Below, piece by piece: positions 1 through 64,000 of a stretch of DNA of 64,000 bases (positions within the stretch are counted from its first letter, which is position 1; each line of letters starts with the position of its first letter). Source of the stretch: Bacilli bacterium (GTDB taxonomy: Bacteria; Bacillota_I; Bacilli_A; RFN20; CAG-826); contig JAILIP010000006.1 of assembly GCA_024695235.1 (NCBI GenBank), positions 7,378 to 71,377 on the forward strand, read 5' to 3'. The position numbers were made by a program, and so were the translations under genes. The notes beneath the pieces are model-generated. The model saw only the letters and a list, made by a program, of their open reading frames with translations, was not told the origin of the DNA and did no database searches.

Positions 1-834
<834 letters not shown>

Positions 835-1680
835 TTATTTTTGTTGACCAGCAACGACTTCGTTTATCTCTTGAGTAATAGCGGCTTGTCGTGCTTTGTT
901 ATATTCGAGTGTTAAATCTGCAATTAAATCATCAGCGTTATCAGTAGCGTTTTCCATTGCTGTTCTACGAGATGCTTGTTCACTGACTTGTGACTCAATT
1001 ATCTTTTGATAAAGCAAGGAATTTACATAAATAGGCACCAAATCTTTAATTAAGGTCTTGATGTCAGGATCAAAGATCGGTGGATATTCGAGTTCATTAA
1101 CTTCTCCCTCTTCAGCAAGTGGGAAGATAGTGATTAACTCTGGGACGAATTTAATGGAATTAACGTATTTGGTATATACCAATTTGATTGATTTAAACTT
1201 GCCTTTAATGAATTCGTAGTGAATGCTACGAGCAAGTTTTGCGATATCTTCATAATTTATGTGTTCATTTAAGGAAACATAATTTTCATCTATCTCATAG
1301 CCATTTCTGCGATAATACTCATCGCCTTTTATGCCAATTGGCATAATAAGTGACTTATCTTTTGGAACATTGCTATCTACAAAGCGATAGACATCATTGT
1401 TGTATCCAGCACATAATCCAAGATTTGAGTTAACAACGATAACTAAATCTTTTGGAGCGTCTTTTTCTTCTAAATAAAGCGAATTTTCTTCTTTGCTGAG
1501 CTTACTAAAAAGCATATGTATCAATGATACAATTTCATTTGTATAACACTCATTGTCGAGCATTATATCCTTATACCTTTTTAGCTTTACGGTAGCGACA
1601 AGTTCCATCGCTTTGGTTATCTTCTTAGTAGAGTTAACCGAGACGATGCGTCGCTTCGTTTTATTTAGACCTGCTGCCAT
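835..1680 (-). CDS. atpG: F1Fo ATP synthase subunit gamma
   Basis: 281-aa ORF. N-terminus MAAGLNKTKRRIVSVNSTKKITKAMELVA and C-terminus ITQEINEVVAGQ are typical of gamma. Operon position fits. Confidence 0.93.
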   Translation of the reverse strand: MAAGLNKTKRRIVSVNSTKKITKAMELVATVKLKRYKDIMLDNECYTNEIVSLIHMLFSKLSKEENSLYLEEKDAPKDLVIVVNSNLGLCAGYNNDVYRFVDSNVPKDKSLIMPIGIKGDEYYRRNGYEIDENYVSLNEHINYEDIAKLARSIHYEFIKGKFKSIKLVYTKYVNSIKFVPELITIFPLAEEGEVNELEYPPIFDPDIKTLIKDLVPIYVNSLLYQKIIESQVSEQASRRTAMENATDNADDLIADLTLEYNKARQAAITQEINEVVAGQQK

Positions 1681-1681
1681 A

Positions 1682-3184
1682 TTACAAAGATTCCATGAAC
1701 TCTTTAATGATGCCTTTTAACTTCTCAGTTAATTCATCAGAAAGAGCTTTCTTTTCTTTAATTTCCTTAATCACTTCAGAATGTGAGGCGGAAATATATT
1801 CATATAATTTTGTTAATGTTGGTTTAACATTTTCGATTGATAGATTTTCTAAAAATCTATGTTTAGCGGCAAATAGTTCGATAACTTGGCGATCAACTGG
1901 ATAGGTATCGTATTGATTTTGTTTAAGTACTTCCATCAATATTTGACCGTGATTTAAGACCTCTTTAGTCTCTTTATCAAGGTCACTTCCAAATTGTGAG
2001 AACGCTTGAAGTTCACGATAGCTAGCAAGTTCAATCTTTAGTGAGTTTGCAACTTGCTTCATTGCCTTAATTTGAGCGGCACTTCCAACACGGCTAACAG
2101 ATAAGCCTGAATCAATAGCAGGTCTTTGACCAGCATTGAATAAATCAGACATTAAGAATATTTGTCCATCTGTGATAGAAATGACATTTGTTGGAATGTA
2201 GGCTGAAATATCGCCGGCTTGGGTTTCGATGATTGGAAGGGCTGTAATAGAACCACCACCATGTTCATCATCGAGCTTACATGCTCTTTCAAGCAATCTA
2301 CTATGTAGATAGAAGACATCACCAGGATAGGCTTCTCTACCGCTTGGACGCTTGAGTAATAGTGAGAGTGCACGATATGCAACCGCATGCTTACTTAAAT
2401 CGTCAAAGACGATGAGGACATCTTTTCCTTGATTGAGCCATTCTTCTGCCATAGCCATACCTGAATATGGAGCGATGTATAAAAGTGGAGCGAGTTCACT
2501 AGCGGTAGCTGAAACAACTACGGTATAGTCCATAGCACCACTCTTTTTAAGTTTGTCGACAATAGAAGCTACTGTTGAGTTCTTTTGACCGATAGCAACG
2601 TAAATACAATTTACGTTCTCATGTTTTTGGTTGATGATTGTATCAATAGCGATAGCAGTTTTACCTGTTTGACGATCACCGATGATAAGTTCACGTTGAC
2701 CTCTACCAATTGGAATCATGCCATCAATGGCTTTGATGCCTGTTTGAAGAGGTGTATCAACACTTTTACGGTACATAACTCCTGGAGCGATAACTTCAAT
2801 AGGACGAGACGTTTTGCTCTTAACTTCACCGAGTCCATCAAGAGGTTGTCCTAAAGCGTTAACGACTCTACCAAGAAGGGCGTCACCGGTTGGAACTTCA
2901 ACGACACTTTTTGTGCGTTTGACTAGGTCACCTTCTTTAATTTCGGAGTCACTTCCTAAAAGAACACAGCCAACATTTTCTTCTTCTAAGTTCATTACCA
3001 TGCCATAGATGTCATGTGGAAACAATACAAGTTCACCAAGCATTGCTTTATCAAGACCATAAACCAAAGCAACACCATCACCAACGGTGATAACTGTGCC
3101 GACATCGTCTGATTCGACCTTGTGTGAAAAATCTTCTATTTGTTTCTTAATCAAGGCAGATATTTCGGAAGAATTTATTTTCAT
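1682..3184 (-). CDS. atpA: F1Fo ATP synthase subunit alpha
   Basis: 500-aa ORF with Walker A GDRQTGKT and conserved alpha-subunit blocks. Confidence 0.97.
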
Positions 3185-3726
3185 TGATTGCTTCTCCTTT
3201 CATTAAGTTTTGTTTTCATTGTTTCGAGTTTGTATTTGATTGATCCATCAAAAACGTGATCGTGAACGACGACTTTAATACCGCCTATAAGGCGTTCATC
3301 AATACAATTAGATAGTTCGACTGTTTGATTTAGCTTTTTGGATATGGCTTTTTCAACATCACTAATCTGTTTTTCAGTTAATGGAGTTGTTGAGTAGATA
3401 TATCCTTCGCTGATTCCGATATTTTCATTGCATGAAGAGATGAACTCATTAGCAATGTATTTAAAGGAGTTAAAGCGATGTTTTTTGACGAGGAGTTTAA
3501 GGAACGGACTTAATGAATTAAGTTTGAAATCCTTAGTGATTTTATCTATCAAGATAAACTTCTCTTCATCACTTACAAAGTAAGATTTTAAATATGTGTT
3601 TGCCTCTAAGTCAGACTCAAAGAACGCAAGAAGAGATTTAATCGCTTCTTTGTATTCCTTTACCTTACCTTCATCTTTAGCAAGGGAAAGAAGGGCATTC
3701 GAGTATCTAACGTAGAGCGAATCCAT
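3181..3726 (-). CDS. atpH: F1Fo ATP synthase subunit delta (OSCP)
   Basis: 181-aa ORF between atpF and atpA. Overlapping stop/start codons. OSCP-like N-terminus [14 protein letters not shown]. Confidence 0.85.
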
Positions 3727-4316
3727 TATTTATCTTCCTTTTCTAAATCTTTAACGAAGTCTTCGACTAAGCGTTTGTTATCGTCTTCTTTAACTTCGCG
3801 ATTGAGAATCTTTTCTGATGCATCCAAGGCGACCGAAACGATTTCGCGATGGATTTCATCTTTGCTTGCTTCAATTTCTTGAGCGATTTCTTGTTTGGCT
3901 TTTTCTTTTTCTTGTTTGGCTTCTTCTTTGGCTTGAGCGATGATTGCTTCTTTTTGTTTGTTAGCGTCTTCTTGAGCTTTTTCCACGATTAAAACTGCTG
4001 ACTTTTTGCTTTCAGCAACGTTTTTCTCTGCTTCACTTACTAAAGTGCGAGATTTTTCTTCTCTACTCTCTGCAGCTTTAATTTTGCCTTCGACATAGTC
4101 TCCTCTATCCTTGATGAATTTCTTGATTGGTTTATAACCAAGATAGAACGCAGCAAGTAGTAAGACGATAAATGCCAAAAATACAGCGAGGAAGTCCCAG
4201 ACGTTAAACGAAATACGTGAAATAAAGTCTTCGCTATTAAATGGGGCACCATCACAGCCAGTTAAAGTTAATGCAGAGAATAATAATACTAGTATTATTT
4301 TCCCTTTATTTTTCAT
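3726..4316 (-). CDS. atpF: F1Fo ATP synthase subunit b with an N-terminal lipoprotein-type signal (lipobox LTGC)
   Basis: 196-aa ORF. MKNKGKIILVLLFSALTLTGC, then a second hydrophobic helix, then a long charged coiled-coil typical of subunit b. Operon position fits. Confidence 0.85.
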   Translation of the reverse strand: MKNKGKIILVLLFSALTLTGCDGAPFNSEDFISRISFNVWDFLAVFLAFIVLLLAAFYLGYKPIKKFIKDRGDYVEGKIKAAESREEKSRTLVSEAEKNVAESKKSAVLIVEKAQEDANKQKEAIIAQAKEEAKQEKEKAKQEIAQEIEASKDEIHREIVSVALDASEKILNREVKEDDNKRLVEDFVKDLEKEDK

Positions 4317-4352
4317 AAAAAGCCTCCTTAAAAGTTAAACAAGAATTGTGTC

Positions 4353-4598
4353 TTAGTGAACGATTGATCCAGGTAAGACGAAGATGAGTAAAATGGCAAC
4401 AAGTAATGCGTAAATACCACAGGTTTCAACTAATGCTGCACCAATAATCATTGATGAACGTAAGTTTTTACCAGCTTCTGGATTACGTGCCATACCATCG
4501 ATAGCTTTAGTAATGAGCATTGCTTCACCAAGGGATGAACATCCTGAGGAGAAAATAGCAATAGCGGCTGCTAAAGCAATTGCACCGATATCTGTCAT
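4353..4598 (-). CDS. atpE: F1Fo ATP synthase subunit c (proteolipid)
   Basis: 81-aa two-helix hairpin with the loop ARNPEA and the helix-2 carboxylate in LVETCGIY. Confidence 0.93.
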   Translation of the reverse strand: MTDIGAIALAAAIAIFSSGCSSLGEAMLITKAIDGMARNPEAGKNLRSSMIIGAALVETCGIYALLVAILLIFVLPGSIVH

Positions 4599-5369
4599 TT
4601 AGTTAGCCTCCTTTCTTGAAGTTAATTTTGTTTCTTTTTCAACATCAACCTCTGGTTTTTCTTGAGCAACGAATAATGTTGTTAAGAAGACAAACACCAA
4701 GGATTGGATGAATGATGAGAAAACATCAAAGTATGCATGTAGTAATGGAGTGGCGATTGGAACAAAGAAAAGTTCTCCTTGTGTCCCAAAGCCTAAGCCT
4801 GCCCCGAATATCGCAGCAGAGGCATTACCAAGGCCCCAGTTAACTAAAGTTAATAAAACCCATCCCACAAGCGCGTTACCAAAAAGACGCAATGAGAGAG
4901 ATAAAAGTGGAGCCCACATACTTAGTAAGTTAATTGGTAAAAAGAACGGAAATGGTTCAACGTAACGTTTGAAGTATTTCCAGTGATTATATCTAATAGC
5001 GGTAAAGTGAATGAGTAAGAAAGTCACTAATCCTAGTGATAATGGTACTGGTAGATATGCCATTGGGGTTGGTAAACCAGTAATACCAATGATGAAGTTA
5101 GAGAATACAAATAGGATGATTCCTAAAAGGATACCTCCAAAATTTTCAAAACCTTCACCCATATTTTCTTCGACAAAACCATCGAGCTTTTCAACAGCCC
5201 AATCAGCAACTAAAAGAATGCCTTTTGGTCGTTTCGTAGGATCAGCGTGTCTAGCAATCGCACCAACGATAATCATAAAAATGGCAAGAACTAAACATAA
5301 GGCGACACAAACAATCGTCTCTAGATTAGGAGCAAATTTAAGATTTTCTGGTCCGATGAGATTGCCCAT
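4599..5369 (-). CDS. atpB: F1Fo ATP synthase subunit a
   Basis: 256-aa polytopic membrane ORF with the stator arginine motif LSLRLFGN. Confidence 0.92.
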   Translation of the reverse strand: MGNLIGPENLKFAPNLETIVCVALCLVLAIFMIIVGAIARHADPTKRPKGILLVADWAVEKLDGFVEENMGEGFENFGGILLGIILFVFSNFIIGITGLPTPMAYLPVPLSLGLVTFLLIHFTAIRYNHWKYFKRYVEPFPFFLPINLLSMWAPLLSLSLRLFGNALVGWVLLTLVNWGLGNASAAIFGAGLGFGTQGELFFVPIATPLLHAYFDVFSSFIQSLVFVFLTTLFVAQEKPEVDVEKETKLTSRKEAN

Positions 5370-5812
5370 TATTTTTCCTCATCCTCTTCTTTTTCACTTA
5401 TAGTGACAATGGACTTTTTGTTCTTTAGCATCACAGCGATGACAACTATTTGCATAGGCGTGTATGCGATTAAAAGTCCCCAGATTGCATTCTTAAATGC
5501 AGGGACTGGTTCAATCTTGCCTAAAAAACCATATGAGAATATAGCGACTACAAGTAGTCCAACTAGGAACAACGCCATTCTTGAAAAATAGAACAACAAA
5601 AATTGATATGTCTTTAGATTCTTTAATGCAACTTCACTGCCCTTATAAAGGAGATAGATGTTAACAATCTCAATTAGAGAGCCAATTCCAACGCCGATTA
5701 GCCATCCTGGTTGATGCGCTACAAAAAGTGGAATGAGGGCAAGTAAAGCTAGTGCTACTGAGACAATAGCAGCAATAACTAGCATTTTTTGGAGTTCACT
5801 TAGTTTTTTCAT
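5369..5812 (-). CDS. atpI: ATP synthase protein I-like small membrane protein
   Basis: 147-aa ORF with 4 hydrophobic segments. First gene of the atp operon; its stop overlaps the atpB start. Confidence 0.6.
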   Translation of the reverse strand: MKKLSELQKMLVIAAIVSVALALLALIPLFVAHQPGWLIGVGIGSLIEIVNIYLLYKGSEVALKNLKTYQFLLFYFSRMALFLVGLLVVAIFSYGFLGKIEPVPAFKNAIWGLLIAYTPMQIVVIAVMLKNKKSIVTISEKEEDEEK

Positions 5813-5850
5813 CGCGTGTACCTACATTATGTAAATTATGTATGCGCAAA

Positions 5851-5880
5851 GAAAAAAAGTCAACCGCTATCGATTGACTT
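5851..5880 (-). terminator. Intrinsic terminator downstream of pfp
   Basis: On the minus strand, stem AAGTCAA/TTGACTT is followed by a T-run, 18 nt after the pfp stop. Confidence 0.6.
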
Positions 5881-5897
5881 TTCATCTAGTTTTTTGC

Positions 5898-7106
5898 TTA
5901 TTTAACGCGAACTTTCTTTAAAACAGCTGATTTAATAATGCCATTTTCATATTCGATGTTAATTTCGCCTTGGATAAGAGGCAAACAATATTCACGGAAT
6001 GAAGCATTCATGCAGGTATCATCTTTCATCATGGAAGTTGGTACCTTTCTTTCAACGTTAGCAATCTTAGTGATATCAACTGGTTCAAATGATGCTTTGT
6101 ATGGATTGGATGATACACGCTTAATAGCGATCATGTGTCCAGACATGCCTTCAAGAGCTTTTTGAACAGCAAGACGACCGCACATGATTGTTTCATCTTG
6201 ATCAACCTTACTTGTTAAGAAAGAATATGCTCTTTGAGGAAGTGATAATTCAATTGATCTTGTCTTAAGGTCAAGACGCTCATCAACAATCTTTGCAAGG
6301 TCAGCAGCGGCTCCACCAAGTTGCTTATGACCGAAGCTATCAATGCGAACATTAGATTCATCTCTTTCGAATTCAATTCCTTCGGAAATAGCGGCAATAA
6401 CATAACCTTTTTGATCAAATTTAGCTTTGATATCTTTAAGGAATTTTTCAAGGTCAAATTTGTTTTCTGGAAGGTAGATGAAATCAGGTCTGGTCTCCTT
6501 AGGGAGAAGATCAACTGCAGCAGTTAACCATCCAGCATTACGGCCCATGATTTCGATGATGAAGACCTTACCGTTTTTATAACAAGATGCATCAATGCAG
6601 ATTTCTTTAACCGTGTTAATGATGTATTTAGCAGCACTTCCAAATCCGTTGGAGTGATCTGTTTCTGCTAAGTCATTATCAACTGTTTTTGGAACACCCA
6701 TGACTTTAATATCAAGGTTGAGTTCTTTGCATAATGCGCTTAGTTTTGCACATGTATCCATGGAATCATTACCACCATTGACGAATACATAGCCAATATT
6801 GTGTTTCCTTAACGTGTCAATAATTGCTTGATATTCTTTATCGTGATAATCCTTTGGAAGTTTATGACGTGATGTACCAAGAATTGAACCCGGAGTTTGT
6901 TTTAATAGTTCAATTGTTTTTTCATCTTCTTGACCAAGGTCAATAAGTTCATCACAAAGAAGTCCTTCAATACCGTGAAGAGATCCATAGATGTGAGAGA
7001 TTTCTTCTGGGTGAGCTTGAGCTTCTTTAATAGCACCATAAAGTGATGAGTTAATTACAGATGTTGGACCACCACTTTGGATGTATACCATTGCTTTTTT
7101 TGCCAT
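5898..7106 (-). CDS. pfp: Phosphofructokinase, PPi-dependent type by motif
   Basis: PFK family. GGNDS stands in place of the ATP-type GGDGS, and GVPKTVDND has Lys where ATP-PFKs have Gly. Start moved to the ATG at 7106 (MAKKAMVYIQSGG), which is preceded by AAAGGAG. The ORF-track start at 7133 has no RBS. Confidence 0.85.
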   Translation of the reverse strand: MAKKAMVYIQSGGPTSVINSSLYGAIKEAQAHPEEISHIYGSLHGIEGLLCDELIDLGQEDEKTIELLKQTPGSILGTSRHKLPKDYHDKEYQAIIDTLRKHNIGYVFVNGGNDSMDTCAKLSALCKELNLDIKVMGVPKTVDNDLAETDHSNGFGSAAKYIINTVKEICIDASCYKNGKVFIIEIMGRNAGWLTAAVDLLPKETRPDFIYLPENKFDLEKFLKDIKAKFDQKGYVIAAISEGIEFERDESNVRIDSFGHKQLGGAAADLAKIVDERLDLKTRSIELSLPQRAYSFLTSKVDQDETIMCGRLAVQKALEGMSGHMIAIKRVSSNPYKASFEPVDITKIANVERKVPTSMMKDDTCMNASFREYCLPLIQGEINIEYENGIIKSAVLKKVRVK

Positions 7107-7195
7107 ATATTTCTCCTTTATTTTCGTGAACAACTTAAAAAGCGTTCATATTATAGCCTTGATTATTTTATCTAAAATTAATCACCTTGTAAATA

Positions 7196-7711
7196 TCAAA
7201 CTGATAGGATAAGGTGGTCATTTATATCGTATATTTTCACTCCATTTTCGTCTATTGTTCCATAGCATTTTTTGGAGTTTCCACGAGGTAAAGATATGCT
7301 TCCTATATTAACAAAAGTAATATTTGAACTAGTATGCAAAGATACTCTATGAGTATGTCCGTGTACTATAAAAGCATTATCTTTATCTAATAATGTATCT
7401 ATATTAAAGTGCAAATAATCACCATGAACAAAGAGGTAATTTCTGTTAAAAATATGCACCAAAAAATCATCTCTTAATTCAACATCAAAAACATCATCGG
7501 AAAGGTAACGATCACAGTTACCTCTAATCAGTATGAATTTATCACTGAGAAAGTTGATGAGTTCGATGATTTGTTTGTCATCTTCATAGTCACCCGAAAA
7601 GTAGTCTCCAAGAAGGATAATTTTGTCGCATTTTAGGTCTTTGGATTTCTTGATAAGAAACTTCAAACCTTCAACGCTTCCATGGATATCACTACCGAGC
7701 AAGTATTTCAT
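7196..7711 (-). CDS. YfcE/MJ0936-family metallophosphoesterase
   Basis: 171-aa ORF with calcineurin-like motifs: DIHGS, LGDY, GNCD, VHGHTH. Confidence 0.8.
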   Translation of the reverse strand: MKYLLGSDIHGSVEGLKFLIKKSKDLKCDKIILLGDYFSGDYEDDKQIIELINFLSDKFILIRGNCDRYLSDDVFDVELRDDFLVHIFNRNYLFVHGDYLHFNIDTLLDKDNAFIVHGHTHRVSLHTSSNITFVNIGSISLPRGNSKKCYGTIDENGVKIYDINDHLILSV

Positions 7712-7799
7712 TACTATGATTATAGCGCGTTAGCTTTGCGAGCGCTTGAAATATTCGGGTGCCTGTATTATATTAAAATCATCAATTCGGAGGAAAAAT

Positions 7800-9437
7800 A
7801 TGTCATTTAAATTACAATACCTTGGCAAAGAAAAAGAGTTTGATAAGAATGTCAAACTCCTCGACTTAATTGACAACAAAGATAAAAGCATCATCGCTGC
7901 TCGTGTTAACAACCGTGTTCGTGAGTTAACATACGAAGTATACTACGATGCAAAAATCGAATTCATCACCGTTAAAGATGTCGATGCTATTAAGATTTAT
8001 GAATCTTCACTTCGCTTCGTCATCGCGATGGCGTTTGCTCGTGTTTATCCAGATGTCAAAATTAGACTTTGCTATAACGTTTCTCGTTCAATCTTCGTCC
8101 AATTATTAGAAGGACAAAAGAGCACACCAGAAATGGCTGAAAAGATTGAAAAGGAAATGAGAAAAATCGTCGAAGCCGACTATCCACTTAAACGCTTTGT
8201 CGTTAGTAAAGAAGAAGCTAAAGACATCTATGTTAAAAACCACCTCGAAGATAAACTCGCAATTCTTCAATATCGTCCAGAAAAGACCATCCATCTTTAT
8301 GACTGTGATGGCTACTTGAACTATATGTATTCACATATGGTTCCATCCACTGGATACTTAAAAGATTTTGCTGTTAGATTCTATCATCCAGGTATCATTG
8401 TTCAATATCCACGTGCAGAAGCCTGTGGAAAGATTCCTGAATTCGTTGACGCTCCAACATTCGGTAAGACTCTTAAAGAATCACACGAATGGGGTGTTAT
8501 CGCTGGTGCAGACTCAGTTGCAGGCATCAATGCTCATATTAAACGTGATGGTGTAATTGACTTTATTCAATTATGTGAAGCACGTCATAATAGAATGCTC
8601 GCTCAACTTGGCGACATGATTGAAAGCGATATGGAAAATATCAAACTCATTTGTATCGCTGGTCCATCAAGTTCAGGCAAAACAACATTCGCTAATAGAC
8701 TTAGAGTAGAACTCCTCTCAAGAGGACTTAAACCAGTTCGTATTTCTATTGATGACTACTACCTACCAAAGTCACAAGCTCCAAAAGATGAAGATGGAAA
8801 ACCAGATTTAGAGAGTATCGAAGCTCTTGATATTGAAGGTTTCAACAAAGATATGCTCGCCCTTATCTCTGGTGAAGAAGTTCAACTTCCAAAATTCGAT
8901 TTCAAACTTGGACATCGTGTTCCAGGTAGAGTTCTCAAAATGGGTGAAAACGAACCAATTATCATTGAAGGTATCCACGCCTTAAATGAACGTATGACAA
9001 CACTCATTCCAAAGCATCAAAAGTTCAAAATCTTCATCGCTCCACAAGCTCAAATTAACTTAGATAATACCAACCCAATTTCAATTACAGACTTACGTCT
9101 ACTTCGTAGAATTGTCCGTGATTACCAATTCCGTGGTGCATCTGCTGAAGAAACAATGTCCATGTGGCCAAGCGTTAGAAGAGGCGAATTCAAGTGGATT
9201 TATGACACTCAAGAAGGTGCTAATTATGTATATAACTCCATGCTCTCATATGAATTATGTGTCATGAAGAAATATGCAATGCCACTTCTTCAAGCAATCG
9301 AACAAGAAAATCCATACTTCCCAATCGCTGAAAGACTTATCAGAATGCTCAAGCACTTTGATGATATGCCAGATGAATGGGTACCATGTAACTCCCTTAT
9401 GAGAGAGTTCATCGGTGGATCTTGCTACGCTGACTAA
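7800..9437 (+). CDS. Uridine-kinase/PRK-family P-loop kinase fused to an N-terminal TGS/ThrRS-like domain
   Basis: P-loop GPSSSGKTT followed by a udk-like block. The N-terminal ~280 aa are TGS-like. Start set at the ATG at 7800, preceded by GGAGGA. The track start at 7746 is TTG. Confidence 0.7.
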   Translation: MSFKLQYLGKEKEFDKNVKLLDLIDNKDKSIIAARVNNRVRELTYEVYYDAKIEFITVKDVDAIKIYESSLRFVIAMAFARVYPDVKIRLCYNVSRSIFVQLLEGQKSTPEMAEKIEKEMRKIVEADYPLKRFVVSKEEAKDIYVKNHLEDKLAILQYRPEKTIHLYDCDGYLNYMYSHMVPSTGYLKDFAVRFYHPGIIVQYPRAEACGKIPEFVDAPTFGKTLKESHEWGVIAGADSVAGINAHIKRDGVIDFIQLCEARHNRMLAQLGDMIESDMENIKLICIAGPSSSGKTTFANRLRVELLSRGLKPVRISIDDYYLPKSQAPKDEDGKPDLESIEALDIEGFNKDMLALISGEEVQLPKFDFKLGHRVPGRVLKMGENEPIIIEGIHALNERMTTLIPKHQKFKIFIAPQAQINLDNTNPISITDLRLLRRIVRDYQFRGASAEETMSMWPSVRRGEFKWIYDTQEGANYVYNSMLSYELCVMKKYAMPLLQAIEQENPYFPIAERLIRMLKHFDDMPDEWVPCNSLMREFIGGSCYAD

Positions 9438-9453
9438 TCATTAATAAAAATTA

Positions 9454-9478
9454 GAAGGTCGAAAGGCCTTCTTTTTTT
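9454..9478 (+). terminator. Intrinsic terminator after the kinase gene
   Basis: Stem GAAGGTC / GGCCTTC with a GAAA loop, followed by T7. Confidence 0.8.
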
Positions 9479-9665
9479 AAATTTAATATAGTTGATAATA
9501 AATAAGGAAGTTATACTTCCTTTTTCTTTGCAAAGCTAGATTTGTTCGATTTGAGACTAATTCGAAAATATATCGTGTATATTAGATGTGTCAAAGCAAA
9601 GACATTAAAACTCGAGAATGGATACCTCCAGGATATTAAAAATTTAATAGAAAGGAGGTAAGTCT

Positions 9666-9752
9666 ATGAGAAATCATACGGAACTGGAGAGTGCTCTGAT
9701 TCTTCTATGTCTTCTCTTGTTTGTCATACTGCTGCTGCGGATATGCAAATAA
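9666..9752 (+). CDS. Candidate type I toxin-like small hydrophobic peptide A (28 aa)
   Basis: AAAGGAGGTA RBS 7 nt upstream. Peptide MRNHTELESALILLCLLLFVILLLRICK has a polar head, a single hydrophobic helix and a basic tail. Too short to appear in the ORF track. Confidence 0.5.
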   Translation: MRNHTELESALILLCLLLFVILLLRICK

Positions 9753-9802
9753 AAAAATAGACCCATAAGGGTTGACTGAAGTCCTGAAGGTCCATTCTTT
9801 CT
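9751..9802 (-). ncRNA. Candidate cis-antisense RNA A (putative antitoxin), ~50 nt
   Basis: Extended -10 TGCTATAAT on the minus strand (reverse complement of 9809-9817). Hairpin ACCC/GGGT (9761-9772) plus a U-run complementary to the A-run at the toxin stop codon. Ends are approximate. Confidence 0.35.
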
Positions 9803-9901
9803 GTCTTTATTATAGCACTATCACGTCAAAGTTAAAGACGTTAAAACTCGGAATCGATTACCTCTGGCCATTAAACAATCTTAATGAAAGGAGGTACGTG
9901 C

Positions 9902-9982
9902 ATGAAACAATTAAGTGAACTTGAGATTGTGCTCTTCACTTTGGTTGTCATCATCTTTCTATTTATTGGCTCTGCTAGATAA
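9902..9982 (+). CDS. Candidate type I toxin-like small hydrophobic peptide B (26 aa)
   Basis: AAAGGAGGTA RBS 7 nt upstream. Peptide MKQLSELEIVLFTLVVIIFLFIGSAR shares the (T/S)ELE head with peptide A. Confidence 0.5.
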   Translation: MKQLSELEIVLFTLVVIIFLFIGSAR

Positions 9983-10038
9983 AAAGAAAAATCGCCTGTA
10001 AGGCGCCTGACAAGTGGCTTGAGGGGTCGATTCTTCCT
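9981..10038 (-). ncRNA. Candidate cis-antisense RNA B (putative antitoxin), ~58 nt
   Basis: Extended -10 TGATATAAT on the minus strand (reverse complement of 10045-10053). Hairpin CGCC/GGCG (9993-10005) plus a U-rich run abutting the toxin B stop codon. Ends are approximate. Confidence 0.35.
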
Positions 10039-10101
10039 GTCATTATTATATCACCACACGTTCTAAAGACAAGGGAACGAATCAAAAAGGCACATAAGTG
10101 C

Positions 10102-11184
10102 CTAATTAATTTTACCGAATACTTCTTTTTCTTTTAGATAGATATTCTTGAGATTTGTGTAATACACACTCTTCATGATCATGAAGCGTTTGTGTTCTTC
10201 TTCAGATACTGATTTTAGATACATCTTCGAGAAGATGTCTTCTAGTCTAAAGAATGATTCGTATAGATTGATAATTGCGATGTGGAAGAAATATGCATCG
10301 CGTGAATAGATTAGAAGTGGCGATGAGTGAGCAATCTCACTAGCCATCTCGTATGTCTTTGAATATTGGCTAAGTCCTGCAAGACGTTCCACTCCATCGC
10401 GGAAATTAAATTTGAACATTGGATCATCTTTGTAGTTTGGAATAGCAATTAACCAACCGTATTCAATGAATTTCTTCATATCTTTGCTCTTGAGATCCAA
10501 AGCCTTCATTTCTTCTTTTATCTTTACAAAGATACTATCGACTTTTTCTTTGTCTTGGATAGCTCCACGGAACGCCATAGTGTATTCCATATGTTTTAAA
10601 TATTCTTCAACTAATGGTTTCCCGTATTTAGTGAGCAGCACCAAGATACATTCACTTTCATGGAGTGTTCTCCATGTGGAGAAAGCTTCTGTTTCAAAGC
10701 CTTGTGTCATTAATGAGGTGATAGCCTTACACATGGCAAGTCCTTTATAAAGGATATCCACCACTAATGTTTCGCTTGGTTTTCTTTTAAGTGCTCTATT
10801 AAGAACGCCTAATGTGAAGTTAAGATATGTCTCAAGAGTCGAAATTTGAGGAGCAAACTTGCTAACTTGAGTTGTGTTTTTATATGAAAGATGCTCATTT
10901 GTGAAATATTTATCAAGGGCAATGGATGCTACTTTGCCTAAATATACTTCATCATCTTCTTTAAAATCTGGCTCATTATCTTTGATAAAGCCATATTCAT
11001 TGACGATATATAAAATTAAAACAACAGGGTTTAAAGGAACAACACGACCAAAAACGTTGTTTTCAATTAGCTCTTTAGCGCCTTCATCAGCAACTTCATA
11101 AGCTTGATAAACATAGTCTTTATTTAATTTAGGATTTACGCGTAAGTCTTCATACACGCGATCGAATTGTTCTTTTGAGATCAT
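10102..11184 (-). CDS. Hypothetical cytosolic, apparently all-alpha protein (360 aa)
   Basis: Long intact ORF whose stop lies within a hairpin plus T-run (10084-10103). Its start codon lies 1 nt downstream of the glpK stop codon on the minus strand. No motif I can assign. Confidence 0.6.
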   Translation of the reverse strand: MISKEQFDRVYEDLRVNPKLNKDYVYQAYEVADEGAKELIENNVFGRVVPLNPVVLILYIVNEYGFIKDNEPDFKEDDEVYLGKVASIALDKYFTNEHLSYKNTTQVSKFAPQISTLETYLNFTLGVLNRALKRKPSETLVVDILYKGLAMCKAITSLMTQGFETEAFSTWRTLHESECILVLLTKYGKPLVEEYLKHMEYTMAFRGAIQDKEKVDSIFVKIKEEMKALDLKSKDMKKFIEYGWLIAIPNYKDDPMFKFNFRDGVERLAGLSQYSKTYEMASEIAHSSPLLIYSRDAYFFHIAIINLYESFFRLEDIFSKMYLKSVSEEEHKRFMIMKSVYYTNLKNIYLKEKEVFGKIN

Positions 11185-11185
11185 A

Positions 11186-12673
11186 TTATTTTCTTTCTGG
11201 TTTAAACATCATAGCAGATTTAACTGCTAAGGCCCAACCATCACATCTTCTTTTCGCTTCTTTTAAAGACATCTTAGGAGTGTATGTCTCTTTATATTCG
11301 TGTGTCTTATGAATTTCATTCATATTCTTCCAATATCCACTCTTAAGACCTGCTAAATAGGCAACACCTAATGCGGTTGTTTCTAAGCATGCTGGTTTTT
11401 GAATATTGATTTGAAGAATGTCGCTTTGGAATTGCATGAGGATATTAGATGCAGTTGCACCTCCATCAACTTGTAGGGAAGTCATATGAATTCCGGATTC
11501 AGCTTCCATTAAATCAAAGACATCTTTAGATTGATAAGCGATTGCTTCGAGTGTTGCGCGTATAATGTGCGACTTATTTGTCGCGCGCGTCATACCAAAC
11601 ATTGCTCCGCGGACATCATCATCCCAATATGGTGTGCCTAGTCCAACAAAGGCAGGAACAAAATACACTCCATTGGAACTTGATTCTTTTTTGGCTTCAG
11701 GATCACATTCTGGTGCTTCACGAATGACTTTGAGTCCGTCTCTAAGCCATTGAATGGCAGCACCTCCAATAAAGACACTACCTTCAAGAGCGTAGTTAAC
11801 TTTTCCATCAAGTCCCCAGGCAATAGTCGTGAGCAATCCTTTCTTTGAAAGGACAGCTTTTTCACCTGTATTTAAAAGCATGAAGCAACCAGTTCCATAT
11901 GTATTTTTAGATTGACCAGCAAGGAAACAGTTATGTCCAAACAAAGATGCTTGTTGGTCCCCTGCCACTGCCATGATATGAACTTTGGTTGAGAAGAAAC
12001 TCACTGGCCCATAATCATAACTAGATTCACATACTTTTGGAAGCATGATTTCAGGGATATTAAAGATTTTTAATAAATCTTTGTCCCATTTGAGTTTAAA
12101 GATATTGTAAAGCATTGTTCTTGATGCATTTGTCACATCAGTTAAATGCTTTTTACCATTGCTTAGTTTATAGATGAGCCAGCTATCGACTGTACCGAAC
12201 ATGAGTTCTCCAGCTTCCGCTCTTTTTTGACCATCTTTGATATGGTCTAGAATGAAACGAATTTTACTAGCGGAGAAATATGGATTAATAAGTAAGCCAG
12301 TTCTTGAATGAATAAGTTCTTCTTTATCAGATACCGCTTCACAAATATCGACTGATTGTCTTGATTGCCAAACAATCGCATTATACACAGGATTTCCTGT
12401 AGCTTTATCCCATACAATTGTGGTCTCTCTTTGGTTAGTGATACCAACAGAATCGATCTGATTCCAGGTGATATTTGATTTAATCATTACTTCGGATATG
12501 ACGTCTACTACTGAAATGAATATTTCAGTTGCATCACTTTCAACATATCCTTCATGTGGATAAAGGCATTTAACTTCACGATTCGCCATCGCGATTTTAT
12601 GACCACCTTTATCAAATAAAATGGCACGTGATGATGTAGTGCCTTGATCAATAGCTAAAACATACTTATTCAT
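11186..12673 (-). CDS. glpK: Glycerol kinase
   Basis: 495 aa, FGGY family. N-terminal AIDQGTTSSRAILFD and conserved GlpK blocks throughout. Confidence 0.96.
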   Translation of the reverse strand: MNKYVLAIDQGTTSSRAILFDKGGHKIAMANREVKCLYPHEGYVESDATEIFISVVDVISEVMIKSNITWNQIDSVGITNQRETTIVWDKATGNPVYNAIVWQSRQSVDICEAVSDKEELIHSRTGLLINPYFSASKIRFILDHIKDGQKRAEAGELMFGTVDSWLIYKLSNGKKHLTDVTNASRTMLYNIFKLKWDKDLLKIFNIPEIMLPKVCESSYDYGPVSFFSTKVHIMAVAGDQQASLFGHNCFLAGQSKNTYGTGCFMLLNTGEKAVLSKKGLLTTIAWGLDGKVNYALEGSVFIGGAAIQWLRDGLKVIREAPECDPEAKKESSSNGVYFVPAFVGLGTPYWDDDVRGAMFGMTRATNKSHIIRATLEAIAYQSKDVFDLMEAESGIHMTSLQVDGGATASNILMQFQSDILQINIQKPACLETTALGVAYLAGLKSGYWKNMNEIHKTHEYKETYTPKMSLKEAKRRCDGWALAVKSAMMFKPERK

Positions 12674-12779
12674 ACCTAAATTATAGACAAATTAAACATA
12701 TTTGTTTATTAGTTTTTGCATTTAGATTACAATTAATTCGTATGGAGAAATATTCTACCAATAAATTACAAATAGTTAT

Positions 12780-12808
12780 TTGTTAATTATTTGTAGTTTT
12801 TTTATTAT
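12780..12808 (+). promoter_or_regulatory. Putative sigma-70-type promoter of nuclease gene 1
   Basis: TTGTTA (12780-12785), 17 nt, TATTAT (12803-12808). The inverted repeat ACAAATA-GT-TATTTGT (12768-12783) overlaps the -35. Confidence 0.4.
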
Positions 12809-12834
12809 CCTACCCCCAGAAATCAGGTATTCGT

Positions 12835-15800
12835 ATGAAATCTCTCTCCAAAAAAATATTAACCCCAATTCTAGCAATTTCTTTAGTTGCTAGTGCCGCT
12901 ACTGCTATTGGCGTAGCTATTACAGCAGCAAATAGAGAAACGACTGAAGCACGTGCTGCATCAGCGCATGATTTGGATACACTTTATTCAGCATGTGAAA
13001 CAGCTGTTACAAACAAAAGTGAATCTAGCCTTTGGAGTGCTGTAAAGACAGCAGCTGCTGATGGATATTCTTCTCTTGGCTATGATGGTTTATACACTGC
13101 ATACGCATCGACAGATGTTCAAAATAACAAGATTGTTGATATGTATTCAAACACATCTTCGTTTTCGACCAGTGATAAATGTGGTAATTATTCTGATGAA
13201 GGTGATTGCTACAATAGAGAACATACAATTCCACAATCTTGGTGGGGTGGCGGAACAAGCGCTCAAGGATGCGATATTTATATCGTTTATCCAACAGACG
13301 GAAAGATTAATGGTATGCGTTCTAATTATGCCTTTGGAGAGGTTAGTTCAGCAACATCTCAATCATCTGGCGGATATTCCAAATTAGGCCCATCAAAATT
13401 GACCACTGGTAATGGATATTCATGGGGTTATAGTGGTACAGTTTTCGAAATAAACGATGAATATAAGGGTGATATGGCTAGAGTATATTTCTACGCAATC
13501 ACAAAATGGCCAAACGTTGACTTTAGTCAAGCAACTGAAGCTACTTCGACTTTTACTGACGCAACGGGTTCATCTCGTACATCATCAAATAATTATGGTT
13601 TAACAAATTATGGTCTAAACTTAATGCTTAAATGGCATAAACAAGATCCTGTAAGCACTTGGGAAGAAACCAGAAATGGGAAAGCTGAATTAAAGCAAGG
13701 TAACAGAAACCCTTATATTGATCACCCAGAATATGTTGAATATCTCTGGGGTGATGGTTTTGATGGTGGTTCATCATCGACAGACCCATCTGCTTCAATT
13801 TCACCATCATCACCCTCTGTTACTGTCGATGACACTGTTGAATTAACAGCTACTTTAAGTAATGTTTCCGATGCCAGCAAAATTACTTGGACATCAGGAA
13901 GCGAAGCAAATGCCACTGTCGTAAAAGGCACCACCACAACAAGTCAGTCAAAAGCTACTGTAACTGGTGTTGCTGCTGGTAGTGCAACAATTAATTGTAA
14001 ATACGATGGCACAACAATAGGTTCAGTTACTGTATCGGTCACTTCTTCAGGCGGAGGGGATACCTCAAATGCTACATTTACTGCAGGAACAGATGTTGGA
14101 TCAAAAACTGGGGCTACAGGTGACCAAGGAGAAGATTCTGTAAGTAAAAACGGGATTACAATGTCGACTACTAACGGTGCATTTGCTGCATCTGGACAAT
14201 ATAGAGTATATAGCGGGGCTAGTTTAACATTTTCTTCCTCGAACAATATCACAGCAATTGAATTTTCTGGAACTGAATCAAAACCATTGTCTGGCCTAGC
14301 AACTCAAACAGGTTCATATTCATACAATAGCAGCACACACGGAGCATCTTGGTCTGGCAGCGCAACATCCGTCACATTTACGGCATCTGCTCAGACAAGA
14401 TTTTCGCCTGTTTCTGTAACTGTTGAATCTTCATCAACAAAAACATTAAGCAGTATTTCATTAAATACCGACAATGTCACAAAAACATTCACTGTTGGTG
14501 ATACATTCTCATCAAATGGGCTTGTTGTTACTGCTAATTATGACAATGGTACTTCCGCGACAGTAACCCCAAGCATAACTTCTCCTGATATGTCTAGCGC
14601 TGGAACTAAAACAGTTACAGTTAGTTATACCGAAGGTAGTGTCACAAAAACAGCTACTTATACAATTACTGTAACTGCAGCTTCTAAGGTTCTCAGTTCA
14701 ATATCTGTAGAAACCGCTCCTTCAAAACTCACATATACTGAAGGGGATTCATTCGATCCAACAGGTTTAGTTATTAATAGGGTTTACACTGTATCCTCTT
14801 ATAACGATACTTATACATACGCAAATCACACATCGGAATTCTCATTCTCACCAGCAACAAATTTAAGCACTAGTGACTCTAGTGTCACTATCACTTATGG
14901 TGGTAAAACATGCACTCAAGCAATTACTGTAAATTCATCTGGCGGATCAACTGATACGAAAACAGATGTTTTATTCGCGAAAGGTTTTGGCGAATACACA
15001 ACTAACAAATATTCAAATGCTGGTACTGACTATTCAGCCGTCGCAAATAGTACTAACGCCACAGGCACAACTTACAAGTTGCAAGTTTTCAATGGATCTA
15101 ATGGGCAAATTAAAGGCAGTGATAACTCTACTGCATCAAACAACTTTAGTGCTAGAAATTCAACAACATATTCTAACTACTATATTTCCAAAGTCGAATT
15201 GACCGTTAAAACAGGAACAATAGATGGCTCATCATCCAGCAGAAGTCTTGTTTATATTGGCTCATCCGCGTTTGCAAACCCAAGCAGTTCTGCTCCATCA
15301 GGAACTTCGATCAATGCCTCCCCTGCATCTTCAAGTCAAACAACACTCACTTGGACAAACACTAACCAAAGCGCCGCTTATTTTATCCTTTACAATTTGA
15401 AAACATCAGGTTCTGCATACTCAGATAGTTCGTCCACAGCATTAAAAATCACATGGACAGAAAAGTCTGGATCAACACCAGTTACCCCAACACTTGAAAG
15501 TATCACACTCGATACAACTAGCGTCGATAAATCATTTGAGGTGGGAGATACATTCTCATACGCAGGTTTAGTTGTCACAGCACATTATAGTGATCTTTCT
15601 ACAGCAACAGTGACACCTACTAGTGTCTCAACTCCAGACATGTCTACTGCAGGACAAAAAACAATCACCGTCACTTACGAAGGAAAGGAAGCTACATACA
15701 CAATTAATGTAACTGATCCTTCTGGTGGCGAAGCCACAGAGGCAAAAGTTAATCTTGTCTTTAGTGAAAAAGGATATGCAAATCAAGCACAACTCACTTC

Positions 15801-16524
15801 ACACAACTTGTACGAAAAAAATAATCAAACAATTACATTCACTTGCGACAAAGGATCAAACACCAACGCTCCAAAATACTACACTACAGGTGCGGCTGGA
15901 AGATTCTACGGAAGCAATACTTTCACAATCACAAGCTCAAAAGCAAATATCACCGGAATTGTTTTATCGTTCAGCTCTGGTGAAAATGAGAACGAAATTA
16001 CAGCTGATAGTGGAACATATTCAAACGGAACCTGGACAGGTACAGCTGTTTCTTCAGTCACTTTCACCATCGGTGGTACAAGTGGCCATCGTAGAATTGC
16101 TTCCATTGGCGTAGATTACTTTGGAGCATCTGAATTTGCTGATAACTTCAACAGCACAATTGGATGTAATTCCCAAGGAACATCTGAACCATCTGGAAAA
16201 AGCAATTGGTCTACATATAAGAGCAACTACAACAATATGTTGTTCACTGAAGATCAAAACACCTTGAAAGGTGCTTCGTTGCTTGAAAATGGTACAAACA
16301 TTGAAAAAGCAATGTATACATACAACTTCATCATTCATAAATATGGCACTTCAAAATACGAAAACTTTATGAATAGAACAATTGTTAATCCTAACGGAAT
16401 GCCGGGCAACTCAATTGTTTCAATGAGTAAAGATAATACTATTGCAATTATTGTCATTATGAGTGTTATCTCAGTAACATCATTAGGTGCTCTAATTGCA
16501 ATAAGAAAACGTAAAGAATACTAA
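12835..16524 (+). CDS. Surface-anchored EndA/NucM (endonuclease I)-family nuclease fusion protein, 1229 aa
   Basis: N-terminal signal. Nuclease motifs CYNREHTIPQSWW, PTDGKINGMRSNYAFGEV, GDMARVYFY, QGNRNPYIDHPE. One Big_2-like domain and three GDxFxxxGLxVTAxY Ig-like repeats. Two copies of an unassigned beta module. C-terminal helix-rich module, a TM helix, and tail RKRKEY. Confidence 0.85.
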   Translation: MKSLSKKILTPILAISLVASAATAIGVAITAANRETTEARAASAHDLDTLYSACETAVTNKSESSLWSAVKTAAADGYSSLGYDGLYTAYASTDVQNNKIVDMYSNTSSFSTSDKCGNYSDEGDCYNREHTIPQSWWGGGTSAQGCDIYIVYPTDGKINGMRSNYAFGEVSSATSQSSGGYSKLGPSKLTTGNGYSWGYSGTVFEINDEYKGDMARVYFYAITKWPNVDFSQATEATSTFTDATGSSRTSSNNYGLTNYGLNLMLKWHKQDPVSTWEETRNGKAELKQGNRNPYIDHPEYVEYLWGDGFDGGSSSTDPSASISPSSPSVTVDDTVELTATLSNVSDASKITWTSGSEANATVVKGTTTTSQSKATVTGVAAGSATINCKYDGTTIGSVTVSVTSSGGGDTSNATFTAGTDVGSKTGATGDQGEDSVSKNGITMSTTNGAFAASGQYRVYSGASLTFSSSNNITAIEFSGTESKPLSGLATQTGSYSYNSSTHGASWSGSATSVTFTASAQTRFSPVSVTVESSSTKTLSSISLNTDNVTKTFTVGDTFSSNGLVVTANYDNGTSATVTPSITSPDMSSAGTKTVTVSYTEGSVTKTATYTITVTAASKVLSSISVETAPSKLTYTEGDSFDPTGLVINRVYTVSSYNDTYTYANHTSEFSFSPATNLSTSDSSVTITYGGKTCTQAITVNSSGGSTDTKTDVLFAKGFGEYTTNKYSNAGTDYSAVANSTNATGTTYKLQVFNGSNGQIKGSDNSTASNNFSARNSTTYSNYYISKVELTVKTGTIDGSSSSRSLVYIGSSAFANPSSSAPSGTSINASPASSSQTTLTWTNTNQSAAYFILYNLKTSGSAYSDSSSTALKITWTEKSGSTPVTPTLESITLDTTSVDKSFEVGDTFSYAGLVVTAHYSDLSTATVTPTSVSTPDMSTAGQKTITVTYEGKEATYTINVTDPSGGEATEAKVNLVFSEKGYANQAQLTSHNLYEKNNQTITFTCDKGSNTNAPKYYTTGAAGRFYGSNTFTITSSKANITGIVLSFSSGENENEITADSGTYSNGTWTGTAVSSVTFTIGGTSGHRRIASIGVDYFGASEFADNFNSTIGCNSQGTSEPSGKSNWSTYKSNYNNMLFTEDQNTLKGASLLENGTNIEKAMYTYNFIIHKYGTSKYENFMNRTIVNPNGMPGNSIVSMSKDNTIAIIVIMSVISVTSLGALIAIRKRKEY

Positions 16525-16540
16525 TTTGATATATAAGTGA

Positions 16541-16569
16541 GGCGTAGCAATTGCTACGTCTTTCTTTTA
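16541..16569 (+). terminator. Intrinsic terminator after nuclease gene 1
   Basis: Stem GGCGTAGC / GCTACGTC with an AATT loop, followed by TTTCTTTT. Confidence 0.75.
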
Positions 16570-16598
16570 TATTCACTTTGTATTAGAATATACACGTT

Positions 16599-19500
16599 AT
16601 GTTGTTAAAAAATGTTGTTAAAAAATTATTAGTCGCATCACTATTTGTATCTACTCTTAGTGTTGCAGGTATTGCTATTCATAGCCATGCTAATCCTAAT
16701 GAGGTAGTTAAAGCATCTGCTTTAGCAGATAACTACTGGAAAAGTATCACCGATACAGGTGATGGTGATACCCTCATGTCTGATTTAAATAGTAAGATTT
16801 CCGTTGCTACTACTATTAGCTATGGAGGCCTATGGGATGCATATAAAACATCCGATATCGTTCCAGGTACTACAAATAAGATTTGGGATATGTATGGAGG
16901 ATTCTCTTTTACAGTTACCTCTAACCAATGTGGTTCATATAAAAAAGAGGGTGACTGTTATAATAGAGAACACTCTGTCCCTAAGTCATGGTTCGGTGAA
17001 TCCACCCCTGCTTATTCAGATTTAGTACATCTTGTTCCAACGGATGGAAAGATAAATGGTATGCGTGGCAATCAACCTTTTGGTGAGGTTGCTACAGCTT
17101 CATATACATATAGCTTCGGTGAAAGAAAAGATGGAAATGGTGATGTATATCAAAAAGCAGGGAAAAGCCAATTAGGCACTGCAAAGAATATCAATGGTGT
17201 CACTGCTCCATCTGTGAAGGTTTTCGAGCCAGATGACCAATATAAAGGCGATTTTGCAAGAATTTATTTTTATTTCGCAACTAGATATCAAGGTTGGGCT
17301 ACATCTACTGATAATGGTAAATATATGTTCAACACTTCGTTCCCATATATGACAAACTATGGCTTAGCCCTTATGAGGAAGTGGCACGCTCAAGATCCTG
17401 TATCTCAAAAAGAGATTGATCGTAATGATGCAATCGAATCTCTTCAAGGAAATAGAAACCCATACGTTGATCATCCAGAATGGGCAAACACTATTTTTGG
17501 AAGTAATTATGATGCATCTGGTTCTAATGAACCATCATTAAAGGTTGCTCCAGGTGAAGCTGAGATTGGAGTTGGTGAAACATTAACTCTAACTGCTTCT
17601 CCTAAAAATATTGAAGGCACTAATTATGCATGGAATATAACTGAAGGTAGTGATGTAGTTGAAATCACATCAACAGTATCTAATATGGCAGATATCCACG
17701 CTTTAAAAGAAGGCACTGCTAAAGTTCAATGCACCTATGGTGGATATAATAGAACTGTCACTATCGTAGTAAGCGAAAATGCATCAACTGAAGTTGATCC
17801 ACCAGAGGATGATGGAACAATCGAAATAACTAAAGATAACTTTGTTAGTGCCTATCCATCAGGAGAAGCGACATTCTCACATGCTGCTACTGGTGTAGTA
17901 TTCGGTTACGAAGAAGTTGCTAACTACAACCCAATTCAATTTAGAGCATACGAAGGTGTTTTCTATAATAAGACAACACTCGGACAAATCGTCAGTATTC
18001 ATGTTGAGCAATATAGCACTTACAGTTATTCAAATTTAAGAATTGGTTTTGGAAACACTCCAGTTGATGCGATGAATAATGCTGATACTGAGACATATTC
18101 TCAACCAGCAAGCACCACTGCCATCAGCGGTTCTATGATGCCATATTTCTGCATCAAAAATTCTAGCAGCGCAACACGTATTACAAAGATAATTATTGTC
18201 TACGACAATACATTTGTTAATGAAGACTCTTTAGCATTCGGCAACAAGAACATTACAGTTCGCTCTGCAGAAACTGAAGAATTGTTAGTTGCATCAACTA
18301 GACCAATTACATCATGGACTAGTAGTGACACAACATTAGCTATAGTTGATAATGACGGCACGCTTCATGCTTTAAAAGTTGGTGAAGTTGTTATCACAGC
18401 AAGTGATGGAACACTATTTGATACATGCTCCGTCACCATAATTAAAGGTGATGTTGTTATCACAGGTTTATCGCTCAATGAATCAACTCTTGATTTTGAT
18501 TTAAAAAATGAAACAAAAACTGCTCAACTAGAAGCAATATTTGAAGGCCAAAATGTCTTCGATGAAACTGTTACATGGTCAAGCAATAATGATGCTGTTG
18601 CTACTATTAGTAGCACAGGACTAGTGACTGCTGTTAGTGTTGGTAAAACTGTTATCACTGCTACATCAGATACAGATAACTCATTTAAAGCAAGTTGTGT
18701 TGTGAGTGTTATTAATACTGGCTCTGAAGGTGACTGGGAAGTTAGTTCTGTTGCCTATAGAAGTGCATATTTTGGAAACGGATATGATGAAACAAGCAAT
18801 TCTTCATACACTACAACATGGTATTCAACAAATGCAGAGGAAGATTTCCAATATGAAATCAAATACGGGAACACAAACAGTAAGAGTTGGAATTACGTTA
18901 TGTTTGGGCCAAAAAATACAACATCGACCGGACACGTAAAAACAACTTCTGCAATAGATAAACCGATTGGAAGAGTGGCTATTAACATTAATTCAATTAC
19001 GCAATATGGCACAATTGATTCATTGCAATTGCTAACATCAGTGTCATCAAATTTTGCAAATGCAACAACATATGATTTTGATTATTCGGATGTTGGTGAA
19101 ACAAGTGTATATATCGATGAACCGGAAGCAAATCTCTACTACAAAGTAGAAATCACATGTACATCAAACCAAGGCAGCAAAGGCAAAAACGGAATTGCAA
19201 GTTTAAGCTATGTCAAATTCTTCGATGCTCAAAGAGGCGCTGTAGTTATTAATGAAGCTGAGGAATTTGCCAATGAATTCATGGGTCTCATCACATGTGA
19301 TGAAACTGGTGTAGATAGACCAGTATTCCAAGAAGGATATGGATGGAATTATTTTGCTGAGAGATTTGATGATTTAGATCCGACCGAACAAGCTGTTCTT
19401 CATGATGCCGATCCAATTGAAAATAGTAGTGATATTATTGAACAAGCCATGTATAGATATGAATATATCATTGCTAAATATGGCATATCTTCATATCCAA

Positions 19501-19658
19501 ACTTCATTAATAGAAATCTAACAATAAGTGTTTCGTCAAATACATTGTTTAAGACTATTTCTAGTGAGAACACCACCGCCATTATTGTTATTATTGCATT
19601 AGTAGGTGTAACATCAATTGGCACAGTGTTAACGCTCCGTCGAAAGAAAGAAAATTAA
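16599..19658 (+). CDS. Surface-anchored EndA/NucM-family nuclease fusion protein, 1019 aa
   Basis: Signal peptide. Motifs CYNREHSVPKSWF, PTDGKINGMRGNQPFGEV, GDFARIYFY, QGNRNPYVDHPE. At least three Big_2-like domains. C-terminal module (IIEQAMYRYEYIIAKYG), a TM helix, and tail RRKKEN. Confidence 0.85.
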   Translation: MLLKNVVKKLLVASLFVSTLSVAGIAIHSHANPNEVVKASALADNYWKSITDTGDGDTLMSDLNSKISVATTISYGGLWDAYKTSDIVPGTTNKIWDMYGGFSFTVTSNQCGSYKKEGDCYNREHSVPKSWFGESTPAYSDLVHLVPTDGKINGMRGNQPFGEVATASYTYSFGERKDGNGDVYQKAGKSQLGTAKNINGVTAPSVKVFEPDDQYKGDFARIYFYFATRYQGWATSTDNGKYMFNTSFPYMTNYGLALMRKWHAQDPVSQKEIDRNDAIESLQGNRNPYVDHPEWANTIFGSNYDASGSNEPSLKVAPGEAEIGVGETLTLTASPKNIEGTNYAWNITEGSDVVEITSTVSNMADIHALKEGTAKVQCTYGGYNRTVTIVVSENASTEVDPPEDDGTIEITKDNFVSAYPSGEATFSHAATGVVFGYEEVANYNPIQFRAYEGVFYNKTTLGQIVSIHVEQYSTYSYSNLRIGFGNTPVDAMNNADTETYSQPASTTAISGSMMPYFCIKNSSSATRITKIIIVYDNTFVNEDSLAFGNKNITVRSAETEELLVASTRPITSWTSSDTTLAIVDNDGTLHALKVGEVVITASDGTLFDTCSVTIIKGDVVITGLSLNESTLDFDLKNETKTAQLEAIFEGQNVFDETVTWSSNNDAVATISSTGLVTAVSVGKTVITATSDTDNSFKASCVVSVINTGSEGDWEVSSVAYRSAYFGNGYDETSNSSYTTTWYSTNAEEDFQYEIKYGNTNSKSWNYVMFGPKNTTSTGHVKTTSAIDKPIGRVAININSITQYGTIDSLQLLTSVSSNFANATTYDFDYSDVGETSVYIDEPEANLYYKVEITCTSNQGSKGKNGIASLSYVKFFDAQRGAVVINEAEEFANEFMGLITCDETGVDRPVFQEGYGWNYFAERFDDLDPTEQAVLHDADPIENSSDIIEQAMYRYEYIIAKYGISSYPNFINRNLTISVSSNTLFKTISSENTTAIIVIIALVGVTSIGTVLTLRRKKEN

Positions 19659-19671
19659 TCAAATACAATAA

Positions 19672-19697
19672 AATGCAGTTTATTCTGCATTTTTTTA
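19672..19697 (+). terminator. Intrinsic terminator after nuclease gene 2
   Basis: Stem AAATGCAG / CTGCATTT followed by a T-run. Confidence 0.7.
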
Positions 19698-19796
19698 TTA
19701 TATTCGATAGAATCGATACTTTTTTGATATCGCCAACAAAACAAACATTATTAATGTTATACTATATGTACAAATTGTATTTATAGGTAGTTTCTT

Positions 19797-22700
19797 ATGA
19801 AAAAGTGTTCTAAATTATTAATCGCTGCCGGACTTACATTCGCGGTAGCATTTTCCTCGATTGTTTCAATTGCTTCAACCAAAAAAGAAGTTATTGAGAC
19901 GGAAGCATACACGAATGGTGATGCTGCAACATATTACTCCAGCATCGGAAGTAAGACTGGTAGTGAATTATTAAGTGCACTTCAAGGCTTAAACTCAACG
20001 AAACTACAACATAGAATTGGCTATAGCAATATGCCATCATATTTCACTACTACAGATCCTGGCACAAGCAGTGGTGAAGTTTCTGGCTTTTATAGCGGAA
20101 CATCCAAAACATATAGCGGAAATATGAATAAAGAACACGTTTGGCCAGCAAGTAGAACGGTATTAGGAAGAGACAAAGATCCTCTTGAAGATGATATGCA
20201 TATGGTTCGCCCAACAATCACTAATGAAAACGGCAGTAGAGGCAATTCATTCTTTGTTCAAGGAAAGAAAAGCTCAACAGATGGTTGGGATCCTGCAATG
20301 GAGAGTTTTGGCGATGCCACATATCGTGGAGATGCTGCAAGAATTATCTTTTACTGCGTAGCAGCTGATTCACAATTGTCTTTAGTCGATGAAGAAAATG
20401 ATAGCACGTCAAACCACACCATGGGCAAACTATCAGATATGCTCCAATGGAATATCACGTATGCTGTAAACAATAGAGAAAAAGTTAGAAATGAAGCTGT
20501 TGAAGAACTTCAAGGTAATAGAAACCCATTTATTGATCACCCAGAATACGCATGTAGAATTTGGGGAAATACTAACGATACCACAAAAGAAATTTGTTCA
20601 CATGATACATCTGGCACAGCACCTACAAGCTTAACACTCAACGTAACTTCAACATCCTTAGGTTATGGTAGAACTCTTCAACTAAGTGTCACACCAACAC
20701 CTAGCACGGCCAGCGGTGCTGTTTCTTGGAGTGCAAGTAACTCTAAAGTAAGTGTAGATGCTAATGGTTTAGTCACAGCTGGTACAGAATCAGGATATGT
20801 TCAAATTACTGCTACTTCATCTTTAGATAATTCGGTTACTGCAACATGTCAAATCTATGTAACTGAGCCAGATCCTGTAGCGATGACAGGTGTTTCTCAT
20901 AGCAGTGTTTCAGTTGGTTTAAACAAAACAGTTACGTTATCGCCAACAGTTTCACCATCTGATGCATATCCTTTACCTAGCTATACTTATCAAAGCAATA
21001 ACACTTCAATTGCTACCGTTTCTAACGGAGGTGTTGTAACAGGTAAAGCAGGTGGCTCAACCACAATTACAATTACCGCAACGCAAGGATCAATTACTAA
21101 AACATGCAATGTTTCTGTCACTGTCACAACAGAACCTGTTGTTGTTACTGATATGTCTCAATTATCAAATGACGACACAGTAATTGTTAAAACAGATTCA
21201 GGAACTGGCGTTACTGGTTGGAATAATAATAAAGACGCAACAGTTTCTACTACGTCATCCGAATGGAAAGAATTTGTTGTAAAAGATAAAACAAGTAGTG
21301 GCTTTAAACTATATGATTCCACTGCCAGCCAATATATCGCTGCTCCAGGTGGTAATGAATTTAAATATGGCTCAACAGGCGGAACATGTTCAGTCGATTC
21401 TTCTGGACACTTGATGTGTAGCAATAGATATCTTTGTGTTAATGGAACTAACTATCGATTCTATACGGCAATTGGAAGCTACAGACCATTCTATGTATAT
21501 ACAACTGGTGGTTCATCAACACCTGCAAGAACTTTAGAAGCTATTGTTATAAGTGGCACACTTACAAATACTCAATATGCTGGTTTTGCATTCGATCCAA
21601 CTGGTTTAATAGTCACTGCTTGCTATGATGATGAGTCTGATGAGGATGTTACAAATCAAGTAACATGGTCGCCATCAACATTAACTGCTTCCACCACATC
21701 TGTTACTGCCAGCTATGAGGGAGAAAGCGATAGCATCAACATCACTGTTGTTACACCAACCCTAACAGGCATTTCTACAACTGGGCAAACGACTGCATAC
21801 ACTATCGGAGATACATTCTCATATGATGGAATATGTACCGCTACATATGATAATGGCTCTCAAAAAACAGTTACTCCAACAGTTGATTCTAGTGGAGTTA
21901 ACATGAGCGCTGCGGGCACATATACTGTTTCACTATCATATAGCGAAAATGACGTGACAAAGACTACTTCTTACAGTATTACTGTAAGTGAGACTCCATT
22001 TGTCAATTCTATCGAACAATGTTATTCAATGAGTGATGAGCAAACATTAAGCGATACTGTATATGGCTTATATGTCGGTTCATTTGATGGACATAACCCA
22101 GTTATTATGAATGGTGAGTTCGGAATATTGTTATTTACAACAAGTTCAGCAACTCTTCCAAGTTGGACTATAAATGAAACATATGTCAAGGTTACTGCTG
22201 GTAAAATTGATATCTTTAACAATTTATACGAAATTAAAAATTACACCGCTTCCACTGCTTCTAGTAGTGAAGCTCAAGCAAATGTATTACCAGTTTCAAC
22301 TTATTCTGTAACCGGAAATGAAAGTGTAAGTGATTTAACAATCGCTAGTAGATTATGTCTTGTTACAGGTACTGTAAAAACAGCATATAACAAAGGAAAT
22401 GCTACATTGACAGTCAATTCAAAAGATGTTGTAGTCTATGTTAAATCCGATTATCAATCAGCGTTAAGTGGTGTTTTAGGAACAGTAGGTAATCAAGTTA
22501 CATTAAAAGGTTTCACAACATTCTACACATCATTCCAAGTAAATGTCTTTGAAAGTATTGGCGTTATTGAATCATATACCGCTGAGGACTTTGCTGAAGA
22601 CTTGATGAGTATGACAAACACCATTTGTGCTACAAGCACCAATAAGAATTCTGATCTTTCACCTGTGTGGGTAACATTAGAAATGGAAAAATATTCCACT

Positions 22701-22973
22701 CTTCTAGATAGTGAAAGGACCACTCTTAAAGATGTAGTTGCTTCTAATAGTGGTACTGCTATTCAAATTGCTATGGCAAGATACGATTTTATCGTAACTC
22801 ATTACTCATCATGCAATGATTTCATTCAACGTAATCCATCACTTCAAGTGAATAATGGCTTCCTAAAATCTATTGATAATAGCACTACTATCACAATTAT
22901 TGTTGTGCTAAGCACCATTTCATTAACAGCTATCGGTGGATTTGTGTTCTTGAGAAAACGCAAAGAAAACTAA
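19797..22973 (+). CDS. Surface-anchored EndA/NucM-family nuclease fusion protein, 1058 aa
   Basis: Signal peptide. Motifs NKEHVWPAS, ENGSRGNSFF, GDAARIIFY, QGNRNPFIDHPE. Two Big_2-like and two GDxF..G(L/I) Ig-like repeats. C-terminal module (IQIAMARYDFIVTHY), a TM helix, and tail RKRKEN. Confidence 0.85.
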   Translation: MKKCSKLLIAAGLTFAVAFSSIVSIASTKKEVIETEAYTNGDAATYYSSIGSKTGSELLSALQGLNSTKLQHRIGYSNMPSYFTTTDPGTSSGEVSGFYSGTSKTYSGNMNKEHVWPASRTVLGRDKDPLEDDMHMVRPTITNENGSRGNSFFVQGKKSSTDGWDPAMESFGDATYRGDAARIIFYCVAADSQLSLVDEENDSTSNHTMGKLSDMLQWNITYAVNNREKVRNEAVEELQGNRNPFIDHPEYACRIWGNTNDTTKEICSHDTSGTAPTSLTLNVTSTSLGYGRTLQLSVTPTPSTASGAVSWSASNSKVSVDANGLVTAGTESGYVQITATSSLDNSVTATCQIYVTEPDPVAMTGVSHSSVSVGLNKTVTLSPTVSPSDAYPLPSYTYQSNNTSIATVSNGGVVTGKAGGSTTITITATQGSITKTCNVSVTVTTEPVVVTDMSQLSNDDTVIVKTDSGTGVTGWNNNKDATVSTTSSEWKEFVVKDKTSSGFKLYDSTASQYIAAPGGNEFKYGSTGGTCSVDSSGHLMCSNRYLCVNGTNYRFYTAIGSYRPFYVYTTGGSSTPARTLEAIVISGTLTNTQYAGFAFDPTGLIVTACYDDESDEDVTNQVTWSPSTLTASTTSVTASYEGESDSINITVVTPTLTGISTTGQTTAYTIGDTFSYDGICTATYDNGSQKTVTPTVDSSGVNMSAAGTYTVSLSYSENDVTKTTSYSITVSETPFVNSIEQCYSMSDEQTLSDTVYGLYVGSFDGHNPVIMNGEFGILLFTTSSATLPSWTINETYVKVTAGKIDIFNNLYEIKNYTASTASSSEAQANVLPVSTYSVTGNESVSDLTIASRLCLVTGTVKTAYNKGNATLTVNSKDVVVYVKSDYQSALSGVLGTVGNQVTLKGFTTFYTSFQVNVFESIGVIESYTAEDFAEDLMSMTNTICATSTNKNSDLSPVWVTLEMEKYSTLLDSERTTLKDVVASNSGTAIQIAMARYDFIVTHYSSCNDFIQRNPSLQVNNGFLKSIDNSTTITIIVVLSTISLTAIGGFVFLRKRKEN

Positions 22974-22987
22974 TTGTTCTTTACATA

Positions 22988-23019
22988 AAGAAAGGTAGTC
23001 ATTGCTGGCTACCTTTTCA
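22988..23019. terminator. Bidirectional terminator between nuclease gene 3 and pepP
   Basis: An ~11-bp stem (AAAGGTAGTCA / TGGCTACCTTT) flanked by A-rich and T-rich runs, between convergent genes. Confidence 0.7.
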
Positions 23020-23021
23020 AT

Positions 23022-24284
23022 TTATTTAGAGATTAGAAGTCTTTCAATATCCTTAACTTCTTTAATGATGTCTTTTGAAAGAACTTCACTTCCACTTTCG
23101 GTGATAAGAACATCATCTTCAATTCTCACACCGATACCGAATTCTTTGAAGTATAAGCCTGGTTCACAAGTAACGACATTGCCTGGTTTAAGCGGCATTT
23201 CTTTTGTTTCCACTGGGCCATCATGTGTATCAAGTCCAAGATGGTGGGAGACACCATGATAATAGACCTTGTCTATTTCGGCTTTACTTTCTAACAAGCC
23301 TTGAGCAACACATTCTTCAGCAAGATAGTTCTTAGCGAACTCTTGAGCTTCTTTTAATGTGATACCTGGTTTCATGAACGAAGCGGTTTGTTTGTTACAT
23401 TCAAGAACAATGCTGTAAATCTTCTTTTGAAGATCAGAGAACTTACCACTTATTGGATATGTACGAGATATATCGGCTGAGTAGTAGTCTTTTCTTGCTC
23501 CAACATCTAATAGAATTAGATCATTAGCGTGTAAGATATCTTTTGCATCTGGATAGTGAAGAATGGTTGCATTCTTTCCTCCAGCGACGATGCTATCAAA
23601 TGCAAGACCACAGTTCATTTCAAAGACATTGAATTCAAAGATGTTACGCATGTTATATTCAAATCTACCTGCAGAGAGATTTCTAAGGACATTCTTTAGG
23701 CCAACATCTGTTGTGTGAATGGCTTCTTTAATTATTTCTACTTCGGCTGGTGATTTAACCATGCGGAGTTCCCACATCTTTTGATTGATGTCATCAAATT
23801 GAATATTTGGATATTTTGCTTGGAGTTCATCCTTATATTGATTTGTGGATTTACACTCTGCTATTTTGAGTTCTTTTTCTAAGTCTAGATATATTTTATA
23901 TATCTCTCCAAAGTAAGTCATATCTTTTAAACCAGCATCAAGCTTGCCATCAAGAGTGTTTCTCACAAGGACATTTTGAATGCCAGAGATTTCTCTTGCT
24001 TCATCAAGTGAGAGTTTGATACCGAGCCATTTCTCAACTTTTTCATCTTTTGGATCAATGAAAAGATATGAACTATCTTCCCCATCAGCTTTAACGAGCA
24101 TTAAAGCGGAGTTTTCTTGAGAGATACCCGTAAGGTAATAAAAGTTTCTATTTGGCTCAAAAGGATAATTTGCATCACCACTTCTTTTACGGCCTTGGCC
24201 AGCAAAAAGAATGAGGATGGATCCGTTATCCATTTTCTCTAAGATATTTCTACGTCTTTGGACATATTCTTCAACTTCTATCAT
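23022..24284 (-). CDS. pepP: Xaa-Pro aminopeptidase (M24B)
   Basis: 420 aa. AMP_N-like N-terminus and M24 metal-ligand blocks (DVGARKDYYSADISRT, HGVSHHLGLDTHD, EPGLY, RIEDD). Confidence 0.88.
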   Translation of the reverse strand: MIEVEEYVQRRRNILEKMDNGSILILFAGQGRKRSGDANYPFEPNRNFYYLTGISQENSALMLVKADGEDSSYLFIDPKDEKVEKWLGIKLSLDEAREISGIQNVLVRNTLDGKLDAGLKDMTYFGEIYKIYLDLEKELKIAECKSTNQYKDELQAKYPNIQFDDINQKMWELRMVKSPAEVEIIKEAIHTTDVGLKNVLRNLSAGRFEYNMRNIFEFNVFEMNCGLAFDSIVAGGKNATILHYPDAKDILHANDLILLDVGARKDYYSADISRTYPISGKFSDLQKKIYSIVLECNKQTASFMKPGITLKEAQEFAKNYLAEECVAQGLLESKAEIDKVYYHGVSHHLGLDTHDGPVETKEMPLKPGNVVTCEPGLYFKEFGIGVRIEDDVLITESGSEVLSKDIIKEVKDIERLLISK

Positions 24285-24286
24285 AA

Positions 24287-24880
24287 CTATCTCCTATATA
24301 CTTTTTTCATTCCAATGACATCAATTTTCATGTTTGGGAAGTGGACCGGTAGTTCTTCGCCTATTGAATCATGAGCGAGAACATCGACTTTTATTTTATC
24401 TTCATACAAAACATTTTCCAAAGAAAAGTCTAATTTTCTTTCTAAATGTTTAAATTCATCAAAATCTTTGTAATCTAGTTCGCAGTGATATACATATCTA
24501 TTCTCGATTTGAAGTAGATCTGCACGAGAGATTGTTTCAACACCTGTTTCTAGATATGTAGACATCAGTCTACTTGCGCCTAGAAGCACTCCTCCGAAGT
24601 AACGGACCACCACTAAGAGGCATTCATCCATTTCCTTCTTCTCAAGGAGTTCTAATAAAGGTCTACCAGCCGTCTTTGATGGTTCGCCATCATCGAAGGC
24701 TTTCTTTTTATCTCCAAGGATATATGCATAACAGTAATGTTTTGCTTTTGGATATTCTTTTTTGATAGCCTCAAGATTTTGCTTGATGCTTTCTAAAGAA
24801 GTGACATGCACTAAAACACCAATGAATTGGCTTCTATCTTTAACAATTATTGCTTCACTTCTTTCTAATATTGTCTGCAT
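24287..24880 (-). CDS. yigZ: YigZ/IMPACT-family (UPF0029) protein
   Basis: 197 aa. Conserved block AYILGD...DDGEPSKTAGRPLL...VVVRYFGGVLLG. Confidence 0.8.
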   Translation of the reverse strand: MQTILERSEAIIVKDRSQFIGVLVHVTSLESIKQNLEAIKKEYPKAKHYCYAYILGDKKKAFDDGEPSKTAGRPLLELLEKKEMDECLLVVVRYFGGVLLGASRLMSTYLETGVETISRADLLQIENRYVYHCELDYKDFDEFKHLERKLDFSLENVLYEDKIKVDVLAHDSIGEELPVHFPNMKIDVIGMKKVYRR

Positions 24881-24928
24881 CGCATTTAATTATACCTTTT
24901 ATTTTTAAATTAGGTATAATTTCAATAT

Positions 24929-25765
24929 ATGTTTCGTAAAATCAATTGTCCTAAGTGTAATCAACCATACGATGAGATGAAGCAAAACTGCCCTCATTGT
25001 AATGAGCCTAATGAAAAGGTTCCTCAACATAAGTTTTTCGGAAACAAAGCAACTTTTGTGCCATTCTGGTTAGAAATTGTTTTATTTGCAGTTGGCTGGC
25101 TTGGTTTTCAAGTCCTTGGACTTGTGCTATCACTAGTGATTAAACTTGCTCCATGGGATGTTATCGTCAAAGAAGCAGTATTAACATTTTCTGCCTATGG
25201 ATTATTAGGTGGAATTATGATTGCTATTTCTTGCAAGCATTTAAAAGAACTGGCTTTATCGTTTAAGAAATGGCTTGTACCTGTATCTGCTATTGTCGGA
25301 TTCATCGCTATATTGACTTTCAACATGGTGTATGGATCTATCATTAAACTCATACATTTAGATATCAGTGATAACGCGAACGAAACTTCCATTAATTCGA
25401 TCACTACTGTATATCCATTATTATCTATATTAATTATTGGATTAGTTGGACCATTATGTGAGGAACTCACATATAGAGTTGGTTTTTATTCATTCTTTAG
25501 AAGAATTAACAAGTACTTAGCATATGCCCTAACGATGGTTTTCTTTGCCTTCATTCACTTTGACTTTGAGGCATTTTCTATTGGTGGAGCAACGCTTATC
25601 AATGAATTCCTTAACTTGCCATATTATTTAGCGGCAGCATTTGTCTTCACATTCCTTTATGAAAAGATCGGTTTTGGAGCGTCATTTGCTTGCCATGCGA
25701 CAAATAACTTAGCTAGTGTTCTATCAACATTGCTTCTTTCTAAAACAGCATTCATGATTCTATGA
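24929..25765 (+). CDS. CPBP-family intramembrane glutamic endopeptidase with an N-terminal zinc ribbon
   Basis: CPKC...CPHC ribbon, multiple TM helices, and CPBP motifs EELTYR, FAFIHF, HATNN. Confidence 0.8.
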   Translation: MFRKINCPKCNQPYDEMKQNCPHCNEPNEKVPQHKFFGNKATFVPFWLEIVLFAVGWLGFQVLGLVLSLVIKLAPWDVIVKEAVLTFSAYGLLGGIMIAISCKHLKELALSFKKWLVPVSAIVGFIAILTFNMVYGSIIKLIHLDISDNANETSINSITTVYPLLSILIIGLVGPLCEELTYRVGFYSFFRRINKYLAYALTMVFFAFIHFDFEAFSIGGATLINEFLNLPYYLAAAFVFTFLYEKIGFGASFACHATNNLASVLSTLLLSKTAFMIL

Positions 25766-26631
25766 TGGAAAAGATTCAAAAACTGAACGGCTTTATATTG
25801 AAGATACTTGCCATGGTCTTCATGACTTTGGACCATATTGGTATTTTTATGATGGCAAATCCAGATCCTACAATTGCAAAGGCTGGATTGGTGTTTAGAT
25901 GCATTGGAAGAGTATCATTCCCATTATTTGTTTTGTTGCTCACTGAAGGTATAAGACATTCGAAGAATGTCGGAATGTATATTTTGCGCATTTGCATGTT
26001 AGCAAGTGTTGTGATGATTGCAGAAGTTATCATCTATTATTTCATCGACTCTGCGATTGGAAGCGTCACATCCCCACTTATTGATTTGGCATTATGTGGA
26101 GTAACACTTATGTTATTGCATCGAAAAGATAAACTATCTTTCCTTGCCATTATTCCAATTGCATTTGTTCTTCTAGCGACAGGCATTCAAGTATTTGAAC
26201 TCGCTAAAGAAGTCAGCGTGAAATGGTTCCCGTTCTATATTAGACCTAGCTATTCATTGTTTGCTTTAGCATTATCCATTGGATTCTACTATGCATATGA
26301 TGTTGCACTTAAGATGTTTAAGGGTGCAAATCTTGATGAAGAAACTGCTAAAGAGACATTGTATTTTAGAAGAGTTGTGAATATTTCACAAATCATGGTG
26401 CTTTTTGTTGCAAACGTCATCATCTTTGTTCTCTCATTTATCGATGTGAATAACATCGCAATATTCGATATTTATATCGCATCAGTTGAGACATGGTCTT
26501 TGGCTGCTGCCCTACTAATTCTTTTCTATAATGGTGCACGCGGATATAATGCGAAATGGTTCAAATATGGATGTTATTTATATTTCCCGGTGCATATTGT
26601 TATCATATTTTTGTTATTTACATTATTATAA
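25762..26631 (+). CDS. TraX-family membrane protein
   Basis: 289-aa polytopic ORF. N-terminal LKILAMVFMTLDHIG is typical of TraX. ATGA overlap with the upstream gene. Confidence 0.7.
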   Translation: MMEKIQKLNGFILKILAMVFMTLDHIGIFMMANPDPTIAKAGLVFRCIGRVSFPLFVLLLTEGIRHSKNVGMYILRICMLASVVMIAEVIIYYFIDSAIGSVTSPLIDLALCGVTLMLLHRKDKLSFLAIIPIAFVLLATGIQVFELAKEVSVKWFPFYIRPSYSLFALALSIGFYYAYDVALKMFKGANLDEETAKETLYFRRVVNISQIMVLFVANVIIFVLSFIDVNNIAIFDIYIASVETWSLAAALLILFYNGARGYNAKWFKYGCYLYFPVHIVIIFLLFTLL

Positions 26632-26652
26632 AAGTGGAAAGAGGATATATTT

Positions 26653-26952
26653 ATGATCAAACACTTATCAAAACAAGATAACTTCGGAGAAGAAATTCAA
26701 GGCAAACTCGTTTTAGTCGATTTCTTTGCCACTTGGTGTGGACCATGCTCAATGCTCGCGCCAGTCATTGAAGACTTAGACAAAGAAATGGAAATTAAAG
26801 TCATCAAAGTTGACGTCGATGAACTTCCAGCAGTCGCTCAAAAGTTCAGAGTAATGTCAATTCCAACACTCGTCTTATTCAAAGATGGCAAGCCAGTTAA
26901 TGTCGCAACCGGTTATATGCCTCTAGAAAATTTACGCAACTTTGTGAAATAA
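26653..26952 (+). CDS. trxA: Thioredoxin
   Basis: 99 aa with the WCGPC active site, SIPT cis-Pro loop and a good RBS. Confidence 0.95.
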   Translation: MIKHLSKQDNFGEEIQGKLVLVDFFATWCGPCSMLAPVIEDLDKEMEIKVIKVDVDELPAVAQKFRVMSIPTLVLFKDGKPVNVATGYMPLENLRNFVK

Positions 26953-26997
26953 CTTTTATTTAACAAATAAGTGTGTTAAGATTTTAAGCACTGATTA

Positions 26998-27073
26998 GGA
27001 TCATTGGTCTATCGGTTTATGATGCCTCCCTGTCACGGAGGCGAGAGGGGTTCGACTCCCCTATGATCCGCCA
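26998..27073 (+). tRNA. tRNA-Asp(GUC)
   Basis: Acceptor GGATCAT/ATGATCC, anticodon loop CTGTCAC, T-loop GGTTCGACTCC, encoded CCA. Confidence 0.9.
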
Positions 27074-27080
27074 GGAAGCT

Positions 27081-27154
27081 GCAGATGTAGTTCAGTGGTA
27101 GAACATTAGCCTTCCAAGCTAATTATACGGGTTCGATTCCCGCCATCTGCTCCA
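27081..27154 (+). tRNA. tRNA-Gly(UCC)
   Basis: Acceptor GCAGATG/CATCTGC, anticodon loop CTTCCAA, T-loop GGTTCGATTCC, encoded CCA. Confidence 0.9.
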
Positions 27155-27163
27155 TTTGATATC

Positions 27164-27190
27164 AACAGTAGCTTTGCTACTGTTTTTTTT
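27164..27190 (+). terminator. Intrinsic terminator after the tRNA-Asp/Gly pair
   Basis: Stem AACAGTAGC / GCTACTGTT followed by T8. Confidence 0.8.
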
Positions 27191-27239
27191 ATTTTCATAG
27201 TATATTTCTAATATTTATATTAGACATTTACGTAATATA

Positions 27240-28298
27240 GTGTTTCAATATTTGTGTATGTGGGCGTATCCAGTTTCATTACTATCCTATGTCGTTGTAG
27301 CGGCTATTGTTGTCTTTCTTTCAATCAAGTTATCTGATTTTGTTGATTTGTTAGACAAAAAGACAAATCTATCAGGAGCACTTCTTGGAAGTATTCTTTT
27401 AGCAGCTGTTACCTCACTCCCAGAATTATTTACATCTATCACTGCTACTGTTTTGATTCACGATAATTCTCTTGTTTTGGGAAATATCTTAGGCAGTGAT
27501 ATTTTTAATATCACGTTATTCGCGATTGTATACATATTCTTCTTCAAGAAACTGGCAACAAGTAAAGTTGGAAAATTCCACCTCATTACTTTGATGTTTG
27601 TTGGTATTTTCTATGCAGTAACCACTATCGCATCATTTGTCTTTGACTTTAGAGGCATCCTCTGGGGTTGGTTTAACCCAATGAGCATTGCAATTGTTAT
27701 TATCTACGCTATTTGTGTTTGGAAAACCCCTAAGATTGAAGAACCTGATGATGAGGAAGAAGATGCTTCAAAATTAACGGTTAAACAAATCGCTTTGTTA
27801 TTCACATTATTTGCCATTCTTCTAATCGGTGCATCAATTGGTATTACATACCTCACAAGTTGGGTTGTTGATGTATATGGATTCGGTTCCACCTTTGGTG
27901 GTGCTTTATTCTTAGGTGTTGCAACATCACTTCCAGAGATGACATCCACAATCAACTTATGCAAGAAGAAAAACTTCAATGCTGCCTATGGAAACATCCT
28001 TGGAAGCTGTACATTTAATTTCATCATCTTGGCGCTTGCAGATGCCTTATCATTCAACACAAAAACGACATTATATAAAGCAGATCAATCATCATTCTTC
28101 CTACTTATCCTTGGTGGATTCTCTTTATTGATTGCACTTATCTCAATATTGATGACATTATCAAAGAGTTTTAGAGCCACTATTGCATATCGAATTATAT
28201 TCATTACATTTGGTATTCTTCTTATCGGAACATATGTCACTTTCTTAGTGCTTTCTAATATTGATTTAGGGTTATGGTTTGCCCCTTATAGTGTCTAG
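27240..28298 (+). CDS. CaCA-family (Na+/Ca2+ exchanger-like, YrbG-type) membrane transporter
   Basis: Two alpha-repeat motifs (GSILLAAVTSLPELFTS..GNILGSDIFN and GVATSLPEMTST..GNILGSCTFN). The start is uncertain: GTG at 27240 or ATG at 27258. Confidence 0.8.
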   Translation: MFQYLCMWAYPVSLLSYVVVAAIVVFLSIKLSDFVDLLDKKTNLSGALLGSILLAAVTSLPELFTSITATVLIHDNSLVLGNILGSDIFNITLFAIVYIFFFKKLATSKVGKFHLITLMFVGIFYAVTTIASFVFDFRGILWGWFNPMSIAIVIIYAICVWKTPKIEEPDDEEEDASKLTVKQIALLFTLFAILLIGASIGITYLTSWVVDVYGFGSTFGGALFLGVATSLPEMTSTINLCKKKNFNAAYGNILGSCTFNFIILALADALSFNTKTTLYKADQSSFFLLILGGFSLLIALISILMTLSKSFRATIAYRIIFITFGILLIGTYVTFLVLSNIDLGLWFAPYSV

Positions 28299-28309
28299 GA
28301 GTTTTTGCT

Positions 28310-28903
28310 ATGAAATTATTAGTTGCTACAAATAATGATCACAAGATTCATGAGTACAAAAAGATGTTCACTCAATACGGAATTGAAGTAGTTGCTCCGA
28401 AGGATCTTAACATTCATGATGATCCAGTTGAAGATGGTGATTCTTATGAGGCAAACTCCTTAATTAAGGCTAAAGCCTTACAAAAGTATTCTGATCTTCC
28501 AATTATCGCTGATGACTCCGGTTTAAATGTTGTTGCCTTAAACAATTTCCCAGGCATTTTCTCATCCAGATTTGCTAAAGAAAATGGCGGTAATGCAGTA
28601 GCTAATTTAAAACTAATTGAGATGCTAAAACCACACGAAGATAAAAGCGCATTTTTCACATGTGTCATCACTTTGTTAAATGTTGAAGATAAACCGGTTC
28701 AATTCAAAGGCATTTGTCCTGGATATATTCTTGATAAACCAGAGGGTGAAGGTGGCTTTGGATATGATCCTGTTTTCTATTCAAATAAAGCCAAAATGTG
28801 CTTTGGAATAGCTCCTGAAGAAGTAAAAAACAAATATTCTCATAGAGCGGAGGCTCTTAAACAATTAATCGAGTATTTAAAAGAAAAGAAACTTATCAAG
28901 TAA
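28310..28903 (+). CDS. rdgB: dITP/XTP pyrophosphatase (Ham1/RdgB)
   Basis: 197 aa. MKLLVATNNDHKIHE..., DDSGL, FGYDP and SHR motifs. Confidence 0.92.
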   Translation: MKLLVATNNDHKIHEYKKMFTQYGIEVVAPKDLNIHDDPVEDGDSYEANSLIKAKALQKYSDLPIIADDSGLNVVALNNFPGIFSSRFAKENGGNAVANLKLIEMLKPHEDKSAFFTCVITLLNVEDKPVQFKGICPGYILDKPEGEGGFGYDPVFYSNKAKMCFGIAPEEVKNKYSHRAEALKQLIEYLKEKKLIK

Positions 28904-28950
28904 TTTATTGTAGATAAAAATCAAACATTTGATATAATCTATGTTAGTTT

Positions 28951-29041
28951 GGAGCAGTACCCAAGAGGCTCAAGGGGACGGTTTGCTAAACCGTTAGATC
29001 GGGTTACTGGTGCGAGGGTTCGAATCCCTCCTGCTCCGCCA
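28951..29041 (+). tRNA. tRNA-Ser(GCU)
   Basis: Acceptor GGAGCAG/CTGCTCC, anticodon loop TTGCTAA, long variable arm, encoded CCA. Extended -10 TGATATAAT lies upstream. Confidence 0.9.
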
Positions 29042-29053
29042 CGAAGCAAAAAT

Positions 29054-29080
29054 CAGTAGCTTGGTCTACTGTTTTTCTTT
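29054..29080 (+). terminator. Intrinsic terminator after tRNA-Ser(GCU)
   Basis: Stem CAGTAG / CTACTG followed by TTTTTCTTTT. Confidence 0.7.
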
Positions 29081-29166
29081 TACATTATGTGCGCTTAACG
29101 CTAATAATTATGCGTGTTGATATACAAAACAAATTATTTTATAATTCTTTCGTATATTTTCGAATA

Positions 29167-31065
29167 ATGGACGCTGTTAAAAAATCAAAAAAGAAAATCA
29201 TAATTGAGAGGGTTGTTATCCTTCTTGTAGCTCTTGGAGTCATCGGTTTACTTGTATATTTCTTAAGTGGAACATTTTTTCCATTTATTAAGTTAGAGAT
29301 TGCTAGAGATTTTGATGGTGCAAAAGAATTATTGGCATCCAAAGGTTGGATTGGTTTTATCACTGTCAGTGTTATTGAAGCCTTACAGATGGTAGTTATT
29401 TTTATTCCAGCTGAATTTATTCAACTCACTAGTGGAATGGCCTATCCTTGGTGGATAGCAATTATCCTTTGCGATATCGGGGTTATTCTTGGATCTACAA
29501 TTATTTACTTTTTAGTAAATATTTTTAAGTTTGATGGTGATATCTTTAATCGTTCAAGTAAGATTGAAAAGTACGCAAGACTATCAAGAAGTAACTCAAC
29601 AATGGCATTGATGTATGTTTTGTTTATCATGCCAATCATTCCTTTTGGTGCGATTTGCTACTATGGATCAAGTAAGAAGGTTCCATATTGGAAATATGTT
29701 ATTACATGTGGAACCGGGGTTATTCCTTCTATAGCTACATCAATATTGATGGGCACAGCGGTTAAAGAGTTCATTGCTAACTCCATACCAATTTGGTTAC
29801 TTGTTCTTATCATCATCGGAGCTGCAGCAATACTTTTTGTCTTGCTTGCTTTTGTTCTCCACCACTTTTTCTTTAAGCAAAACGAAAATACTCCCTACTC
29901 TTGGTACTATGGCTTAATGGCAACTGTCATGAGAATTTTCACTGGCTTTTTTGTTAGATATCATACGATCAACAAAGAAGCTGTTAAGGAACTTGAAGGA
30001 TCATATTTGCTTTTAGCAAACCATCATGCTTGGTTTGACTTTATGGGCATATATTATCTTGATAAAGATCAACGTTATTCAATTGTCTCTAACAACTACA
30101 TTCTAAGGTTGCCATTTTTGGGTAGATGGCTTAAAAAGTCAGGTGCTATTCCTAAAAAGATGTTCACTGTTGATATTAATTGCATCAAGGGAATACTTAA
30201 AGCTAAGAAAGATGGTTATCCAATTTTAATGTTCCCAGAAGCAAGACTTTCTACCGATGGTGGACACTCAATGATAAATCCAAGCATTGTAAAACTTATA
30301 AGAAAACTTAATATCCCTTTAGTTTTAGTGCAACTTCGTAATGCTTATTTTGTTATGCCAAAATGGAGAGGCACGATGAAAAGAGGAAGATTTGATAGTG
30401 AAGTAAAAGTAGTCCTTAAGCCAGAAACATATGCTTCAATGAGCGATGAGGAGCTTTTAAATATCATCGAATCAAACCTTTATTTCAACGAATTCGAAAA
30501 CGAAAACATTGTTGCGAAAGGAAGAAATAAGGCTCATGGCCTTGAACACATCTTGTATCGCTGCCCACATTGTGGAGAATTCTACTCAAATGTTACCAAG
30601 GGTAACACAATGACTTGTTCAAAATGTGGAACAACTTATGAAATAGATAACCATTATCAATTTAAAGATGGCGAATATAAAAATATTCATGATTACTATC
30701 AAGCGATCAAGGAATATGAAAAAGAACATATTAATGAAACAAAAATTGATGTTGAAGTAGACACAAAGATCTTTACAGATGGGGTTAAAGAACCACGTCT
30801 TGAAAAAGGCACATTCCATTTAGATGTTGATGGAGTAAGATACGAGAACGAAAACGGACTTGTATTTGAATTCAAAAACCATGAATTAGAAGGCATTCCT
30901 TATTCAGTAAATGAAGAATTTGAAATGTATTTCAATAACGAACTATATTACTTTTATCCAACTAATGTTGATAGAAGTGTTTGCACAAGAATTGCATTAG
31001 TGTTTGAAATTAAAAAGGAGTTAGAAGAATATGAGCGAAGAAGTTGTTCAAAAGAAAACGAATAA
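29167..31065 (+). CDS. Fusion protein: TVP38/TMEM64 (DedA-related) membrane domain, PlsC-type acyltransferase, and C-terminal zinc-ribbon domain
   Basis: N-terminal ~230 aa are polytopic. Acyltransferase motifs NHHAWFD (HX4D) and FPEARLS. CPHCG...CSKCG ribbon. Start set at the ATG at 29167, because the track start (GTG 29089) would overlap the tRNA terminator region. No clear RBS. Confidence 0.7.
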   Translation: MDAVKKSKKKIIIERVVILLVALGVIGLLVYFLSGTFFPFIKLEIARDFDGAKELLASKGWIGFITVSVIEALQMVVIFIPAEFIQLTSGMAYPWWIAIILCDIGVILGSTIIYFLVNIFKFDGDIFNRSSKIEKYARLSRSNSTMALMYVLFIMPIIPFGAICYYGSSKKVPYWKYVITCGTGVIPSIATSILMGTAVKEFIANSIPIWLLVLIIIGAAAILFVLLAFVLHHFFFKQNENTPYSWYYGLMATVMRIFTGFFVRYHTINKEAVKELEGSYLLLANHHAWFDFMGIYYLDKDQRYSIVSNNYILRLPFLGRWLKKSGAIPKKMFTVDINCIKGILKAKKDGYPILMFPEARLSTDGGHSMINPSIVKLIRKLNIPLVLVQLRNAYFVMPKWRGTMKRGRFDSEVKVVLKPETYASMSDEELLNIIESNLYFNEFENENIVAKGRNKAHGLEHILYRCPHCGEFYSNVTKGNTMTCSKCGTTYEIDNHYQFKDGEYKNIHDYYQAIKEYEKEHINETKIDVEVDTKIFTDGVKEPRLEKGTFHLDVDGVRYENENGLVFEFKNHELEGIPYSVNEEFEMYFNNELYYFYPTNVDRSVCTRIALVFEIKKELEEYERRSCSKENE

Positions 31066-32467
31066 TAAACTCATAAACATTTCTCAAAAAACGTTTATTT
31101 CCGTTTTAATCATGCTCTTTTCTTTGATGATTGTAGCGATCGTTTTAACATACGTTCTTCCTAAAGGAGAGTTCGGAGTAGCAGATGGAGTTACCAACTA
31201 TGGTGAATATATCGCTTTAGAAAACGCAAAAGGTATTCCAATTTGGAAAGGATTGCTCGCTCCATTCATGCAACTAGGAGGAAGCGATGGTTTAAGCATC
31301 ATCATGCTTTCACTCTTCTTGGTTGTCATTGCGGGTGCCTTCCAGGCAATGAACGATAATAACGGTATCAAAGTTATCGTTAATCGCATTATTGCTAGAT
31401 TCAAAGCACATCAGTTCTTGCTGTTAGCAATTATTGCTTTGATTTTCATGCTTTTTGGCTCTTTCCTCGGGCTTTTTGAGGAAATGCTTACCCTTTTACC
31501 AATTATTGTTATTTTGTGCGTATCCATAGGATATGACTCATTTACAGGTTTCTTAGTTTCTATCGTCGCTTGTGGCTTTGGCTTTTCAAGTGCGATTACA
31601 AATCCATTCACTGTTTTGTTTGCTTCTCAAATTATGGGCATCAATCCAATGAGTGCGGTTTGGTATAGAATCATCGTCTTCGTTGTAATGTATGGAGTGA
31701 TGCTTCTTGCTATCTTCTTATATACAAGGCTCATAAAAAAGCATCCTGAGAAATCATTGACCACCGCTCACGATGAAAAGATTAAAGATCAGATATTTGA
31801 AGAAGTTGAGATTCAAAATGAAAAGAAGATATTTATATCTTATCTTATCTTCTTTTTAGTTGCTCTAGCAGTTATTATTGTCTTTTCATGTATAAATGCA
31901 ATTAGAGACTACACAGTTGTTGCTTTGATTGCTGTATTCCTCATTGGTGGTTTATTAGCCGCTCTAATTTCATCAAACTTCAATTTCAAGTTAACATTCA
32001 AATCATTTGGCAAGGGTGCACTAAGTGCTCTTCCAACTGTCACCTTTATTCTTTTAGCGGCATCAATTAAATATGTCTTAGTAGAAGGACACATTCTTCC
32101 AACAATTGCCCATTCAATCAACACAGTTGTCGAAGGAAAGAACCCATATGCTCTAGCACTTCTACTATTTGCAATCATTATTGTTTTAGAATTCTTCATT
32201 TCAAGCAGCACCGCTAAAGCGATGTTTGTGATGTCTATTTTAAGTGTCTTGACTTTGTCAATTTCCAAAGAGAGTCAGGTTCTTATCTATCTATTTGCAG
32301 ATGGATACACTAATTTATTATTCCCAACCTCCCCTGTATTATTGATAGGATTATCAATGATCGAGGTTTCATATTTTAAATGGCTTAAAAAATCATGGCC
32401 ATTATTCTTGGTAACCTTTAGCTTGGTTGTGGTATTTATTGTGATTGCTGTGGCAATCCATCTATAG
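31031..32467 (+). CDS. YfcC/DcuC-type anion-permease-superfamily membrane transporter
   Basis: 478-aa polytopic ORF with a YfcC-like N-terminus (...ISQKTFISVLIMLFSLMIVAIVLTYVLPKGEFG). AAGGAG upstream. 35-nt overlap with the upstream gene. Confidence 0.65.
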   Translation: MSEEVVQKKTNNKLINISQKTFISVLIMLFSLMIVAIVLTYVLPKGEFGVADGVTNYGEYIALENAKGIPIWKGLLAPFMQLGGSDGLSIIMLSLFLVVIAGAFQAMNDNNGIKVIVNRIIARFKAHQFLLLAIIALIFMLFGSFLGLFEEMLTLLPIIVILCVSIGYDSFTGFLVSIVACGFGFSSAITNPFTVLFASQIMGINPMSAVWYRIIVFVVMYGVMLLAIFLYTRLIKKHPEKSLTTAHDEKIKDQIFEEVEIQNEKKIFISYLIFFLVALAVIIVFSCINAIRDYTVVALIAVFLIGGLLAALISSNFNFKLTFKSFGKGALSALPTVTFILLAASIKYVLVEGHILPTIAHSINTVVEGKNPYALALLLFAIIIVLEFFISSSTAKAMFVMSILSVLTLSISKESQVLIYLFADGYTNLLFPTSPVLLIGLSMIEVSYFKWLKKSWPLFLVTFSLVVVFIVIAVAIHL

Positions 32468-32478
32468 GAGGTGTACTC

Positions 32479-33465
32479 ATGTATACACGTTCACTTAAAG
32501 ACTATTTGAAAAGTCTTAAATTCTATTTTACTCCATTAGGAGTAATGTCAATCTTCTGCCTGATTGGTTTTGTTGTTTTTATCAAAGGAACTACAACAGC
32601 TATTTCTGACTTATTCAGTGATGTTGGAAAGATTGTTGGTGAAACATCAATTCAATTTAAATGGGGAGAAATTTGGCAAACGATCTGGGGCGCTATTAAA
32701 GCAGTCGATTGGAGTGGAGGCATCATTGCTGGCATTAAGTCAATGCTAAACAAAGATTGGCTCACATCCACATTATATGCCGCTTTAGGTGATGTCTTTG
32801 GTGATCTTAAAGATGTCGTTGATCAAGTCATGAGTGCTATTAGCATTTGTGTTGGTAAAATTGCTACCTATTTTGTTACTGCTTTAGTATTAAACTTAGT
32901 TGGTATTGTTGTCGGATACATCATTCTATCCTTCTTAGTAAGAAGAGAACTCACTCAAATCACAATTGGAAAATTGCTTTTATTAAGCTTTATTGATTTA
33001 GGTGTTGTTGCTTCAACATTTATTATCGCTAATCTCATGGGAAAATTATGGGGTCCATTAGGATTCATATTCTTCCTCATTGGAATTGTTGGAGGAGAAG
33101 TATTCTCTGTCTTAGAAGCATTCTGGTTCTTCGGCAGAGGCAAAGTCACTCTTAAAGAGTTAATTAAACCTAAGAATGTTGGTTTCCTCCTTTTAGGAGA
33201 CTTAACAGTTATTGCTATCGGAATTGTGTTATTTGTCATCCTATTCTTTGTCGTTAATCCAATTATTGCAATTTATCTTGGAGTACCACTTGTAGAACTC
33301 ACCACTATTGTAATTGGTCTTACAGGGGAAACTTATGTTTTAGAAGCTATCGGTTACGATAAAGATGAATGGAAAAAAGAACATAAGAAACTTAAAAAAG
33401 CTAAAAAGGCTTCAAAGAAAGCAGAAAAAATAGAAAAGAAAGCTCTTAAACACAAAGAAGCGTAA
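32479..33465 (+). CDS. Hypothetical polytopic membrane protein with a Lys-rich C-terminal tail
   Basis: 328 aa with at least 5 hydrophobic segments and tail KKEHKKLKKAKKASKKAEKIEKKALKHKEA. AGGAGG RBS. Confidence 0.6.
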   Translation: MYTRSLKDYLKSLKFYFTPLGVMSIFCLIGFVVFIKGTTTAISDLFSDVGKIVGETSIQFKWGEIWQTIWGAIKAVDWSGGIIAGIKSMLNKDWLTSTLYAALGDVFGDLKDVVDQVMSAISICVGKIATYFVTALVLNLVGIVVGYIILSFLVRRELTQITIGKLLLLSFIDLGVVASTFIIANLMGKLWGPLGFIFFLIGIVGGEVFSVLEAFWFFGRGKVTLKELIKPKNVGFLLLGDLTVIAIGIVLFVILFFVVNPIIAIYLGVPLVELTTIVIGLTGETYVLEAIGYDKDEWKKEHKKLKKAKKASKKAEKIEKKALKHKEA

Positions 33466-33467
33466 GG

Positions 33468-34850
33468 ATGAAAAAACTATTTGGGCAAATTGATCTTACC
33501 AAAGGTAATATTGCAAAGAATCTCGTATTGTTTGCATTACCATTTTTCATCTCATATTTTCTTAACTCACTTTATTCAGCAATTGATCTAATTTTCATTG
33601 GTCAATTCTCTGATACATATAACATTGCCGCAGTTAGTAGCGGCACAACTATCATGTTTGCCATTAACTCTGTTATCGCTGGTTTAGCTACTGGTGGGAC
33701 AGTTGTTATCGGTCAATATTTTGGTGCTAAAAACAAAGACATAAATGTAGTTACAAAGAATCTTGTTATCTACATGGCAATCGTTGCGATATCACTTTTA
33801 GTGATAATGCTTGGATTATTCTTCTTTATTCCTAAGTGGATGCAGCTAGATGAAGGCGCACTTAGAATCTCAAGAATGTATCTATTTATCCTTGTTCTAG
33901 GGATACCTTTATACACCGGATACACAACTGTATCAGCAATACTTAGAGGACTCGGAAATTCATTCGCTCCATTTATCTTCTTTTCACTTGCTGTTGTCAC
34001 TAATATTGGTCTAGACGCTTTGTTTGTAATTGTCTTAAAACAAGGCGCTGTTGGAGCAGCCTTTGCAACATTGATTGGACAAGCAGTTGGACTTATATCA
34101 TCTTTGGTCTATCTCTTCTTAAAGAAACTCCCTTATAAAGTCAGTTTTAGAAATCTTAAAATGGATAGATCTATCATTAGAGAAATTGTTAAATGTGGAT
34201 TACCTATCGCAATTCAAGATGGATTGGTTATTATTTCATTTGCAATAATTCTAGCTGCAGTTAGTGTTAGAGGCGTTAATTACACTTCTGCTGTTGGAGT
34301 AACAGATAGAGTCACTAGCTTTGGTTTTGTACCACTAAGTGCAATTGGTAGTGCAGTATCCACTGCTACTGCTCAAAACATGGGAGCAGGAAACGTTAAT
34401 AACGCTAAAAAGTACATGCTCTGGGGGCTACTAGTATGCATCATCAGCGGCGGTATCATTGGCATTTTGTGCCAAGTTATACCAGAACAGCTTGCATCAA
34501 TATTCGCCGGAGGCAACATAGAGGCAAGGGATATTGCTGTTCCATACATCAGATCCACATCGCTTGATATATTCGTGTGCACCTTAGTGTTCCCAATTAA
34601 TGCGATATTTATTGGATCAGGAAAAACAATATTTGCGATGTCTCAAAACTTAGGTGTCACTTTCGCTGTGCGTGTACCTGTAGCACTCGTGCTCGCAGTA
34701 GTCCTAAACGCATCTATGTATGTCGTAGGACTTGCATATGCTATATCAACCGTATTTTCTCTTATCGCCTGTATCATTTACTATTTCATGCGAAGATGGG
34801 AAAATACAAAAACATTATCAGTCAACATTGTTGAGGAGGAAAAAGCATGA
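33468..34850 (+). CDS. MATE-family efflux transporter
   Basis: 460 aa, 12-TM pattern, and N-terminal GNIAKNLVLFALPFFISYFLNSLYSAIDLIFIGQ typical of MATE. Confidence 0.85.
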   Translation: MKKLFGQIDLTKGNIAKNLVLFALPFFISYFLNSLYSAIDLIFIGQFSDTYNIAAVSSGTTIMFAINSVIAGLATGGTVVIGQYFGAKNKDINVVTKNLVIYMAIVAISLLVIMLGLFFFIPKWMQLDEGALRISRMYLFILVLGIPLYTGYTTVSAILRGLGNSFAPFIFFSLAVVTNIGLDALFVIVLKQGAVGAAFATLIGQAVGLISSLVYLFLKKLPYKVSFRNLKMDRSIIREIVKCGLPIAIQDGLVIISFAIILAAVSVRGVNYTSAVGVTDRVTSFGFVPLSAIGSAVSTATAQNMGAGNVNNAKKYMLWGLLVCIISGGIIGILCQVIPEQLASIFAGGNIEARDIAVPYIRSTSLDIFVCTLVFPINAIFIGSGKTIFAMSQNLGVTFAVRVPVALVLAVVLNASMYVVGLAYAISTVFSLIACIIYYFMRRWENTKTLSVNIVEEEKA

Positions 34851-35239
34851 GACCAGTTATTCTAACAATTATGTGTATGGTAGAAGATAATAACGGGAGA
34901 ATTCTCGTAGAGAATCGTCTTAAAAAAGATTGGCCAGGATTAACTTTTCCCGGAGGACATGTTGAAGATGATGAAACATGTGAAGAAGCCTGCATTCGTG
35001 AAATAAAAGAAGAGACAGGCTTAGAAGTTAGCGATCTTATAGAGATGGGCCACATTGAATGGAATAATGAATTCGGTGATGGTCTACGTCACTTCTCAAT
35101 GTTATATAAGACAAAAACTTATAAAGGAAAACTTAAATCTTCTAAAGAAGGTGAAGTGTTCTTTGTTGATAAAAAGGATTTAAACAAGTATCCATTCTCA
35201 AACGACTTTGATAAGATACTTGCGATAATGCTTAAGTAA
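34847..35239 (+). CDS. NUDIX hydrolase
   Basis: Nudix box GGHVEDDETCEEACIREIKEETGLEV. ATGA overlap with the MATE gene. Confidence 0.9.
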   Translation: MRPVILTIMCMVEDNNGRILVENRLKKDWPGLTFPGGHVEDDETCEEACIREIKEETGLEVSDLIEMGHIEWNNEFGDGLRHFSMLYKTKTYKGKLKSSKEGEVFFVDKKDLNKYPFSNDFDKILAIMLK

Positions 35240-35270
35240 AAGAAAAGGTGTGCATCGCACACCTCTTTTA

Positions 35271-36707
35271 TTAGTAGGCTCTTGCGAAGAAGACAACCTT
35301 CTTAGCTTTTTTACCACAGACGAGACACTTGTCATCGAATGGGTTTTGTTCAAATGGAATACATCTTGCAGTAGCTTGATATAGCTCTTTAATTTTGTCT
35401 TCACATTCTCTTTCACCACACCACATGACTTTAGCGTATCCACCACGATCAAGGATTTCTCCAAGTTCTTTAATGGAATGAGCTTCTGTTGTGTGATCAA
35501 GAAGATATCTAAATGCTCTCTTATACATCTCATCATGAATGACTTCAAATAGATGTGGGATTTCCTTTAAAACATCTTCTTCTTTAACAGTCATCTTTGA
35601 TGAATCGTTACGTTTAGCGATGACGCATACTCCGTTAGCAATATCTCTTGGGCCAACTTCTAAGCGGAGTGGGACACCTTTCATTTCGTATTCAGAATAC
35701 TTCCATCCAGGTGATTTATCAGAATCATCGAGTTTAACACGAATACCAGCGGCTTTAAGCTTCTCATAGTATTCACGAGCTTTCTTCAAAACTTCCGGAT
35801 TTTTTTGTTGAATTGGAATGATGACTACTTGAGTAGGTGCAACATATGGAGGTAAGACAAGACCGTTATCATCACCATGAACCATGATGATAGCGCCTAG
35901 TAGTCTAGTAGAGACACCCCAACTTGTTTGATGAGGTGTTTCAAGCTTGTTATTCCTTCCAAGGAAGGAAATGCCAAAGGCTTTAGCGAATCCATCACCA
36001 AAATAGTGTGTTGTTCCACTTTGGAGAGCCTTGCCATCTGGCATTAAAGCCTCAATAGAATATGTCTCCACCGCTCCAGCGAATTTTTCTTTATCAGTTT
36101 TGATGCCTTTAACAAATGGGATAGCGAGCAAATCTCTTCCAACCGCATCATATATCTCAAGCATTCTTAAAGCGTCTTTTCTAGCTTCTTCTTCAGTTTC
36201 ATACATAGTATGACCTTCTTGCCAGAGGAATTCACTGCCACGAAGGAATGGACGAGTTGTCTTTTCCCAACGGACTACTGAACACCATTGGTTATATCTT
36301 TTTGGAAGATCACGATATGATTCGATGATTTTGGCGTAGTGTTCACAGAAAAGAGTTTCACTAGTTGGACGAATGATAAGAGGATCTTCAAGTTCATTCT
36401 TTCCACCTTGTGTGGCAATTAATGTTTCAGGAGCAAATCCTACGACGTGATCTTTTTCTTTTTGGAACAAAGAGGTTGGAATAACCATTGGGAGATAAAC
36501 GTTTTCCACTCCAACATCTTTGAATTTCTTATCCATATAATGTTGGATATTTTCCCATAAGGCGTATCCATAAGGACGATAGATAATAAAACCTTTAACG
36601 GATGAATAATCCATTAATTCGGCTTTGAGGCATACATCCGTATACCATTGAGCGAAATCGTCTTCTTGTCTTGTGATTGATTCGTTTTTATTATTCATAA
36701 TAAACAC
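35271..36707 (-). CDS. proS: Proline-tRNA ligase (archaeal/eukaryote-like short type)
   Basis: 478 aa, class II aaRS blocks, and a C-terminal Zn-binding region ending FARAY. Confidence 0.93.
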   Translation of the reverse strand: MFIMNNKNESITRQEDDFAQWYTDVCLKAELMDYSSVKGFIIYRPYGYALWENIQHYMDKKFKDVGVENVYLPMVIPTSLFQKEKDHVVGFAPETLIATQGGKNELEDPLIIRPTSETLFCEHYAKIIESYRDLPKRYNQWCSVVRWEKTTRPFLRGSEFLWQEGHTMYETEEEARKDALRMLEIYDAVGRDLLAIPFVKGIKTDKEKFAGAVETYSIEALMPDGKALQSGTTHYFGDGFAKAFGISFLGRNNKLETPHQTSWGVSTRLLGAIIMVHGDDNGLVLPPYVAPTQVVIIPIQQKNPEVLKKAREYYEKLKAAGIRVKLDDSDKSPGWKYSEYEMKGVPLRLEVGPRDIANGVCVIAKRNDSSKMTVKEEDVLKEIPHLFEVIHDEMYKRAFRYLLDHTTEAHSIKELGEILDRGGYAKVMWCGERECEDKIKELYQATARCIPFEQNPFDDKCLVCGKKAKKVVFFARAY

Positions 36708-36709
36708 CT

Positions 36710-38419
36710 CTACTTTTTGATATTTTTAATCTTGATTAAACTCTTTGATGGAAGCGGTAAGACATTTTCGGTAAACGGAGCGATGACATCACTACTAACT
36801 AAAGAGATACCTAATTTATAAATTAATTCGACTGTATCCCAGGAAGGAATATCGACAGCAATGATGGGTCGATGATACTTGAGTAATTGTTCAACCATGC
36901 TTCTAAAGGCAAGCAGAGAACGTTGCATGCTCTTATGGCCAATCTTGATTGAGTCATCAACATCAACGAAGAAGTAATCAAATACTTCGTATAAAGCACT
37001 TGGAAGTGCCATATCGTTATCATCAAGTTCTAATGCGACTTGATAACCACGAGATTTGAAGTTTCTGATTTCATTAATAGTTGAGATATTATCGGTGAGA
37101 TTTGATAACTCAGCTTCGCTGTAGACTAATACAATATGAATTGTTTTGATATTTGCAATGTGAGCAAATGTTCTATTAACATAGTGTCTTTCAAAGTTAT
37201 TAACTTGTAAGAACAAACGATGTGTTTCATTGCTCTTTTCTTGAGTATAACGAGTGATGATGTTTCTAGCGATTGTTGTAAACAATGCACGATCATCTTC
37301 TGTTCTAGCGGCATACGTCTTGAGTTCGTTAATTGATCCAAAGAATGAGTCAAGCGGAGTGACAGAAGATTGATAGCCAACGATTCTAGCTTTATCTAAA
37401 TCGATGATAGATCTGAACTTATAAGATAATTTCTTATCACGGATAATTCTTTCAACTTCAGTACGATATGTTTCATCGCCGTGAAGTGATTCCATATCTT
37501 TACCTTCTTCATACCAAATGATTGATTCATTATCATCTTTAGCAATATCAATAAGGGACACCAAAGTATCAACAAGTTTCTCTGGTTGTTGGACCATGTA
37601 CTTATTTTCAATCGCCGAGCAAACATAGTTAATTTGCTCTAATAATGATGAAATCATTAAATATGAGTTAATATCATTTTTAATTGAATTAACTAATTGA
37701 ACAAATTGGAGTCTATTGGATGCTTTAAAATCAGAGACAATGATTTGATGTTCACTAAGTTCGATGATTAGTCTATTTGGGAGAATATATCTTTTGAAGA
37801 TATTTTTAATTTGAGCAAATACCAAGAAAGAAATTTGATCGTTGTTACGAATATTAAAGAAATCAAATGCAACAGTGTATCCCTTGGATGCTGATGCAGA
37901 AGATAAATATGTGTTAAAGGCATCAAGCGATGAAAAGTGGGTGGCAACATCCTTTTTAGCTTTTCTAACGTTTGTGGATTTTAATAGATACGAATCAAGA
38001 CGGATAATCTTCTTTTCAAAGTTCACATCTTTCACTTCTAAAAATGAGAAGAAACGTTGTTTTCTATGTTTTGATACAACATGTATTTCTTTGAATTTTT
38101 GAACATCGCGATCATCGTTTGCTAAGGCATTAATCCATTCAATTAAATCTTCTCTTTCGTCAGATGGGAAATGTTCATAGAACTGTAACAAAGAGATTGT
38201 ATTTCTTTTTCTAAGATTGGAACGGTTGAAAAACGAAACGATTTCATTTTCTAGATCAACCGTATAAATACGAATTGAGTTAGAAGCATCTTTCATTTGA
38301 GCAGCATAATACTTTTCATGCTTGAAAGTTAAACCAAAAAGAAGGGCGATAGTTATAATTGCAAGGGCTGTTAAAACAATCACCACAATTATTAGAATAT
38401 TTAGCACATTCTCAAACAT
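36710..38419 (-). CDS. Membrane-anchored protein with degenerate GGDEF-like and degenerate EAL-like domains
   Basis: N-terminal TM helix. GGDEF position reads LSEHQ. The EAL block FRSIIDLDKARIVGYQSSV has QSS for EAL, ELDDNDMA for DDFG, and IAVDIP for AEGVE. Start set at the ATG at 38419, with TATAAT 7 nt upstream. Confidence 0.6.
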   Translation of the reverse strand: MFENVLNILIIVVIVLTALAIITIALLFGLTFKHEKYYAAQMKDASNSIRIYTVDLENEIVSFFNRSNLRKRNTISLLQFYEHFPSDEREDLIEWINALANDDRDVQKFKEIHVVSKHRKQRFFSFLEVKDVNFEKKIIRLDSYLLKSTNVRKAKKDVATHFSSLDAFNTYLSSASASKGYTVAFDFFNIRNNDQISFLVFAQIKNIFKRYILPNRLIIELSEHQIIVSDFKASNRLQFVQLVNSIKNDINSYLMISSLLEQINYVCSAIENKYMVQQPEKLVDTLVSLIDIAKDDNESIIWYEEGKDMESLHGDETYRTEVERIIRDKKLSYKFRSIIDLDKARIVGYQSSVTPLDSFFGSINELKTYAARTEDDRALFTTIARNIITRYTQEKSNETHRLFLQVNNFERHYVNRTFAHIANIKTIHIVLVYSEAELSNLTDNISTINEIRNFKSRGYQVALELDDNDMALPSALYEVFDYFFVDVDDSIKIGHKSMQRSLLAFRSMVEQLLKYHRPIIAVDIPSWDTVELIYKLGISLVSSDVIAPFTENVLPLPSKSLIKIKNIKK

Positions 38420-38561
38420 ATGCTTAATTATACAATTACACGCGAAGATATACAACGTATGTTTTCAAAAATAACTCTCACAAATCAAAGATTTATTTTC
38501 TTATCATCTCAAACGTTAGCGTATACAACTCAAGATAGTGTTATGCTATAATTTTAAGCAC

Positions 38562-38652
38562 GGAGGAATACCCAAGCGGCTGAAGGGGTTGGTTTCGAAA
38601 ACCGATAGTAGGCGCAAGCTTAGCGGGGGTTCAAATCCCTCTTCCTCCGCCA
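38562..38652 (+). tRNA. tRNA-Ser(CGA)
   Basis: Acceptor GGAGGAA/TTCCTCC, anticodon loop TTCGAAA, long variable arm, encoded CCA. TGCTATAAT promoter upstream. Confidence 0.9.
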
Positions 38653-38653
38653 T

Positions 38654-38688
38654 TAAAAATAAATCCCACACATGTGGGATATTTTTTA
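38654..38688. terminator. Bidirectional terminator (tRNA-Ser / yitT)
   Basis: Palindrome ATCCCACA CATG TGTGGGAT flanked by an A-run and a T-run. Confidence 0.75.
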
Positions 38689-39717
38689 TTTAACTGGTTT
38701 AATGTAGAATCTTCCAACGACTTGTTGAAGGCTTGTCACATTCACAAAGCTTTCTGGATCAATTTCTTTGATGAATTCTATGACATTCTTTAACTCATAC
38801 GTAGAGACGACAAGATACACAAGGATACGCTCTTTTCCTGAGTATGCACCTGTTGCTTTAACAACTGTTGCACCATGAGGAATGTTGGCGAGCAATAATC
38901 TTGGCAAATCTGGGTTCTCAGTATTGATTTGAACTTGGACTTTTTTATTACGAACGTTGATTAAATCAACGATAGTCATAGTTTCAATTAGATATATGAG
39001 TGAGAATAGAACACCACAAATAGCGCCTACCCAAGAGGTATATTCACCACTAATCAAGACGATTGGATTACCCCTAATTCCGGTGAGGAAATAGAATGAA
39101 GAAATGATAACGCCATTGATGATTGCGATATATGGTCCTGTAGCTGTAGATTTGCGGAGAGAAATATAGTAAGAAACAATATCAAAACCACCAGCGGAAG
39201 AATCAATTTTGAAAGCAATTGCAGAACTAAGACCAGTGCATAAACCAGCAAAGAGGGCTCTAGCTAAAAGTCCGCCATTGCTATTGATGAAATATGCAAC
39301 TTGTTCAAAGAATTGTCCTTGCATAACATTAGAGAAGATAAATACGGAACCAACATTTACAATAGTAAATATTGCAAACCTTTTACCAATACCAATGAAT
39401 GCCAAAACAATTAATGGAATATTGATTGCTAAATAGCAAAGAGAGAATAGTAAGTTTGATGACTTAGAATTAAGGTGAACACCACACATTTCTAAGGCCA
39501 ATGCAAATGTCTGAGCAAGACCACTTGAACCACCACTAACAAGATCGGGAATGCCTTCAAGGCCTGGCTTCATAAAACAGACAATGCCAAAAGCAAATAT
39601 TGCAGCGCTTAAAACAGATAAAAGAAATGCAATACCATACTCAAGGATATATTTGAGCCAAAGGTGGTTATATAGGAACGAATCTACTTTTCTTTTTAAT
39701 GTCTTGCGCTTGTTCAT
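38686..39717 (-). CDS. YitT-family membrane protein (DUF2179 C-terminal domain)
   Basis: Polytopic N-terminal part plus the C-terminal soluble domain typical of YitT. Start set at the ATG at 39717; the track start at 39747 is TTG. Confidence 0.75.
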   Translation of the reverse strand: MNKRKTLKRKVDSFLYNHLWLKYILEYGIAFLLSVLSAAIFAFGIVCFMKPGLEGIPDLVSGGSSGLAQTFALALEMCGVHLNSKSSNLLFSLCYLAINIPLIVLAFIGIGKRFAIFTIVNVGSVFIFSNVMQGQFFEQVAYFINSNGGLLARALFAGLCTGLSSAIAFKIDSSAGGFDIVSYYISLRKSTATGPYIAIINGVIISSFYFLTGIRGNPIVLISGEYTSWVGAICGVLFSLIYLIETMTIVDLINVRNKKVQVQINTENPDLPRLLLANIPHGATVVKATGAYSGKERILVYLVVSTYELKNVIEFIKEIDPESFVNVTSLQQVVGRFYIKPVK

Positions 39718-39850
39718 GCTAGAAATAATTATACTCTCGCTATTCAAAAAGAAAAGCGTTATTAAATCAATAAATTTAATATGTCCTTGCGCTTGATAGA
39801 TATATCTTATTTAGATATAATATGTGCGACCTTGAAAAAGGAGAATTGTT

Positions 39851-40819
39851 ATGAAAAAAATCGCAAAAATATTACCTTTATTTGCCGCATTGCCATTAAT
39901 GGCAGGTTGTAGCTCAAACAAAGTGAAAACAATTGAATTCCAAAACAATGGTTCTCAACTTGAATTTGAAGCATTTAAAGAGGCAATTGAAGAAGTTAAA
40001 TTAGAAAACGAATTCTATAAAGAAAGCGATAGTGTTCTTCGTCCAATGATTAAGACAACTTATCGTGCAAATACAAGTATAATCGATAACCGTCGTAATG
40101 ACAAAATTATCTCTCAAAGCGATGAGCAAAAAATCACCAATTTGCAAGATAAATACGACACATCTTCTCTAGTTTCTCAATCAACAGAAGTTGAACATAG
40201 TTCAAAGAGTGCAAAAGATAGTTACGGCAGAAGCTCATCTTCCGCCTCATCTAAAAAGATCAATGGCCTTCAAAGAACTTTCCATGGCGAGCACGTCTAT
40301 TTTGCCTCTGTTGACCATATTAGAAAAGAATATGGTCCATATCAAATTATCGATGGTGACCATAAGGCCGAAGATGTCTTTGAAAACTGGATCAAATTCG
40401 GTGCAAGAAGCTCAGTTAAAGAATTCGAATTACACGAATATGTCGGAGAGGACGAAGAAGAAGCAAAACGTTACACCTACTATCGTAACGAAAATGTCTT
40501 CACAATCGAATATTCTCTCGACGAGGAAGAAGAATTCAAATCCACAGTTGGAGAAGAAGAATTGGTTGATTATGTAATATCAACAAATATTCGTCACAAA
40601 TATCAAATCGACTTCTCTAATGGTCGCTTCTCATATAAGTGTAGCGAAGAAGATAATATCACCACTTCATACAAAAGATCATACGATCAACACATCATTG
40701 GTGACACGCTTAACACAAGCGATAAGAATTACGCAAACGTGTCATTCGAAACAGGTGATGTGAAGCTCAAAGAAACTGATTTAAGCAAATACGTTAAGAT
40801 TGGTTTCCCACAAGACTAA
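39851..40819 (+). CDS. Hypothetical lipoprotein
   Basis: Signal peptide with lipobox LMAGC, AAAGGAG RBS, and an acidic soluble domain of unknown family. Confidence 0.7.
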   Translation: MKKIAKILPLFAALPLMAGCSSNKVKTIEFQNNGSQLEFEAFKEAIEEVKLENEFYKESDSVLRPMIKTTYRANTSIIDNRRNDKIISQSDEQKITNLQDKYDTSSLVSQSTEVEHSSKSAKDSYGRSSSSASSKKINGLQRTFHGEHVYFASVDHIRKEYGPYQIIDGDHKAEDVFENWIKFGARSSVKEFELHEYVGEDEEEAKRYTYYRNENVFTIEYSLDEEEEFKSTVGEEELVDYVISTNIRHKYQIDFSNGRFSYKCSEEDNITTSYKRSYDQHIIGDTLNTSDKNYANVSFETGDVKLKETDLSKYVKIGFPQD

Positions 40820-40840
40820 ATTAATTCATTAATTTAAATT

Positions 40841-40865
40841 GGTTAGGTTAAACGCCTAACCTTTT
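40841..40865 (+). terminator. Intrinsic terminator after the lipoprotein gene
   Basis: Stem GGTTAGG / CCTAACC followed by TTTT. Confidence 0.65.
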
Positions 40866-40968
40866 AAAATTTCCAGATTAGGAAATTATAAATTGAAATA
40901 AAATGTTGTTGAATCTATATTTATATAGTGTTAAAATTGACAAGCAATCTATAAAAGGAGATAGGAAA

Positions 40969-41736
40969 ATGGCAGTATTAAGAGCAATAGGAGCATTCTT
41001 CGCCAAGATATGGCGATGGATTAAGGAAACCGCATGGGTTCAACCTCTTTTAATTGTTGGAATTATTTTCGGCCTAATTTTCTCTATCAAACCTATCGTA
41101 GATGGATTCAACAAACTTGCTGAAAAGAAGAGCTCTGCTGAAACCTACTACTACAAGTTCCAACAAAGCTTAGTCAATGGTACTGATAGCGACGCTGACA
41201 AACTCACCAATGCCATTTGGAGCGGAGTTGAAGGCGACGCTGAAAGTGTCAAAGCCAATTACGGAGAAAAGTTCTTCCTCGCATATGTGAGTGAGTCCTG
41301 CTCTTCTTGTAAAGAAGCTAAAGGTGGTTTTGAAACTCTTGAAGAACACTTCGAAGATACATTCAAACCAAACGATGGCTTACCATTTAAGATGTACACC
41401 ATCTTCTCTGATGAAGTCACAAGTGACACAACCAATGAACAAACAGCATTCGTCCAATATATGGATCGTAAATCATACTTCTTCGAAGAAGCTGCTTCTG
41501 CTGGATATAACTCAGATTACTTCCTCAATGGCAAAATCTCCGAAAGTGATTTACAAACTGTTGAATCATGTGACCCAGAAAACTTCTTAACACCAACTAT
41601 CCTCCTTGTAGATTTTACTGGTAGTAATTCAGGTATTACAGAAGTTATGTTCGGGGTTACCGGTGACAACGATTATTCTAAAGCTGAAACGCTTCTTGAT
41701 TGTTGGAACCATGAAGGCGATTTCGTCCTCAAATAA
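40969..41736 (+). CDS. N-terminally membrane-anchored thioredoxin-fold-like protein (CSSC motif)
   Basis: One TM helix, then FFLAYVSESCSSCKEAK (CxxC) and a later TPTILLVD (cis-Pro-like). Start at the ATG at 40969, preceded by AAAGGAG. Confidence 0.5.
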   Translation: MAVLRAIGAFFAKIWRWIKETAWVQPLLIVGIIFGLIFSIKPIVDGFNKLAEKKSSAETYYYKFQQSLVNGTDSDADKLTNAIWSGVEGDAESVKANYGEKFFLAYVSESCSSCKEAKGGFETLEEHFEDTFKPNDGLPFKMYTIFSDEVTSDTTNEQTAFVQYMDRKSYFFEEAASAGYNSDYFLNGKISESDLQTVESCDPENFLTPTILLVDFTGSNSGITEVMFGVTGDNDYSKAETLLDCWNHEGDFVLK

Positions 41737-41740
41737 TCTT

Positions 41741-41769
41741 AAAAAGCTAGCATTCGTTGCTAGCTTTTA
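41741..41769. terminator. Bidirectional terminator
   Basis: Stem AGCTAGCA / TGCTAGCT flanked by A4 and T4, between convergent genes. Confidence 0.75.
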
Positions 41770-41781
41770 TTTATAACAATG

Positions 41782-42258
41782 TTATTTTCTCTTGTAAGCT
41801 TTTAAAACGGCTTCCGGAACTAATTTAGAGATATCTACTCCACTACTATATAGTTCATTAACGGCTGACGATGAGATGAAGCTTGTTTCAGCGTGGCTCA
41901 TGAAGAATATCTCATCAATGCTTGGATCGATATATTCATTAGCTGCTGAGATCTTGAATTCATATTCAAAGTCAGTGACCGCTCTTAGACCACGGATGAG
42001 GCACACTGCTCCAACCTTTTTAGCGTATTTCACAGTGAGTCCAGTTGTTGAATCAACTTCAACATTTTTCATTCCTTTGGTTGCTTCTTTGATAATTTCA
42101 ACTCTTTCAGACATTGAAAAGACACATTTCTTTTCTGGGTTGTCTGCTACTAAGACGATGACTTTATCAAAAACCTTAAGTGATCTTTTTAAAACATCAA
42201 GATGACCATTGGTAATTGGATCAAAACTTCCAGGATATACAGCAATTCTCATAATCAT
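41782..42258 (-). CDS. coaD: Phosphopantetheine adenylyltransferase
   Basis: 158 aa with motif YPGSFDPITNGH. ATGA overlap with rsmD. Confidence 0.93.
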   Translation of the reverse strand: MIMRIAVYPGSFDPITNGHLDVLKRSLKVFDKVIVLVADNPEKKCVFSMSERVEIIKEATKGMKNVEVDSTTGLTVKYAKKVGAVCLIRGLRAVTDFEYEFKISAANEYIDPSIDEIFFMSHAETSFISSSAVNELYSSGVDISKLVPEAVLKAYKRK

Positions 42259-42785
42259 TTCCTCAATATATAGGCTTTAGCAAGTCCATATTTATACATC
42301 TTCACTTTAGCGAACTTAGTTTCATCAAGCGAAAGAATATCTTCGCTTTCTAAAACAATTATACCATTATCGGTTAATAGATTTCTTTTTAGTATGAGAT
42401 CCACCACTTCGTTATAACAATTTAGCTTATATGGAGGATCAACAAATATTAGATCATACTTTTCACTTGTCTCATTTAAAAATGAGAGTACATCACGCAT
42501 ATGTACGGACACGTTAACATTTAAATTATTAGCGTTAGATTTAATGCATTGAACTTGCTCATAGCCCTTATCCACGAATGTTGCAGATTTAGCTCCACGT
42601 GATAAGGCTTCAAAGCCATAGCTTCCGCAGCCTGCGAAGAGATCTAAAACATAGGCATTGTTCACTCGATCAGCGATAGCTGAAAACACTCCAAGTCTAA
42701 CTTTATCCATTGTCGGTTTAGTTAGAGTGGAATCTGGTGTTTTAAGTAAACGTGAACGAAATGTTCCTGATGTAATTCTAATCAC
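42255..42785 (-). CDS. rsmD: 16S rRNA (guanine966-N2)-methyltransferase
   Basis: RITSGTFRSRLL N-terminus, SAM motif DLFAGCGS, and VDPPY. Start is probably the GTG at 42785, which overlaps the upstream stop. The track ATG at 42818 would overlap the upstream gene by 41 nt. Confidence 0.85.
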   Translation of the reverse strand: MIRITSGTFRSRLLKTPDSTLTKPTMDKVRLGVFSAIADRVNNAYVLDLFAGCGSYGFEALSRGAKSATFVDKGYEQVQCIKSNANNLNVNVSVHMRDVLSFLNETSEKYDLIFVDPPYKLNCYNEVVDLILKRNLLTDNGIIVLESEDILSLDETKFAKVKMYKYGLAKAYILRK

Positions 42786-43140
42786 AGAAAGTACCTCTAT
42801 TTTTGATGAGACTATCAAACAATTCTTGATTGATTTTATTATATAAAAGTCTCACTTGTTTATATGCATCATTGTATTCTTTCACTAAAGGATGTAAATC
42901 GAGATTCTTCTTTGCTTCATATAGAGCTTTTTGAGCGTTTCTAACTTCTTGTGAATCTTCTTTAAAATGCTTTAATGCATCTTCAAAGTTCACTAAAGCA
43001 ACATCCTTTTTATATGACAAAGTCATAACCTCTTCGTTTGAGCTAAGTTTTTTATCAAGTTCATTCAAGCGAACGACTCTAGGATCATTATTGATACTCT
43101 CTTTAAGAGTTATGATTTTTTCATTTAGTGAAGAATTCAT
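42778..43140 (-). CDS. YlbF/YmcA-family (UPF0342) protein
   Basis: 120-aa helical protein at the conserved Firmicutes position upstream of rsmD-coaD. Confidence 0.6.
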   Translation of the reverse strand: MNSSLNEKIITLKESINNDPRVVRLNELDKKLSSNEEVMTLSYKKDVALVNFEDALKHFKEDSQEVRNAQKALYEAKKNLDLHPLVKEYNDAYKQVRLLYNKINQELFDSLIKNRGTFCD

Positions 43141-43186
43141 ATGTAAATATTATCAAATTTGTATCCTTTATGATACAATCACATTT

Positions 43187-43747
43187 ATGAAAAAGTTTTT
43201 CAAGATTGTTAACGATAGTGCAAAGTCTCTTAGAGCAAGAAGCGTCGAGGTTAATGAGATCACTCAAGAATATATCGATTTACTCAATGAGATGCATGAC
43301 TACTTAGTCGCCAGCCAAGACGAAGAGATTTCTGAAAAGTATCATCTTCGTGAAGGTGTAGGTTTAGCAGCACCTCAAATCGGAAAGAATATCCGCGCAC
43401 TTGTTGTTTATTACAAAACAACAGACGCTGAAGGGAATGAGGTAGTTGTTGACCATAGACTTATCAATCCTAAAGTAATTTCTGAAAGTGTTAAGTTGGC
43501 TTATCTTGCTAACGGAGAAGGCTGCCTCTCAGTTAACGATGAACATAACGGATATGTTTATCGCAAAAACAAAATCATTGTTAAAGCCTATGAGGTCAAA
43601 GAGAAAAAAGAGGTTATCATCACCGCTTATGGATATGAAGCAATTGTCCTTCAACATGAGCTTGATCATCTCAATGGTGTGCTCTTTTATGACCACATTG
43701 ATAAAAAAGATCCATTCAAGGTAATTGATGGTTCAGTTAGATTATAA
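43187..43747 (+). CDS. def: Peptide deformylase
   Basis: Motifs GVGLAAPQIG, EGCLS, QHELDHLNG. Start at the ATG at 43187; the track start at 43091 is TTG. Confidence 0.93.
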   Translation: MKKFFKIVNDSAKSLRARSVEVNEITQEYIDLLNEMHDYLVASQDEEISEKYHLREGVGLAAPQIGKNIRALVVYYKTTDAEGNEVVVDHRLINPKVISESVKLAYLANGEGCLSVNDEHNGYVYRKNKIIVKAYEVKEKKEVIITAYGYEAIVLQHELDHLNGVLFYDHIDKKDPFKVIDGSVRL

Positions 43748-43854
43748 TCTTGCTTGAGCAAGATTTTTTCTTATATTTGACATTGAATTATATTTTAAAT
43801 ATAATGCATTTAGAAAATATCAACGAAGATAATTCGTCAATATTGGAGGCTAAT

Positions 43855-45513
43855 ATGGATTCGCCTATATCTATTTATGCTTTAGGAGGTCTCTGTGAAG
43901 TCGGGAAAAACACCTACTGTCTTGAAAGTGATGATTCTATCATCATTATTGATGCCGGGGTCATGTTCCCACCTGCAGATATTCCTGGTGTAAGCTATGT
44001 GGTTCCTGATTACACAAAACTAAAATCAGCTCGTCAAAAAGTAAAAGCATTATTTATCACCCATGGTCATGAAGACCACATTGGTGGTATTCCTTTTCTA
44101 GTACAAAACTTACACATTCCAGTAATATACGCCCCAAGATTAGCAGCCGCTCTAATTAAACATAAATTAGAAGATATGCGCATTAAAGAAGAAGTTAAAA
44201 TCGTTGAATATGACCAAGACTCCGTTATTAATGTTGATATTTTTAAAGTTTCATTCTTCTATGTGACTCACTCAATTCCAGATGCTTATGGCATCTGCAT
44301 TGATACCCCACAAGGTAGAATCGTCCATACTGGAGACTTCAAAATTGATTTAACTCCAGTAGGTCACGAAATCGAACTAACAAAAATTGCCATGATTGGT
44401 AAAGAAGGTGTTGACCTACTTCTAAGTGACTCAACCAATGCTGAAATAGAAGGATACACTCCAAGCGAGACAAATGTTCTTAAATCAATTAGAGAAATAT
44501 TTGAAGCTACTCCGGGAAGACTTATTCTTTCAACATTCTCATCGAATATTTCACGTATTCAACAAATTATTCAAGTTGCTTTGGAATTCAATAGATACAT
44601 CGCCATCATCGGTCGTAGCATGGAAAACGTTGTTCAACTTGCTAGAGACTTTGGCTATATCAAGATTCCTGATAAGAGAATTATTCCAGTAAGTGAAATA
44701 CGTAATTATAAGTTAAATGAAATATGTATTCTTTGTACTGGTTCACAAGGTGAACCAATGGCAGCCTTAAGCAGAATCGCTAATGGCGAGCACAAAGATT
44801 TAACAATCTTCCCAGGAGATACAGTCGTCTTCTCTAGTAGTGCTATTCCAGGAAATGCCATTTTCATTGATAGAATCGTTAACCAACTCACCCGTAAAGG
44901 TGCTGAGGTTATGACTAATTCTGTCTTATATGCTGTTCACTCTTCTGGACATCCATCAAAGCAAGAACTACGCTTGATGCTCAAACTCATGAATCCAAAA
45001 TATTTCATGCCTATTCACGGTGAATATCGTATGCTTAAGATTCATGGTCAAATCGCTGAGTCTTTAGGCGTGCCTAAAGAAAATATCTTCATTATGAATA
45101 ATGGAGATACCATTAAGCTTTTAAAACACAAGATCACAACCGGAACAAGTTTCCCTGCCGATCCAGTCTATATTGATGGCAGAGATATCGGTGGCCTTGA
45201 TAGTGCAGTTATCCGTGATAGAGCAAAACTTAAAAGTGATGGCCTTATCTCAATAAGCGTTTCTATTGATTCAAAATCCGGCAAAGTAATTTCTGAGCCG
45301 ATCGTTATCACACGTGCTTTCTCGTTTGAAGACAAGCAAATCGTTGATGAAATCAAAGATGTTGTAAAAGAAAAGCTTGATCAAATTGTTTCTACTCATG
45401 CAACATTTGCCCAAATCAAGACCGCAATTAAGAATGATGTAAGTCAATTTATTAAACGTAAAACAGAAAGGGAACCAATGGTCGTCCCAGTGGTTATGGA
45501 CCTTGTACAATGA
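43855..45513 (+). CDS. rnj: Ribonuclease J
   Basis: Metallo-beta-lactamase/beta-CASP with HGHEDHIGG. Start at the ATG at 43855, preceded by GGAGG. Confidence 0.93.
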   Translation: MDSPISIYALGGLCEVGKNTYCLESDDSIIIIDAGVMFPPADIPGVSYVVPDYTKLKSARQKVKALFITHGHEDHIGGIPFLVQNLHIPVIYAPRLAAALIKHKLEDMRIKEEVKIVEYDQDSVINVDIFKVSFFYVTHSIPDAYGICIDTPQGRIVHTGDFKIDLTPVGHEIELTKIAMIGKEGVDLLLSDSTNAEIEGYTPSETNVLKSIREIFEATPGRLILSTFSSNISRIQQIIQVALEFNRYIAIIGRSMENVVQLARDFGYIKIPDKRIIPVSEIRNYKLNEICILCTGSQGEPMAALSRIANGEHKDLTIFPGDTVVFSSSAIPGNAIFIDRIVNQLTRKGAEVMTNSVLYAVHSSGHPSKQELRLMLKLMNPKYFMPIHGEYRMLKIHGQIAESLGVPKENIFIMNNGDTIKLLKHKITTGTSFPADPVYIDGRDIGGLDSAVIRDRAKLKSDGLISISVSIDSKSGKVISEPIVITRAFSFEDKQIVDEIKDVVKEKLDQIVSTHATFAQIKTAIKNDVSQFIKRKTEREPMVVPVVMDLVQ

Positions 45514-46055
45514 TTATTTTAGCAAGTGCTTCTCCAAGGAGAAGAGAGTTAATAAAAATGCTCGTGGATGAATTTGAAGTCATCCCAAGTGATGTTGATG
45601 AAAGCATCATCCATACAGAACCACACGCTCTTCCTGCCGAATTATCAAAGCTCAAAGCGTATTCTATCTTTGCAACTCATCCAAATGACACGATTATCGC
45701 TTGCGATACAATCGTCATTTCTAATGGCAAAATCCTTGGAAAACCAAAAGATGAAAAAGAAGCTAAAGAAATGCTTCAAGAATTATCTGGACATAAGCAT
45801 GTTGTTATTTCTGGATATACATATATCAACAAAGATAAAGAAATCACTAGAACAGTTAGAACGTATGTGTACTTTAACAAGTTAAGTGATGAAACAATCA
45901 ATGCATATATTAAAAGTGGCTCACCAATGGATAAAGCGGGAGCCTATGGAATTCAAGATAAAGAATTTAATTTAGTCGATCATATTGAAGGTAGCTTCTA
46001 TAACGTCGTTGGATTCCCAGTTGAAGATATAAAAGCTCACTGCTTCAAAGACTAA
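45510..46055 (+). CDS. maf: Maf-family nucleoside triphosphate pyrophosphatase
   Basis: 181 aa, LASASPRRRELI, GAYGIQ. ATGA overlap with rnj. Confidence 0.9.
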   Translation: MIILASASPRRRELIKMLVDEFEVIPSDVDESIIHTEPHALPAELSKLKAYSIFATHPNDTIIACDTIVISNGKILGKPKDEKEAKEMLQELSGHKHVVISGYTYINKDKEITRTVRTYVYFNKLSDETINAYIKSGSPMDKAGAYGIQDKEFNLVDHIEGSFYNVVGFPVEDIKAHCFKD

Positions 46056-46453
46056 AACATTTCACGATATAAAGTGGACATATCATCCTTGATAACAAGG
46101 ATGATTTTATTTGACATTTTAATGACTGAATCAACACCTAACTCATTGAGTTTAGCTTCATTAACAACATTGTAATCTGTTAACACTAAAGTCATGCGTG
46201 AACCAGTTAATGAATGTTCAAGAATGTTTTCTTTGCCACCAAGTGCAAGAAGGATTTGTTCTCCTCTATCACTTAATTCTGGTTTAGTAACTTCCACCAC
46301 TGCATTTTTACTTTTAACTTTTGCAATAATGAATAAAACTACTACTGCAATAAATGCTGCAGCAGCTAATGCGACAGCAATCCAAATGCCATAGTTTTTC
46401 AAAAAATCATTTAATGGATTGCTTGTTGGAGAATTATCAGTCAAGATTTTCAT
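46052..46453 (-). CDS. Membrane-anchored PTS EIIB(Glc)-like domain protein lacking the phospho-Cys
   Basis: One TM helix, then ILLALGGKENILEHSLTGSRMTLVLTD. This resembles the EIIB signature (LGGxxNI....CxTRLR) but has no Cys at the active position. Confidence 0.55.
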   Translation of the reverse strand: MKILTDNSPTSNPLNDFLKNYGIWIAVALAAAAFIAVVVLFIIAKVKSKNAVVEVTKPELSDRGEQILLALGGKENILEHSLTGSRMTLVLTDYNVVNEAKLNELGVDSVIKMSNKIILVIKDDMSTLYREMF

Positions 46454-46483
46454 GACAATATGTTACCATATTAAAAGTTAAAT

Positions 46484-47047
46484 ATGTCTACAAATCTTGA
46501 AATTGAAGCTAAATCACTAATCGATGAGAAATCGTATCGTAAATTAGTAGAAGGTAAAACTGATAAATGTTACACCCAAACTAATTATTATTTAGACAAC
46601 AAAAAATCTGAACTTCACAAGAAGAAACTTGGCCTTCGCGTCAGAGAAAAAGATGGTGAATTAGAGTTAACTCTAAAAGTTAAGCAAAAAGAGGGCAAAC
46701 TTGAAATCAACCAACTCATTTCCGATAAAGACTTTTTCAATTTAAAAGTGAAAAGCATCTTCCCTGAAGGAGAGGTTAAAATCAAACTTTTAGAATATGA
46801 AATCGATGTTAATAAGTTATATGTCTTCACCACTTTAGTCACAATTAGACTAGACCTTGAATATAAGGGATGTCTAATCTCAATCGATAATTCCTCGTTC
46901 AGTGGCATCACCGACTATGAAGTTGAATGTGAAGCAGACTCAATGGAGAAAGCAAAATCAACCCTCATTGAATTTCTAAAAGAAAACGAAGTACCTTATC
47001 AAGAGAACTTCGTTAGTAAGCTAAAAAGAGCAAGAGATAGCCTATAG
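46484..47047 (+). CDS. CYTH-domain protein (triphosphate tunnel metalloenzyme family)
   Basis: N-terminal EIEAK (ExExK) signature. 187 aa with an alternating beta-strand pattern. Confidence 0.75.
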   Translation: MSTNLEIEAKSLIDEKSYRKLVEGKTDKCYTQTNYYLDNKKSELHKKKLGLRVREKDGELELTLKVKQKEGKLEINQLISDKDFFNLKVKSIFPEGEVKIKLLEYEIDVNKLYVFTTLVTIRLDLEYKGCLISIDNSSFSGITDYEVECEADSMEKAKSTLIEFLKENEVPYQENFVSKLKRARDSL

Positions 47048-47048
47048 G

Positions 47049-47468
47049 CTATTTTTTGTTATCATCATCACAGCAGTCATCCAAAAAGCAAGGCATTGTG
47101 AGCTCCCTTCTTGCTCTTGGAATGAAGATAGAAATATCATCCGCATTATAGCCAACTTGGAGGCGATCATGTTCATCATCCACCATGATTGGGCGACGCA
47201 AGACGGATGGATTTTTACGAATAAATTCAATCATCTCAGAAACAGTCATTGATTCAACATCAACATTACCCTCTTTGATGATTTTTGATTTGTTGGAAAT
47301 GATATCTTCTGTACCATTGTCGGTCTTCATAAGAATATTGCGAAGCTCTTCTGCTTTAAGTTCATCAGTAAAAATATTCTTTTCTTCAAAAGGGATGTTT
47401 TGGTCTTTAAACCATTTTTTAACCTTTCGGCATGAAGAACAACTTGGTGAGACGTAGATTTTTATCAT
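47049..47468 (-). CDS. spx: Spx/ArsC-family redox-sensing transcriptional regulator
   Basis: MIKIYVSPSCSSCRKVKKWF (CxxC) and LLRRPIMVD..RLQVGYN. Start at the ATG at 47468; the track start is TTG. Confidence 0.88.
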   Translation of the reverse strand: MIKIYVSPSCSSCRKVKKWFKDQNIPFEEKNIFTDELKAEELRNILMKTDNGTEDIISNKSKIIKEGNVDVESMTVSEMIEFIRKNPSVLRRPIMVDDEHDRLQVGYNADDISIFIPRARRELTMPCFLDDCCDDDNKK

Positions 47469-47572
47469 GCCATAATTATTCAATGTTATATTCAATAAGT
47501 CAATTACTTATGTAAATTGACATTAATTAAATATACGACTTATAATATCATTTAGTTTTGAGGTATAAACTT

Positions 47573-48556
47573 ATGGATCGAATTTTAAGCGGAATCAAAC
47601 CTACAGGTCAATTAACACTTGGTAACTACATCGGAGCTATCAAGAACTTTTCACGTGTTCAATATGATGGGGAACCATTCCTTTTCATTGCTGATTTACA
47701 CGCTCTTACACTTCCTATCGATCCAGAGGTTTTAAGAAAGAATTCTCGCGATGTTGCCGCTTACTATTTAGCAGCTGGTTTAGATCCAAAGCATTCAACC
47801 ATCTTCCTTCAAAGTGATGTGTCCACTCATAGTGAACTTGCAATCATATTGCAAAACTACCTCTATATGGGTGAACTTTCACGTATGACTCAGTTCAAAG
47901 ATAAGTCACAAAAGATGAAAGAAGAAGCTATTGGTTTAGGCTTATTTGCCTACCCAGTTTTAATGGCAGCAGATATCGTCTTATATGACGCAAAAAGAAT
48001 TCCTGTTGGAGAAGACCAAGTTCAACACGTCGAGCTTGCACGTGACTTAGTGAAACGTTTCAATAACCGTTATGGTGAAGTCTTAACTATGCCAAGAGCA
48101 GAAGTTGCTAAAGTTGGCAAAAGAATTATGTCACTAAGTGACCCAACCAAAAAGATGAGCAAATCTGAACCTAAGGGTGATATCTATCTTTCAGATTCAC
48201 TCGAAGTCATGAGAAAGAAAATCATGTCGGCAGTTACTGACTTAGGACATGAAATTAAATATGATCCTGAAAATAAGCCAGGCATTTCTAACTTGATGAC
48301 AATCTTGTCATCATTATCAGGCAAATCCTTCGAAGAAATTGAAAAAGAATTTGAAGGTAAAGGTTATGGCGATTTCAAACGTGCAGTAGCAGATGCTGTC
48401 GTAAAAGAAATGGAACCATTCAAAGCTAAATATGAAGAAATCGTTGCAAGTGGCTTAGTTGATAAGGTGCTTGAAGAAGGCGCTAAGAAAGCATACGATG
48501 CTTCTAAAGTTGTTTTAACAAGAGTACAAAAAGCTGTTGGATTATATCGTAAATAA
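47573..48556 (+). CDS. trpS: Tryptophan-tRNA ligase
   Basis: Class I aaRS with GIKPTGQLTLGNYIG and KMSKS. Start at the ATG at 47573, preceded by GAGGT. Confidence 0.95.
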   Translation: MDRILSGIKPTGQLTLGNYIGAIKNFSRVQYDGEPFLFIADLHALTLPIDPEVLRKNSRDVAAYYLAAGLDPKHSTIFLQSDVSTHSELAIILQNYLYMGELSRMTQFKDKSQKMKEEAIGLGLFAYPVLMAADIVLYDAKRIPVGEDQVQHVELARDLVKRFNNRYGEVLTMPRAEVAKVGKRIMSLSDPTKKMSKSEPKGDIYLSDSLEVMRKKIMSAVTDLGHEIKYDPENKPGISNLMTILSSLSGKSFEEIEKEFEGKGYGDFKRAVADAVVKEMEPFKAKYEEIVASGLVDKVLEEGAKKAYDASKVVLTRVQKAVGLYRK

Positions 48557-49359
48557 TGGATAGATACTTAATAGCATTTGATATGGATGGAACTCTTCTT
48601 ACTGAAAAAAAGAAGATTTCTTTTTTAACTCTCCATTATTTAAGAAAACTTACAAAGAAAGGACATCTAATTGTCCTTGCTAGTGGTCGCCCATCAAGAG
48701 CTTTGTACTCGTATTACAACCAGCTTAAACTTAAGACTCCGATGATATGTTATAACGGAGCCTATACTTTTTCTCCATATGACAAAGACTTTCCACCATT
48801 TGAGTTCGAGTTTCCAAAGGAAGTAGTCCAAAAATTATATAAAGAACTCCATCCATACATCGAACATGTTATGTGTGAAGATGACACGGATATTTGGGTG
48901 GATAAAGAAGATTTATATCTTGATAGATTCTTTTGGTATAAGGGGATGAATATCCATAAAGGAGATATATCAGAAATTCTCACCAAGAATCCGATGACCA
49001 TGATTGCCCAAAAGAAAGAGGATTTAAAAGATAACTCTCCAATTGATAACATAGTTAAGCAATATAAAGATATCGATGTTAGATACTGGACAGGAAGTCC
49101 ATATCTTGAACTATATTTTAAGTGCACTTCTAAAGGTGCATCTGTTAAAAAAATCGCAGAGTACTATAACATTCCAAAAGAAAAAATCATCGTCTTTGGT
49201 GATGCTGAAAACGATGTTGAGATGTTCCAAATTGCCGGAACATCTATCGCTATGAAAAACGGTAAAGAGTCATTAAAAAAACATGCAACGCATGTTTCTA
49301 TCAAAGATAATGAGAATAATGGTATCTACCACACTCTTAAAAAGATAATTAAGATTTAA
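48556..49359 (+). CDS. Cof-type HAD-IIB phosphatase
   Basis: FDMDGTLL, SGRP, and GDAENDVEM motifs. Confidence 0.85.
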   Translation: MDRYLIAFDMDGTLLTEKKKISFLTLHYLRKLTKKGHLIVLASGRPSRALYSYYNQLKLKTPMICYNGAYTFSPYDKDFPPFEFEFPKEVVQKLYKELHPYIEHVMCEDDTDIWVDKEDLYLDRFFWYKGMNIHKGDISEILTKNPMTMIAQKKEDLKDNSPIDNIVKQYKDIDVRYWTGSPYLELYFKCTSKGASVKKIAEYYNIPKEKIIVFGDAENDVEMFQIAGTSIAMKNGKESLKKHATHVSIKDNENNGIYHTLKKIIKI

Positions 49360-50320
49360 GATTATTTAATAGTTCTTTTTCTTCTTTAGCTAAAGGAGCA
49401 ATAAAAGTCTTACCACTTAGATAATCAAGTGGTTTTTTAATATTCTTAAACATGATTTTCTCAGCGTGTAAAAATTGGTTTTCAAACTTATAGTTATCTT
49501 TGAAATATCGGTTTGATTTGAAATCTCCGTATTTTCCGTCCCCTACTACTGGATAGCCAACATTAGAAAGGTGAACGCGGATTTGATGTGTTCTACCGGT
49601 AACAAGTTCAACATTAACAAGTGTGTACATATCACCAATGTGTTCGATAGGTGTAACTTTGGTTAAGGCAGACTTTGCTCCGTCTTTCATCTTCGCAACT
49701 TTTACTAAGCCACTATTAGGATCTTTTAAAAGAGGTAAATCAACTTCCATATAGTGATCAAGATTGCCATTTACTAATGCGCAATATATCTTTGATATAT
49801 CAGTCTTATCTTTGAAGAGATCTTCTAATAGTTGAAGGGTCGGAAGATTCTTTCCAAACACAACTAAGCCGGATGTATTTCTGTCGAGTCTATGAGCAGG
49901 TCCTGGAATGAAGCCATGATCAACTCGTGGATTATATTCACCTTTGAAATATAAATAATTTAAAACTTCATTAGACAAGGTGTTTCTTTTTTCAGAAGCG
50001 TCTCCGTGAACTAATAATCCTCTAGGTTTATTGACAACGAGGATATTTTCATCTTCATAAATGATTTGATATTTAAATGGTTCTTTTTGAAGCTCTTTTG
50101 GCTTAGAGAATTCTTTAAGTTGCTCATCAGTAACGTATATTGAAATGAGCTCATCTCTTTTCAAGATATAATCTTGTTTGACCCAATGGCCATTAACCTT
50201 AACATCTTTCTTACGAAATAACTTATAAATAAAGCTCAAAGGAGCCTCGTTTAAATATTTCCTGAGGAATTTATCGATGCGTTGATTTTCTTCTCTTAAA
50301 GAGACTTTGTATTCAATCAT
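49349..50320 (-). CDS. RluA/RluD-family 23S rRNA pseudouridine synthase
   Basis: S4-like N-terminus, catalytic HRLDRNTSG, and GRTHQIRVH. Confidence 0.88.
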   Translation of the reverse strand: MIEYKVSLREENQRIDKFLRKYLNEAPLSFIYKLFRKKDVKVNGHWVKQDYILKRDELISIYVTDEQLKEFSKPKELQKEPFKYQIIYEDENILVVNKPRGLLVHGDASEKRNTLSNEVLNYLYFKGEYNPRVDHGFIPGPAHRLDRNTSGLVVFGKNLPTLQLLEDLFKDKTDISKIYCALVNGNLDHYMEVDLPLLKDPNSGLVKVAKMKDGAKSALTKVTPIEHIGDMYTLVNVELVTGRTHQIRVHLSNVGYPVVGDGKYGDFKSNRYFKDNYKFENQFLHAEKIMFKNIKKPLDYLSGKTFIAPLAKEEKELLNNLKS

Positions 50321-50384
50321 ACGTAAAATATTATATGTTTCATTTGTAATTAAGTGAAATTAAAACTATAATTTAGACTATCGC

Positions 50385-50475
50385 GGAGGATTACCCAAGC
50401 GGCTGAAGGGGTGGGCTTGGAAAGCTCATAGGGCTCGAAAGGGTCGCAAGAGTTCAAATCTCTTATCCTCCGCCA
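50385..50475 (+). tRNA. tRNA-Ser(GGA)
   Basis: Acceptor GGAGGAT/ATCCTCC, anticodon loop TTGGAAA, long variable arm, encoded CCA. Confidence 0.9.
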
Positions 50476-50484
50476 GTTAAAAAT

Positions 50485-50507
50485 AAAAGGCACATAGTGC
50501 CTTTTTT
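50485..50507. terminator. Bidirectional terminator (tRNA-Ser / mntP)
   Basis: Stem AAAAGGCAC / GTGCCTTTT with a 3-nt loop. Confidence 0.75.
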
Positions 50508-51162
50508 ATATTCCTAAGTAGTGAGATAACACTATCCAAATGGCTAGTAATATGAGTATTGAACCACCTATAATTTCAGCAATCTCATATTTACCTTTGA
50601 ATAGCTTAGTAATCTTCTTTCCAAGAAGAACACCAATTAAAGATATAACAAATGTGCATACAAGCACGATAGATACATGTAGCCAAATGCTTTGATACCA
50701 TGGACATGCATATCCTTGGGATAAACCAGTATGGAAGGCAACGCCTGTTGCTAAGGCATCAATTGCAGTAGCTACTCCGTAGAGTAATACTTCCTTGACT
50801 GAGAATTTCTTGGTTTCAGTTTCTTCGTCTTTGTGTCTTAAAGATCTAATCCCTTCAACAAGCATCTTAATTCCAATGAAAAGGATAAGAGCGAAGGCTA
50901 ACCATACAACGATGACACTAACAATATGCCCTGCTTTACTTCCAGAGGCTTGACCAGCAAGCACTTCGATTAGTTCAACTAACCAGAAACTAATTAATGG
51001 CATGATGGCTTGCATTACACCAAAGGTGATGGCGATGAATAATGCTTTCTTTTTATTGATATCAGAGTAGGTTAAACCATCTGTGATGCTAACAGCAAAA
51101 GCATCCATGCTTAAAGCAATTCCATATAAGAATATTTGAACGAGAATTTCTATAGCACTCAT
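50506..51162 (-). CDS. mntP: Manganese efflux pump MntP
   Basis: Two DUF204-type repeats (SMDAFAVS and AIDALATG). Start at the ATG at 51162; the track start at 51186 is GTG and lies inside a terminator hairpin. Confidence 0.85.
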   Translation of the reverse strand: MSAIEILVQIFLYGIALSMDAFAVSITDGLTYSDINKKKALFIAITFGVMQAIMPLISFWLVELIEVLAGQASGSKAGHIVSVIVVWLAFALILFIGIKMLVEGIRSLRHKDEETETKKFSVKEVLLYGVATAIDALATGVAFHTGLSQGYACPWYQSIWLHVSIVLVCTFVISLIGVLLGKKITKLFKGKYEIAEIIGGSILILLAIWIVLSHYLGI

Positions 51163-51189
51163 ATGTAAAAAAGATGTGCTATGCACATC

Positions 51190-51588
51190 TTATTCAGCAG
51201 GTTTTGCCTCAACTGCAGGAGCTGGTTCTTCGATGACTTTGACAGCCTCTTTGACTTCAATGTCTCTATTGATTCCAGCATTTGTTCTTTGTTGACGACG
51301 AATTTGTTTTTCAATATCGCGATCAACTTTCTTAGCATTGTAGTTAAGGGCAAGAATAACAATGAGCATGCCAAAGGCAAGGAAGATGATACCCCAGACT
51401 CTAAAGTCGAATGGGATTTTAATTTTGGTAATCAATGCTTCTTCAGCATTCTTAACAAAGTTAGCGTTACGGTTTGAAATATGGTGACCAATGATACCAA
51501 ATATCATTAAGGCAACACCAAAAACAGCAATCATACCGCCAGCGATATACCATGCTAATTCTTTCCAAGAGAGTTTGACTTTTTTCAT
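51190..51588 (-). CDS. Hypothetical two-TM membrane protein with a charged C-terminal tail
   Basis: Start at the ATG at 51588, preceded by AAAGGA. Two hydrophobic helices. Ends in EEPAPAVEAKPAE. Confidence 0.6.
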   Translation of the reverse strand: MKKVKLSWKELAWYIAGGMIAVFGVALMIFGIIGHHISNRNANFVKNAEEALITKIKIPFDFRVWGIIFLAFGMLIVILALNYNAKKVDRDIEKQIRRQQRTNAGINRDIEVKEAVKVIEEPAPAVEAKPAE

Positions 51589-51641
51589 TGTTTTTCCTTT
51601 GCTAGTAAATACTATCACTACTCACAATCATTTTCAAATGA

Positions 51642-52496
51642 TTATGCACTAGCTTTGGCTCCTTGCATTTTTTGAGCCTCTTCAGCGAAGTATTGAATGT
51701 ACTTATCATATGCTGGCTTCCAAGCATTTTCCCATTTCATGGTTTTGTCTCTTGCGATGGTCTTAACAGCAGTGATTACATCACCGAAGTTCTTTCCTTC
51801 TGGAAGAGCACGACGACCATTTGTCATTTCGATTAAGGCAAATAATGGGTCGATAAGTTCATAATAGTCAGCACTGATAAGTGGGCTGTGTTGACGGAGA
51901 CTTGATAAGAAACCGACAATCTTAGATAAGTCATTTTGAATGAAGTTAGATTGTGGAGTAATTGCTCCATTAGCTTCTTGTCTTGCTTTGTTATATTCAG
52001 CAAACAAATGATCGAGATCATTAAGTAAGAGCATATTGGTGAGACCACGGTAGAAATATTCTTCTTTCTCTAAGAGAGAATCGAGTTCGGCTTCATCATA
52101 TTTTTCTTGCTTTCTTGCTTCATTAACGTGTGCAGCAATAATAGCGCGCATTTCTTCGTGAATTGGAAGAACTGCTTCATAAACGGCAATGTGTTGAGCG
52201 GAATCAACACGAACTTCTGTACCTTCAGTGTTTAACTTAACAATTGTTGAATTCTCTGAGTAAACTGTGTCAAGAAGTTCTTTGATCTTGGCCATGAGTT
52301 TTTCTCCGGCTTCACCAGAATTGTCTAAGCAACTTTTTAAAGGTGTGTTTTGGGTGATTTCAGTGTTGATGATTTCTTTTCTTGCCTTATAGGCATTGAC
52401 ATCATAGCTATCTTTTTTCATAACGTATTCAAGGGTGTTGAAAACAACAACATCGAATCTTAAGAAGCTTGAGATAGCAGCTGTGAAATTATTCAT
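51642..52496 (-). CDS. Hypothetical cytosolic helical protein (284 aa)
   Basis: Intact ORF whose start overlaps the upstream Cof gene stop by 8 nt, suggesting translational coupling. No recognisable motif. Confidence 0.55.
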   Translation of the reverse strand: MNNFTAAISSFLRFDVVVFNTLEYVMKKDSYDVNAYKARKEIINTEITQNTPLKSCLDNSGEAGEKLMAKIKELLDTVYSENSTIVKLNTEGTEVRVDSAQHIAVYEAVLPIHEEMRAIIAAHVNEARKQEKYDEAELDSLLEKEEYFYRGLTNMLLLNDLDHLFAEYNKARQEANGAITPQSNFIQNDLSKIVGFLSSLRQHSPLISADYYELIDPLFALIEMTNGRRALPEGKNFGDVITAVKTIARDKTMKWENAWKPAYDKYIQYFAEEAQKMQGAKASA

Positions 52497-53346
52497 TTTC
52501 TTTGTTCCTTTCTATATCAATGTAATTCTCTAAATCTGCGAAACGTTTAAGAGTGTGCTTTGCATACTTCGAGACCGATAGTGATGCATGAGACATACAG
52601 AAACTGCGTTCAGGGAAGGCAGTGAACATTGATATATCATTGCCTGAATCTCCGACGACGTAAACGTCGCTGTGATTAATCTTAAAATAATCTAGATAAT
52701 ATTTCAACCCCTCTGATTTAGAACAACCATGTGGAGAAAGTTCAATAAATTCATTTGACCATGAAGACTCGACACAATTTCCATATTCTTCACGAATAAT
52801 TTTATTGGCCTCTTTGCAGTTATTGACATTCTTTTTACCGACACCAAAAAAAATCATTACTTTGTAAACGTGGCCATTTGAGAGGATGTCTTCATATTTT
52901 TCTTTATTGACTTCAAAAGGTTCTTTATAAACACCTTGTTGAAATAACCATATTTTGTAGACGATGCGATAGATGATGGATTTAAACTTTTGTCTAGAAA
53001 CAAATTGTCCATCATCACTCATTAACATAAAAGCTTTCGGAGAATACTTTTTTTCAATTTCATCGAGAACTTCTCTTAACTTATTACTATCAAAGTATGT
53101 TTTCTTAATGAATCTACTGTCCGCAACGATATAGGAAGAGTTACATCCAATCATGTCGACTGGACGATCAATTCTTTCAGCTGTTTTTTTAAGTGATTCA
53201 TAATTGCGACCACTTATAAGAACTACTCTTCCGCCATTATCAATATGACGCCTTAGAAAGGCGAGACTATCCTTCGGAATCATGGAAATTCTTTTCTTTG
53301 GATAGAAAAGGGTGCCATCTAAATCAGTTGCGATAACTTTTCCCAT
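52489..53346 (-). CDS. Cof-type HAD-IIB phosphatase
   Basis: TDLDGTLF, SGRN, and GDSGNDISM motifs. Confidence 0.85.
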   Translation of the reverse strand: MGKVIATDLDGTLFYPKKRISMIPKDSLAFLRRHIDNGGRVVLISGRNYESLKKTAERIDRPVDMIGCNSSYIVADSRFIKKTYFDSNKLREVLDEIEKKYSPKAFMLMSDDGQFVSRQKFKSIIYRIVYKIWLFQQGVYKEPFEVNKEKYEDILSNGHVYKVMIFFGVGKKNVNNCKEANKIIREEYGNCVESSWSNEFIELSPHGCSKSEGLKYYLDYFKINHSDVYVVGDSGNDISMFTAFPERSFCMSHASLSVSKYAKHTLKRFADLENYIDIERNKENE

Positions 53347-53387
53347 AGCGTTAATTATATTAACAACATGTAAGAATTACAATTAAA

Positions 53388-53418
53388 ACAAAAAGAAAAG
53401 AGCCAATTTAATGGCTCT
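53388..53418 (-). terminator. Intrinsic terminator after hpf
   Basis: On the minus strand, stem AGAGCCA / TGGCTCT is followed by TTTTCTTTTT. Confidence 0.7.
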
Positions 53419-53433
53419 AATCTAAGATACGTC

Positions 53434-53988
53434 TTACTTTAGAACGTTTTCGGCTTGGATAACACCATAGCCGCCATCTTCTCTTGTATAGCAAACGGAG
53501 ATGCGATCATCTTCCTCATCAAGATAGATGAAGAATGTGTGATCGATCGCTTCCATTCTGGTGATGGCCTCATCAAGGCTCATTGGTTCTAGATATATCG
53601 ATTTAGTACGAACGACTGTATCGTTTTCCTCTGGTTCAGCGATTGGTTCGATATTTTCTAAAGCAATAGCTTTACCAAGTGATAATTTACCACCACGGGA
53701 ACGATCCATTCTCGTTTTGAGTTTTCTCATTTGTCCTTCAAGTTTATCGACTGCTAGATCAACTCCGGCGTATAAATCAGGATGACTGACTTCAGCACGT
53801 AGGTCCATTTGAGGTGTGAAAATTGTTACCTCAATCTTTGATCCAACCTTGTAGGATCTTACAACAACGCGGCAAGAAACACCTTCGTTAATGACGAAGT
53901 ATTTGTCCATACGTGAAAGCTTATGTTCAACAGCTGAACGGATGCCTTCGGTGACCTCAATGTTCTTACCAATAATTTGGTATTTCAT
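53434..53988 (-). CDS. hpf: Ribosome hibernation promoting factor, long form
   Basis: 184 aa. The N-terminal S30AE/YfiA fold begins MKYQIIGKNIEVTEGIR. C-terminal dimerisation domain present. Confidence 0.9.
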   Translation of the reverse strand: MKYQIIGKNIEVTEGIRSAVEHKLSRMDKYFVINEGVSCRVVVRSYKVGSKIEVTIFTPQMDLRAEVSHPDLYAGVDLAVDKLEGQMRKLKTRMDRSRGGKLSLGKAIALENIEPIAEPEENDTVVRTKSIYLEPMSLDEAITRMEAIDHTFFIYLDEEDDRISVCYTREDGGYGVIQAENVLK

Positions 53989-54077
53989 AAAGCTCTCCTT
54001 TCCAAATTATGCTATGAGATAATTTCTAATTTTATTATCGCAAAAATGCATTTAAAAATATAGTCTATTTCGATATT

Positions 54078-55229
54078 TTATTTTAATAACTTTTTAATTT
54101 GTTCGACCTTATCGAGTTTTTCCCAAGGAAGATTTAAATCAGGTCTTCCAAAGTGACCATAAGCAGCAATCTCTTCATACTTAAACGGAGGTTTTCTAAG
54201 AGATAAAGTTTTGATGATTTCATTTGGTCTTAAGTCGAAGACTTTGTGGATGATTTCAAGAATCTTTTCGTCATCATAATGAGCAGTTCCAAATGTTGTG
54301 ATTCCTAGGGAAACTGGATCGGCTTTTCCAATGGCATAGCCAAGTTGAATCTCAAGTCTATCTGCAACACCTGCTGCGACAAGGTTCTTGGCAATATATC
54401 TAGCCATGTATGCTGCAGAGCGATCGACTTTAGTTGGATCTTTGCCGGAGAAAGCTCCTCCGCCATGACGAGATGCACCACCATAGGTATCAACAATGAT
54501 CTTTCTACCTGTGACACCTGTATCACCTGCAGGACCACCAATTACGAATGAACCAGTTGGGTTGATGAGCACTTCAAAATCAGTCTCAAATCCAAAGGAT
54601 TTAATAACTGGTTTCATGATTTTTTCTTTGATGTATTTAACAAATTCTTCTTTGTTATAGTCTTCATCATGTTGAATGGACATGAGGACTGTCACTACAC
54701 GTGGATGTTTTGGATCTTCGTAGTCAATTGTGACTTGTGATTTCATGTCTGGACGAGCGTATTTGAACTCACCACTCTTACGAAGATTTGTGGCAACACG
54801 AACAAGTTTATGAGCGATAGAAATCGCCATTGGCATGTAGCCTTCTGTCTCGTTTGTGGCATAGCCAAACATGATACCTTGGTCCCCTGCTCCACCGATA
54901 TCAACGCCTTGGGAAATATCTGGTGATTGAAGTTGAACTTTGACATCGATTTTGACATCATCAGCAGAGAAACCATACTCTTTTTTGGTATAACCAATTC
55001 GACGTATGACATCACGCGCAATCTTGTCGTAATCAGGCTTTGCTTTTGAGGTGATTTCACCACCAATTAGAACATAATTTGAGGTAGCAAAAACTTCACA
55101 TGCAACACGTGAAGTTGGATCAACACTCAAACAATAGTCGAGTATTGCATCGGCGATTTGATCACATACTTTATCTGGATGTCCTTCTGATACTGATTCA
55201 GAAGTGAATAAATTGATTTCCTTTAACAT
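54078..55229 (-). CDS. metK: S-adenosylmethionine synthase
   Basis: 383 aa. FTSESVSEGHPDK, GAGDQG, and GGGAFSGKD motifs. AGGAGG RBS. Confidence 0.97.
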   Translation of the reverse strand: MLKEINLFTSESVSEGHPDKVCDQIADAILDYCLSVDPTSRVACEVFATSNYVLIGGEITSKAKPDYDKIARDVIRRIGYTKKEYGFSADDVKIDVKVQLQSPDISQGVDIGGAGDQGIMFGYATNETEGYMPMAISIAHKLVRVATNLRKSGEFKYARPDMKSQVTIDYEDPKHPRVVTVLMSIQHDEDYNKEEFVKYIKEKIMKPVIKSFGFETDFEVLINPTGSFVIGGPAGDTGVTGRKIIVDTYGGASRHGGGAFSGKDPTKVDRSAAYMARYIAKNLVAAGVADRLEIQLGYAIGKADPVSLGITTFGTAHYDDEKILEIIHKVFDLRPNEIIKTLSLRKPPFKYEEIAAYGHFGRPDLNLPWEKLDKVEQIKKLLK

Positions 55230-55243
55230 CTTGGAATCCTCCT

Positions 55244-55399
55244 AAAGAAAAACGGTAATCCCACCAAAGGATAACCGTTATGAGGATATCCACTTATCGT
55301 TCAGAGGGTGGGCCTCTGCTAAGGAAGAGCACTTACTCATATTCGAGAGTTGCTACTGCGATTTTACATTCCTTATTTTCGCAGTTCTGGATAAGTTAT
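55244..55399 (-). promoter_or_regulatory. SAM-I (S-box)-like riboswitch leader with intrinsic terminator, upstream of metK
   Basis: On the minus strand: P1 ACUUAUC/GAUAAGU; P3 AGCA(A)C/GUGCU containing GCAAC; J3/4 UCUUCCUUAG; P4 CAGAGG/CCUCUG; then AACGAUAAG. Terminator ACGGUUAUCC...GGGAUUACCGU plus U-run at 55244-55278, just before the RBS. Confidence 0.7.
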
Positions 55400-55405
55400 G
55401 TCGTT

Positions 55406-55434
55406 ATTATATATTAACTATTATTTATATTCAA
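55406..55434 (-). promoter_or_regulatory. Promoter of the metK leader
   Basis: On the minus strand: TTGAAT (55434-55429), exactly 17 nt, TATAAT (55411-55406). Confidence 0.7.
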
Positions 55435-55437
55435 TAT

Positions 55438-55461
55438 AAAAAAGGACTAGTTTTCTAGTCC
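55438..55461 (-). terminator. Intrinsic terminator after the pduL/TSCPD operon
   Basis: On the minus strand, stem GGACTAG / CTAGTCC with an AAAA loop (TTTT on the plus strand) is followed by T6. The stop codon lies within the stem. Confidence 0.75.
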
Positions 55462-55712
55462 AATTGTTTTAATGCTTGAGCAAGTTGATCTGGGCAAGAA
55501 GTTTTACCCGTTCTAGAACCACGGCACTCGATGCCTTCAAGTCGCTTGATTGCTTCTTCAACCTTCATTCCTTCGACTAGACGACATACTCCGGTTGTGT
55601 TGCCTTGACAGCCTCCAACGAATTTGACGGATTTGATGACTCCGTCTTCAGCGGTGATATAGATCCATCTTGAGCAGACATTTGATGGTTGAAAGGTGAT
55701 GGTTTTTTCCAT
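55455..55712 (-). CDS. TSCPD-domain small protein (TIGR03905-like)
   Basis: 85 aa: MEKTITFQPSNVCSR...VKFVGGCQGNTTG...TSCPDQLA. Start at the ATG at 55712, overlapping the pduL stop (TAATG). Confidence 0.7.
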   Translation of the reverse strand: MEKTITFQPSNVCSRWIYITAEDGVIKSVKFVGGCQGNTTGVCRLVEGMKVEEAIKRLEGIECRGSRTGKTSCPDQLAQALKQLD

Positions 55713-56308
55713 TATTTGACAATCCTTCCAAATACTTGTCCAGCTGCGCATGATGCATTGCACTCATCTGTATCAATGTGCATGGCAAGTGCGAATTTTT
55801 CACTGACACGAATAACTGTGTCACCGAAGATGGTTTTACGACCTTTTCCAGTATCAACTTCAACATTGACAATGTCACCATTTTTAACACCGAATTCTTC
55901 AGCATCAGCAGGTGTCATATGGATGTGACGTTTTGCGATAATTACGCCTTCTTGAAGTTCTACTTCACCAGCAGGACCTCTGAGGGTGCATTTGCCACTT
56001 CCAGCGATATCTCCACTTTCTCTAACTGGAGCAACTAAACCAAGTGTTCTAGCATCGGTAAATGATACTTCGACTTGGTTTGATTTTCTGACTGGTCCAA
56101 GAATTGAAAGCATGGCGCTTGGACGTGGGCCATTTGGATCTTTGGCGTTATATCCAACAACTTCAACTTTATCGGTTGATGCAAATTGGCCTGGTTGAGA
56201 AAGCATCTTTCTAACTTCTAATTGATGTCCTTTACCAAAAAGCACTTCTAAAGATTCTTGAGTAACGTGGACATGGCGGGCACTTGTTTCTACTAAAATT
56301 TCTTTCAT
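55712..56308 (-). CDS. pduL: Phosphate propanoyl/acetyl-transferase PduL
   Basis: 198 aa. Duplicated PduL motif: SARHVHVT...GP at the N-terminus and KRHIHMTP in the second half. Confidence 0.85.
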   Translation of the reverse strand: MKEILVETSARHVHVTQESLEVLFGKGHQLEVRKMLSQPGQFASTDKVEVVGYNAKDPNGPRPSAMLSILGPVRKSNQVEVSFTDARTLGLVAPVRESGDIAGSGKCTLRGPAGEVELQEGVIIAKRHIHMTPADAEEFGVKNGDIVNVEVDTGKGRKTIFGDTVIRVSEKFALAMHIDTDECNASCAAGQVFGRIVK

Positions 56309-56424
56309 TTTTCTAACCTCTTAGCGTAAGTATTTTATCATAAGAAAATCGAAATAATACGATTTTTACTTTTTTTCTTCCTTTATAGATATAAAGTGAG
56401 TAAACTTTAACAAGGAGAAGACTA

Positions 56425-57879
56425 ATGGAGAACGAATTAATTTCAACTGAACAGTTAGTTCAACTTATCGAAACTAAAAACGTCAAAGAAATTAGACGTA
56501 TCTTTGAAGTCGTCCCTACAATCGATATTGCTGAAGCAATTGATGATATTGAAGATGTCAAACAAATCGTCTTTATTTTTAAGACTGTTAAGAGTGAATA
56601 TACCGCGGATTTATTCGCTGAACTTCACCCAGACACCAAAGAGAAATTAATTGCTGCAATGTCTGATAGCGAACTTGCAGACATTATCGAGTCTCAATTC
56701 ACCGATGACTTAGTCGATGATATTGAAGATTTACCTGCCAACTTGGTATACCGTGTTTTAAAGAACGTTTCTAAAGAAAGAAGAGCGACAATCAATCGTC
56801 TTTTGAACTATAAAGAGAACACCGCCGGTTCAATCATGACCACCGAATTTTTGGTTCTCTTAGATACCTTAAGTGTTGATGAAGCTATCGCTCAAATTCG
56901 TAAAGTTGGTAAAACAAAAGAAACAATTTACACATTGTTTATCATCGACAAGAGACGCAACCTTGTCGGTACCCTCGACTTAGATGATTTAATCTTCGCA
57001 AAAGGTGATGAAATCTTAAGTGATTTAATGAATCGTGACTTTGTCACAGTTAACATTAACACCGACCAAGAAGAAGTCGCTAACTTGATTAAACGTTACG
57101 ACTTGAATGCTATCGCAGTCTTGAACAATGAAGATAGACTCGTCGGTATTATTACCGTTGACGATATCATCGACGTCATCGAACAAGAAGCGACCGAGGA
57201 CGTTGCTGCTTTAAGCCACGTTACTCCTTTGGAAGATTCTTATCTTGATACTTCACCATTCTCTATGGCGAAGAAATGTGTTCCATGGATTATCATCTTA
57301 TTGATTCTTGGCACATTCACCACAATGGTTCTTGATAAGTTACAAGATCAAGCCGTTTTCACAATGGTTCCAATCTTGATTGCTTTCGTTCCAACACTCA
57401 TGGATACAGGTGGTAATGCTGGCGGGCAAACAATCGCTCTTATGATTCGTGGTTTAGCCACGAAAGAATTCACTCCAAGAGACTTCTTAAAAGTTATCTT
57501 GAAGGAAGTTTTAACTGCGTTAATTGTCTCAAGCGTTATCCTTGTTTTCTCATTCCTTTGGTTCACCATGGAACAATACACTGGTATTGTCGGACTAAAT
57601 ATTAATGATCCAACTGGTCCAGCAATGACCATCTGGAACAAACAATGCTGGTCAATGGATTTCTTTGCTCATGCTGTTAAGGTATCTGCAACAGTTTCCA
57701 TCACTTTATTTGCTGCATCATTCATCGCTAAGTTTGTCGCAGTTTGCTTACCACTTGGCGTTGCAGCTTTGAAGAAAGATCCAGCTATCGTTGCTCAACC
57801 ACTTTTAACAACTATCGTAGATGTCCTTGCTTTGATATCTTATTTAGGAATTGCTACTATCGCATTTACTTTGATATAA
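56425..57879 (+). CDS. mgtE: Magnesium transporter MgtE
   Basis: N-domain, CBS pair, and TM domain with PTLMDTGGNAGGQ. AAGGAG RBS. Confidence 0.93.
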   Translation: MENELISTEQLVQLIETKNVKEIRRIFEVVPTIDIAEAIDDIEDVKQIVFIFKTVKSEYTADLFAELHPDTKEKLIAAMSDSELADIIESQFTDDLVDDIEDLPANLVYRVLKNVSKERRATINRLLNYKENTAGSIMTTEFLVLLDTLSVDEAIAQIRKVGKTKETIYTLFIIDKRRNLVGTLDLDDLIFAKGDEILSDLMNRDFVTVNINTDQEEVANLIKRYDLNAIAVLNNEDRLVGIITVDDIIDVIEQEATEDVAALSHVTPLEDSYLDTSPFSMAKKCVPWIIILLILGTFTTMVLDKLQDQAVFTMVPILIAFVPTLMDTGGNAGGQTIALMIRGLATKEFTPRDFLKVILKEVLTALIVSSVILVFSFLWFTMEQYTGIVGLNINDPTGPAMTIWNKQCWSMDFFAHAVKVSATVSITLFAASFIAKFVAVCLPLGVAALKKDPAIVAQPLLTTIVDVLALISYLGIATIAFTLI

Positions 57880-57931
57880 CTTTCACTTGTTAGTGAGCAA
57901 ATAAAAGTGTATAGTAATTGTCGTTACCCCT

Positions 57932-58016
<85 letters not shown>

Positions 58017-58029
58017 GATAGTAAATTGA

Positions 58030-58053
58030 GATGGATAAAATCCATCTTTTTTT
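58030..58053 (+). terminator. Intrinsic terminator after tRNA-Leu
   Basis: Stem GATGGAT / ATCCATC followed by T7. Confidence 0.8.
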
Positions 58054-58163
58054 CTTGCTTACGTGAATAGGTACTAAAAATAGATAATTTGTGATTTCAT
58101 TAGTCAATTGCTTGAATTGACTTATGTTTATCTAAATGATAATCTTTTTGCGAGGAAGTAAAT

Positions 58164-59018
58164 ATGAAGAAAAAACCAATTATCGCAATCATGTATGACT
58201 TTGACAAAACTCTTAGTACTACAGATATGCAAAACTATGGATTCATTCCTGCTTTAGGCATGACCCCAAATGAATTCTGGGGTAAGACAGGCGAATTCTC
58301 CGCTGCTACTGGCACTGAAAGAATTCTTTCTTATATGTGGATGATGATTGCTCTTTCTAAAGAAAAAGGCATTCAATGCACAGAGAAATGGCTCAATTCC
58401 CTTGGAAAAGATGTCGTCTACTATCAAGGTGTTGAATCATGGTTCAAACGTATCAATAAGTACGGCGCTGATCATGGTGTTATCGTTGAACACTATCTCA
58501 TCAGTAGCGGTACAAAAGAGATTGTTGAAGGTACATCAATCGCTAAAGAATTCAAAAAGATTTACGGCTGTGAGTTTTATTACGATCCAGAAACCAAATT
58601 ACCAATTTGGCCAAAGTTCGCTATTAACTATACCCAAAAGACACAATACATCTTCAGAATTCAAAAAGGTATTACAGATTCAACTGATGACTCTGTTAAT
58701 AACAAAGCCGTCTCTAAGAGAATCCCGTTTGAAAATATGATTTATCTTGGCGATGGAATGACTGATGTTCCATGTATGGTTCTTGTTAAACAAAATGGCG
58801 GTAACGCAATCGCTATTTATAACAAGAAAGACCAAGTCAACGTTGCATCACTTATCCGTGGAGGGCGTGTTAATTTCGCATGTGTCGCCGACTATCGTGA
58901 AGGTAGTGATGTCGATCAAACAATCAAACTCATCATTGATGAGGTTTCATTAAAACATCAAATCAAGGTCAAAGAAGAACAACTTCTTAGAAAAGAACTT
59001 CGTACCGAGAAAAAATAA
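58164..59018 (+). CDS. HAD-superfamily hydrolase (subfamily IB-like)
   Basis: YDFDKTL (DxDxT) and GDGMTD motifs. GAGGAAG RBS. Confidence 0.75.
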   Translation: MKKKPIIAIMYDFDKTLSTTDMQNYGFIPALGMTPNEFWGKTGEFSAATGTERILSYMWMMIALSKEKGIQCTEKWLNSLGKDVVYYQGVESWFKRINKYGADHGVIVEHYLISSGTKEIVEGTSIAKEFKKIYGCEFYYDPETKLPIWPKFAINYTQKTQYIFRIQKGITDSTDDSVNNKAVSKRIPFENMIYLGDGMTDVPCMVLVKQNGGNAIAIYNKKDQVNVASLIRGGRVNFACVADYREGSDVDQTIKLIIDEVSLKHQIKVKEEQLLRKELRTEKK

Positions 59019-59683
59019 TGAAAAATATTGCTGTAATTCTTCTTGCGGGAGATTCCACGAGATTTAAAAGTGATTCTCCTAAACAACTATTTGAGGTGAA
59101 TGGAAAGCCGTTATTTTACTATTCCGTCAAACCTTTTGTGGAATCAAAGCATATTGATTCTGTTTTAGTTGTTTCTAAGAAAGAATACTTCGGTGATATT
59201 AAAAAATACTTCAACGAAGTCACTACTATTGAAGGTGGAGCGTCTCGTCATGAATCAGTCAAAAAAGCTATCAGTTATCTAAAAGATAAAGTTGATGATA
59301 ACGACAACGTTCTTATTCATGATGGAGCAAGATTATTCTTGGATGATGAACATATCTTAAAACTGATTGAGGCGCTCAAAGATAATCAAGCTGCTACATT
59401 AGCTCTTCCAAGTGAAGATACATTAGGAGTTATCGAAGACGGTAAAATCGTTCAAATTCCTGATCGCAGTAGATATGTTAAAATCCAAACCCCTCAAGCA
59501 TTTAAGTTCATGACTATTCTTAGAGCACATCAAGTCGATGCTTTCTCAGCAAGCGATGATGCTCAACTATGTTTAGGGATGAACGTTAAAGTGGCGTACG
59601 TTGAAGGAAGTAAAAAGTTTAATAAGGTAACAACTATCGAAGACATCAAGATGGTCGAAGGTTATCTTAAGGAGCAAAAATGA
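59018..59683 (+). CDS. IspD/TarI-family cytidylyltransferase
   Basis: 221 aa. ILLAGDSTRF (the GxG(T/S)R signature position). Family-typical length. TAATG overlap with the HAD gene. Substrate cannot be assigned from sequence alone. Confidence 0.75.
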   Translation: MKNIAVILLAGDSTRFKSDSPKQLFEVNGKPLFYYSVKPFVESKHIDSVLVVSKKEYFGDIKKYFNEVTTIEGGASRHESVKKAISYLKDKVDDNDNVLIHDGARLFLDDEHILKLIEALKDNQAATLALPSEDTLGVIEDGKIVQIPDRSRYVKIQTPQAFKFMTILRAHQVDAFSASDDAQLCLGMNVKVAYVEGSKKFNKVTTIEDIKMVEGYLKEQK

Positions 59684-60033
59684 TCAAATATAAAATAGGA
59701 GAAATTGTTGAAGGCACAATAATCAATATCCGTCCTTTCGGAGCGATTATGCTTTTTGATGATGGAACAAAAGGTTTGCTTCATATTTCCGAAATCGCCA
59801 ATAGTTTTATTAAAAACATCTACCGTTATCTGCTCATTGGTAAAACATACCAAGTTAAGGTTATCGAAATAGCAGATGATGGTTTCTTAAAAGTATCAAT
59901 GTCAAAAATCACCCAAGAGGAAAAAGATCAATATCGTTCAAGCAACGTAAAAAGAACTCCTGTGAGTGAAGATTGTATTGATTTTGAAGCACTCAAAAAC
60001 AAAATTGAAGAATGGACAAAGGAAGAAAATTAG
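59680..60033 (+). CDS. S1-domain RNA-binding protein
   Basis: 117 aa. G.IVEGTIINIRPFGAIMLFDDGTKGLLHISEI is a typical S1 motif. ATGA overlap. Confidence 0.8.
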   Translation: MIKYKIGEIVEGTIINIRPFGAIMLFDDGTKGLLHISEIANSFIKNIYRYLLIGKTYQVKVIEIADDGFLKVSMSKITQEEKDQYRSSNVKRTPVSEDCIDFEALKNKIEEWTKEEN

Positions 60034-60034
60034 T

Positions 60035-61315
60035 ATGGTAAAAGTAAACGCTGAAAATCTATTAGTTAACATTGATTTTGATAAATATCAAAAAAGAGCT
60101 AACGAAGTCAACAAAATGATCGATGAAAAATCTGGTCCAGGTAATGACTTTTTAGGATGGCTAAACTATCCAGAAACATATGATAAAGCTGAGTTAGAAC
60201 AAATCATTAAATCAGCCGTATTTATTCGCAAAAATTTCGATGTATTAGTCGTATGTGGTATCGGTGGATCTTATCTTGGAGCAAGAGCAGGTATTGAGGC
60301 TCTTAAAGGTCTCCATAGCAAAGATAAACCAGAGATCATCTTCTTAGGCCAAACATTCTCCTCAGACTATGTTTATGAAACCCTTGAATATATCAAGGAT
60401 AAGAAGTTCGCGATCAATGTCATTTCTAAGAGTGGCACGACAACCGAAACTGCTATCTCGTTTAGACTTTTGAAAGAACTTCTTGAAAAGAAGGTTGGCA
60501 AAAAAGAAGCCCAAAAAGCTATCTTTGCTACAACTGATGCATCTAAGGGCGCTTTAAAAGAACTTTCAATAAAGGAAGGCTATCAAACATTCGTTCTTCC
60601 AGGAGATGTCGGAGGACGTTATTCAGTGTTCACCGCTGTCGGATTACTTCCCCTTGCAGTGGCAGGTGTTGATGTTAGAAAACTCATGGCAGGTGCTTAC
60701 AAAGCCATGGTTGAATTACGTAATCCATCACTTAAAGAAAACCAAGCATATAAGTATGCTGTTATCCGTGATTACTTCTATCGTAATGGTAAACAAGTTG
60801 AACTATTTGTTAGCTATGAACCAAGACTAGTTCAATTAGGTGAATGGTTCAAACAACTCTTTGGCGAAAGCGAAGGAAAAGACATCAAAGGATTACTCCC
60901 AGATTCTGCAACTTTCTCCACTGATTTACACTCTCTTGGACAATTTATTCAAGACGGATCAAAGGTTCTTTTTGAAACAATTTTATTCATCAAAAAGCCA
61001 ATGAACGAAGTCATTATTCCTGAAGATAAAGAAGACTTAGATGGTCTAAATTACCTTAAAGGTAAATCACTTCAATTTGTCAACGAGAAAGCCTTCTTAG
61101 GAACACTTAAAGCTCATACCGAAACAGGCAAAGTTCCTAACTGCATTCTTGAGATGGAAAAACTTAACGATGAAGCAATGGGATATTTGTTCTATTTCTT
61201 TATGAAAACTTGCGCGATGAGTGCATATCTACTTGATGTGAATCCATTCAACCAACCAGGCGTTGAAGTGTATAAGAAAAATATGTTCCATCTCCTCGGT
61301 AAAAAAGGTTATTAA
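60035..61315 (+). CDS. pgi: Glucose-6-phosphate isomerase
   Basis: 426 aa, Firmicutes-type PGI blocks (GIGGSYLGA, GGRYSV, GESEGK). Start at the ATG at 60035. Confidence 0.93.
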   Translation: MVKVNAENLLVNIDFDKYQKRANEVNKMIDEKSGPGNDFLGWLNYPETYDKAELEQIIKSAVFIRKNFDVLVVCGIGGSYLGARAGIEALKGLHSKDKPEIIFLGQTFSSDYVYETLEYIKDKKFAINVISKSGTTTETAISFRLLKELLEKKVGKKEAQKAIFATTDASKGALKELSIKEGYQTFVLPGDVGGRYSVFTAVGLLPLAVAGVDVRKLMAGAYKAMVELRNPSLKENQAYKYAVIRDYFYRNGKQVELFVSYEPRLVQLGEWFKQLFGESEGKDIKGLLPDSATFSTDLHSLGQFIQDGSKVLFETILFIKKPMNEVIIPEDKEDLDGLNYLKGKSLQFVNEKAFLGTLKAHTETGKVPNCILEMEKLNDEAMGYLFYFFMKTCAMSAYLLDVNPFNQPGVEVYKKNMFHLLGKKGY

Positions 61316-61380
61316 TTTATTTGATTATTTAAATCAAGTTTGTTATATTTATTTAGCACGCTTTGAAAGAGTGTAATTGT

Positions 61381-61456
61381 GGATGTTTAGCTCAGTTGGG
61401 AGAGCATCGCCTTTACACGGCGGGGGTCAGGAGTTCGAGCCTCTTAACATCCACCA
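61381..61456 (+). tRNA. tRNA-Val(UAC)
   Basis: Acceptor GGATGTT/AACATCC, anticodon loop TTTACAC, encoded CCA. Confidence 0.88.
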
Positions 61457-61476
61457 TTATCTAAAAAAGCGTATGT

Positions 61477-61560
61477 GGAGGAATAGCGAAGCGGCCAAAC
61501 GCGGTTGACTGTAAATCAATTCCTTAGGGTTCGGTGGTTCAAATCCACCTTCCTCCACCA
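61477..61560 (+). tRNA. tRNA-Tyr(GUA)
   Basis: Acceptor GGAGGAA/TTCCTCC, anticodon loop CTGTAAA, long variable arm, encoded CCA. Confidence 0.88.
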
Positions 61561-61567
61561 CTCTCAT

Positions 61568-61643
61568 TGGGGTGTAGCCAAGCGGTAAGGCAACAGACTT
61601 TGACTCTGTCACTTCGCTGGTTCGATCCCAGCCACCCCAACCA
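61568..61643 (+). tRNA. tRNA-Gln(UUG)
   Basis: Acceptor TGGGGTG/CACCCCA, anticodon loop CTTTGAC, encoded CCA. Confidence 0.88.
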
Positions 61644-61645
61644 TT

Positions 61646-61676
61646 AGATTGACGCGTAGAATGTCAGTCTTTTTTT
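61646..61676 (+). terminator. Intrinsic terminator after the Val-Tyr-Gln tRNA cluster
   Basis: 8-bp stem AGATTGAC / GTCAGTCT followed by T6-7. Confidence 0.75.
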
Positions 61677-61766
61677 ATTCTTTTGTATAAAAAAATCAAA
61701 AAATTGTAGCATATTATATTTACATGTGAGATAATAACAAAGCAATTTTATATAAATTGCGTAAGT

Positions 61767-61843
61767 CTCCCCGTAGCTCAGTTGGCTAGAGCACTCGACT
61801 TTTAATCAAGGGGTCGGACGTTCAAATCGTCTCGGGGAGACCA
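61767..61843 (+). tRNA. tRNA-Lys(UUU)
   Basis: Acceptor CTCCCCG/CGGGGAG, anticodon loop CTTTTAA, encoded CCA. Confidence 0.85.
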
Positions 61844-61851
61844 TTTAAAAA

Positions 61852-61939
61852 GCCCAGGTGGCGAAATTGGTAGACGCAAGGGACTTAAAATCCCTCGAGT
61901 GAATAACTCATACCGGTTCAAGTCCGGTCCCGGGCACCA
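61852..61939 (+). tRNA. tRNA-Leu(UAA)
   Basis: Acceptor GCCCAGG/CCCGGGC (one A-C mismatch), anticodon loop CTTAAAA, long variable arm, encoded CCA. Confidence 0.85.
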
Positions 61940-61968
61940 TATCAATTACGCCGCCTTTTAAATTACAT

Positions 61969-62042
61969 TGGGGCGTAGCCAAGTGGTAAGGCAGCGGACT
62001 CTGAATTCGCGAGCACTGGTTCGATCCCAGTCGCCCCAGCCA
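61969..62042 (+). tRNA. tRNA-Gln(CUG)
   Basis: Acceptor TGGGGCG/CGCCCCA, anticodon loop CTCTGAA, encoded CCA. Confidence 0.85.
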
Positions 62043-62064
62043 CATAAGGAAAGGAGAAACATTA

Positions 62065-62586
62065 ATGAAGAAAAACCCATTCATGTTGTCATTAATCGGC
62101 ATCGCAGTTGTTCTTGTTTGTGTCGGATTAATGTTCATTCCTGGATTTGCATTACTTAATGGTGGAATCAAAACTATCCCTCAAACATACTTGAACGGAT
62201 ATGAAGTTATCTTCCATTATGTTGTCAAAAGCACATACTTTGTAGACAATGCCAAAGGCAGAGCTTCTGCCGGCGGAATCATTGCTCTTGTATTCTTAGC
62301 TCTTGGTCTTGCAAGCTTAGGATTATCCAAGAAAAGCTCAGTCCTATCGTTACTCGGAGGAGTGCTTGTTGCTCTTGGTGGAATTATGATTCTCCTTATG
62401 CCATTATGGTTCATGATTATCTATGATAATGGCAAAGTTCAAGCTGGTTGGTTAGCATACGTTATCGGCGGTGTTCTTACTGTCGTCGGTGGACTTCTTG
62501 TCTATGTCGGAGTTATGAGACTTAGAGAAGAAAAGAATCAACTAAGCAAACCAAAATCACAACAATATTCTTACATTAGAAAGTAA
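62065..62586 (+). CDS. Hypothetical membrane protein (4-5 TM)
   Basis: 173 aa. AAAGGAG RBS immediately after the tRNA cluster. Hydrophobic segments throughout. Confidence 0.6.
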   Translation: MKKNPFMLSLIGIAVVLVCVGLMFIPGFALLNGGIKTIPQTYLNGYEVIFHYVVKSTYFVDNAKGRASAGGIIALVFLALGLASLGLSKKSSVLSLLGGVLVALGGIMILLMPLWFMIIYDNGKVQAGWLAYVIGGVLTVVGGLLVYVGVMRLREEKNQLSKPKSQQYSYIRK

Positions 62587-62611
62587 AAATAAAACTGGCC
62601 ATGTGCCAGTT

Positions 62612-63010
62612 TTATTTAATCTCGACAATCTCACATTTACGATGTGGGGTTTTCTTTTTATGGGAGTAGTTATGTTTCATTAAATGAGAATATAATTCTT
62701 CTTCACCTTTTTCAGTTATACGAAGATACATTCCATCACTATTCTCGTCATATATGTAACTTAGGTATCCTCTTCTGACCATATTTAGGATATATGAGCA
62801 GAGTTTTCTTCCTTGGAAGGATATTAACGTGCCGAAGGTGCTAATGGCGATGTATTGGCGTGTTTCGGTGTCTAATTTGCCCATCAAAATATTATTCACA
62901 CCCTTTGGGGTTGGATATTTATGGATATCGTTAAGTTCTTTAATTGTTTCCATGATCTTATAATGGGAAACAGTTAAATGAAATTCGCTTACTTTTTTAC
63001 GCTTTGGCAT
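62612..63010 (-). CDS. Hypothetical winged-helix (RQC-like) protein
   Basis: 132 aa. The pattern GVNNILMGK....FGTLISFQGRKLCSYILNMVRRGYL resembles RecQ-C-terminal winged-helix domains. Weak assignment. Confidence 0.45.
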   Translation of the reverse strand: MPKRKKVSEFHLTVSHYKIMETIKELNDIHKYPTPKGVNNILMGKLDTETRQYIAISTFGTLISFQGRKLCSYILNMVRRGYLSYIYDENSDGMYLRITEKGEEELYSHLMKHNYSHKKKTPHRKCEIVEIK

Positions 63011-63067
63011 AAAATTAGTTTAGCATATTTCTTGAAAAGAAAAATTAGATTAGTATAATTCTTTTAT

Positions 63068-63331
63068 ATGAACGAAAAAGAAACAATTGAATTAATCAAA
63101 GAAACGTTAGATAAAATTCGTCCCTTCATCAATCGCGATGGAGGAGATATTGAATATGTCGATTTTATTGATGGAATCGTCTATGTCAAAATGCTCGGAG
63201 CATGTGAGGGCTGTTCACTCATCGATTCAACTCTCTCAGAAGGAATTGAAATCATTCTTATGGATGAAGTTCCAGGAGTGCTCGGAGTTAAGCTCGCAAG
63301 TCAAATGCCAGCAAAAAAGGAAGGAGAATAA
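63068..63331 (+). CDS. NifU/Nfu C-terminal-domain iron-sulfur scaffold-like protein
   Basis: 87 aa. IRPFINRDGGDIEYV...GACEGC motif. Confidence 0.88.
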   Translation: MNEKETIELIKETLDKIRPFINRDGGDIEYVDFIDGIVYVKMLGACEGCSLIDSTLSEGIEIILMDEVPGVLGVKLASQMPAKKEGE

Positions 63332-63360
63332 TCCTTCCTTTTTAATTACGCAGTAATTAG

Positions 63361-64000
63361 TTATTTGATTCTTTGATATTGCTTATTAGCAGATGTCTTA
63401 AAATCTTGAGCTTTAATCTTGCCCATTTCTTGGATTGTATCAGCGATGACATCACGAACATTGAGTTTTGTGTATTCGATGACTGGATCACCGTTTTCCA
63501 TGAATGGGAAGGAAGCATTTGTGGCTAGATAATCAGTTGTGAGATAGTAATAATCTTTACTTGAATCAATTGTCTTATCGTAGACATTATTGTATCTAGC
63601 AGCATTGAGCTTAGTTGAACTTAAATAAGATTTAAGGTTCTTGCCACTTGTCTTCATGATGACAATTTCATTATCAAATGGGAAAGCAGCGTAGACATCA
63701 CCATAGATGATCTTACCTTTTTCTAAGTCAGCACGAACTCCACCACTCTTATTTGTGAAGGCGGCTGAGATTTCAATTTCATTATACTTAGCAGATGTTG
63801 CTTTATTCATAGAATAAACTGCGAGGTTGCCGAGTTCATCTTCTTTAGAGAACTTAGCATCTGCTTTACCGAGTTTACGATTCTTAACAGCGTTGATATA
63901 TTTCTTGCTATATTGATCATAGATACCGGTGATATCTTTATCTGGAGAATAATCTTGATAAGTTGGATCAGCATCAACATTACCAGTTGCTGAGACTATT
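63361..64000 (-). CDS. 5'-nucleotidase/UshA-family protein, C-terminal part (N-terminus lies beyond the window end)
   Basis: The minus-strand frame is open from the window edge to the stop at 63361. LGNLAV..., GGVRADLEKGKIIYGDVYAAFPFDNEIV, and the 5'-nucleotidase C-domain pattern. Confidence 0.8.
   Translation of the reverse strand, partial: IVSATGNVDADPTYQDYSPDKDITGIYDQYSKKYINAVKNRKLGKADAKFSKEDELGNLAVYSMNKATSAKYNEIEISAAFTNKSGGVRADLEKGKIIYGDVYAAFPFDNEIVIMKTSGKNLKSYLSSTKLNAARYNNVYDKTIDSSKDYYYLTTDYLATNASFPFMENGDPVIEYTKLNVRDVIADTIQEMGKIKAQDFKTSANKQYQRIK

What the first reader, a model, noticed from the sequence alone, without database searches (positions are those of the whole stretch)
9570..10060. 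Tandem pair of type I toxin-antitoxin-like modules hidden in the only long intergenic gap
These ORFs are under 60 aa, so they are absent from the ORF track. There are two diverged ~235-nt units, with GTCAAAG at 9590 and 9825. Each unit carries five elements.
(i) AAAGGAGGTA lies 7 nt before an ATG.
(ii) A short ORF encodes a single-helix hydrophobic peptide with a polar head and basic tail. A is MRNHTELESALILLCLLLFVILLLRICK (9666-9752). B is MKQLSELEIVLFTLVVIIFLFIGSAR (9902-9982). They share a (T/S)ELE motif.
(iii) An upstream anti-SD could sequester the RBS: TACCTCC 9623-9629 against GGAGGTA 9654-9660, and TACCTC 9859-9864 against GAGGTA 9891-9896.
(iv) A 5' stem shows a compensatory change between copies: TGTC/GACA (9589-9592 / 9601-9604) versus CGTC/GACG (9824-9827 / 9837-9840).
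(v) On the opposite strand, an extended -10 box (TGCTATAAT, reverse complement of 9809-9817; TGATATAAT, reverse complement of 10045-10053) points at the ORF 3' end. It is followed by a short GC hairpin (ACCC/GGGT 9761-9772; CGCC/GGCG 9993-10005) whose U-run is the complement of the A-run at the stop codon. The hairpin sequences differ but sit at the same position.
This matches the architecture of 3'-overlapping type I TA loci such as the txpA/RatA and bsrG/SR4 class. The peptides do not resemble any toxin family I can recall (Fst, TxpA, BsrG, PepA1, Hok, Ibs, TisB, AapA).
Basis: partly seen in the sequence, partly recalled or inferred. Interest (0 to 1): 0.8.

Follow-up and report, generated by a model that had tools for sequence, protein, structure and literature searches.

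The report
New type I toxin-antitoxin-like module pair
Two tandem copies of a small unannotated gene cassette sit in this gap: each has a tightly locked mRNA for a 26-28-residue membrane peptide and a convergent ~55-60-nt antisense RNA gene, so it looks like a previously undescribed family of RNA-controlled toxin-antitoxin modules in uncultured gut or rumen-type Bacilli.

Summary
The two ~232-nt units (9589-9820, 9824-10056) are real diverged repeats, 75% identical.

A DNA pattern scan found four more complete units and two orphan antisense-type blocks on three metagenome contigs. Across the six units:
- The peptide ORF is under purifying selection (pN/pS 0.19-0.39).
- The leader folds into a 5' hairpin with compensatory changes, plus a hairpin that buries the ribosome-binding site.
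- The minus strand has a perfect TATAAT in 8 of 8 copies, followed by a hairpin and a U-run.

One feature is new here. The anti-SD arm of the leader is complementary to the mRNA 3' UTR, so it nearly copies the 5' end of the antisense RNA, and it co-varies unit by unit.

Nothing matches Pfam, NCBIfam, PADLOC or Rfam. In the window, the array is an insertion into a conserved gene neighbourhood.

Best reading: a candidate new type I toxin-antitoxin family, closest in layout to par (fst/RNA II) and in logic to bsrG/SR4. Toxicity and transcription are untested.

The parts
9578..9583 (+). Putative -10 box (TATATT) of the unit A mRNA promoter. It ends 5 nt before the 5' hairpin and has no good -35.
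   Evidence: Read from the sequence. The first units on L081, L082 and L083 have TTGATT-17-TATAGT, TATAAT and TAAGAT at the same distance.
9589..9604 (+). Unit A hairpin P1 at the predicted 5' end of the mRNA (UGUC-AAAGCAAA-GACA).
   Evidence: Fold. Two of its four pairs show compensatory changes across the six units.
9605..9614 (+). Unit A invariant linker UUAAAACUCG. Its role is unexplained.
   Evidence: Invariant in all six units.
9615..9633 (+). Unit A anti-SD arm (X): AGAAUGGAUACCUCCAGGA. It pairs with the SD locally, or with the 3' UTR element X'.
9634..9649 (+). Unit A apical hairpin between the anti-SD and the SD.
   Evidence: The sequence differs in every unit, yet it folds as a hairpin in all six.
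9651..9660 (+). Unit A Shine-Dalgarno AAAGGAGGUA.
   Evidence: P(unpaired) is 0.00 in the leader-only fold.
9666..9752 (+). sORF A, 28 aa: MRNHTELESALILLCLLLFVILLLRICK.
   Evidence: It aligns with the 29-aa homologues, with an internal gap and only M1, E7 and L8 invariant. The four 29-codon metagenome homologues are under purifying selection.
9782..9800 (+). Unit A 3' UTR element X' (UCCUGAAGGUCCAUUCUUU), complementary to the anti-SD arm.
   Evidence: Duplex energy -24.7 kcal/mol, z -4.3. A long-range helix forms in the full-length fold.
9748..9803 (-). Predicted antisense RNA A, about 56 nt. It has a long closing helix, an inner hairpin and a U-run over the stop codon.
   Evidence: Fold -17.1 kcal/mol, z -2.9. 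Covariance-model match, where it is one of the model's own training sequences. The minus strand folds 6.9 kcal/mol better than the plus strand.
9809..9817 (-). Extended -10 box TGCTATAAT of antisense RNA A.
9824..9840 (+). Unit B 5' hairpin P1 (CGUC-AAAGUUAAA-GACG).
9841..9850 (+). Unit B invariant linker UUAAAACUCG.
9851..9870 (+). Unit B anti-SD arm (GAAUCGAUUACCUCUGGCCA).
9869..9886 (+). Unit B apical hairpin (CAUUAA-ACAAUC-UUAAUG).
9887..9896 (+). Unit B Shine-Dalgarno AAAGGAGGUA.
9902..9982 (+). sORF B, 26 aa: MKQLSELEIVLFTLVVIIFLFIGSAR.
10016..10037 (+). Unit B 3' UTR element X' (GGCUUGAGGGGUCGAUUCUUCC), complementary to the anti-SD arm.
   Evidence: Duplex energy -29.4 kcal/mol, z -5.2. 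The anti-SD pairs with it at P 0.89 in the full-length fold.
9980..10039 (-). Predicted antisense RNA B, about 60 nt, with terminator CGCCTTACAGGCG followed by a U-run.
   Evidence: Terminator found by scan. Fold -17.3 kcal/mol, z -3.0. Covariance-model match, where it is one of the model's own training sequences.
10045..10072 (-). Promoter of antisense RNA B: TTGTCT-16-TGATATAAT.
   Evidence: Promoter scan, 10 of 12 matches with an upstream TG.

Best explanation
Each unit is a type I toxin-antitoxin-like cassette.

Plus strand. A mRNA of about 215-225 nt starts with a terminal hairpin (P1). I infer that P1 protects the 5' end, by analogy with the upstream helix of par RNA I. A leader hairpin follows, in which an anti-SD arm (X) buries the strong SD. 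A nascent transcript therefore cannot be translated; this is shown by folding only. The mRNA encodes a 26-29-residue peptide with a polar head and one hydrophobic helix. The ORF is shown to be under purifying selection. Membrane toxicity is inferred from its class.

Minus strand. A conserved TATAAT promoter, usually with the TGn extension, drives a convergent RNA of about 55-65 nt. This RNA is antisense to the whole 3' UTR. It ends at a U-run that overlaps the stop codon. Both promoter and terminator are predictions from sequence.

Link between the two. The 3' UTR carries an SD-like element (X'). X' is complementary to the anti-SD arm and co-varies with it. The mechanism I think most likely (about 45%) has three steps.
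1. In the finished mRNA, X' can strip the anti-SD arm off the SD and so license translation.
2. The antisense RNA forms a perfect duplex with X'.
3. The anti-SD arm then returns to the SD and translation stays off. The duplex is probably also cut by RNase III.

When the cassette or the antisense RNA is lost, the peptide is made. Tandem copies, orphan antisense genes and insertion at variable sites fit a selfish addiction or defence module.
For: Homologous units exist on three independent metagenome contigs. They match an HMM built from the same six units at E 1e-43 to 1e-60 (a self-match).

The sORF behaves as coding sequence. It is 29 codons long in all four metagenome units. pS is 0.58-0.88 and pN is 0.15-0.33, giving pN/pS of 0.19-0.39.

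The leader structure is conserved.
- P1 has 4 bp, and 2 of these pairs show compensatory changes.
- The 7-bp anti-SD:SD helix is kept in all six units.
- The apical hairpin has a different sequence in every unit but always folds.
- The SD has P(unpaired) of 0.00-0.03 in leader-only folds.
- The window leaders fold with z -4.2 and -1.8.

The minus-strand gene is conserved.
- TATAAT is exact in 8 of 8 copies, with TGn in 5 of 8.
- The generic scan calls the promoter in 4 copies and the terminator in 2.
- The closing helix has 5 pairs with two-sided changes and an invariant G.U pair. That G.U would be a C.A mismatch on the plus strand.
- The minus strand folds better than the plus strand in 5 of 8 copies.
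- An A-run at the stop codon is present in all six units, and is best explained as the template of a minus-strand U-tract.
- Two orphan copies on L081 keep the promoter, helix and U-run without any sORF.

The leader and 3' UTR are complementary. Duplex energies are -25 to -32 kcal/mol, with z -4.3 to -6.4. The core changes in step on both sides: AUGGA/UCCAU, AUCGA/UCGAU and ACGGA/UCCGU. In full-length folds the anti-SD pairs with the 3' UTR at P about 0.9 in 4 of 6 units. Blocking the 3' UTR returns the SD to P(unpaired) of 0.00-0.10.

The context fits a mobile module.
- Most syntenic relatives have only about 50-130 bp between the uridine-kinase-like gene and the DUF5677 gene, against 665 bp in the window.
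- A few relatives carry lipoprotein genes or an ABC transporter at the same spot.
- The L082 unit lies just downstream of a tmRNA gene.

There is precedent. SR4 binds the 3' end of bsrG mRNA and extends the helix that sequesters the SD (PMC3834814).
Against: No expression data exist for either strand. Neither toxicity nor neutralisation was tested.

Only six units are known, from four contigs, so covariation counts are small and the units are related to each other.

The 3' end of the mRNA is unknown. No canonical plus-strand terminator was found, so whether X' lies in the mRNA is an inference.

Folding does not settle which way the 5'-3' helix acts.
- In winA and L083a the anti-SD stays on the SD while only the GAAYGGA:UCCRUUC part pairs long-range.
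- Even where the anti-SD is captured, P(unpaired) of the SD rises only to 0.12-0.24.

Several antisense RNA folds are not better than shuffles (z -0.8 and +0.05).

The plus-strand promoter of unit A has no good -35. The second unit of each tandem pair lacks a clear promoter.
Confidence: 0.7

Rival explanations
1. The cassette is the same, but the 5'-3' helix works the other way round. The pairing of leader and 3' UTR is a fold-back lock, as in hok and aapA1. It keeps the full-length mRNA compact, stable and untranslatable. The antisense RNA then acts mainly by forming a 3' duplex that triggers RNase III decay, as with RatA or SR5, and not by re-locking the SD.
For: In winA and L083a the MFE keeps the SD:anti-SD helix. 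It adds the GAAYGGA:UCCRUUC helix beneath it, which extends the lock. The SD is never predicted to be mostly free in any full-length fold; the highest P(unpaired) is 0.24.
Against: X' carries an SD-like GAGG. It is complementary to the anti-SD itself in all six units. In 4 of 6 units the anti-SD is predicted to leave the SD for X'. A 3' element that mimics the SD cannot sequester the SD. Under this reading, antisense binding would open the lock, which is an odd design for an antitoxin.
Confidence: 0.3
2. A small membrane protein gene under cis-antisense control that is not a toxin. The peptide could, for example, be a regulatory or accessory subunit of a membrane complex, made only under particular conditions.
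For: The peptides match no toxin family. Many small hydrophobic proteins are non-toxic regulators (general knowledge). Nothing here measures toxicity.
Against: Several features are hallmarks of type I TA loci and are unusual for housekeeping small proteins. These are the double lock on translation, a dedicated convergent antisense gene, tandem duplication, orphan antisense copies, patchy distribution, and insertion into an otherwise conserved gene neighbourhood and next to a tmRNA gene.
Confidence: 0.15
3. There is no antisense RNA. The 3' block would be only the 3' UTR and terminator of the peptide mRNA, clamping the 5' end for stability. The TATAAT would be incidental, or would serve the next unit on the plus strand.
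For: The box is AT-rich and nearly palindromic, so it also reads (T/C)ATTAT on the plus strand. In tandem pairs it lies just upstream of the next unit. Three of the eight hairpins fold no better on the minus strand than on the plus strand, within 0.5 kcal/mol or worse.
Against: TATAAT is exact on the minus strand in 8 of 8 copies, with TGn in 5. This includes terminal units and orphans that have no downstream unit. The 5-8-nt T-run follows the hairpin on the minus strand only, and the plus-strand tails are poor. Conserved G.U pairs are strand-specific. The orphans persist without any mRNA to serve.
Confidence: 0.08

Closest known systems
par of pAD1 and the Fst/RNA II family (Enterococcus and other Firmicutes)
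   Same: Promoters are convergent. The toxin mRNA is about 230 nt and the antisense RNA is very short. The two share a 3' hairpin/terminator region. An intramolecular stem-loop sequesters the SD, and a helix sits at the extreme 5' end. The antisense RNA does not overlap the ORF (PMC7472228; PMC8594479). The RBS-region sequence is repeated downstream inside the antisense gene: the SD arm and X' are direct repeats on the plus strand.
   Different: The peptides lack the PXXXG(C) motif and the long charged tail of Fst, and have no Pfam or NCBIfam hit. There is no Rfam RNA II hit. Pairing in trans between the 5' end of the antisense RNA and the SD region is weak here, with z between +0.9 and -3.1. 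The strong co-varying pairing is instead intramolecular, between the leader and the 3' UTR.
bsrG/SR4, and the related txpA/RatA, bsrE/SR5 and yonT/SR6 systems of Bacillus subtilis
   Same: The host is a Firmicute. The cis-antisense RNA overlaps the 3' end. In bsrG/SR4, binding at the 3' end changes the structure at the distant SD, lengthening its sequestering helix from 4 to 8 bp, and also promotes decay (PMC3834814).
   Different: Those antitoxins are much longer; about 180-220 nt is my recollection and was not checked here. They overlap the ORF (PMC8594479). There is no sequence similarity in the peptide or the RNA. Here the link between the 3' UTR and the SD is an explicit SD-mimic element complementary to the anti-SD arm.
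hok/Sok fold-back inhibition and the aapA1/IsoA1 5'-3' long-distance interaction
   Same: The two ends of the toxin mRNA pair with each other, and translation is governed by mutually exclusive mRNA folds (general knowledge; related papers are listed).
   Different: Those systems are in Gram-negative bacteria. Their antisense RNA binds the 5' region, and the 3' element locks the mRNA until it is trimmed. Here the antisense RNA is antisense to the 3' element itself, and that element mimics the SD, not the anti-SD.
SprA1/SprA1as (PepA1) of Staphylococcus aureus
   Same: The antisense RNA overlaps the 3' end but not the ORF. Its interaction with the mRNA occurs outside the overlap region (PMC8594479); that this non-overlapping interaction is with the RBS region is from general knowledge and was not checked here.
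   Different: Complementarity in trans to the RBS is weak in 4 of 6 units here. There is no peptide similarity.

Membership tests
Type I toxin-antitoxin systems (class) | A small hydrophobic peptide ORF (usually under 60 aa) that is really coding. | tested here: met
   The peptides are 26-29 aa, with one hydrophobic stretch of 15-16 residues. pN/pS is 0.19-0.39, and 29 codons are conserved in four homologues.
Type I toxin-antitoxin systems (class) | An antisense RNA gene that overlaps or is complementary to the toxin mRNA. | tested here: inconclusive
   Sequence predicts it: TATAAT in 8 of 8 copies, TGn in 5 of 8, a closing helix with covariation and G.U pairs, and a U-run. No transcript data are available.
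Type I toxin-antitoxin systems (class) | Toxin mRNA folded so that translation is blocked until it is processed or refolded. | tested here: met
   The SD has P(unpaired) of 0.00-0.03 in all six leader folds. The anti-SD:SD helix is conserved. This is in silico only.
Type I toxin-antitoxin systems (class) | The peptide is toxic when overexpressed, and the RNA neutralises it. | not testable with these tools
   This needs inducible expression, with and without the antisense region.
Fst/Ldr toxin family with RNA II (par) | Fst-type peptide: PXXXG(C) motif in the hydrophobic domain and a charged C-terminal tail (PMC7472228). | tested here: not met
   None of the six peptides contains a proline. The tails are 1-4 residues long. 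There is no Pfam or NCBIfam hit at E up to 10.
Fst/Ldr toxin family with RNA II (par) | Convergent promoters, a shared 3' hairpin, and a 5' stem-loop over the SD. | tested here: met
   This is an architectural resemblance only.
Fst/Ldr toxin family with RNA II (par) | RNA II matches the Rfam antitoxin model. | tested here: not met
   No type I antitoxin family appears among the Rfam hits at E up to 10 for window 8500-11500. None appears at gathering score for the whole window.
TxpA/RatA and BsrE-G-H families | The antisense RNA overlaps the 3' part of the ORF (PMC8594479). The peptide belongs to the TxpA/BsrG group. | tested here: not met
   The predicted antisense RNA ends at the stop codon. 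There is no family hit for the peptides.
Hok/Sok | Hok_Gef peptide, mok leader ORF, and Sok binding at the 5' end. | tested here: not met
   There is no Pfam hit and the antisense gene is at the 3' end. Only the pairing of the 5' and 3' ends is analogous.

The most novel reading that the evidence does not exclude
The antisense RNA does not touch the ribosome-binding site, and it does not act by decay alone. It controls translation by sequestering a 3' UTR 'anti-anti-SD' activator element (X'). X' would otherwise displace the leader's anti-SD arm and open the SD. The antisense RNA is thus a molecular mimic of the leader arm. This three-way relay (SD, anti-SD arm, SD-mimic in the 3' UTR, antisense copy of the arm) would be a regulatory design not described for any type I family. 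It would define a new family in uncultured, reduced-genome Bacilli.
Probability: 0.35. Interest if true: 0.75.

Novelty: new member of a known kind. Interest (0 to 1): 0.58.

Why it matters
It would add a new peptide and RNA family to the type I toxin-antitoxin class. The hosts are uncultured low-GC Bacilli of gut or rumen type, where such loci are invisible to annotation because the ORFs are under 30 codons and no profile exists for them.

The co-varying complementarity between leader and 3' UTR, targeted by the antisense RNA, gives a concrete and testable model. It shows how an RNA that binds the 3' end of a message can switch a ribosome-binding site about 150 nt upstream. That question has so far been addressed experimentally only for bsrG/SR4.

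The six aligned units and two covariance models also provide seeds for a wider search.

Tried and rejected
- **Genome scan by DNA pattern.** AAAGACNTTAAAACTCG-N8-TACCTC gave 0 hits in the representative genomes of 185,579 species.
- **Syntenic loci.** 80 loci from related MAGs (about 1.4 Mb) contain no further copy by nhmmer or by two covariance models. The weak nhmmer hits (E 1-8) were not examined further.
- **Viral contigs.** One pattern gave 3 hits that the unit HMM rejects as chance. Two other patterns gave none.
- **Plasmid and phage collections.** blastn found no match.
- **Peptide searches.** The protein search tool refuses queries under 40 aa. A concatenation of all six peptides gave no hit at E up to 10.
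- **Exact-protein look-ups.** Three window ORFs, including the 32-aa extended form of sORF B, are not on record.
- **par-like trans pairing.** Pairing of the 5' end of the antisense RNA with the SD arm was tested and found weak, with z +0.9 to -3.1. I do not rely on it.
- **Invariant linker.** I looked for a pairing partner for UUAAAACUCG in the mRNA and in the antisense RNA by eye, and found none that is consistent.
- **AtpI-like N-terminus.** The resemblance of sORF B to the N-terminus of an AtpI-like protein (window 5369-5812) is judged to be chance.
- **Representative-protein search.** Not run. A 26-32-aa hydrophobic query cannot reach significance against 1.8 billion sequences.
Full report
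**1. The observation.** Units A (9589-9820) and B (9824-10056) align at 75% identity. Each matches an HMM built from both units at E 1e-65 to 1e-67, and a weak third hit at 5761-5848 is addressed under 'Limits'. The conserved 30-nt 3' block occurs twice in the window and never in shuffles. A scan for a strong SD followed by a short hydrophobic ORF, over the window plus 80 related loci (about 1.4 Mb), returned only these two ORFs. That scan's criteria were chosen after the fact.

**2. Host and context.** The flanking 563-aa uridine-kinase-like gene has its best relatives, 85% identical at the protein level, in uncultured Bacilli, Erysipelotrichaceae-like and 'Mollicutes' MAGs. In most of these genomes the order is kinase gene, then DUF5677 gene (minus strand), then glpK (minus strand). 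The spacer there is only about 50-130 bp and holds a single terminator. The window has 665 bp. A few relatives carry two lipoprotein genes or an ABC transporter at this spot. The two-unit array is therefore an insertion at a variable site.

**3. Homologues.** The first exact-pattern scan of representative genomes found nothing. A looser pattern built from the leader (TTAAAACTCG..TACCTC..GAAAGGAGG) found three metagenome contigs. Together they carry four complete units: L081a, L082a, L083a and L083b, the last two in tandem.

All four units have the same order of parts.
- They encode 29-aa peptides: MEGNSKELIKLVKIALLCLLLCLLVFLIN, (M)KDDCKELLKLLKITLICLLLCLLGLLIR, MKDDYKELIKILKITIICLLICLLGFLMG and MNYNSKELSTILKIVLLCLLLSLLTLLAK.
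- L081 also has two orphan copies of the 3' block with no leader or ORF.
- The L082 unit lies just downstream of a tmRNA gene.
- L081 carries a pair of small ORFs upstream that look like a RelB/YafQ-type pair. That label is my reading of the sequences and was not tested.

No copy was found in the 80 syntenic loci, in plasmids, in phages or in viral contigs.

**4. The ORF is coding.** Among the four 29-codon ORFs, synonymous differences are near saturation (pS 0.58-0.88) while non-synonymous ones are few (pN 0.15-0.33). This gives pN/pS of 0.19-0.39. The ORFs have diverged far more than the leader RNA, so the leader is under strong constraint of its own.

**5. The leader.**
- P1 is a 4-bp hairpin at the predicted 5' end. 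Two of its pairs show compensatory changes: U-A/C-G/U-G and A-U/U-A.
- A 10-nt linker, UUAAAACUCG, is invariant and unexplained.
- A 7-bp anti-SD:SD helix is kept in all six units.
- The apical hairpin between its arms differs in sequence in every unit but always folds.
- In leader-only folds the SD has P(unpaired) of 0.00-0.03. The window leaders fold with z -4.2 and -1.8.
- First units on the metagenome contigs have TTGATT-17-TATAGT, TATAAT or TAAGAT, ending 7 nt before P1.

**6. The minus-strand gene.**
- All 8 copies of the 3' block have an exact TATAAT on the minus strand, 5 of them with TGn.
- The generic scan independently of these promoters and 2 of the terminators.
- The predicted RNA is about 55-65 nt. 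It folds as a long closing helix between a purine-rich 5' end (AAGAAYGGAGCC) and GGCUYCUUUUUU.
- Five pairs of that helix change on both sides. One G.U pair is invariant and several others are frequent, and these would be mismatches on the plus strand.
- The minus strand folds better than the plus strand in 5 of 8 copies.
- The U-run is the complement of an A-run that follows the stop codon in all six units.

The RNA thus covers the 3' UTR and the stop codon, but not the body of the ORF.

**7. The new feature.** The anti-SD arm of the leader (X) is a near-copy of the 5' end of the minus-strand RNA. Equivalently, X is complementary to the end of the 3' UTR (X').
- The core changes in step on both sides: AUGGA/UCCAU in unit A, AUCGA/UCGAU in unit B, and ACGGA/UCCGU in the metagenome units. 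Unit-specific extensions continue across the anti-SD.
- Duplex energies are -25 to -32 kcal/mol, with z -4.3 to -6.4. The cognate partner is the best or near-best in each row.
- X' contains an SD-like GAGG.
- In full-length folds all six units form the long-range helix. In four of them the anti-SD leaves the SD for X' at P about 0.9. Blocking the 3' UTR, as an antisense duplex would, returns the SD to P(unpaired) of 0.00-0.10.
- Direct trans pairing of the antisense 5' end with the SD arm is weak.

**8. Mechanism.** I read each unit as a type I TA-like cassette (confidence 0.7).

Within that reading, the most likely wiring (about 45%) is a relay. The nascent mRNA is locked by X:SD. In the finished mRNA, X' can capture X and expose the SD. 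The antisense RNA masks X' and restores the lock, and probably also triggers decay of the duplex. This mirrors the effect of SR4 on bsrG mRNA, where binding at the 3' end lengthens the helix that sequesters the SD (PMC3834814).

The main rival (about 30%) is a hok- or aapA1-style fold-back lock. It is favoured by the folds of winA and L083a, in which the SD stays paired.

Shown by these analyses: conservation, coding selection, covariation, and the predicted promoters and terminators. Inferred: transcription, toxicity, the position of the mRNA 3' end, and the direction of the switch.

**9. Comparison with known systems.** In layout the nearest is par (fst/RNA II). It has convergent promoters, an mRNA of about 230 nt, a very short antisense RNA, a shared 3' hairpin, an SD stem-loop, a 5' helix and no overlap with the ORF (PMC7472228; PMC8594479).

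Membership fails, however. The peptides lack the PXXXG(C) motif and have no Pfam, NCBIfam or PADLOC hit. No Rfam antitoxin family matches. The TxpA/RatA and BsrE-G-H families differ because their antisense RNAs overlap the ORF. A literature search found no type I system reported for these lineages, though that search is limited to open-access text.

**10. Verdict.** This is a candidate new family within a known class, with a regulatory twist worth testing.

**Limits.**
- There are only six units, from four contigs.
- There are no expression or toxicity data.
- The weak similarity of sORF B to the N-terminus of an AtpI-like protein is treated as chance.

Noticed in passing
L081:3146-3210 and L081:3241-3302 (minus strand): Two orphan copies of the antisense-RNA-type block. 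Each has a perfect TATAAT, the closing helix and a U-run. No cognate leader, SD or sORF occurs anywhere on the contig. They could be orphan antitoxin-like sRNAs or relics of decayed units.
   Followed up: partly
window 9605-9614 and 9841-9850; same position in L081, L082 and L083 units: The linker UUAAAACUCG between the 5' hairpin and the anti-SD arm is invariant in all six units, even though synonymous sites in the ORF are near saturation. I found no consistent pairing partner. It may be a protein, RNase or ribosome-standby site.
   Followed up: partly
L082:821-1214: A tmRNA gene (tag DNSYMRANVGSQALCAA) ends about 100 nt upstream of the L082 unit. An XRE-type HTH fusion ORF follows the unit. 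tmRNA genes are a classic integration hotspot.
   Followed up: no
L002:1923-2740, L004:11708-12562, L003:11733-14456: At the same intergenic site, between the kinase-like gene and the DUF5677 gene, some relatives carry two tandem lipoprotein genes or a 907-aa ABC transporter fusion. The site is a hotspot for variable cargo.
   Followed up: partly
window 5369-5812 (minus strand): A 147-aa membrane protein lies upstream of an ATP synthase a-subunit-like gene and looks AtpI-like. It starts MKKLSELQKML, which resembles sORF B (MKQLSELEIVL). nhmmer gives E 0.047. This is probably chance.
   Followed up: partly
L081:702-1240 (minus strand): Two small overlapping ORFs of 87 and 92 aa look like a RelB/DinJ-YafQ type II toxin-antitoxin pair, about 1.4 kb from the L081 unit. 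The label comes from reading the sequences and was not tested against profiles.
   Followed up: no
L081:2899-3008 (plus strand): Directly after unit L081a comes a degenerate P1-like start (TTGACAAAGGCAAG) with a TTGACA-18-AATCAT promoter call and a strong terminator (GGCCACACAATGTGTGGC followed by a T-run). No ORF is present. It may be a decayed unit or a separate small RNA.
   Followed up: no
window 9504-9522: A perfect 8-bp hairpin (AAGGAAGTTATACTTCCTT) flanked by T-runs sits between the kinase-gene terminator (9453-9472) and unit A. It may mark the left edge of the inserted segment.
   Followed up: no
window 10102-11184 (minus strand): The neighbouring 360-aa gene is a DUF5677 protein that is conserved in synteny across relatives. 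It is therefore not part of the inserted cassette. It has no PADLOC hit.
   Followed up: partly
window 61381-62039: A cluster of six tRNA genes lies on the plus strand. Five further tRNA genes are scattered elsewhere in the window (Rfam scan).
   Followed up: no

Follow-up and report, generated by a model that had tools for sequence, protein, structure and literature searches.

Three adjacent genes, N1, N2 and N3, in the 64,000-nucleotide stretch of Bacilli bacterium DNA that was analysed (the window) probably encode surface-tethered, sugar-nonspecific nucleases that would degrade extracellular nucleic acid, most plausibly for nutrition. The three same-strand open reading frames of 1229, 1019 and 1058 aa described by the first-pass annotation were confirmed, all on the + strand: N1 at 12835..16524 (NCBI MCR5332542.1, with the record title 'MAG: endonuclease [Bacilli bacterium]'), N2 at 16599..19658 (MCR5332543.1) and N3 at 19797..22973 (MCR5332544.1). 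Each gene proved to have a terminator-like hairpin of its own on its 3' side (16539..16562, 19670..19693 and 22990..23017, all +), as had been proposed, and the common layout was also borne out, with a signal-like helix, an Endonuclease_1 domain, beta modules, a shared C-terminal module and a transmembrane (TM) helix in all three proteins. The gene order glpK-N1-N2-N3-pepP is kept in related contigs, which bear sample names of the form TONG22-1_SAMN..., samples that we take to be from buffalo gut. Close relatives, as found via RNase J homologues, are all uncultured.

The nuclease heads of N1 (aa 73-299; 13051..13731, +), N2 (aa 57-294; 16767..17480, +; model pLDDT about 80-90) and N3 (aa 40-258, with the Pfam match at aa 100-250; 19914..20570, +) matched PF04231, Endonuclease_1 (His-Me finger group 9), with E-values of 3.3e-54, 1.1e-65 and 1e-22 respectively (184.6, 222.1 and 81.5 bits against a curated cut-off of 25 bits), the N3 match being partial and covering profile positions 69-235 only. 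Four family motifs, N(R/K)EH..P.S, NG.R(S/G)N, GD.AR..FY and QGNRNP(Y/F)(I/V)DHPE, were found in all three copies, and an alignment searched for substitution of the catalytic His or Asn showed both residues kept in N1, N2 and N3. The catalytic E-H pair, its His the counterpart of the general base His80 of Vvn and its Glu lying in the first beta strand of the beta-beta-alpha-metal motif, stands in NREH in N1 and N2 and in NKEH in N3, and across 14 diverse heads, these three among them, the residues N, E, H, N and R do not vary. A profile of the heads matched solved Endonuclease I structures (2PU3, 4e-17; Vvn 1OUP, 1e-15); in the profile alignment NREH pairs with EWEH of 2PU3, and the metal-ligand Asn loop, (K/E)(I/V)NG.R.N in general form and KINGMRSN, KINGMRGN and NENGSRGN in the three proteins, pairs with EVNGDRSN (Vvn, 2PU3), in which the Asn at the start of the alpha helix is Asn127 of Vvn. 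By their sequences, N1-N3 belong to the Endonuclease I family and have their catalytic motifs intact, and the invariance of the catalytic residues in the three copies and their homologues indicates selection for catalysis. The earlier description of the domain as complete in every copy stands for the motifs and fails for N3, whose divergent head is without two segments of N1 and N2 (CG.Y..EGDCY and FEP.D); the N3 head, which has lost these segments, could be weak or inactive.

The heads contain four (N1), two (N2) and two (N3) Cys residues, at non-equivalent positions in N3, and do not preserve the pattern of conserved disulfide Cys seen in the proteobacterial enzymes. Disulfide Cys are a trait of a proteobacterial subgroup and not of the whole Pfam family. 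The E. coli-type deoxyribonuclease I equivalog NF011716 gave only 26-30 bits against a cut-off of 372 bits; N1-N3 are placed by these comparisons in the same superfamily as EndA but are not EndA orthologues. Since Bsn, another member of this family, is an RNase (PMC5714182), the substrate of N1-N3 could be either DNA or RNA.

In the mechanism that we propose, the proteins would be exported by Sec through an N-terminal signal sequence, as their anatomy suggests, and would be held in the cytoplasmic membrane by a single C-terminal TM helix, with a K/R tail of 4-5 residues inside and the four-helix module just outside. The 6-9 beta-sandwich modules would form a spacer that keeps the N-terminal beta-beta-alpha-metal head off the cell, and this head would cut DNA and/or RNA outside the cell irrespective of sequence. 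As in Vvn and EndA, the conserved His would act as general base, and the Asn and Glu would bind the metal. The three differing stalks would probably confer different reach or binding partners, and the likeliest use would be the harvest of nucleic acid for nucleotides, phosphate and carbon in this uncultured gut Bacilli bacterium.

A dedicated degradation and salvage system had been suggested from other genes of the window, and all of those named do exist: a PRK/uridine-kinase-like gene (7746-9437), Ham1/RdgB (28310-28903), Nudix (34847-35239), Maf (45510-46055) and a 5'-nucleotidase C-domain fragment (63361 to beyond 64000, -). The system itself could not be upheld, with the RdgB, Maf, Nudix and uridine-kinase-like genes scattered over 64 kb amid housekeeping genes and the putative salvage genes not clustered with N1-N3. 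House-cleaning enzymes of the RdgB, Maf and Nudix type are found in most bacteria, and only the 5'-nucleotidase fragment would fit the salvage idea. By the same molecular mechanism the main role might instead be to remodel or escape matrices of extracellular DNA (dispersal of biofilm, eDNA nets or NET-like traps), which we consider unlikely, if worth weighing: Dns of Vibrio cholerae, of the Endonuclease I family, is reported to control biofilm architecture and NET escape (PMC3212620, PMC3764145), and an Ig-rich stalk would put the enzyme inside such a matrix. However, the organism is represented by a gut MAG of an uncultured, commensal type and is not known to meet neutrophils, leaving NET escape unmotivated, and nothing biofilm-related was seen among the scanned ORFs of the window; a matrix role would in any case not exclude a nutritional one.

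The stalks differ in composition between the three proteins (all coordinates on the + strand). N1 carries an Ig-like (Big_2-like) domain at aa 315-404 (13777..14046), which matches the Ig1 segment of N2, itself modelled as a beta-sandwich, at 2.3e-8; it continues with a divergent A-type beta module lacking a Pfam family (aa 405-533; 14047..14433), two Big_3 domains (aa 534-702; 14434..14940), a module B, also lacking a Pfam family, that recurs in P0046 and P0064 (aa 703-878; 14941..15468), a further Big_3 domain (aa 882-962, best stretch aa 898-959; 15478..15720) and an A-type beta module with the motifs PKYYxTGxAxRxY and GGxSGHRRI (aa 963-1096; 15721..16122). N2 consists of an Ig-like domain (aa 310-395; 17526..17783), the beta-sandwich module A, without a Pfam family and with a model pLDDT of 80-88 (aa 398-540; 17790..18218), two Big_2 domains (aa 541-706; 18219..18716) and a poorly modelled module B, again without a Pfam family (aa 707-880; 18717..19238). 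N3 has two Big_2 domains (aa 272-445; 20610..21131), module X (aa 446-573; 21132..21515), two Big_3 domains (aa 575-733; 21519..21995) and module Y (aa 734-925; 21996..22571), neither X nor Y having a Pfam family. The Pfam check of the Ig-like repeats thus placed Big_3 in N1 and N3 and Big_2 in N2 and N3; the repeats with the signature GDxF(S/D)xxGLxVTAxY noticed earlier are present, although they are no separate repeat type and are simply Big_3 domains.

Modules A, B, X and Y and the C-terminal module gave no credible Pfam match at E<=5, and profile searches of PDB sequences with the domainless modules returned noise only. AF2 models were confident for the nuclease head, the Ig domains, a four-helix bundle and the terminal TM helix. 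Foldseek returned Ig-domain chains of surface proteins, for example those of LigA and of the S-layer proteins SbsC and Sap; the search was run on whole models, in which tandem-Ig matches dominate, so the modules without a Pfam family are left unclassified by it. The order of strands and helix in the second half of module Y (beta1-3/helix/beta4-5, in a moderate-confidence model) fits an OB-fold as a weak possibility, and hhalign comparison of module Y with OB-fold domains of metagenome proteins gave probabilities of <2%. A nuclease-specific, DNA-binding A-type module was considered and rejected, as 66 of the 80 metagenome ORFs with this module are complete at the N-terminus yet carry no Endonuclease_1 domain.

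With 600-800 aa per protein given over to Ig-like or other beta modules, N1-N3 might be primarily adhesins, the Big_2, Big_3 and other beta modules binding host, plant or microbial surfaces and the head being accessory, or degenerate in N3. Big_2 and fn3 have been noted as adhesion domains (PMC5714182), and the A-type and C-terminal modules sit mostly on non-nuclease surface proteins. The invariance of the catalytic residues and the position of the head, which is always distal and N-terminal, stand against this and make it improbable.

In each protein, hydrophobic windows of 19 aa are confined to the two ends. A basic and hydrophobic N-terminal segment, modelled as a helix, is present in all three, and that of N1 (about aa 1-41; 12835..12957, +; hydrophobic windows starting at aa 7-15, the segment also being evident on inspection of the sequence) is long enough for a signal anchor. 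At the other end, the C-terminal module that had been described as shared and ending in a TM helix was indeed common to N1 (aa 1097-1198; 16123..16428, +), N2 (aa 884-985, with four helices at 886-961; 19248..19553, +) and N3 (aa 927-1027, with four helices at 929-1002; 22575..22877, +). It comprises about 100 aa in four helices, carries an RY..I..KY motif as well as an invariant Cys, and is followed directly by the TM helix and K/R tail, which ends RKRKEY in N1 (16432..16521, +), RRKKEN in N2 (19554..19655, +) and RKRKEN in N3 (22878..22970, +). The combination of a signal-like sequence with Ig-like spacers and C-terminal TM anchoring makes probable cell-surface nucleases the sensible reading of N1-N3.

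In a profile search of a representative library the C-terminal module was found in about 2000 protein clusters at 50% identity, and its carriers include nucleases, proteases (subtilases), repeat proteins, Flg_new proteins and Big_2 proteins; it is a widespread anchor module without a Pfam family. This spread, and the likeness of module, TM helix and C-terminal K/R cluster to known sorting signals, would suit a cleaved sortase- or exosortase-like signal, with the mature proteins wall-linked or released. We regard such processing as quite improbable: neither N1-N3 nor 119 homologues contain an LPXTG-like motif, having a TM helix and basic tail instead, the residues ahead of the TM helix form an N-rich stretch but no cleavage motif that is conserved, NCBIfam sorting-domain models did not match N1-N3, and no sortase-like gene was seen among the scanned window ORFs (all but about 11). 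Contact-dependent antibacterial nuclease toxins are a highly implausible reading, even though His-Me finger nucleases are frequent as toxin domains (PMC5714182), as the nuclease sits at the N-terminus and not, as in a polymorphic toxin, at the C-terminal tip, no small ORF of immunity-gene type lies 3' of any of the genes (gaps of 74, 138 and 48 nt) and no secretion-system genes are nearby, an anatomy that weakly rules out a toxin-immunity pair. For the C-terminal unit itself we suggest, tentatively, that it may act as an anchoring or stalk-base domain of a kind not yet described, displaying many kinds of exoprotein in uncultured, possibly wall-less, gut Bacilli.

The first-pass annotation had considered giant tethered versions in triplicate to be unusual, and database comparison overturned this. 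A database search with N2 gave more than 5000 matching proteins, and almost every one of the best 120 is an Endonuclease_1 protein of 580-1740 aa, mostly with Big_2 or Big_3 domains; across 80 genome loci the median Endonuclease_1 ORF is 582 aa, and 2-3 such genes lie together in 13-14 of the 80. Most of the contig matches listed were from Bacteroidota, at 40-50% identity. Endonuclease_1 combined with Big_2, fn3 and LTD was reported in the 2017 His-Me finger classification (PMC5714182). The array is genuine but ordinary, of a design that is common in gut metagenomes and already in the literature.

Nor was the ongoing recombination proposed between the paralogues supported. The nuclease heads are 33-44% identical between paralogues compared with 62-75% to proteins of other organisms, and the genes share no DNA repeat longer than one of 110 nt with 71% identity; on these values recent gene conversion among N1-N3 was rejected. 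Of the near-identical segment reported in N1 and N3, a 16-mer, GAGATACATTCTCATA, does recur at 15545 and 21808, but the 34-nt stretches in which it lies are only 68-79% identical; as the 16-mer merely encodes the Big_3 motif GDTFSY, it is no sign of ongoing recombination. Comparison of domain order with relatives found collinear counterparts in other organisms for each of the three architectures. On these identities N1-N3 are old paralogues.

The periplasmic or secreted Endonuclease I of Proteobacteria (E. coli EndA, Vibrio vulnificus Vvn, V. cholerae Dns and V. salmonicida EndA) has PF04231 in common with N1-N3, and the E-H pair, Asn loop, GD.AR and C-terminal QGN(R/H)NP all align; the proteobacterial enzymes are exported, as N1-N3 probably are. 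The proteobacterial enzymes are single-domain and soluble, with solved chains of 210-231 aa, whereas in N1-N3 the domain is the head of TM-anchored proteins of 1000-1200 aa; compared pair by pair the sequences have little similarity, with phmmer aligning no more than the C-terminal 40 residues, and the Cys pattern differs. Large cell-wall-anchored surface nucleases with accessory binding modules are also represented among Gram-positives by B. subtilis YhcR, S. pyogenes SpnA and S. suis SsnA, in which an LPXTG sortase signal goes with an OB-fold and a catalytic domain of the EEP or SNase type; N1-N3 differ from these in having no LPXTG and no detectable OB-fold similarity.

Closest in design are the multidomain Endonuclease_1 proteins with Big_2, fn3, LTD or Big_3 (PMC5714182), abundant in Bacteroidota and uncultured Bacilli, which share the head and Ig-like modules, have a lineage-appropriate C-terminus and are often in tandem. 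Those of Bacteroidota finish with a T9SS-like C-terminal domain and some of those of Bacilli with a 'GCGGSI...' motif and then a TM helix, in place of the helical module and TM helix of N1-N3. No experimental study of these multidomain proteins was found in the literature searched. In mycoplasmas, membrane nucleases (MnuA, Mhp379, MAG_5040 and others) together with 5'-nucleotidase serve nucleotide salvage (PMC12115388, PMC11729948), and N1-N3 may resemble them by analogy in a surface-bound, sugar-nonspecific, salvage-feeding function. The mycoplasma nucleases are of other folds (TNASE_3/SNase, EEP and YqaJ, with no Endonuclease_1 listed) and of 250-646 aa (PMC12115388), and are not built on a C-terminal TM anchor with a long Ig stalk; those described in PMC11729948 are membrane-associated lipoproteins.

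If it has the proposed function, the array would be useful for MAG annotation and for understanding gut eDNA turnover, and would leave knowledge of the enzyme family unchanged. The by-products are perhaps more useful: the helical anchor module, modules B, X and Y and the A-type beta module recur, have no Pfam family and are candidate new domain families. If the C-terminal unit is indeed an anchoring domain, it could have a dedicated role in oligomerisation, membrane-proximal docking or recognition by sorting machinery. If the proposed nuclease function is right, N1-N3 would set Endonuclease I heads on long anchored stalks for a task that in mycoplasmas falls to membrane nucleases of the SNase or EEP type, and would show how an uncultured gut Bacilli lineage reaches extracellular nucleic acid.

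The three neighbouring Endonuclease_1 surface-protein genes, N1 (1229 aa, 12835-16524), N2 (1019 aa, 16599-19658) and N3 (1058 aa, 19797-22973), were found as open reading frames on the plus strand exactly where the first-pass annotation had placed them, and their products are identical to MCR5332542-44 at NCBI ("MAG: endonuclease [Bacilli bacterium]"; 113-kb contig). The array is flanked by a divergent glycerol kinase gene on one side and a convergent Xaa-Pro aminopeptidase gene on the other, a terminator-like hairpin lies 3' of each stop codon (N1, 16539-16562; N2, 19670-19693; N3, 22990-23017), and G+C content and GC3 of the three genes are as in the remaining window. A DUF5677 protein is encoded directly downstream of glycerol kinase (10102-11184, minus strand). 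All three proteins matched Pfam Endonuclease_1 (PF04231; E-values of 3e-54, 1e-65 and 1e-22 for N1, N2 and N3), and each of the four nuclease motifs read from the sequence at first pass was found in every copy. A profile of 14 diverse N-terminal nuclease domains (heads) matched Endonuclease I structures already solved, namely 2PU3 (4e-17) and 1OUP of Vvn (1e-15), with NREH aligned opposite EWEH and the Asn loop opposite EVNGDRSN. The N3 head is divergent, its Pfam match being confined to profile positions 69-235 and two segments of the N1 and N2 heads being absent from it. N1-N3 are members of the Endonuclease I family with intact catalytic residues.

Giant, tethered nucleases in triplicate had been considered unusual, a view that did not survive comparison with homologues. 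A search with N2 returned more than 5000 matching proteins, of which the best 120 were nearly all metagenomic Endonuclease_1 proteins of 580-1740 aa, most with Big_2 and/or Big_3 domains and most sharing the terminal transmembrane (TM) helix and basic tail, whereas Bacteroidota-type relatives carry a T9SS-like domain at the C-terminus. Among the matches listed, 80 genome loci, most of them from Bacteroidota and others from Acholeplasmatales, Bacilli and Vibrio, had Endonuclease_1 ORFs of 272-1476 aa (median 582 aa), and two or three such genes stood together at 13-14 of the 80. The combination of Endonuclease_1 with fn3, LTD and Big_2 surface domains was already described in the 2017 classification of His-Me finger nucleases (PMC5714182). 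Size, tethering and multiplicity are therefore typical of the family outside Proteobacteria, and N1-N3 belong to a known and abundant kind of protein.

The glpK-N1-N2-N3-pepP order is kept in closely related metagenome contigs, where the N2 orthologue is 85% identical; a 54%-identical N2 orthologue has another gene context, with no N3 alongside. Head-to-head identity among the paralogues is 33-44%, the N1 head is 62-64% identical to those of the database homologues P0093 and P0097, and that of N2 shows 66-75% identity to numerous proteins from other organisms. As P0093 and P0097 join N1-like heads to N3-type C-terminal modules (P0097 also has module Y of the N3 stalk), heads and tails have been recombined among these proteins, though long ago. 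Recombination that is still ongoing, as first proposed, was not evident between the paralogues: their longest common DNA segment covers 110 nt with 71% identity, and an exact 16-mer, GAGATACATTCTCATA, codes for GDTFSY, a Big_3 motif, and lies in 34-nt surroundings of only 68-79% identity.

The neighbours named in support of a linked salvage system were confirmed (a uridine-kinase-like PRK domain, RdgB/Ham1, Nudix, Maf and a 5'-nucleotidase C-domain), the system itself was not. These genes are dispersed among ATP synthase, PFK, ProRS, TrpRS, RNase J, MetK, PGI, MgtE and similar genes, and RdgB, Maf and Nudix proteins are house-cleaning enzymes; they give no evidence of dedicated salvage. Only the 5'-nucleotidase fits the idea, present as its C-terminal part (PF02872; 63361-64000, minus strand) with the N-terminus and any export signal beyond the window end. 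Prolyl-tRNA synthetase (35271-36707, minus strand) is of the type with a ProRS-C_1 C-terminal domain. Of twelve tRNA genes, found at 61381-62042, at 26998-27154 and singly elsewhere, six form a cluster (Val, Tyr, Gln, Lys, Leu, Gln). No Pfam match at E<=1e-4 was obtained for five ORFs of 277-328 aa (32479-33465, 39851-40819, 40903-41736, 51642-52496 and 58164-59018). A Shine-Dalgarno-like motif precedes only 17 of the 38 window genes, and TATAAT-like boxes stand 6-10 nt upstream of the start codons of N2 (16599) and of genes at 7133, 7711, 12673, 24880, 24929, 50320 and 53346, which suggests leaderless or near-leaderless mRNAs for several genes.

From head to anchor, N1-N3 are occupied by Ig-like domains, Big_3 in N1 and N3 and Big_2 in N2 and N3; the "GDxFS..GLxVTAxY" repeats noticed earlier are present and proved to be Big_3 domains. 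Between these lie the A-type module (N1 aa 405-533 and 963-1096, N2 aa 398-540), module B (N1 aa 703-878, N2 aa 707-880), module X (N3 aa 446-573) and module Y (N3 aa 734-925), none of which matched Pfam or PDB sequences. AlphaFold models built on shallow alignments (mean pLDDT 68.5 for N2, 59 for N3) were confident for the head, Ig domains, N2 module A, the TM helix and a four-helix bundle immediately before it, left modules B and X and some of Y unmodelled, and in Foldseek matched solely Ig-domain chains of surface proteins. The A-type beta module (15721-16122 in N1, divergent copy at 14047-14433) has the motif order PKYYxTGxAxRxY ... WTG ... GGxSGHRRI and no Pfam family. It was also found in surface proteins from rumen and gut metagenomes (loci L086-L165), mostly lacking a nuclease domain: Endonuclease_1 occurred in just 5 of 80 such ORFs, and 66 had a complete N-terminus and no Endonuclease_1. 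Large proteins with BACON, OB-fold or CHB_HEX_C_1 domains carry it at either terminus, and it is generic, like the C-terminal module.

In each protein, hydrophobic 19-residue windows are confined to the two termini; at the C-terminus a TM helix of 22 residues leads into a tail of about 6, among them 4-5 Lys/Arg, and no LPXTG was found there; each architecture is conserved in other organisms. The four-helix module, TM helix and tail span 16123-16521 in N1, 19248-19655 in N2 and 22575-22970 in N3. A profile of the helical module (about 100 aa), searched against 1.84 billion proteins clustered at 50% identity, matched 1985 cluster representatives at E<=1e-3 (798 at E<=1e-10), always ending about 30 residues short of the C-terminus. 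The TM helix and basic tail were present in 134 of the 139 best new matches, Endonuclease_1 in only 62; the 42 that lack the nuclease but whose signal-like N-terminus is intact include proteins with Big_2 (9), Flg_new (9), subtilase (3), Big_3 (3) and beta-helix (1) domains. No counterpart was found in Pfam, NCBIfam or PDB. Because non-nuclease proteins carry it too, the module is generic and not nuclease-specific, and is probably a juxtamembrane anchor of this lineage. Other Endonuclease_1 surface homologues (P0014, P0017, P0048, P0070, P0075-P0078 and others) end differently, with "GCGG(S/N)I(V/I)A(S/T)S" ahead of a TM helix and basic tail, which may be a distinct sorting signal.

We propose that N1-N3 would be exported by Sec and adopt a type I topology: the K/R tail would be inside, the helical module would lie at the membrane surface, the beta modules would serve as spacer, and the head at the distal tip would cut extracellular DNA and/or RNA. 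The role may be nutritional, the analogy being with the membrane nucleases and 5'-nucleotidase of mycoplasmas (PMC12115388, PMC11729948); those nucleases are of other families and of 250-646 aa, and those described in PMC11729948 are lipoproteins. The organism's close relatives are all uncultured and labelled merely Bacilli, Firmicutes or Erysipelotrichaceae; Bacilli include reduced, partly peptidoglycan-deficient orders in such habitats (PMC10868615), to one of which this MAG may belong. The first-pass observation was thus correct and its basic functional reading reasonable, and the remaining interest lies in the uncharacterised modules, chiefly the widespread C-terminal anchor module.

Follow-up and report, generated by a model that had tools for sequence, protein, structure and literature searches.

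A conserved C-terminal module with a helical domain and transmembrane helix on secreted proteins of uncultured Bacilli, a probable permanent membrane anchor

Three tandem genes for secreted Endonuclease I proteins lie in the window, the whole 64-kb stretch of DNA analysed here, and all three products end in the same C-terminal module, which recurs on many other secreted proteins of uncultured Bacilli. We consider it probable that this module is a permanent stop-transfer cassette for surface display, with a transmembrane (TM) helix and basic tail that most likely come from a decayed LPXTG-type signal. Judged from its sequences, the module is an undescribed domain family with a putative function.

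Results

Three secreted nucleases share their C-terminus

The products of genes 1, 2 and 3 (Table 1) match Pfam Endonuclease_1 (PF04231) with E values of 3e-54, 1e-65 and 1e-22 and scores of 184.6, 222.1 and 81.5 bits, all above the gathering score (cut-off 25). Their translations contain (R/K)EH and GNRNP(Y/F)(I/V)DHPE stretches, which we take to be the conserved active-site region of the Endonuclease I family. Each product begins with a signal-like basic and hydrophobic segment, and that of gene 1 is identical to the NCBI entry MCR5332542.1, named 'endonuclease [Bacilli bacterium]'.

Table 1. Positions of the nuclease genes, module parts and adjacent elements in the window
Feature	Position	Strand	Details
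Gene 1, secreted Endonuclease I protein	12835..16524	+	1229 aa; signal-like N-terminus, Endonuclease_1 aa 73-299, Big_3 repeats; ends in module
Gene 1 helical domain	16123..16377	+	aa 1097-1181; GASEFADNF...C...W...IEKAMYTYNFIIHKYG...FMNR
Gene 1 polar linker	16378..16437	+	TIVNPNGMPGNSIVSMSKDN
Gene 1 TM helix	16438..16503	+	TIAIIVIMSVISVTSLGALIAI
Gene 1 basic tail	16504..16521	+	RKRKEY; predicted cytoplasmic
Terminator-like hairpin and T-run, 3' of gene 1	16539..16562	+	
Gene 2, secreted Endonuclease I protein	16599..19658	+	1019 aa; Endonuclease_1 aa 57-294, Big_2 repeats; ends in module
Gene 2 helical domain	19254..19514	+	aa 886-972; copy used for structure model
Gene 2 polar linker	19515..19571	+	NLTISVSSNTLFKTISSEN; low AF2 confidence
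Gene 2 TM helix	19572..19637	+	TTAIIVIIALVGVTSIGTVLTL
Gene 2 basic tail	19638..19655	+	RRKKEN
Terminator-like hairpin and T-run, 3' of gene 2	19670..19693	+	
Gene 3, secreted Endonuclease I protein	19797..22973	+	1058 aa; NCBI MCR5332544.1; Endonuclease_1 aa 100-250, Big_2 and Big_3 repeats; ends in module
Gene 3 helical domain	22578..22832	+	aa 928-1012; second Cys at SSCNDF
Gene 3 polar linker	22833..22880	+	NPSLQVNNGFLKSIDN
Gene 3 TM helix	22881..22952	+	STTITIIVVLSTISLTAIGGFVFL; TIGR01167 15.3 bits over region
Gene 3 basic tail	22953..22970	+	RKRKEN
Terminator-like hairpin, 3' of gene 3	22990..23017	+	
CPBP (Rce1-like) intramembrane protease gene	24929..25765	+	

The three tails (16123-16521, 19254-19655 and 22578-22970) align over 131-134 residues with 27 invariant columns, tails 2 and 3 being 36-40% identical to tail 1 as the reference. 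Pairwise BLAST of the whole proteins gave separate alignments for the tails (E 3e-22, 9e-14 and 2e-13), and the middles differ. This similarity is far beyond chance and bears out the common module on three nucleases that had been proposed in the initial annotation. Recent gene conversion among the tails is ruled out, as at the nucleotide level they are 60-64% identical and share no exact run longer than 11 nt.

Each copy consists of a helical domain of about 85 residues, a polar linker of 16-20 residues, a TM helix of 22-24 residues and a basic tail of six residues. The elements described earlier were largely recovered: the (E/D)FA...C...W segment and the I(E/Q)xAMxxY(N/E/D)(F/Y)I(I/V)..Y....F(M/I)(N/Q)R helix are seen in all three tails, and so are the hydrophobic helix and the basic endings. 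The supposed S.(D/E)N(T/S)(T/I) motif stands as a polar stretch rich in N, S and T; its positions carry 1.1-1.4 bits each in 113 relatives, too little information for a sharp motif.

The module ends a large family of secreted proteins

An exhaustive profile search returned 2565 protein clusters at E<=1e-3 and 992 at E<=1e-10; counted at the 50% identity level, at least 992 clusters carry the module. The full profile was covered at the extreme C-terminus in all 150 matches listed, and the module ended within 6 aa of the ORF end in 67 of the 68 module ORFs from the fetched loci, for which contigs were scanned with the single pattern RYDYIV[GA]K, so that only part of the family was sampled. The search for homologous proteins gave no match with tail 1 as query and only 13 short fragments with a 40-sequence profile; these fragments served solely as rows of the AlphaFold alignment.

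The carriers are uncultured MAGs labelled 'Bacilli bacterium' or 'Erysipelotrichaceae bacterium', which hold several module copies per genome, sometimes in tandem. A signal-like N-terminal segment is present in 112 of 120 full-length relatives, with a lipobox-like sequence in just 2. Passenger domains are of the extracellular type and comprise, among 58 relatives, Big_2 (21), Endonuclease_1 (17), Flg_new (17), Big_3 (13) and OB-fold (4). The module is not restricted to nucleases, since 41 of these 58 relatives have no Endonuclease_1 domain, and the profile search found it behind varied secreted passengers.

Conservation is unevenly spread over the module. Among 113 relatives less than 60% identical to each other, conservation of the TM helix and tail is position-specific and amounts to about 2 bits per position; the tail, with the consensus RKRKEN, is exactly 6 aa long in 59%. 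The helix carries small residues at specific positions (S-xx-S-x-TA-x-GG). An invariant, usually unpaired Cys, C1111 in protein 1, marks the helical domain. Sequence conservation and model confidence are both lowest in the linker, where many relatives have the semi-conserved motifs R(N/T/D)P(A/T/S)P(I/V)G and (V/I)IG(E/N)N(T/S)NT; neither occurs in the three window copies. A shorter sister helical module was also found with the same TM helix and tail.

These data bear on the idea that the helical domain is an accessory of the passenger, binding nucleic acid or a ligand or docking an inhibitor or partner, and that it adjoins the TM helix only incidentally. The enrichment of nucleic-acid modules among the passengers (Endonuclease_1 and OB-fold) would suit such a role, as would the charged and polar residues that the domain keeps (C, D, R-Y-D-Y, K, R) and that might together make up a binding site. 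However, the 41 carriers mentioned above have no recognisable nuclease domain, and neither the matches listed nor the locus ORFs revealed the helical domain apart from TM helix and tail. The sister module with its identical type of anchor further argues for joint evolution of helical domain and anchor as a single unit. We judge an accessory function distinctly unlikely.

The helical domain matches no Pfam, NCBIfam or PDB family

Scans of Pfam and NCBIfam left the helical domain uncovered both in the three tails (E<=10) and in 40 relatives (E<=1). A sequence-profile search of the PDB gave a best match of only E 0.63, and Foldseek against the PDB reached best E values of 2.4 for the full module and 2.9 for the globular part alone, with TM-scores <=0.29. 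That the initial annotation left the helical part unassigned is in agreement with all of these searches. AlphaFold predicted the domain of gene 2 as four helices and a short hairpin (pLDDT 90.3, pTM 0.83), followed by a disordered linker and a helical TM segment. Among described sorting-domain models in NCBIfam the best match was Loki-CTERM with 13.4 (cut-off 19.9); the matches to Heimdall-CTERM, VPDSG-CTERM, Firmicu-CTERM and PEF-CTERM were weaker still, and all of them stayed below threshold.

Helix and tail resemble the end of LPXTG signals

LPXTG-like motifs had been reported as absent, and this was confirmed: none lies near the C-terminus of the three window copies, and LPxTG occurs in 0 of 202 family members inspected. 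A search with the looser pattern [LINSV]P.[TAS][GNSAD] left proteins 2 and 3 without a match, and in protein 1 all matches lie at least 400 residues from the C-terminal end. With the LPXTG_anchor model TIGR01167, the window copies gave no match, 12.6 and 15.3 bits, all below the cut-off of 15.9. The cut-off was reached in 9 of 10 relatives (15.9-22.4 bits), a rate that overstates such matches in the family because these relatives were picked for an anchor-like linker; in 40 relatives taken without this choice, 21 matched at E<=1.

The alignments run from profile position 4-10 to position 33 and lie downstream of the pentapeptide. When residues were shuffled within the pre-TM, TM and tail segments, 0 of 10 sequences still matched, which rules out pure composition as the source of the likeness. 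Still, TIGR01167 is short and prone to match TM helices with KRK tails, and the match therefore does not prove descent from a sortase signal. The description of the anchor as sortase-signal-like without LPXTG is supported; the match depends on residue order, and the window copies themselves remain below the cut-off.

Gene neighbourhood

The initial annotation tentatively linked the tails to a CPBP intramembrane protease (Rce1-like domain, E 4e-12), encoded 2 kb downstream in the same orientation, which could process all three of them. Between its gene and gene 3 lie two housekeeping genes on the opposite strand, encoding an M24 aminopeptidase and a UPF0029 protein, and gene 3 is followed by a terminator-like hairpin of its own. 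Since Firmicutes genomes commonly contain CPBP genes, such proximity alone is expected by chance. BLAST found no CPBP homologue in the flanks of 57 other loci (65 module genes, 673 kb), and the proposed link has to be given up as highly improbable. TraX was likewise rejected as a conserved partner, having no homologues at the other loci. Among 58 loci no recurrent neighbour gene emerged, only scattered housekeeping genes, and in neither the window nor the 673 kb of related loci did any ORF combine a TLxTC signature with a sortase-like context.

Discussion

We propose that an N-terminal Sec-type signal peptide would export the module proteins, that the C-terminal helix would halt their transfer and that the basic tail would fix its orientation. 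The mature protein would retain its C-terminus, and nuclease and Ig-like spacers would stay attached to the membrane's outer face, with the helical domain possibly serving as a compact extracellular pedestal at the membrane surface. As N-terminal signal peptides are present, the C-terminal helix is predicted to be a type I stop-transfer anchor. The term 'tail anchor' used before is hence misleading, because strict tail-anchored proteins have no signal peptide and keep their bulk in the cytoplasm. The pattern of small residues in the TM helix suggests helix packing, and this helix may also pack against another one, either its own kind or that of a partner. Tethered in this way, the Endonuclease I domains could break down DNA outside the cell, the probable benefit being a supply of scavenged nucleotides.

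The conservation of TM helix, tail and 85-aa domain exceeds what a passive anchor would need and would also fit recognition by an enzyme or partner; nor does a passive anchor account for the invariant Cys. The module could then be a true sorting signal for a membrane enzyme, such as a divergent sortase or a rhomboid/rhombosortase-like, archaeosortase-like or similar protein. This putative enzyme would read the helical domain, linker or TM helix, cleave the protein and then release it or re-attach it to a lipid or glycopolymer. We consider this rather unlikely. In its favour stands a large family of paralogues whose C-terminal TM helix and basic tail are conserved, with many copies per genome; the same pattern is reported to have led to PEP-CTERM/exosortase and GlyGly-CTERM/rhombosortase (PMC1569441, PMC3237569). 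The position-by-position conservation of helix and tail points in the same direction, as do the linker motifs of many relatives, in which a G-E lies five residues before the TM helix as in LPXTG-E. On the other hand, no short invariant signature adjoins the TM helix, the linker varies most of all parts and its motifs are missing from the window copies. No candidate enzyme gene is conserved across the 673 kb of flanks, and a folded domain of 85 aa is atypical for a cleaved sorting signal in monoderm bacteria. It seems quite unlikely that the module is the signal of an undiscovered sorting system that replaces sortase in peptidoglycan-poor uncultured Bacilli, where a membrane enzyme or partner would read the four-helix domain with its invariant lone Cys together with the patterned TM helix and then cleave the passenger, attach it covalently (for example via the Cys) or assemble it at the membrane surface.

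Under the permanent-anchor explanation, an LPXTG-type cell-wall sorting signal of Gram-positive bacteria would be the ancestor of TM helix and tail; sortase would have been lost in this lineage and the pentapeptide would have decayed, so that the signal stayed uncleaved as a permanent anchor. Guts and rumens harbour RFN20, RF39 and ML615J-28 in abundance; these orders stand between walled Firmicutes and wall-less Mollicutes and have no known cultured members. According to a survey, srtA/B are missing from RFN20 and ML615J-28, and a peptidoglycan deficiency is predicted for two RFN20 families (PMC10868615). The earlier suggestion of relict cell-wall sorting signals in a wall-less or wall-reduced lineage fits the uncultured Bacilli that carry the module and the related orders that are reported to lack sortase. 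The survey took sortase loss to mean 'reduced surface protein expression' (PMC10868615). Contrary to that inference, the module suggests that the surface proteome has stayed large in related uncultured Bacilli. If our explanation is correct, an HMM of the module would be a marker for predicting surface proteins in carrier genomes, the helical domain would be a new compact fold and a target for structural study, and the module as a whole might be a molecular fossil of the move away from the cell wall. The window itself would encode three predicted DNases tethered to the cell surface, as would suit a reduced genome that scavenges nucleotides.

Comparison with known systems

Where the module has its helical domain of 85 aa, ahead of the TM helix, sortase substrates usually contain a Pro/Thr-rich stretch that spans the wall. 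Like the module, the LPXTG signal (TIGR01167, PF00746) is located at the C-terminus of surface proteins with a signal peptide and combines a polar stretch, a TM helix of about 22 aa and a KRKEN-like tail; LPXTG-E signals and many module relatives also have in common the G-E before the helix. The pentapeptide is what the module lacks in the window and the family alike, and orders related to the carriers are reported to be sortase-less (PMC10868615).

The PEP-CTERM/exosortase and GlyGly-CTERM/rhombosortase systems share with the module the multi-copy C-terminal homology, the TM helix with a basic cluster and the unrelated passengers. Their signals comprise about 25-35 aa, bear a sharply defined signature and co-occur with an enzyme, in contrast to a homology of about 130 aa that includes a folded domain, has no sharp motif beside the TM helix and has no partner enzyme in the flanks.

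Wall-less Mollicutes have type I membrane-anchored surface proteins, namely phytoplasma Amp and the Spiroplasma ScARP adhesins, whose layout allows surface display without wall or sortase. Like the module proteins, they consist of a signal peptide, an extracellular passenger, a single C-terminal TM helix and a short cytoplasmic tail. Amp and ScARP are not known to share a conserved juxtamembrane domain family, however, and the likeness is one of layout only, with no sequence kinship expected.

Surface-tethered nucleases include YhcR of B. subtilis, which is a substrate of the sortase YhcS and combines OB-fold and nuclease, streptococcal LPXTG nucleases and the membrane nucleases of Mycoplasma. 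They resemble the window proteins in placing a sugar-nonspecific nuclease at the cell surface, and the OB-fold is common to YhcR and some module relatives. What sets the window nucleases apart is their Endonuclease I catalytic domain (PF04231) and that, instead of an LPXTG/sortase, lipoprotein or N-terminal anchor, they appear to be held at the membrane by the new module.

Results

The three tandem Endonuclease I genes (genes 1-3) are consecutive, and each is followed by a terminator-like hairpin (see table). All three proteins begin with a basic and hydrophobic signal-like segment, carry an Endonuclease_1 domain (Pfam, E 3e-54, 1e-65 and 1e-22 in proteins 1, 2 and 3) and have divergent middles of Ig-like repeats, with Big_2 or Big_3 in each. 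In NCBI, protein 1 is identical to MCR5332542.1 and protein 3 is matched by MCR5332544.1, both from a 113-kb contig and annotated solely as 'MAG: endonuclease [Bacilli bacterium]'. The initial annotation had described a common C-terminal module with LPXTG-less ends on these nucleases, and both points hold: the last 131-134 residues align (36-40% identity to the first tail, 27 invariant columns) and form alignments of their own in whole-protein BLAST (E 3e-22, 9e-14 and 2e-13), and no LPXTG-like pentapeptide occurs near any of the three C-termini. The module comprises a helical part of ~85-87 residues from (E/D)FA through F(M/I)(N/Q)R, a polar linker (16-20 residues), a hydrophobic helix (22-24 residues) and a six-residue tail, RKRKEY, RRKKEN or RKRKEN. 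It was not found in other ORFs of the window. Since the tail DNA is 60-64% identical among the three copies and lacks long exact runs, the tails are old paralogues, and recent gene conversion among them is ruled out.

Upstream, the module of protein 1 adjoins a beta-type domain (residues ~960-1095) that has no match in Pfam, ends in a conserved RRIA(A/S)I.V.Y(Y/F) strand and recurs in many relatives, e.g. P0015, P0035, P0037, P0065 and P0082. The remaining scanned window is ordinary chromosome, with genes for ATP synthase, PFK, glycerol kinase, ProRS, a class I Trp/Tyr-type tRNA synthetase, RNase J, MetK, MgtE and PGI. Six of its eleven tRNA genes are clustered within 660 bp, and the protein with a sub-threshold EAL match may be a degenerate c-di-GMP phosphodiesterase.

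Coordinates of features in the window and, where a locus number (L) precedes them, in fetched loci with module genes
Feature	Position	Strand	Remark
Gene 1	12835-16524	+	ORF, 1229 aa
Gene 2	16599-19658	+	ORF, 1019 aa
Gene 3	19797-22973	+	ORF, 1058 aa
Terminator-like hairpin 3' of gene 1	16539-16562		
Terminator-like hairpin 3' of gene 2	19670-19693		
Terminator-like hairpin 3' of gene 3	22990-23017		
Beta-type domain of protein 1	15700-16120		unassigned
Segment of protein 1 identical in P0005	16435-16521		29 residues
CPBP/Rce1-like protease gene	24929-25765		genuine Rce1-like domain match
TraX-family membrane protein gene	25762-26631		start overlaps CPBP gene by 4 bp
DUF5677 protein gene	10102-11184	-	directly adjoins glycerol kinase gene
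VTT/DedA-type membrane domain + acyltransferase domain	29089-31065		one ORF, 658 aa
EAL-like protein gene	36710-38455	-	581 aa; 26.9 bits, cut-off 31.3
tRNA genes	61381-62039, 26998-27151, 28951-29038, 38562-38649, 57932-58013		eleven genes
Shorter-module ORF	L018:3461-5722		
Shorter-module ORF	L026:8735-10930		
Shorter-module ORF	L034:9575-12805		
Shorter-module ORF	L055:1336-3990		

The observation extends well beyond the window. A search of 1.84 billion representative proteins with a profile built from the three tails gave 2565 matches at E<=1e-3, of which 992 reached E<=1e-10. Each of the 150 matches listed spans the whole profile and sits at the extreme C-terminus, and carriers are 129-1321 aa long. 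The family consensus reads FA..FL..(I/L)TCD.tG...P......W......Y..L...ek..L..A.AnEsGt.IEqAmARYDYIV.KYG...Y.nFi.R; the linker then leads through an N/S/T-rich stretch and IIVIISLVSVTAIGGYFFI to RKRKEN. For the helical part, which had initially been left without a family, neither Pfam nor NCBIfam returned a match (E<=10 for the window copies, E<=1 for 40 relatives), and a PDB profile search with the module reached a best E of 0.63. The module represents a hitherto undescribed family of domains found in uncultured Bacilli.

AlphaFold2 modelling of the protein-2 module from an alignment of 16 rows (mean pLDDT 85.5) predicts four helices (residues 6-17, 36-44, 48-56 and 66-81), a short hairpin in the region of the invariant Cys and Trp, a disordered linker at residues 101-107 and a single long TM helix; the globular part modelled alone reached pLDDT 90.3 and pTM 0.83. 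The one invariant cysteine of the helical domain is usually unpaired. Foldseek searches of the PDB with these two models gave no meaningful match (best E values of 2.4 and 2.9, TM-scores of at most 0.29). The predicted domain thus has no recognisable relative there, which does not prove a novel fold, as Foldseek has difficulty with helical domains of small size.

Pfam passengers in 58 full-length relatives were Big_2 (21), Endonuclease_1 (17), Flg_new (17), Big_3 (13), OB-fold (4), a beta-helix and others; nucleases are thus over-represented as passengers, but the module is not confined to them. Signal-like N-terminal segments, present in 112 of 120 full-length relatives (a lipobox-like motif in just two), imply a predicted type I topology with the passenger outside and the tail inside. 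A near-identical signal peptide, MNKLFTKIA..GLAMAIGVGVAVGS, is common to many module proteins (P0009, P0010, P0012, P0014, P0022, P0026, P0029, P0051, P0070, P0118, P0145 and P0149), which suggests that variable passengers are framed by conserved export and anchor elements at both ends.

Scans with one conserved peptide pattern, RYDYIV[GA]K, recovered 32 genome and 25 metagenome loci. The former all derive from uncultured MAGs labelled Bacilli, Erysipelotrichaceae, Bacillales UBA, Staphylococcaceae, Firmicutes, unclassified 'bacterium' or Candidatus Alloenteromonas, and those whose isolate or contig names indicate an origin come from rumen or faeces; activated sludge is named in one metagenome record title. 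Several genomes have more than one locus, L003, L004, L010, L019 and L031 hold tandem arrays, and 67 of the 68 module ORFs in the 58 loci end within six residues of the module. Two module loci lie on long-read 'Bacilli bacterium' MAG contigs (L011, 934 kb; L032, 1.33 Mb). L011 shares the gene order of window positions 1-5400 (ATP synthase genes; protein identity up to 71%). Together, these observations hint at a small, Mollicutes-like genome for the organism of the window.

Discussion

On balance, we consider the likeliest explanation to be that the module is a conserved surface-display cassette, in which the four-helix domain would form a pedestal next to the membrane and the TM helix a stop-transfer anchor. 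In the window, this cassette would hold three Endonuclease I nucleases at the surface of the cell.

The TM helix holds ~2 bits per position among 113 relatives less than 60% identical. Small residues recur in it (S at -14, S at -11, T/A at -9/-8 and G/G at -6/-5, counted from the first basic residue), apparently largely on one helical face, as is typical of helix-helix packing. Such strong conservation of TM helix and domain is the main point in favour of the module being a true processing signal for some enzyme, a reading that we regard as unlikely. The gene of the CPBP protease, initially raised as a speculative partner of the tails, is set apart from gene 3 by a terminator-like hairpin and by two housekeeping genes on the opposite strand, and neither a homologue nor any other conserved neighbour was found in the 673 kb that flank 65 other module genes. 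We reject this link as unsupported. The CPBP protein has an N-terminal CxxC...CxxC zinc-ribbon-like segment, and its gene, with the overlapping TraX-family gene, resembles a pair under translational coupling that has no relation to the nucleases.

In four more ORFs of the fetched flanks, the same TM helix and RKRKE-type tail follow a helical module that is related but shorter, with the pattern C..Y...L(T)xxQxxLF...AxxRYxAWA..G. Its comparison with the main family by hhalign gave 97.9% probability and E 3e-13 across 86 columns, with much of the score from the anchor. The surface-display cassette therefore seems to evolve as a unit of helical domain and anchor with at least two subfamilies, which the first profile did not unite. 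In one relative, P0005, the last 29 residues are identical to those of protein 1 (NTIAIIVIMSVISVTSLGALIAIRKRKEY), whereas the helical domain that precedes them differs clearly between the two, perhaps because the anchor segment was exchanged or because it is under very strong constraint.

The sortase-signal-like character initially ascribed to the anchor is supported, more clearly in relatives than in the window copies. With TIGR01167, the NCBIfam LPXTG_anchor profile, the window copies stay below the curated 15.9-bit cut-off (protein 1 none, protein 2 12.6 bits, protein 3 15.3 bits) and match profile positions 7 or 10 to 33 only, i.e. TM helix and tail. Among relatives, 21 of 40 match at E<=1, and nine of ten hand-picked for an anchor-like linker, a rate not valid family-wide, reach the cut-off (15.9-22.4 bits); their alignments all begin at position 4-10, so that the pentapeptide is left out wholly or for the most part. 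When residues of these ten were shuffled within the pre-TM, TM and tail segments, none matched at E<=1, so the resemblance is positional and not compositional alone. LPxTG is found in none of 202 members. In many relatives (e.g. P0010, P0018, P0027, P0028, P0040 and P0064), the helical domain is immediately followed by a recurrent motif, R(N/T/D)P(A/T/S)P(I/V)G(G), which lies ~45 residues before the C-terminus. The window copies lack this motif, which may serve as a hinge or as a processing site that has gone unrecognised.

Substrates of an absent sortase, as in S. aureus srtA mutants, remain in the membrane with an uncleaved signal; by this analogy, a decayed sorting signal surviving as a permanent anchor would be a natural reading of the module's end. 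According to a published survey of genomes from Bacilli (PMC10868615), RFN20 and ML615J-28 lack srtA/B. The tail, which usually ends in E-N/Q/D, is exactly six residues long in 59% of the relatives, and many relatives resemble LPXTG-E signals in a G-E five residues before the TM helix, within a (V/I)IG(E/N)N(T/S)NT stretch. The TM helix and tail of the cassette probably go back to a sorting signal of the LPXTG type. Anchoring surface proteins by their C-terminus is a known kind of arrangement, in which the module would represent an undescribed family with such a role.
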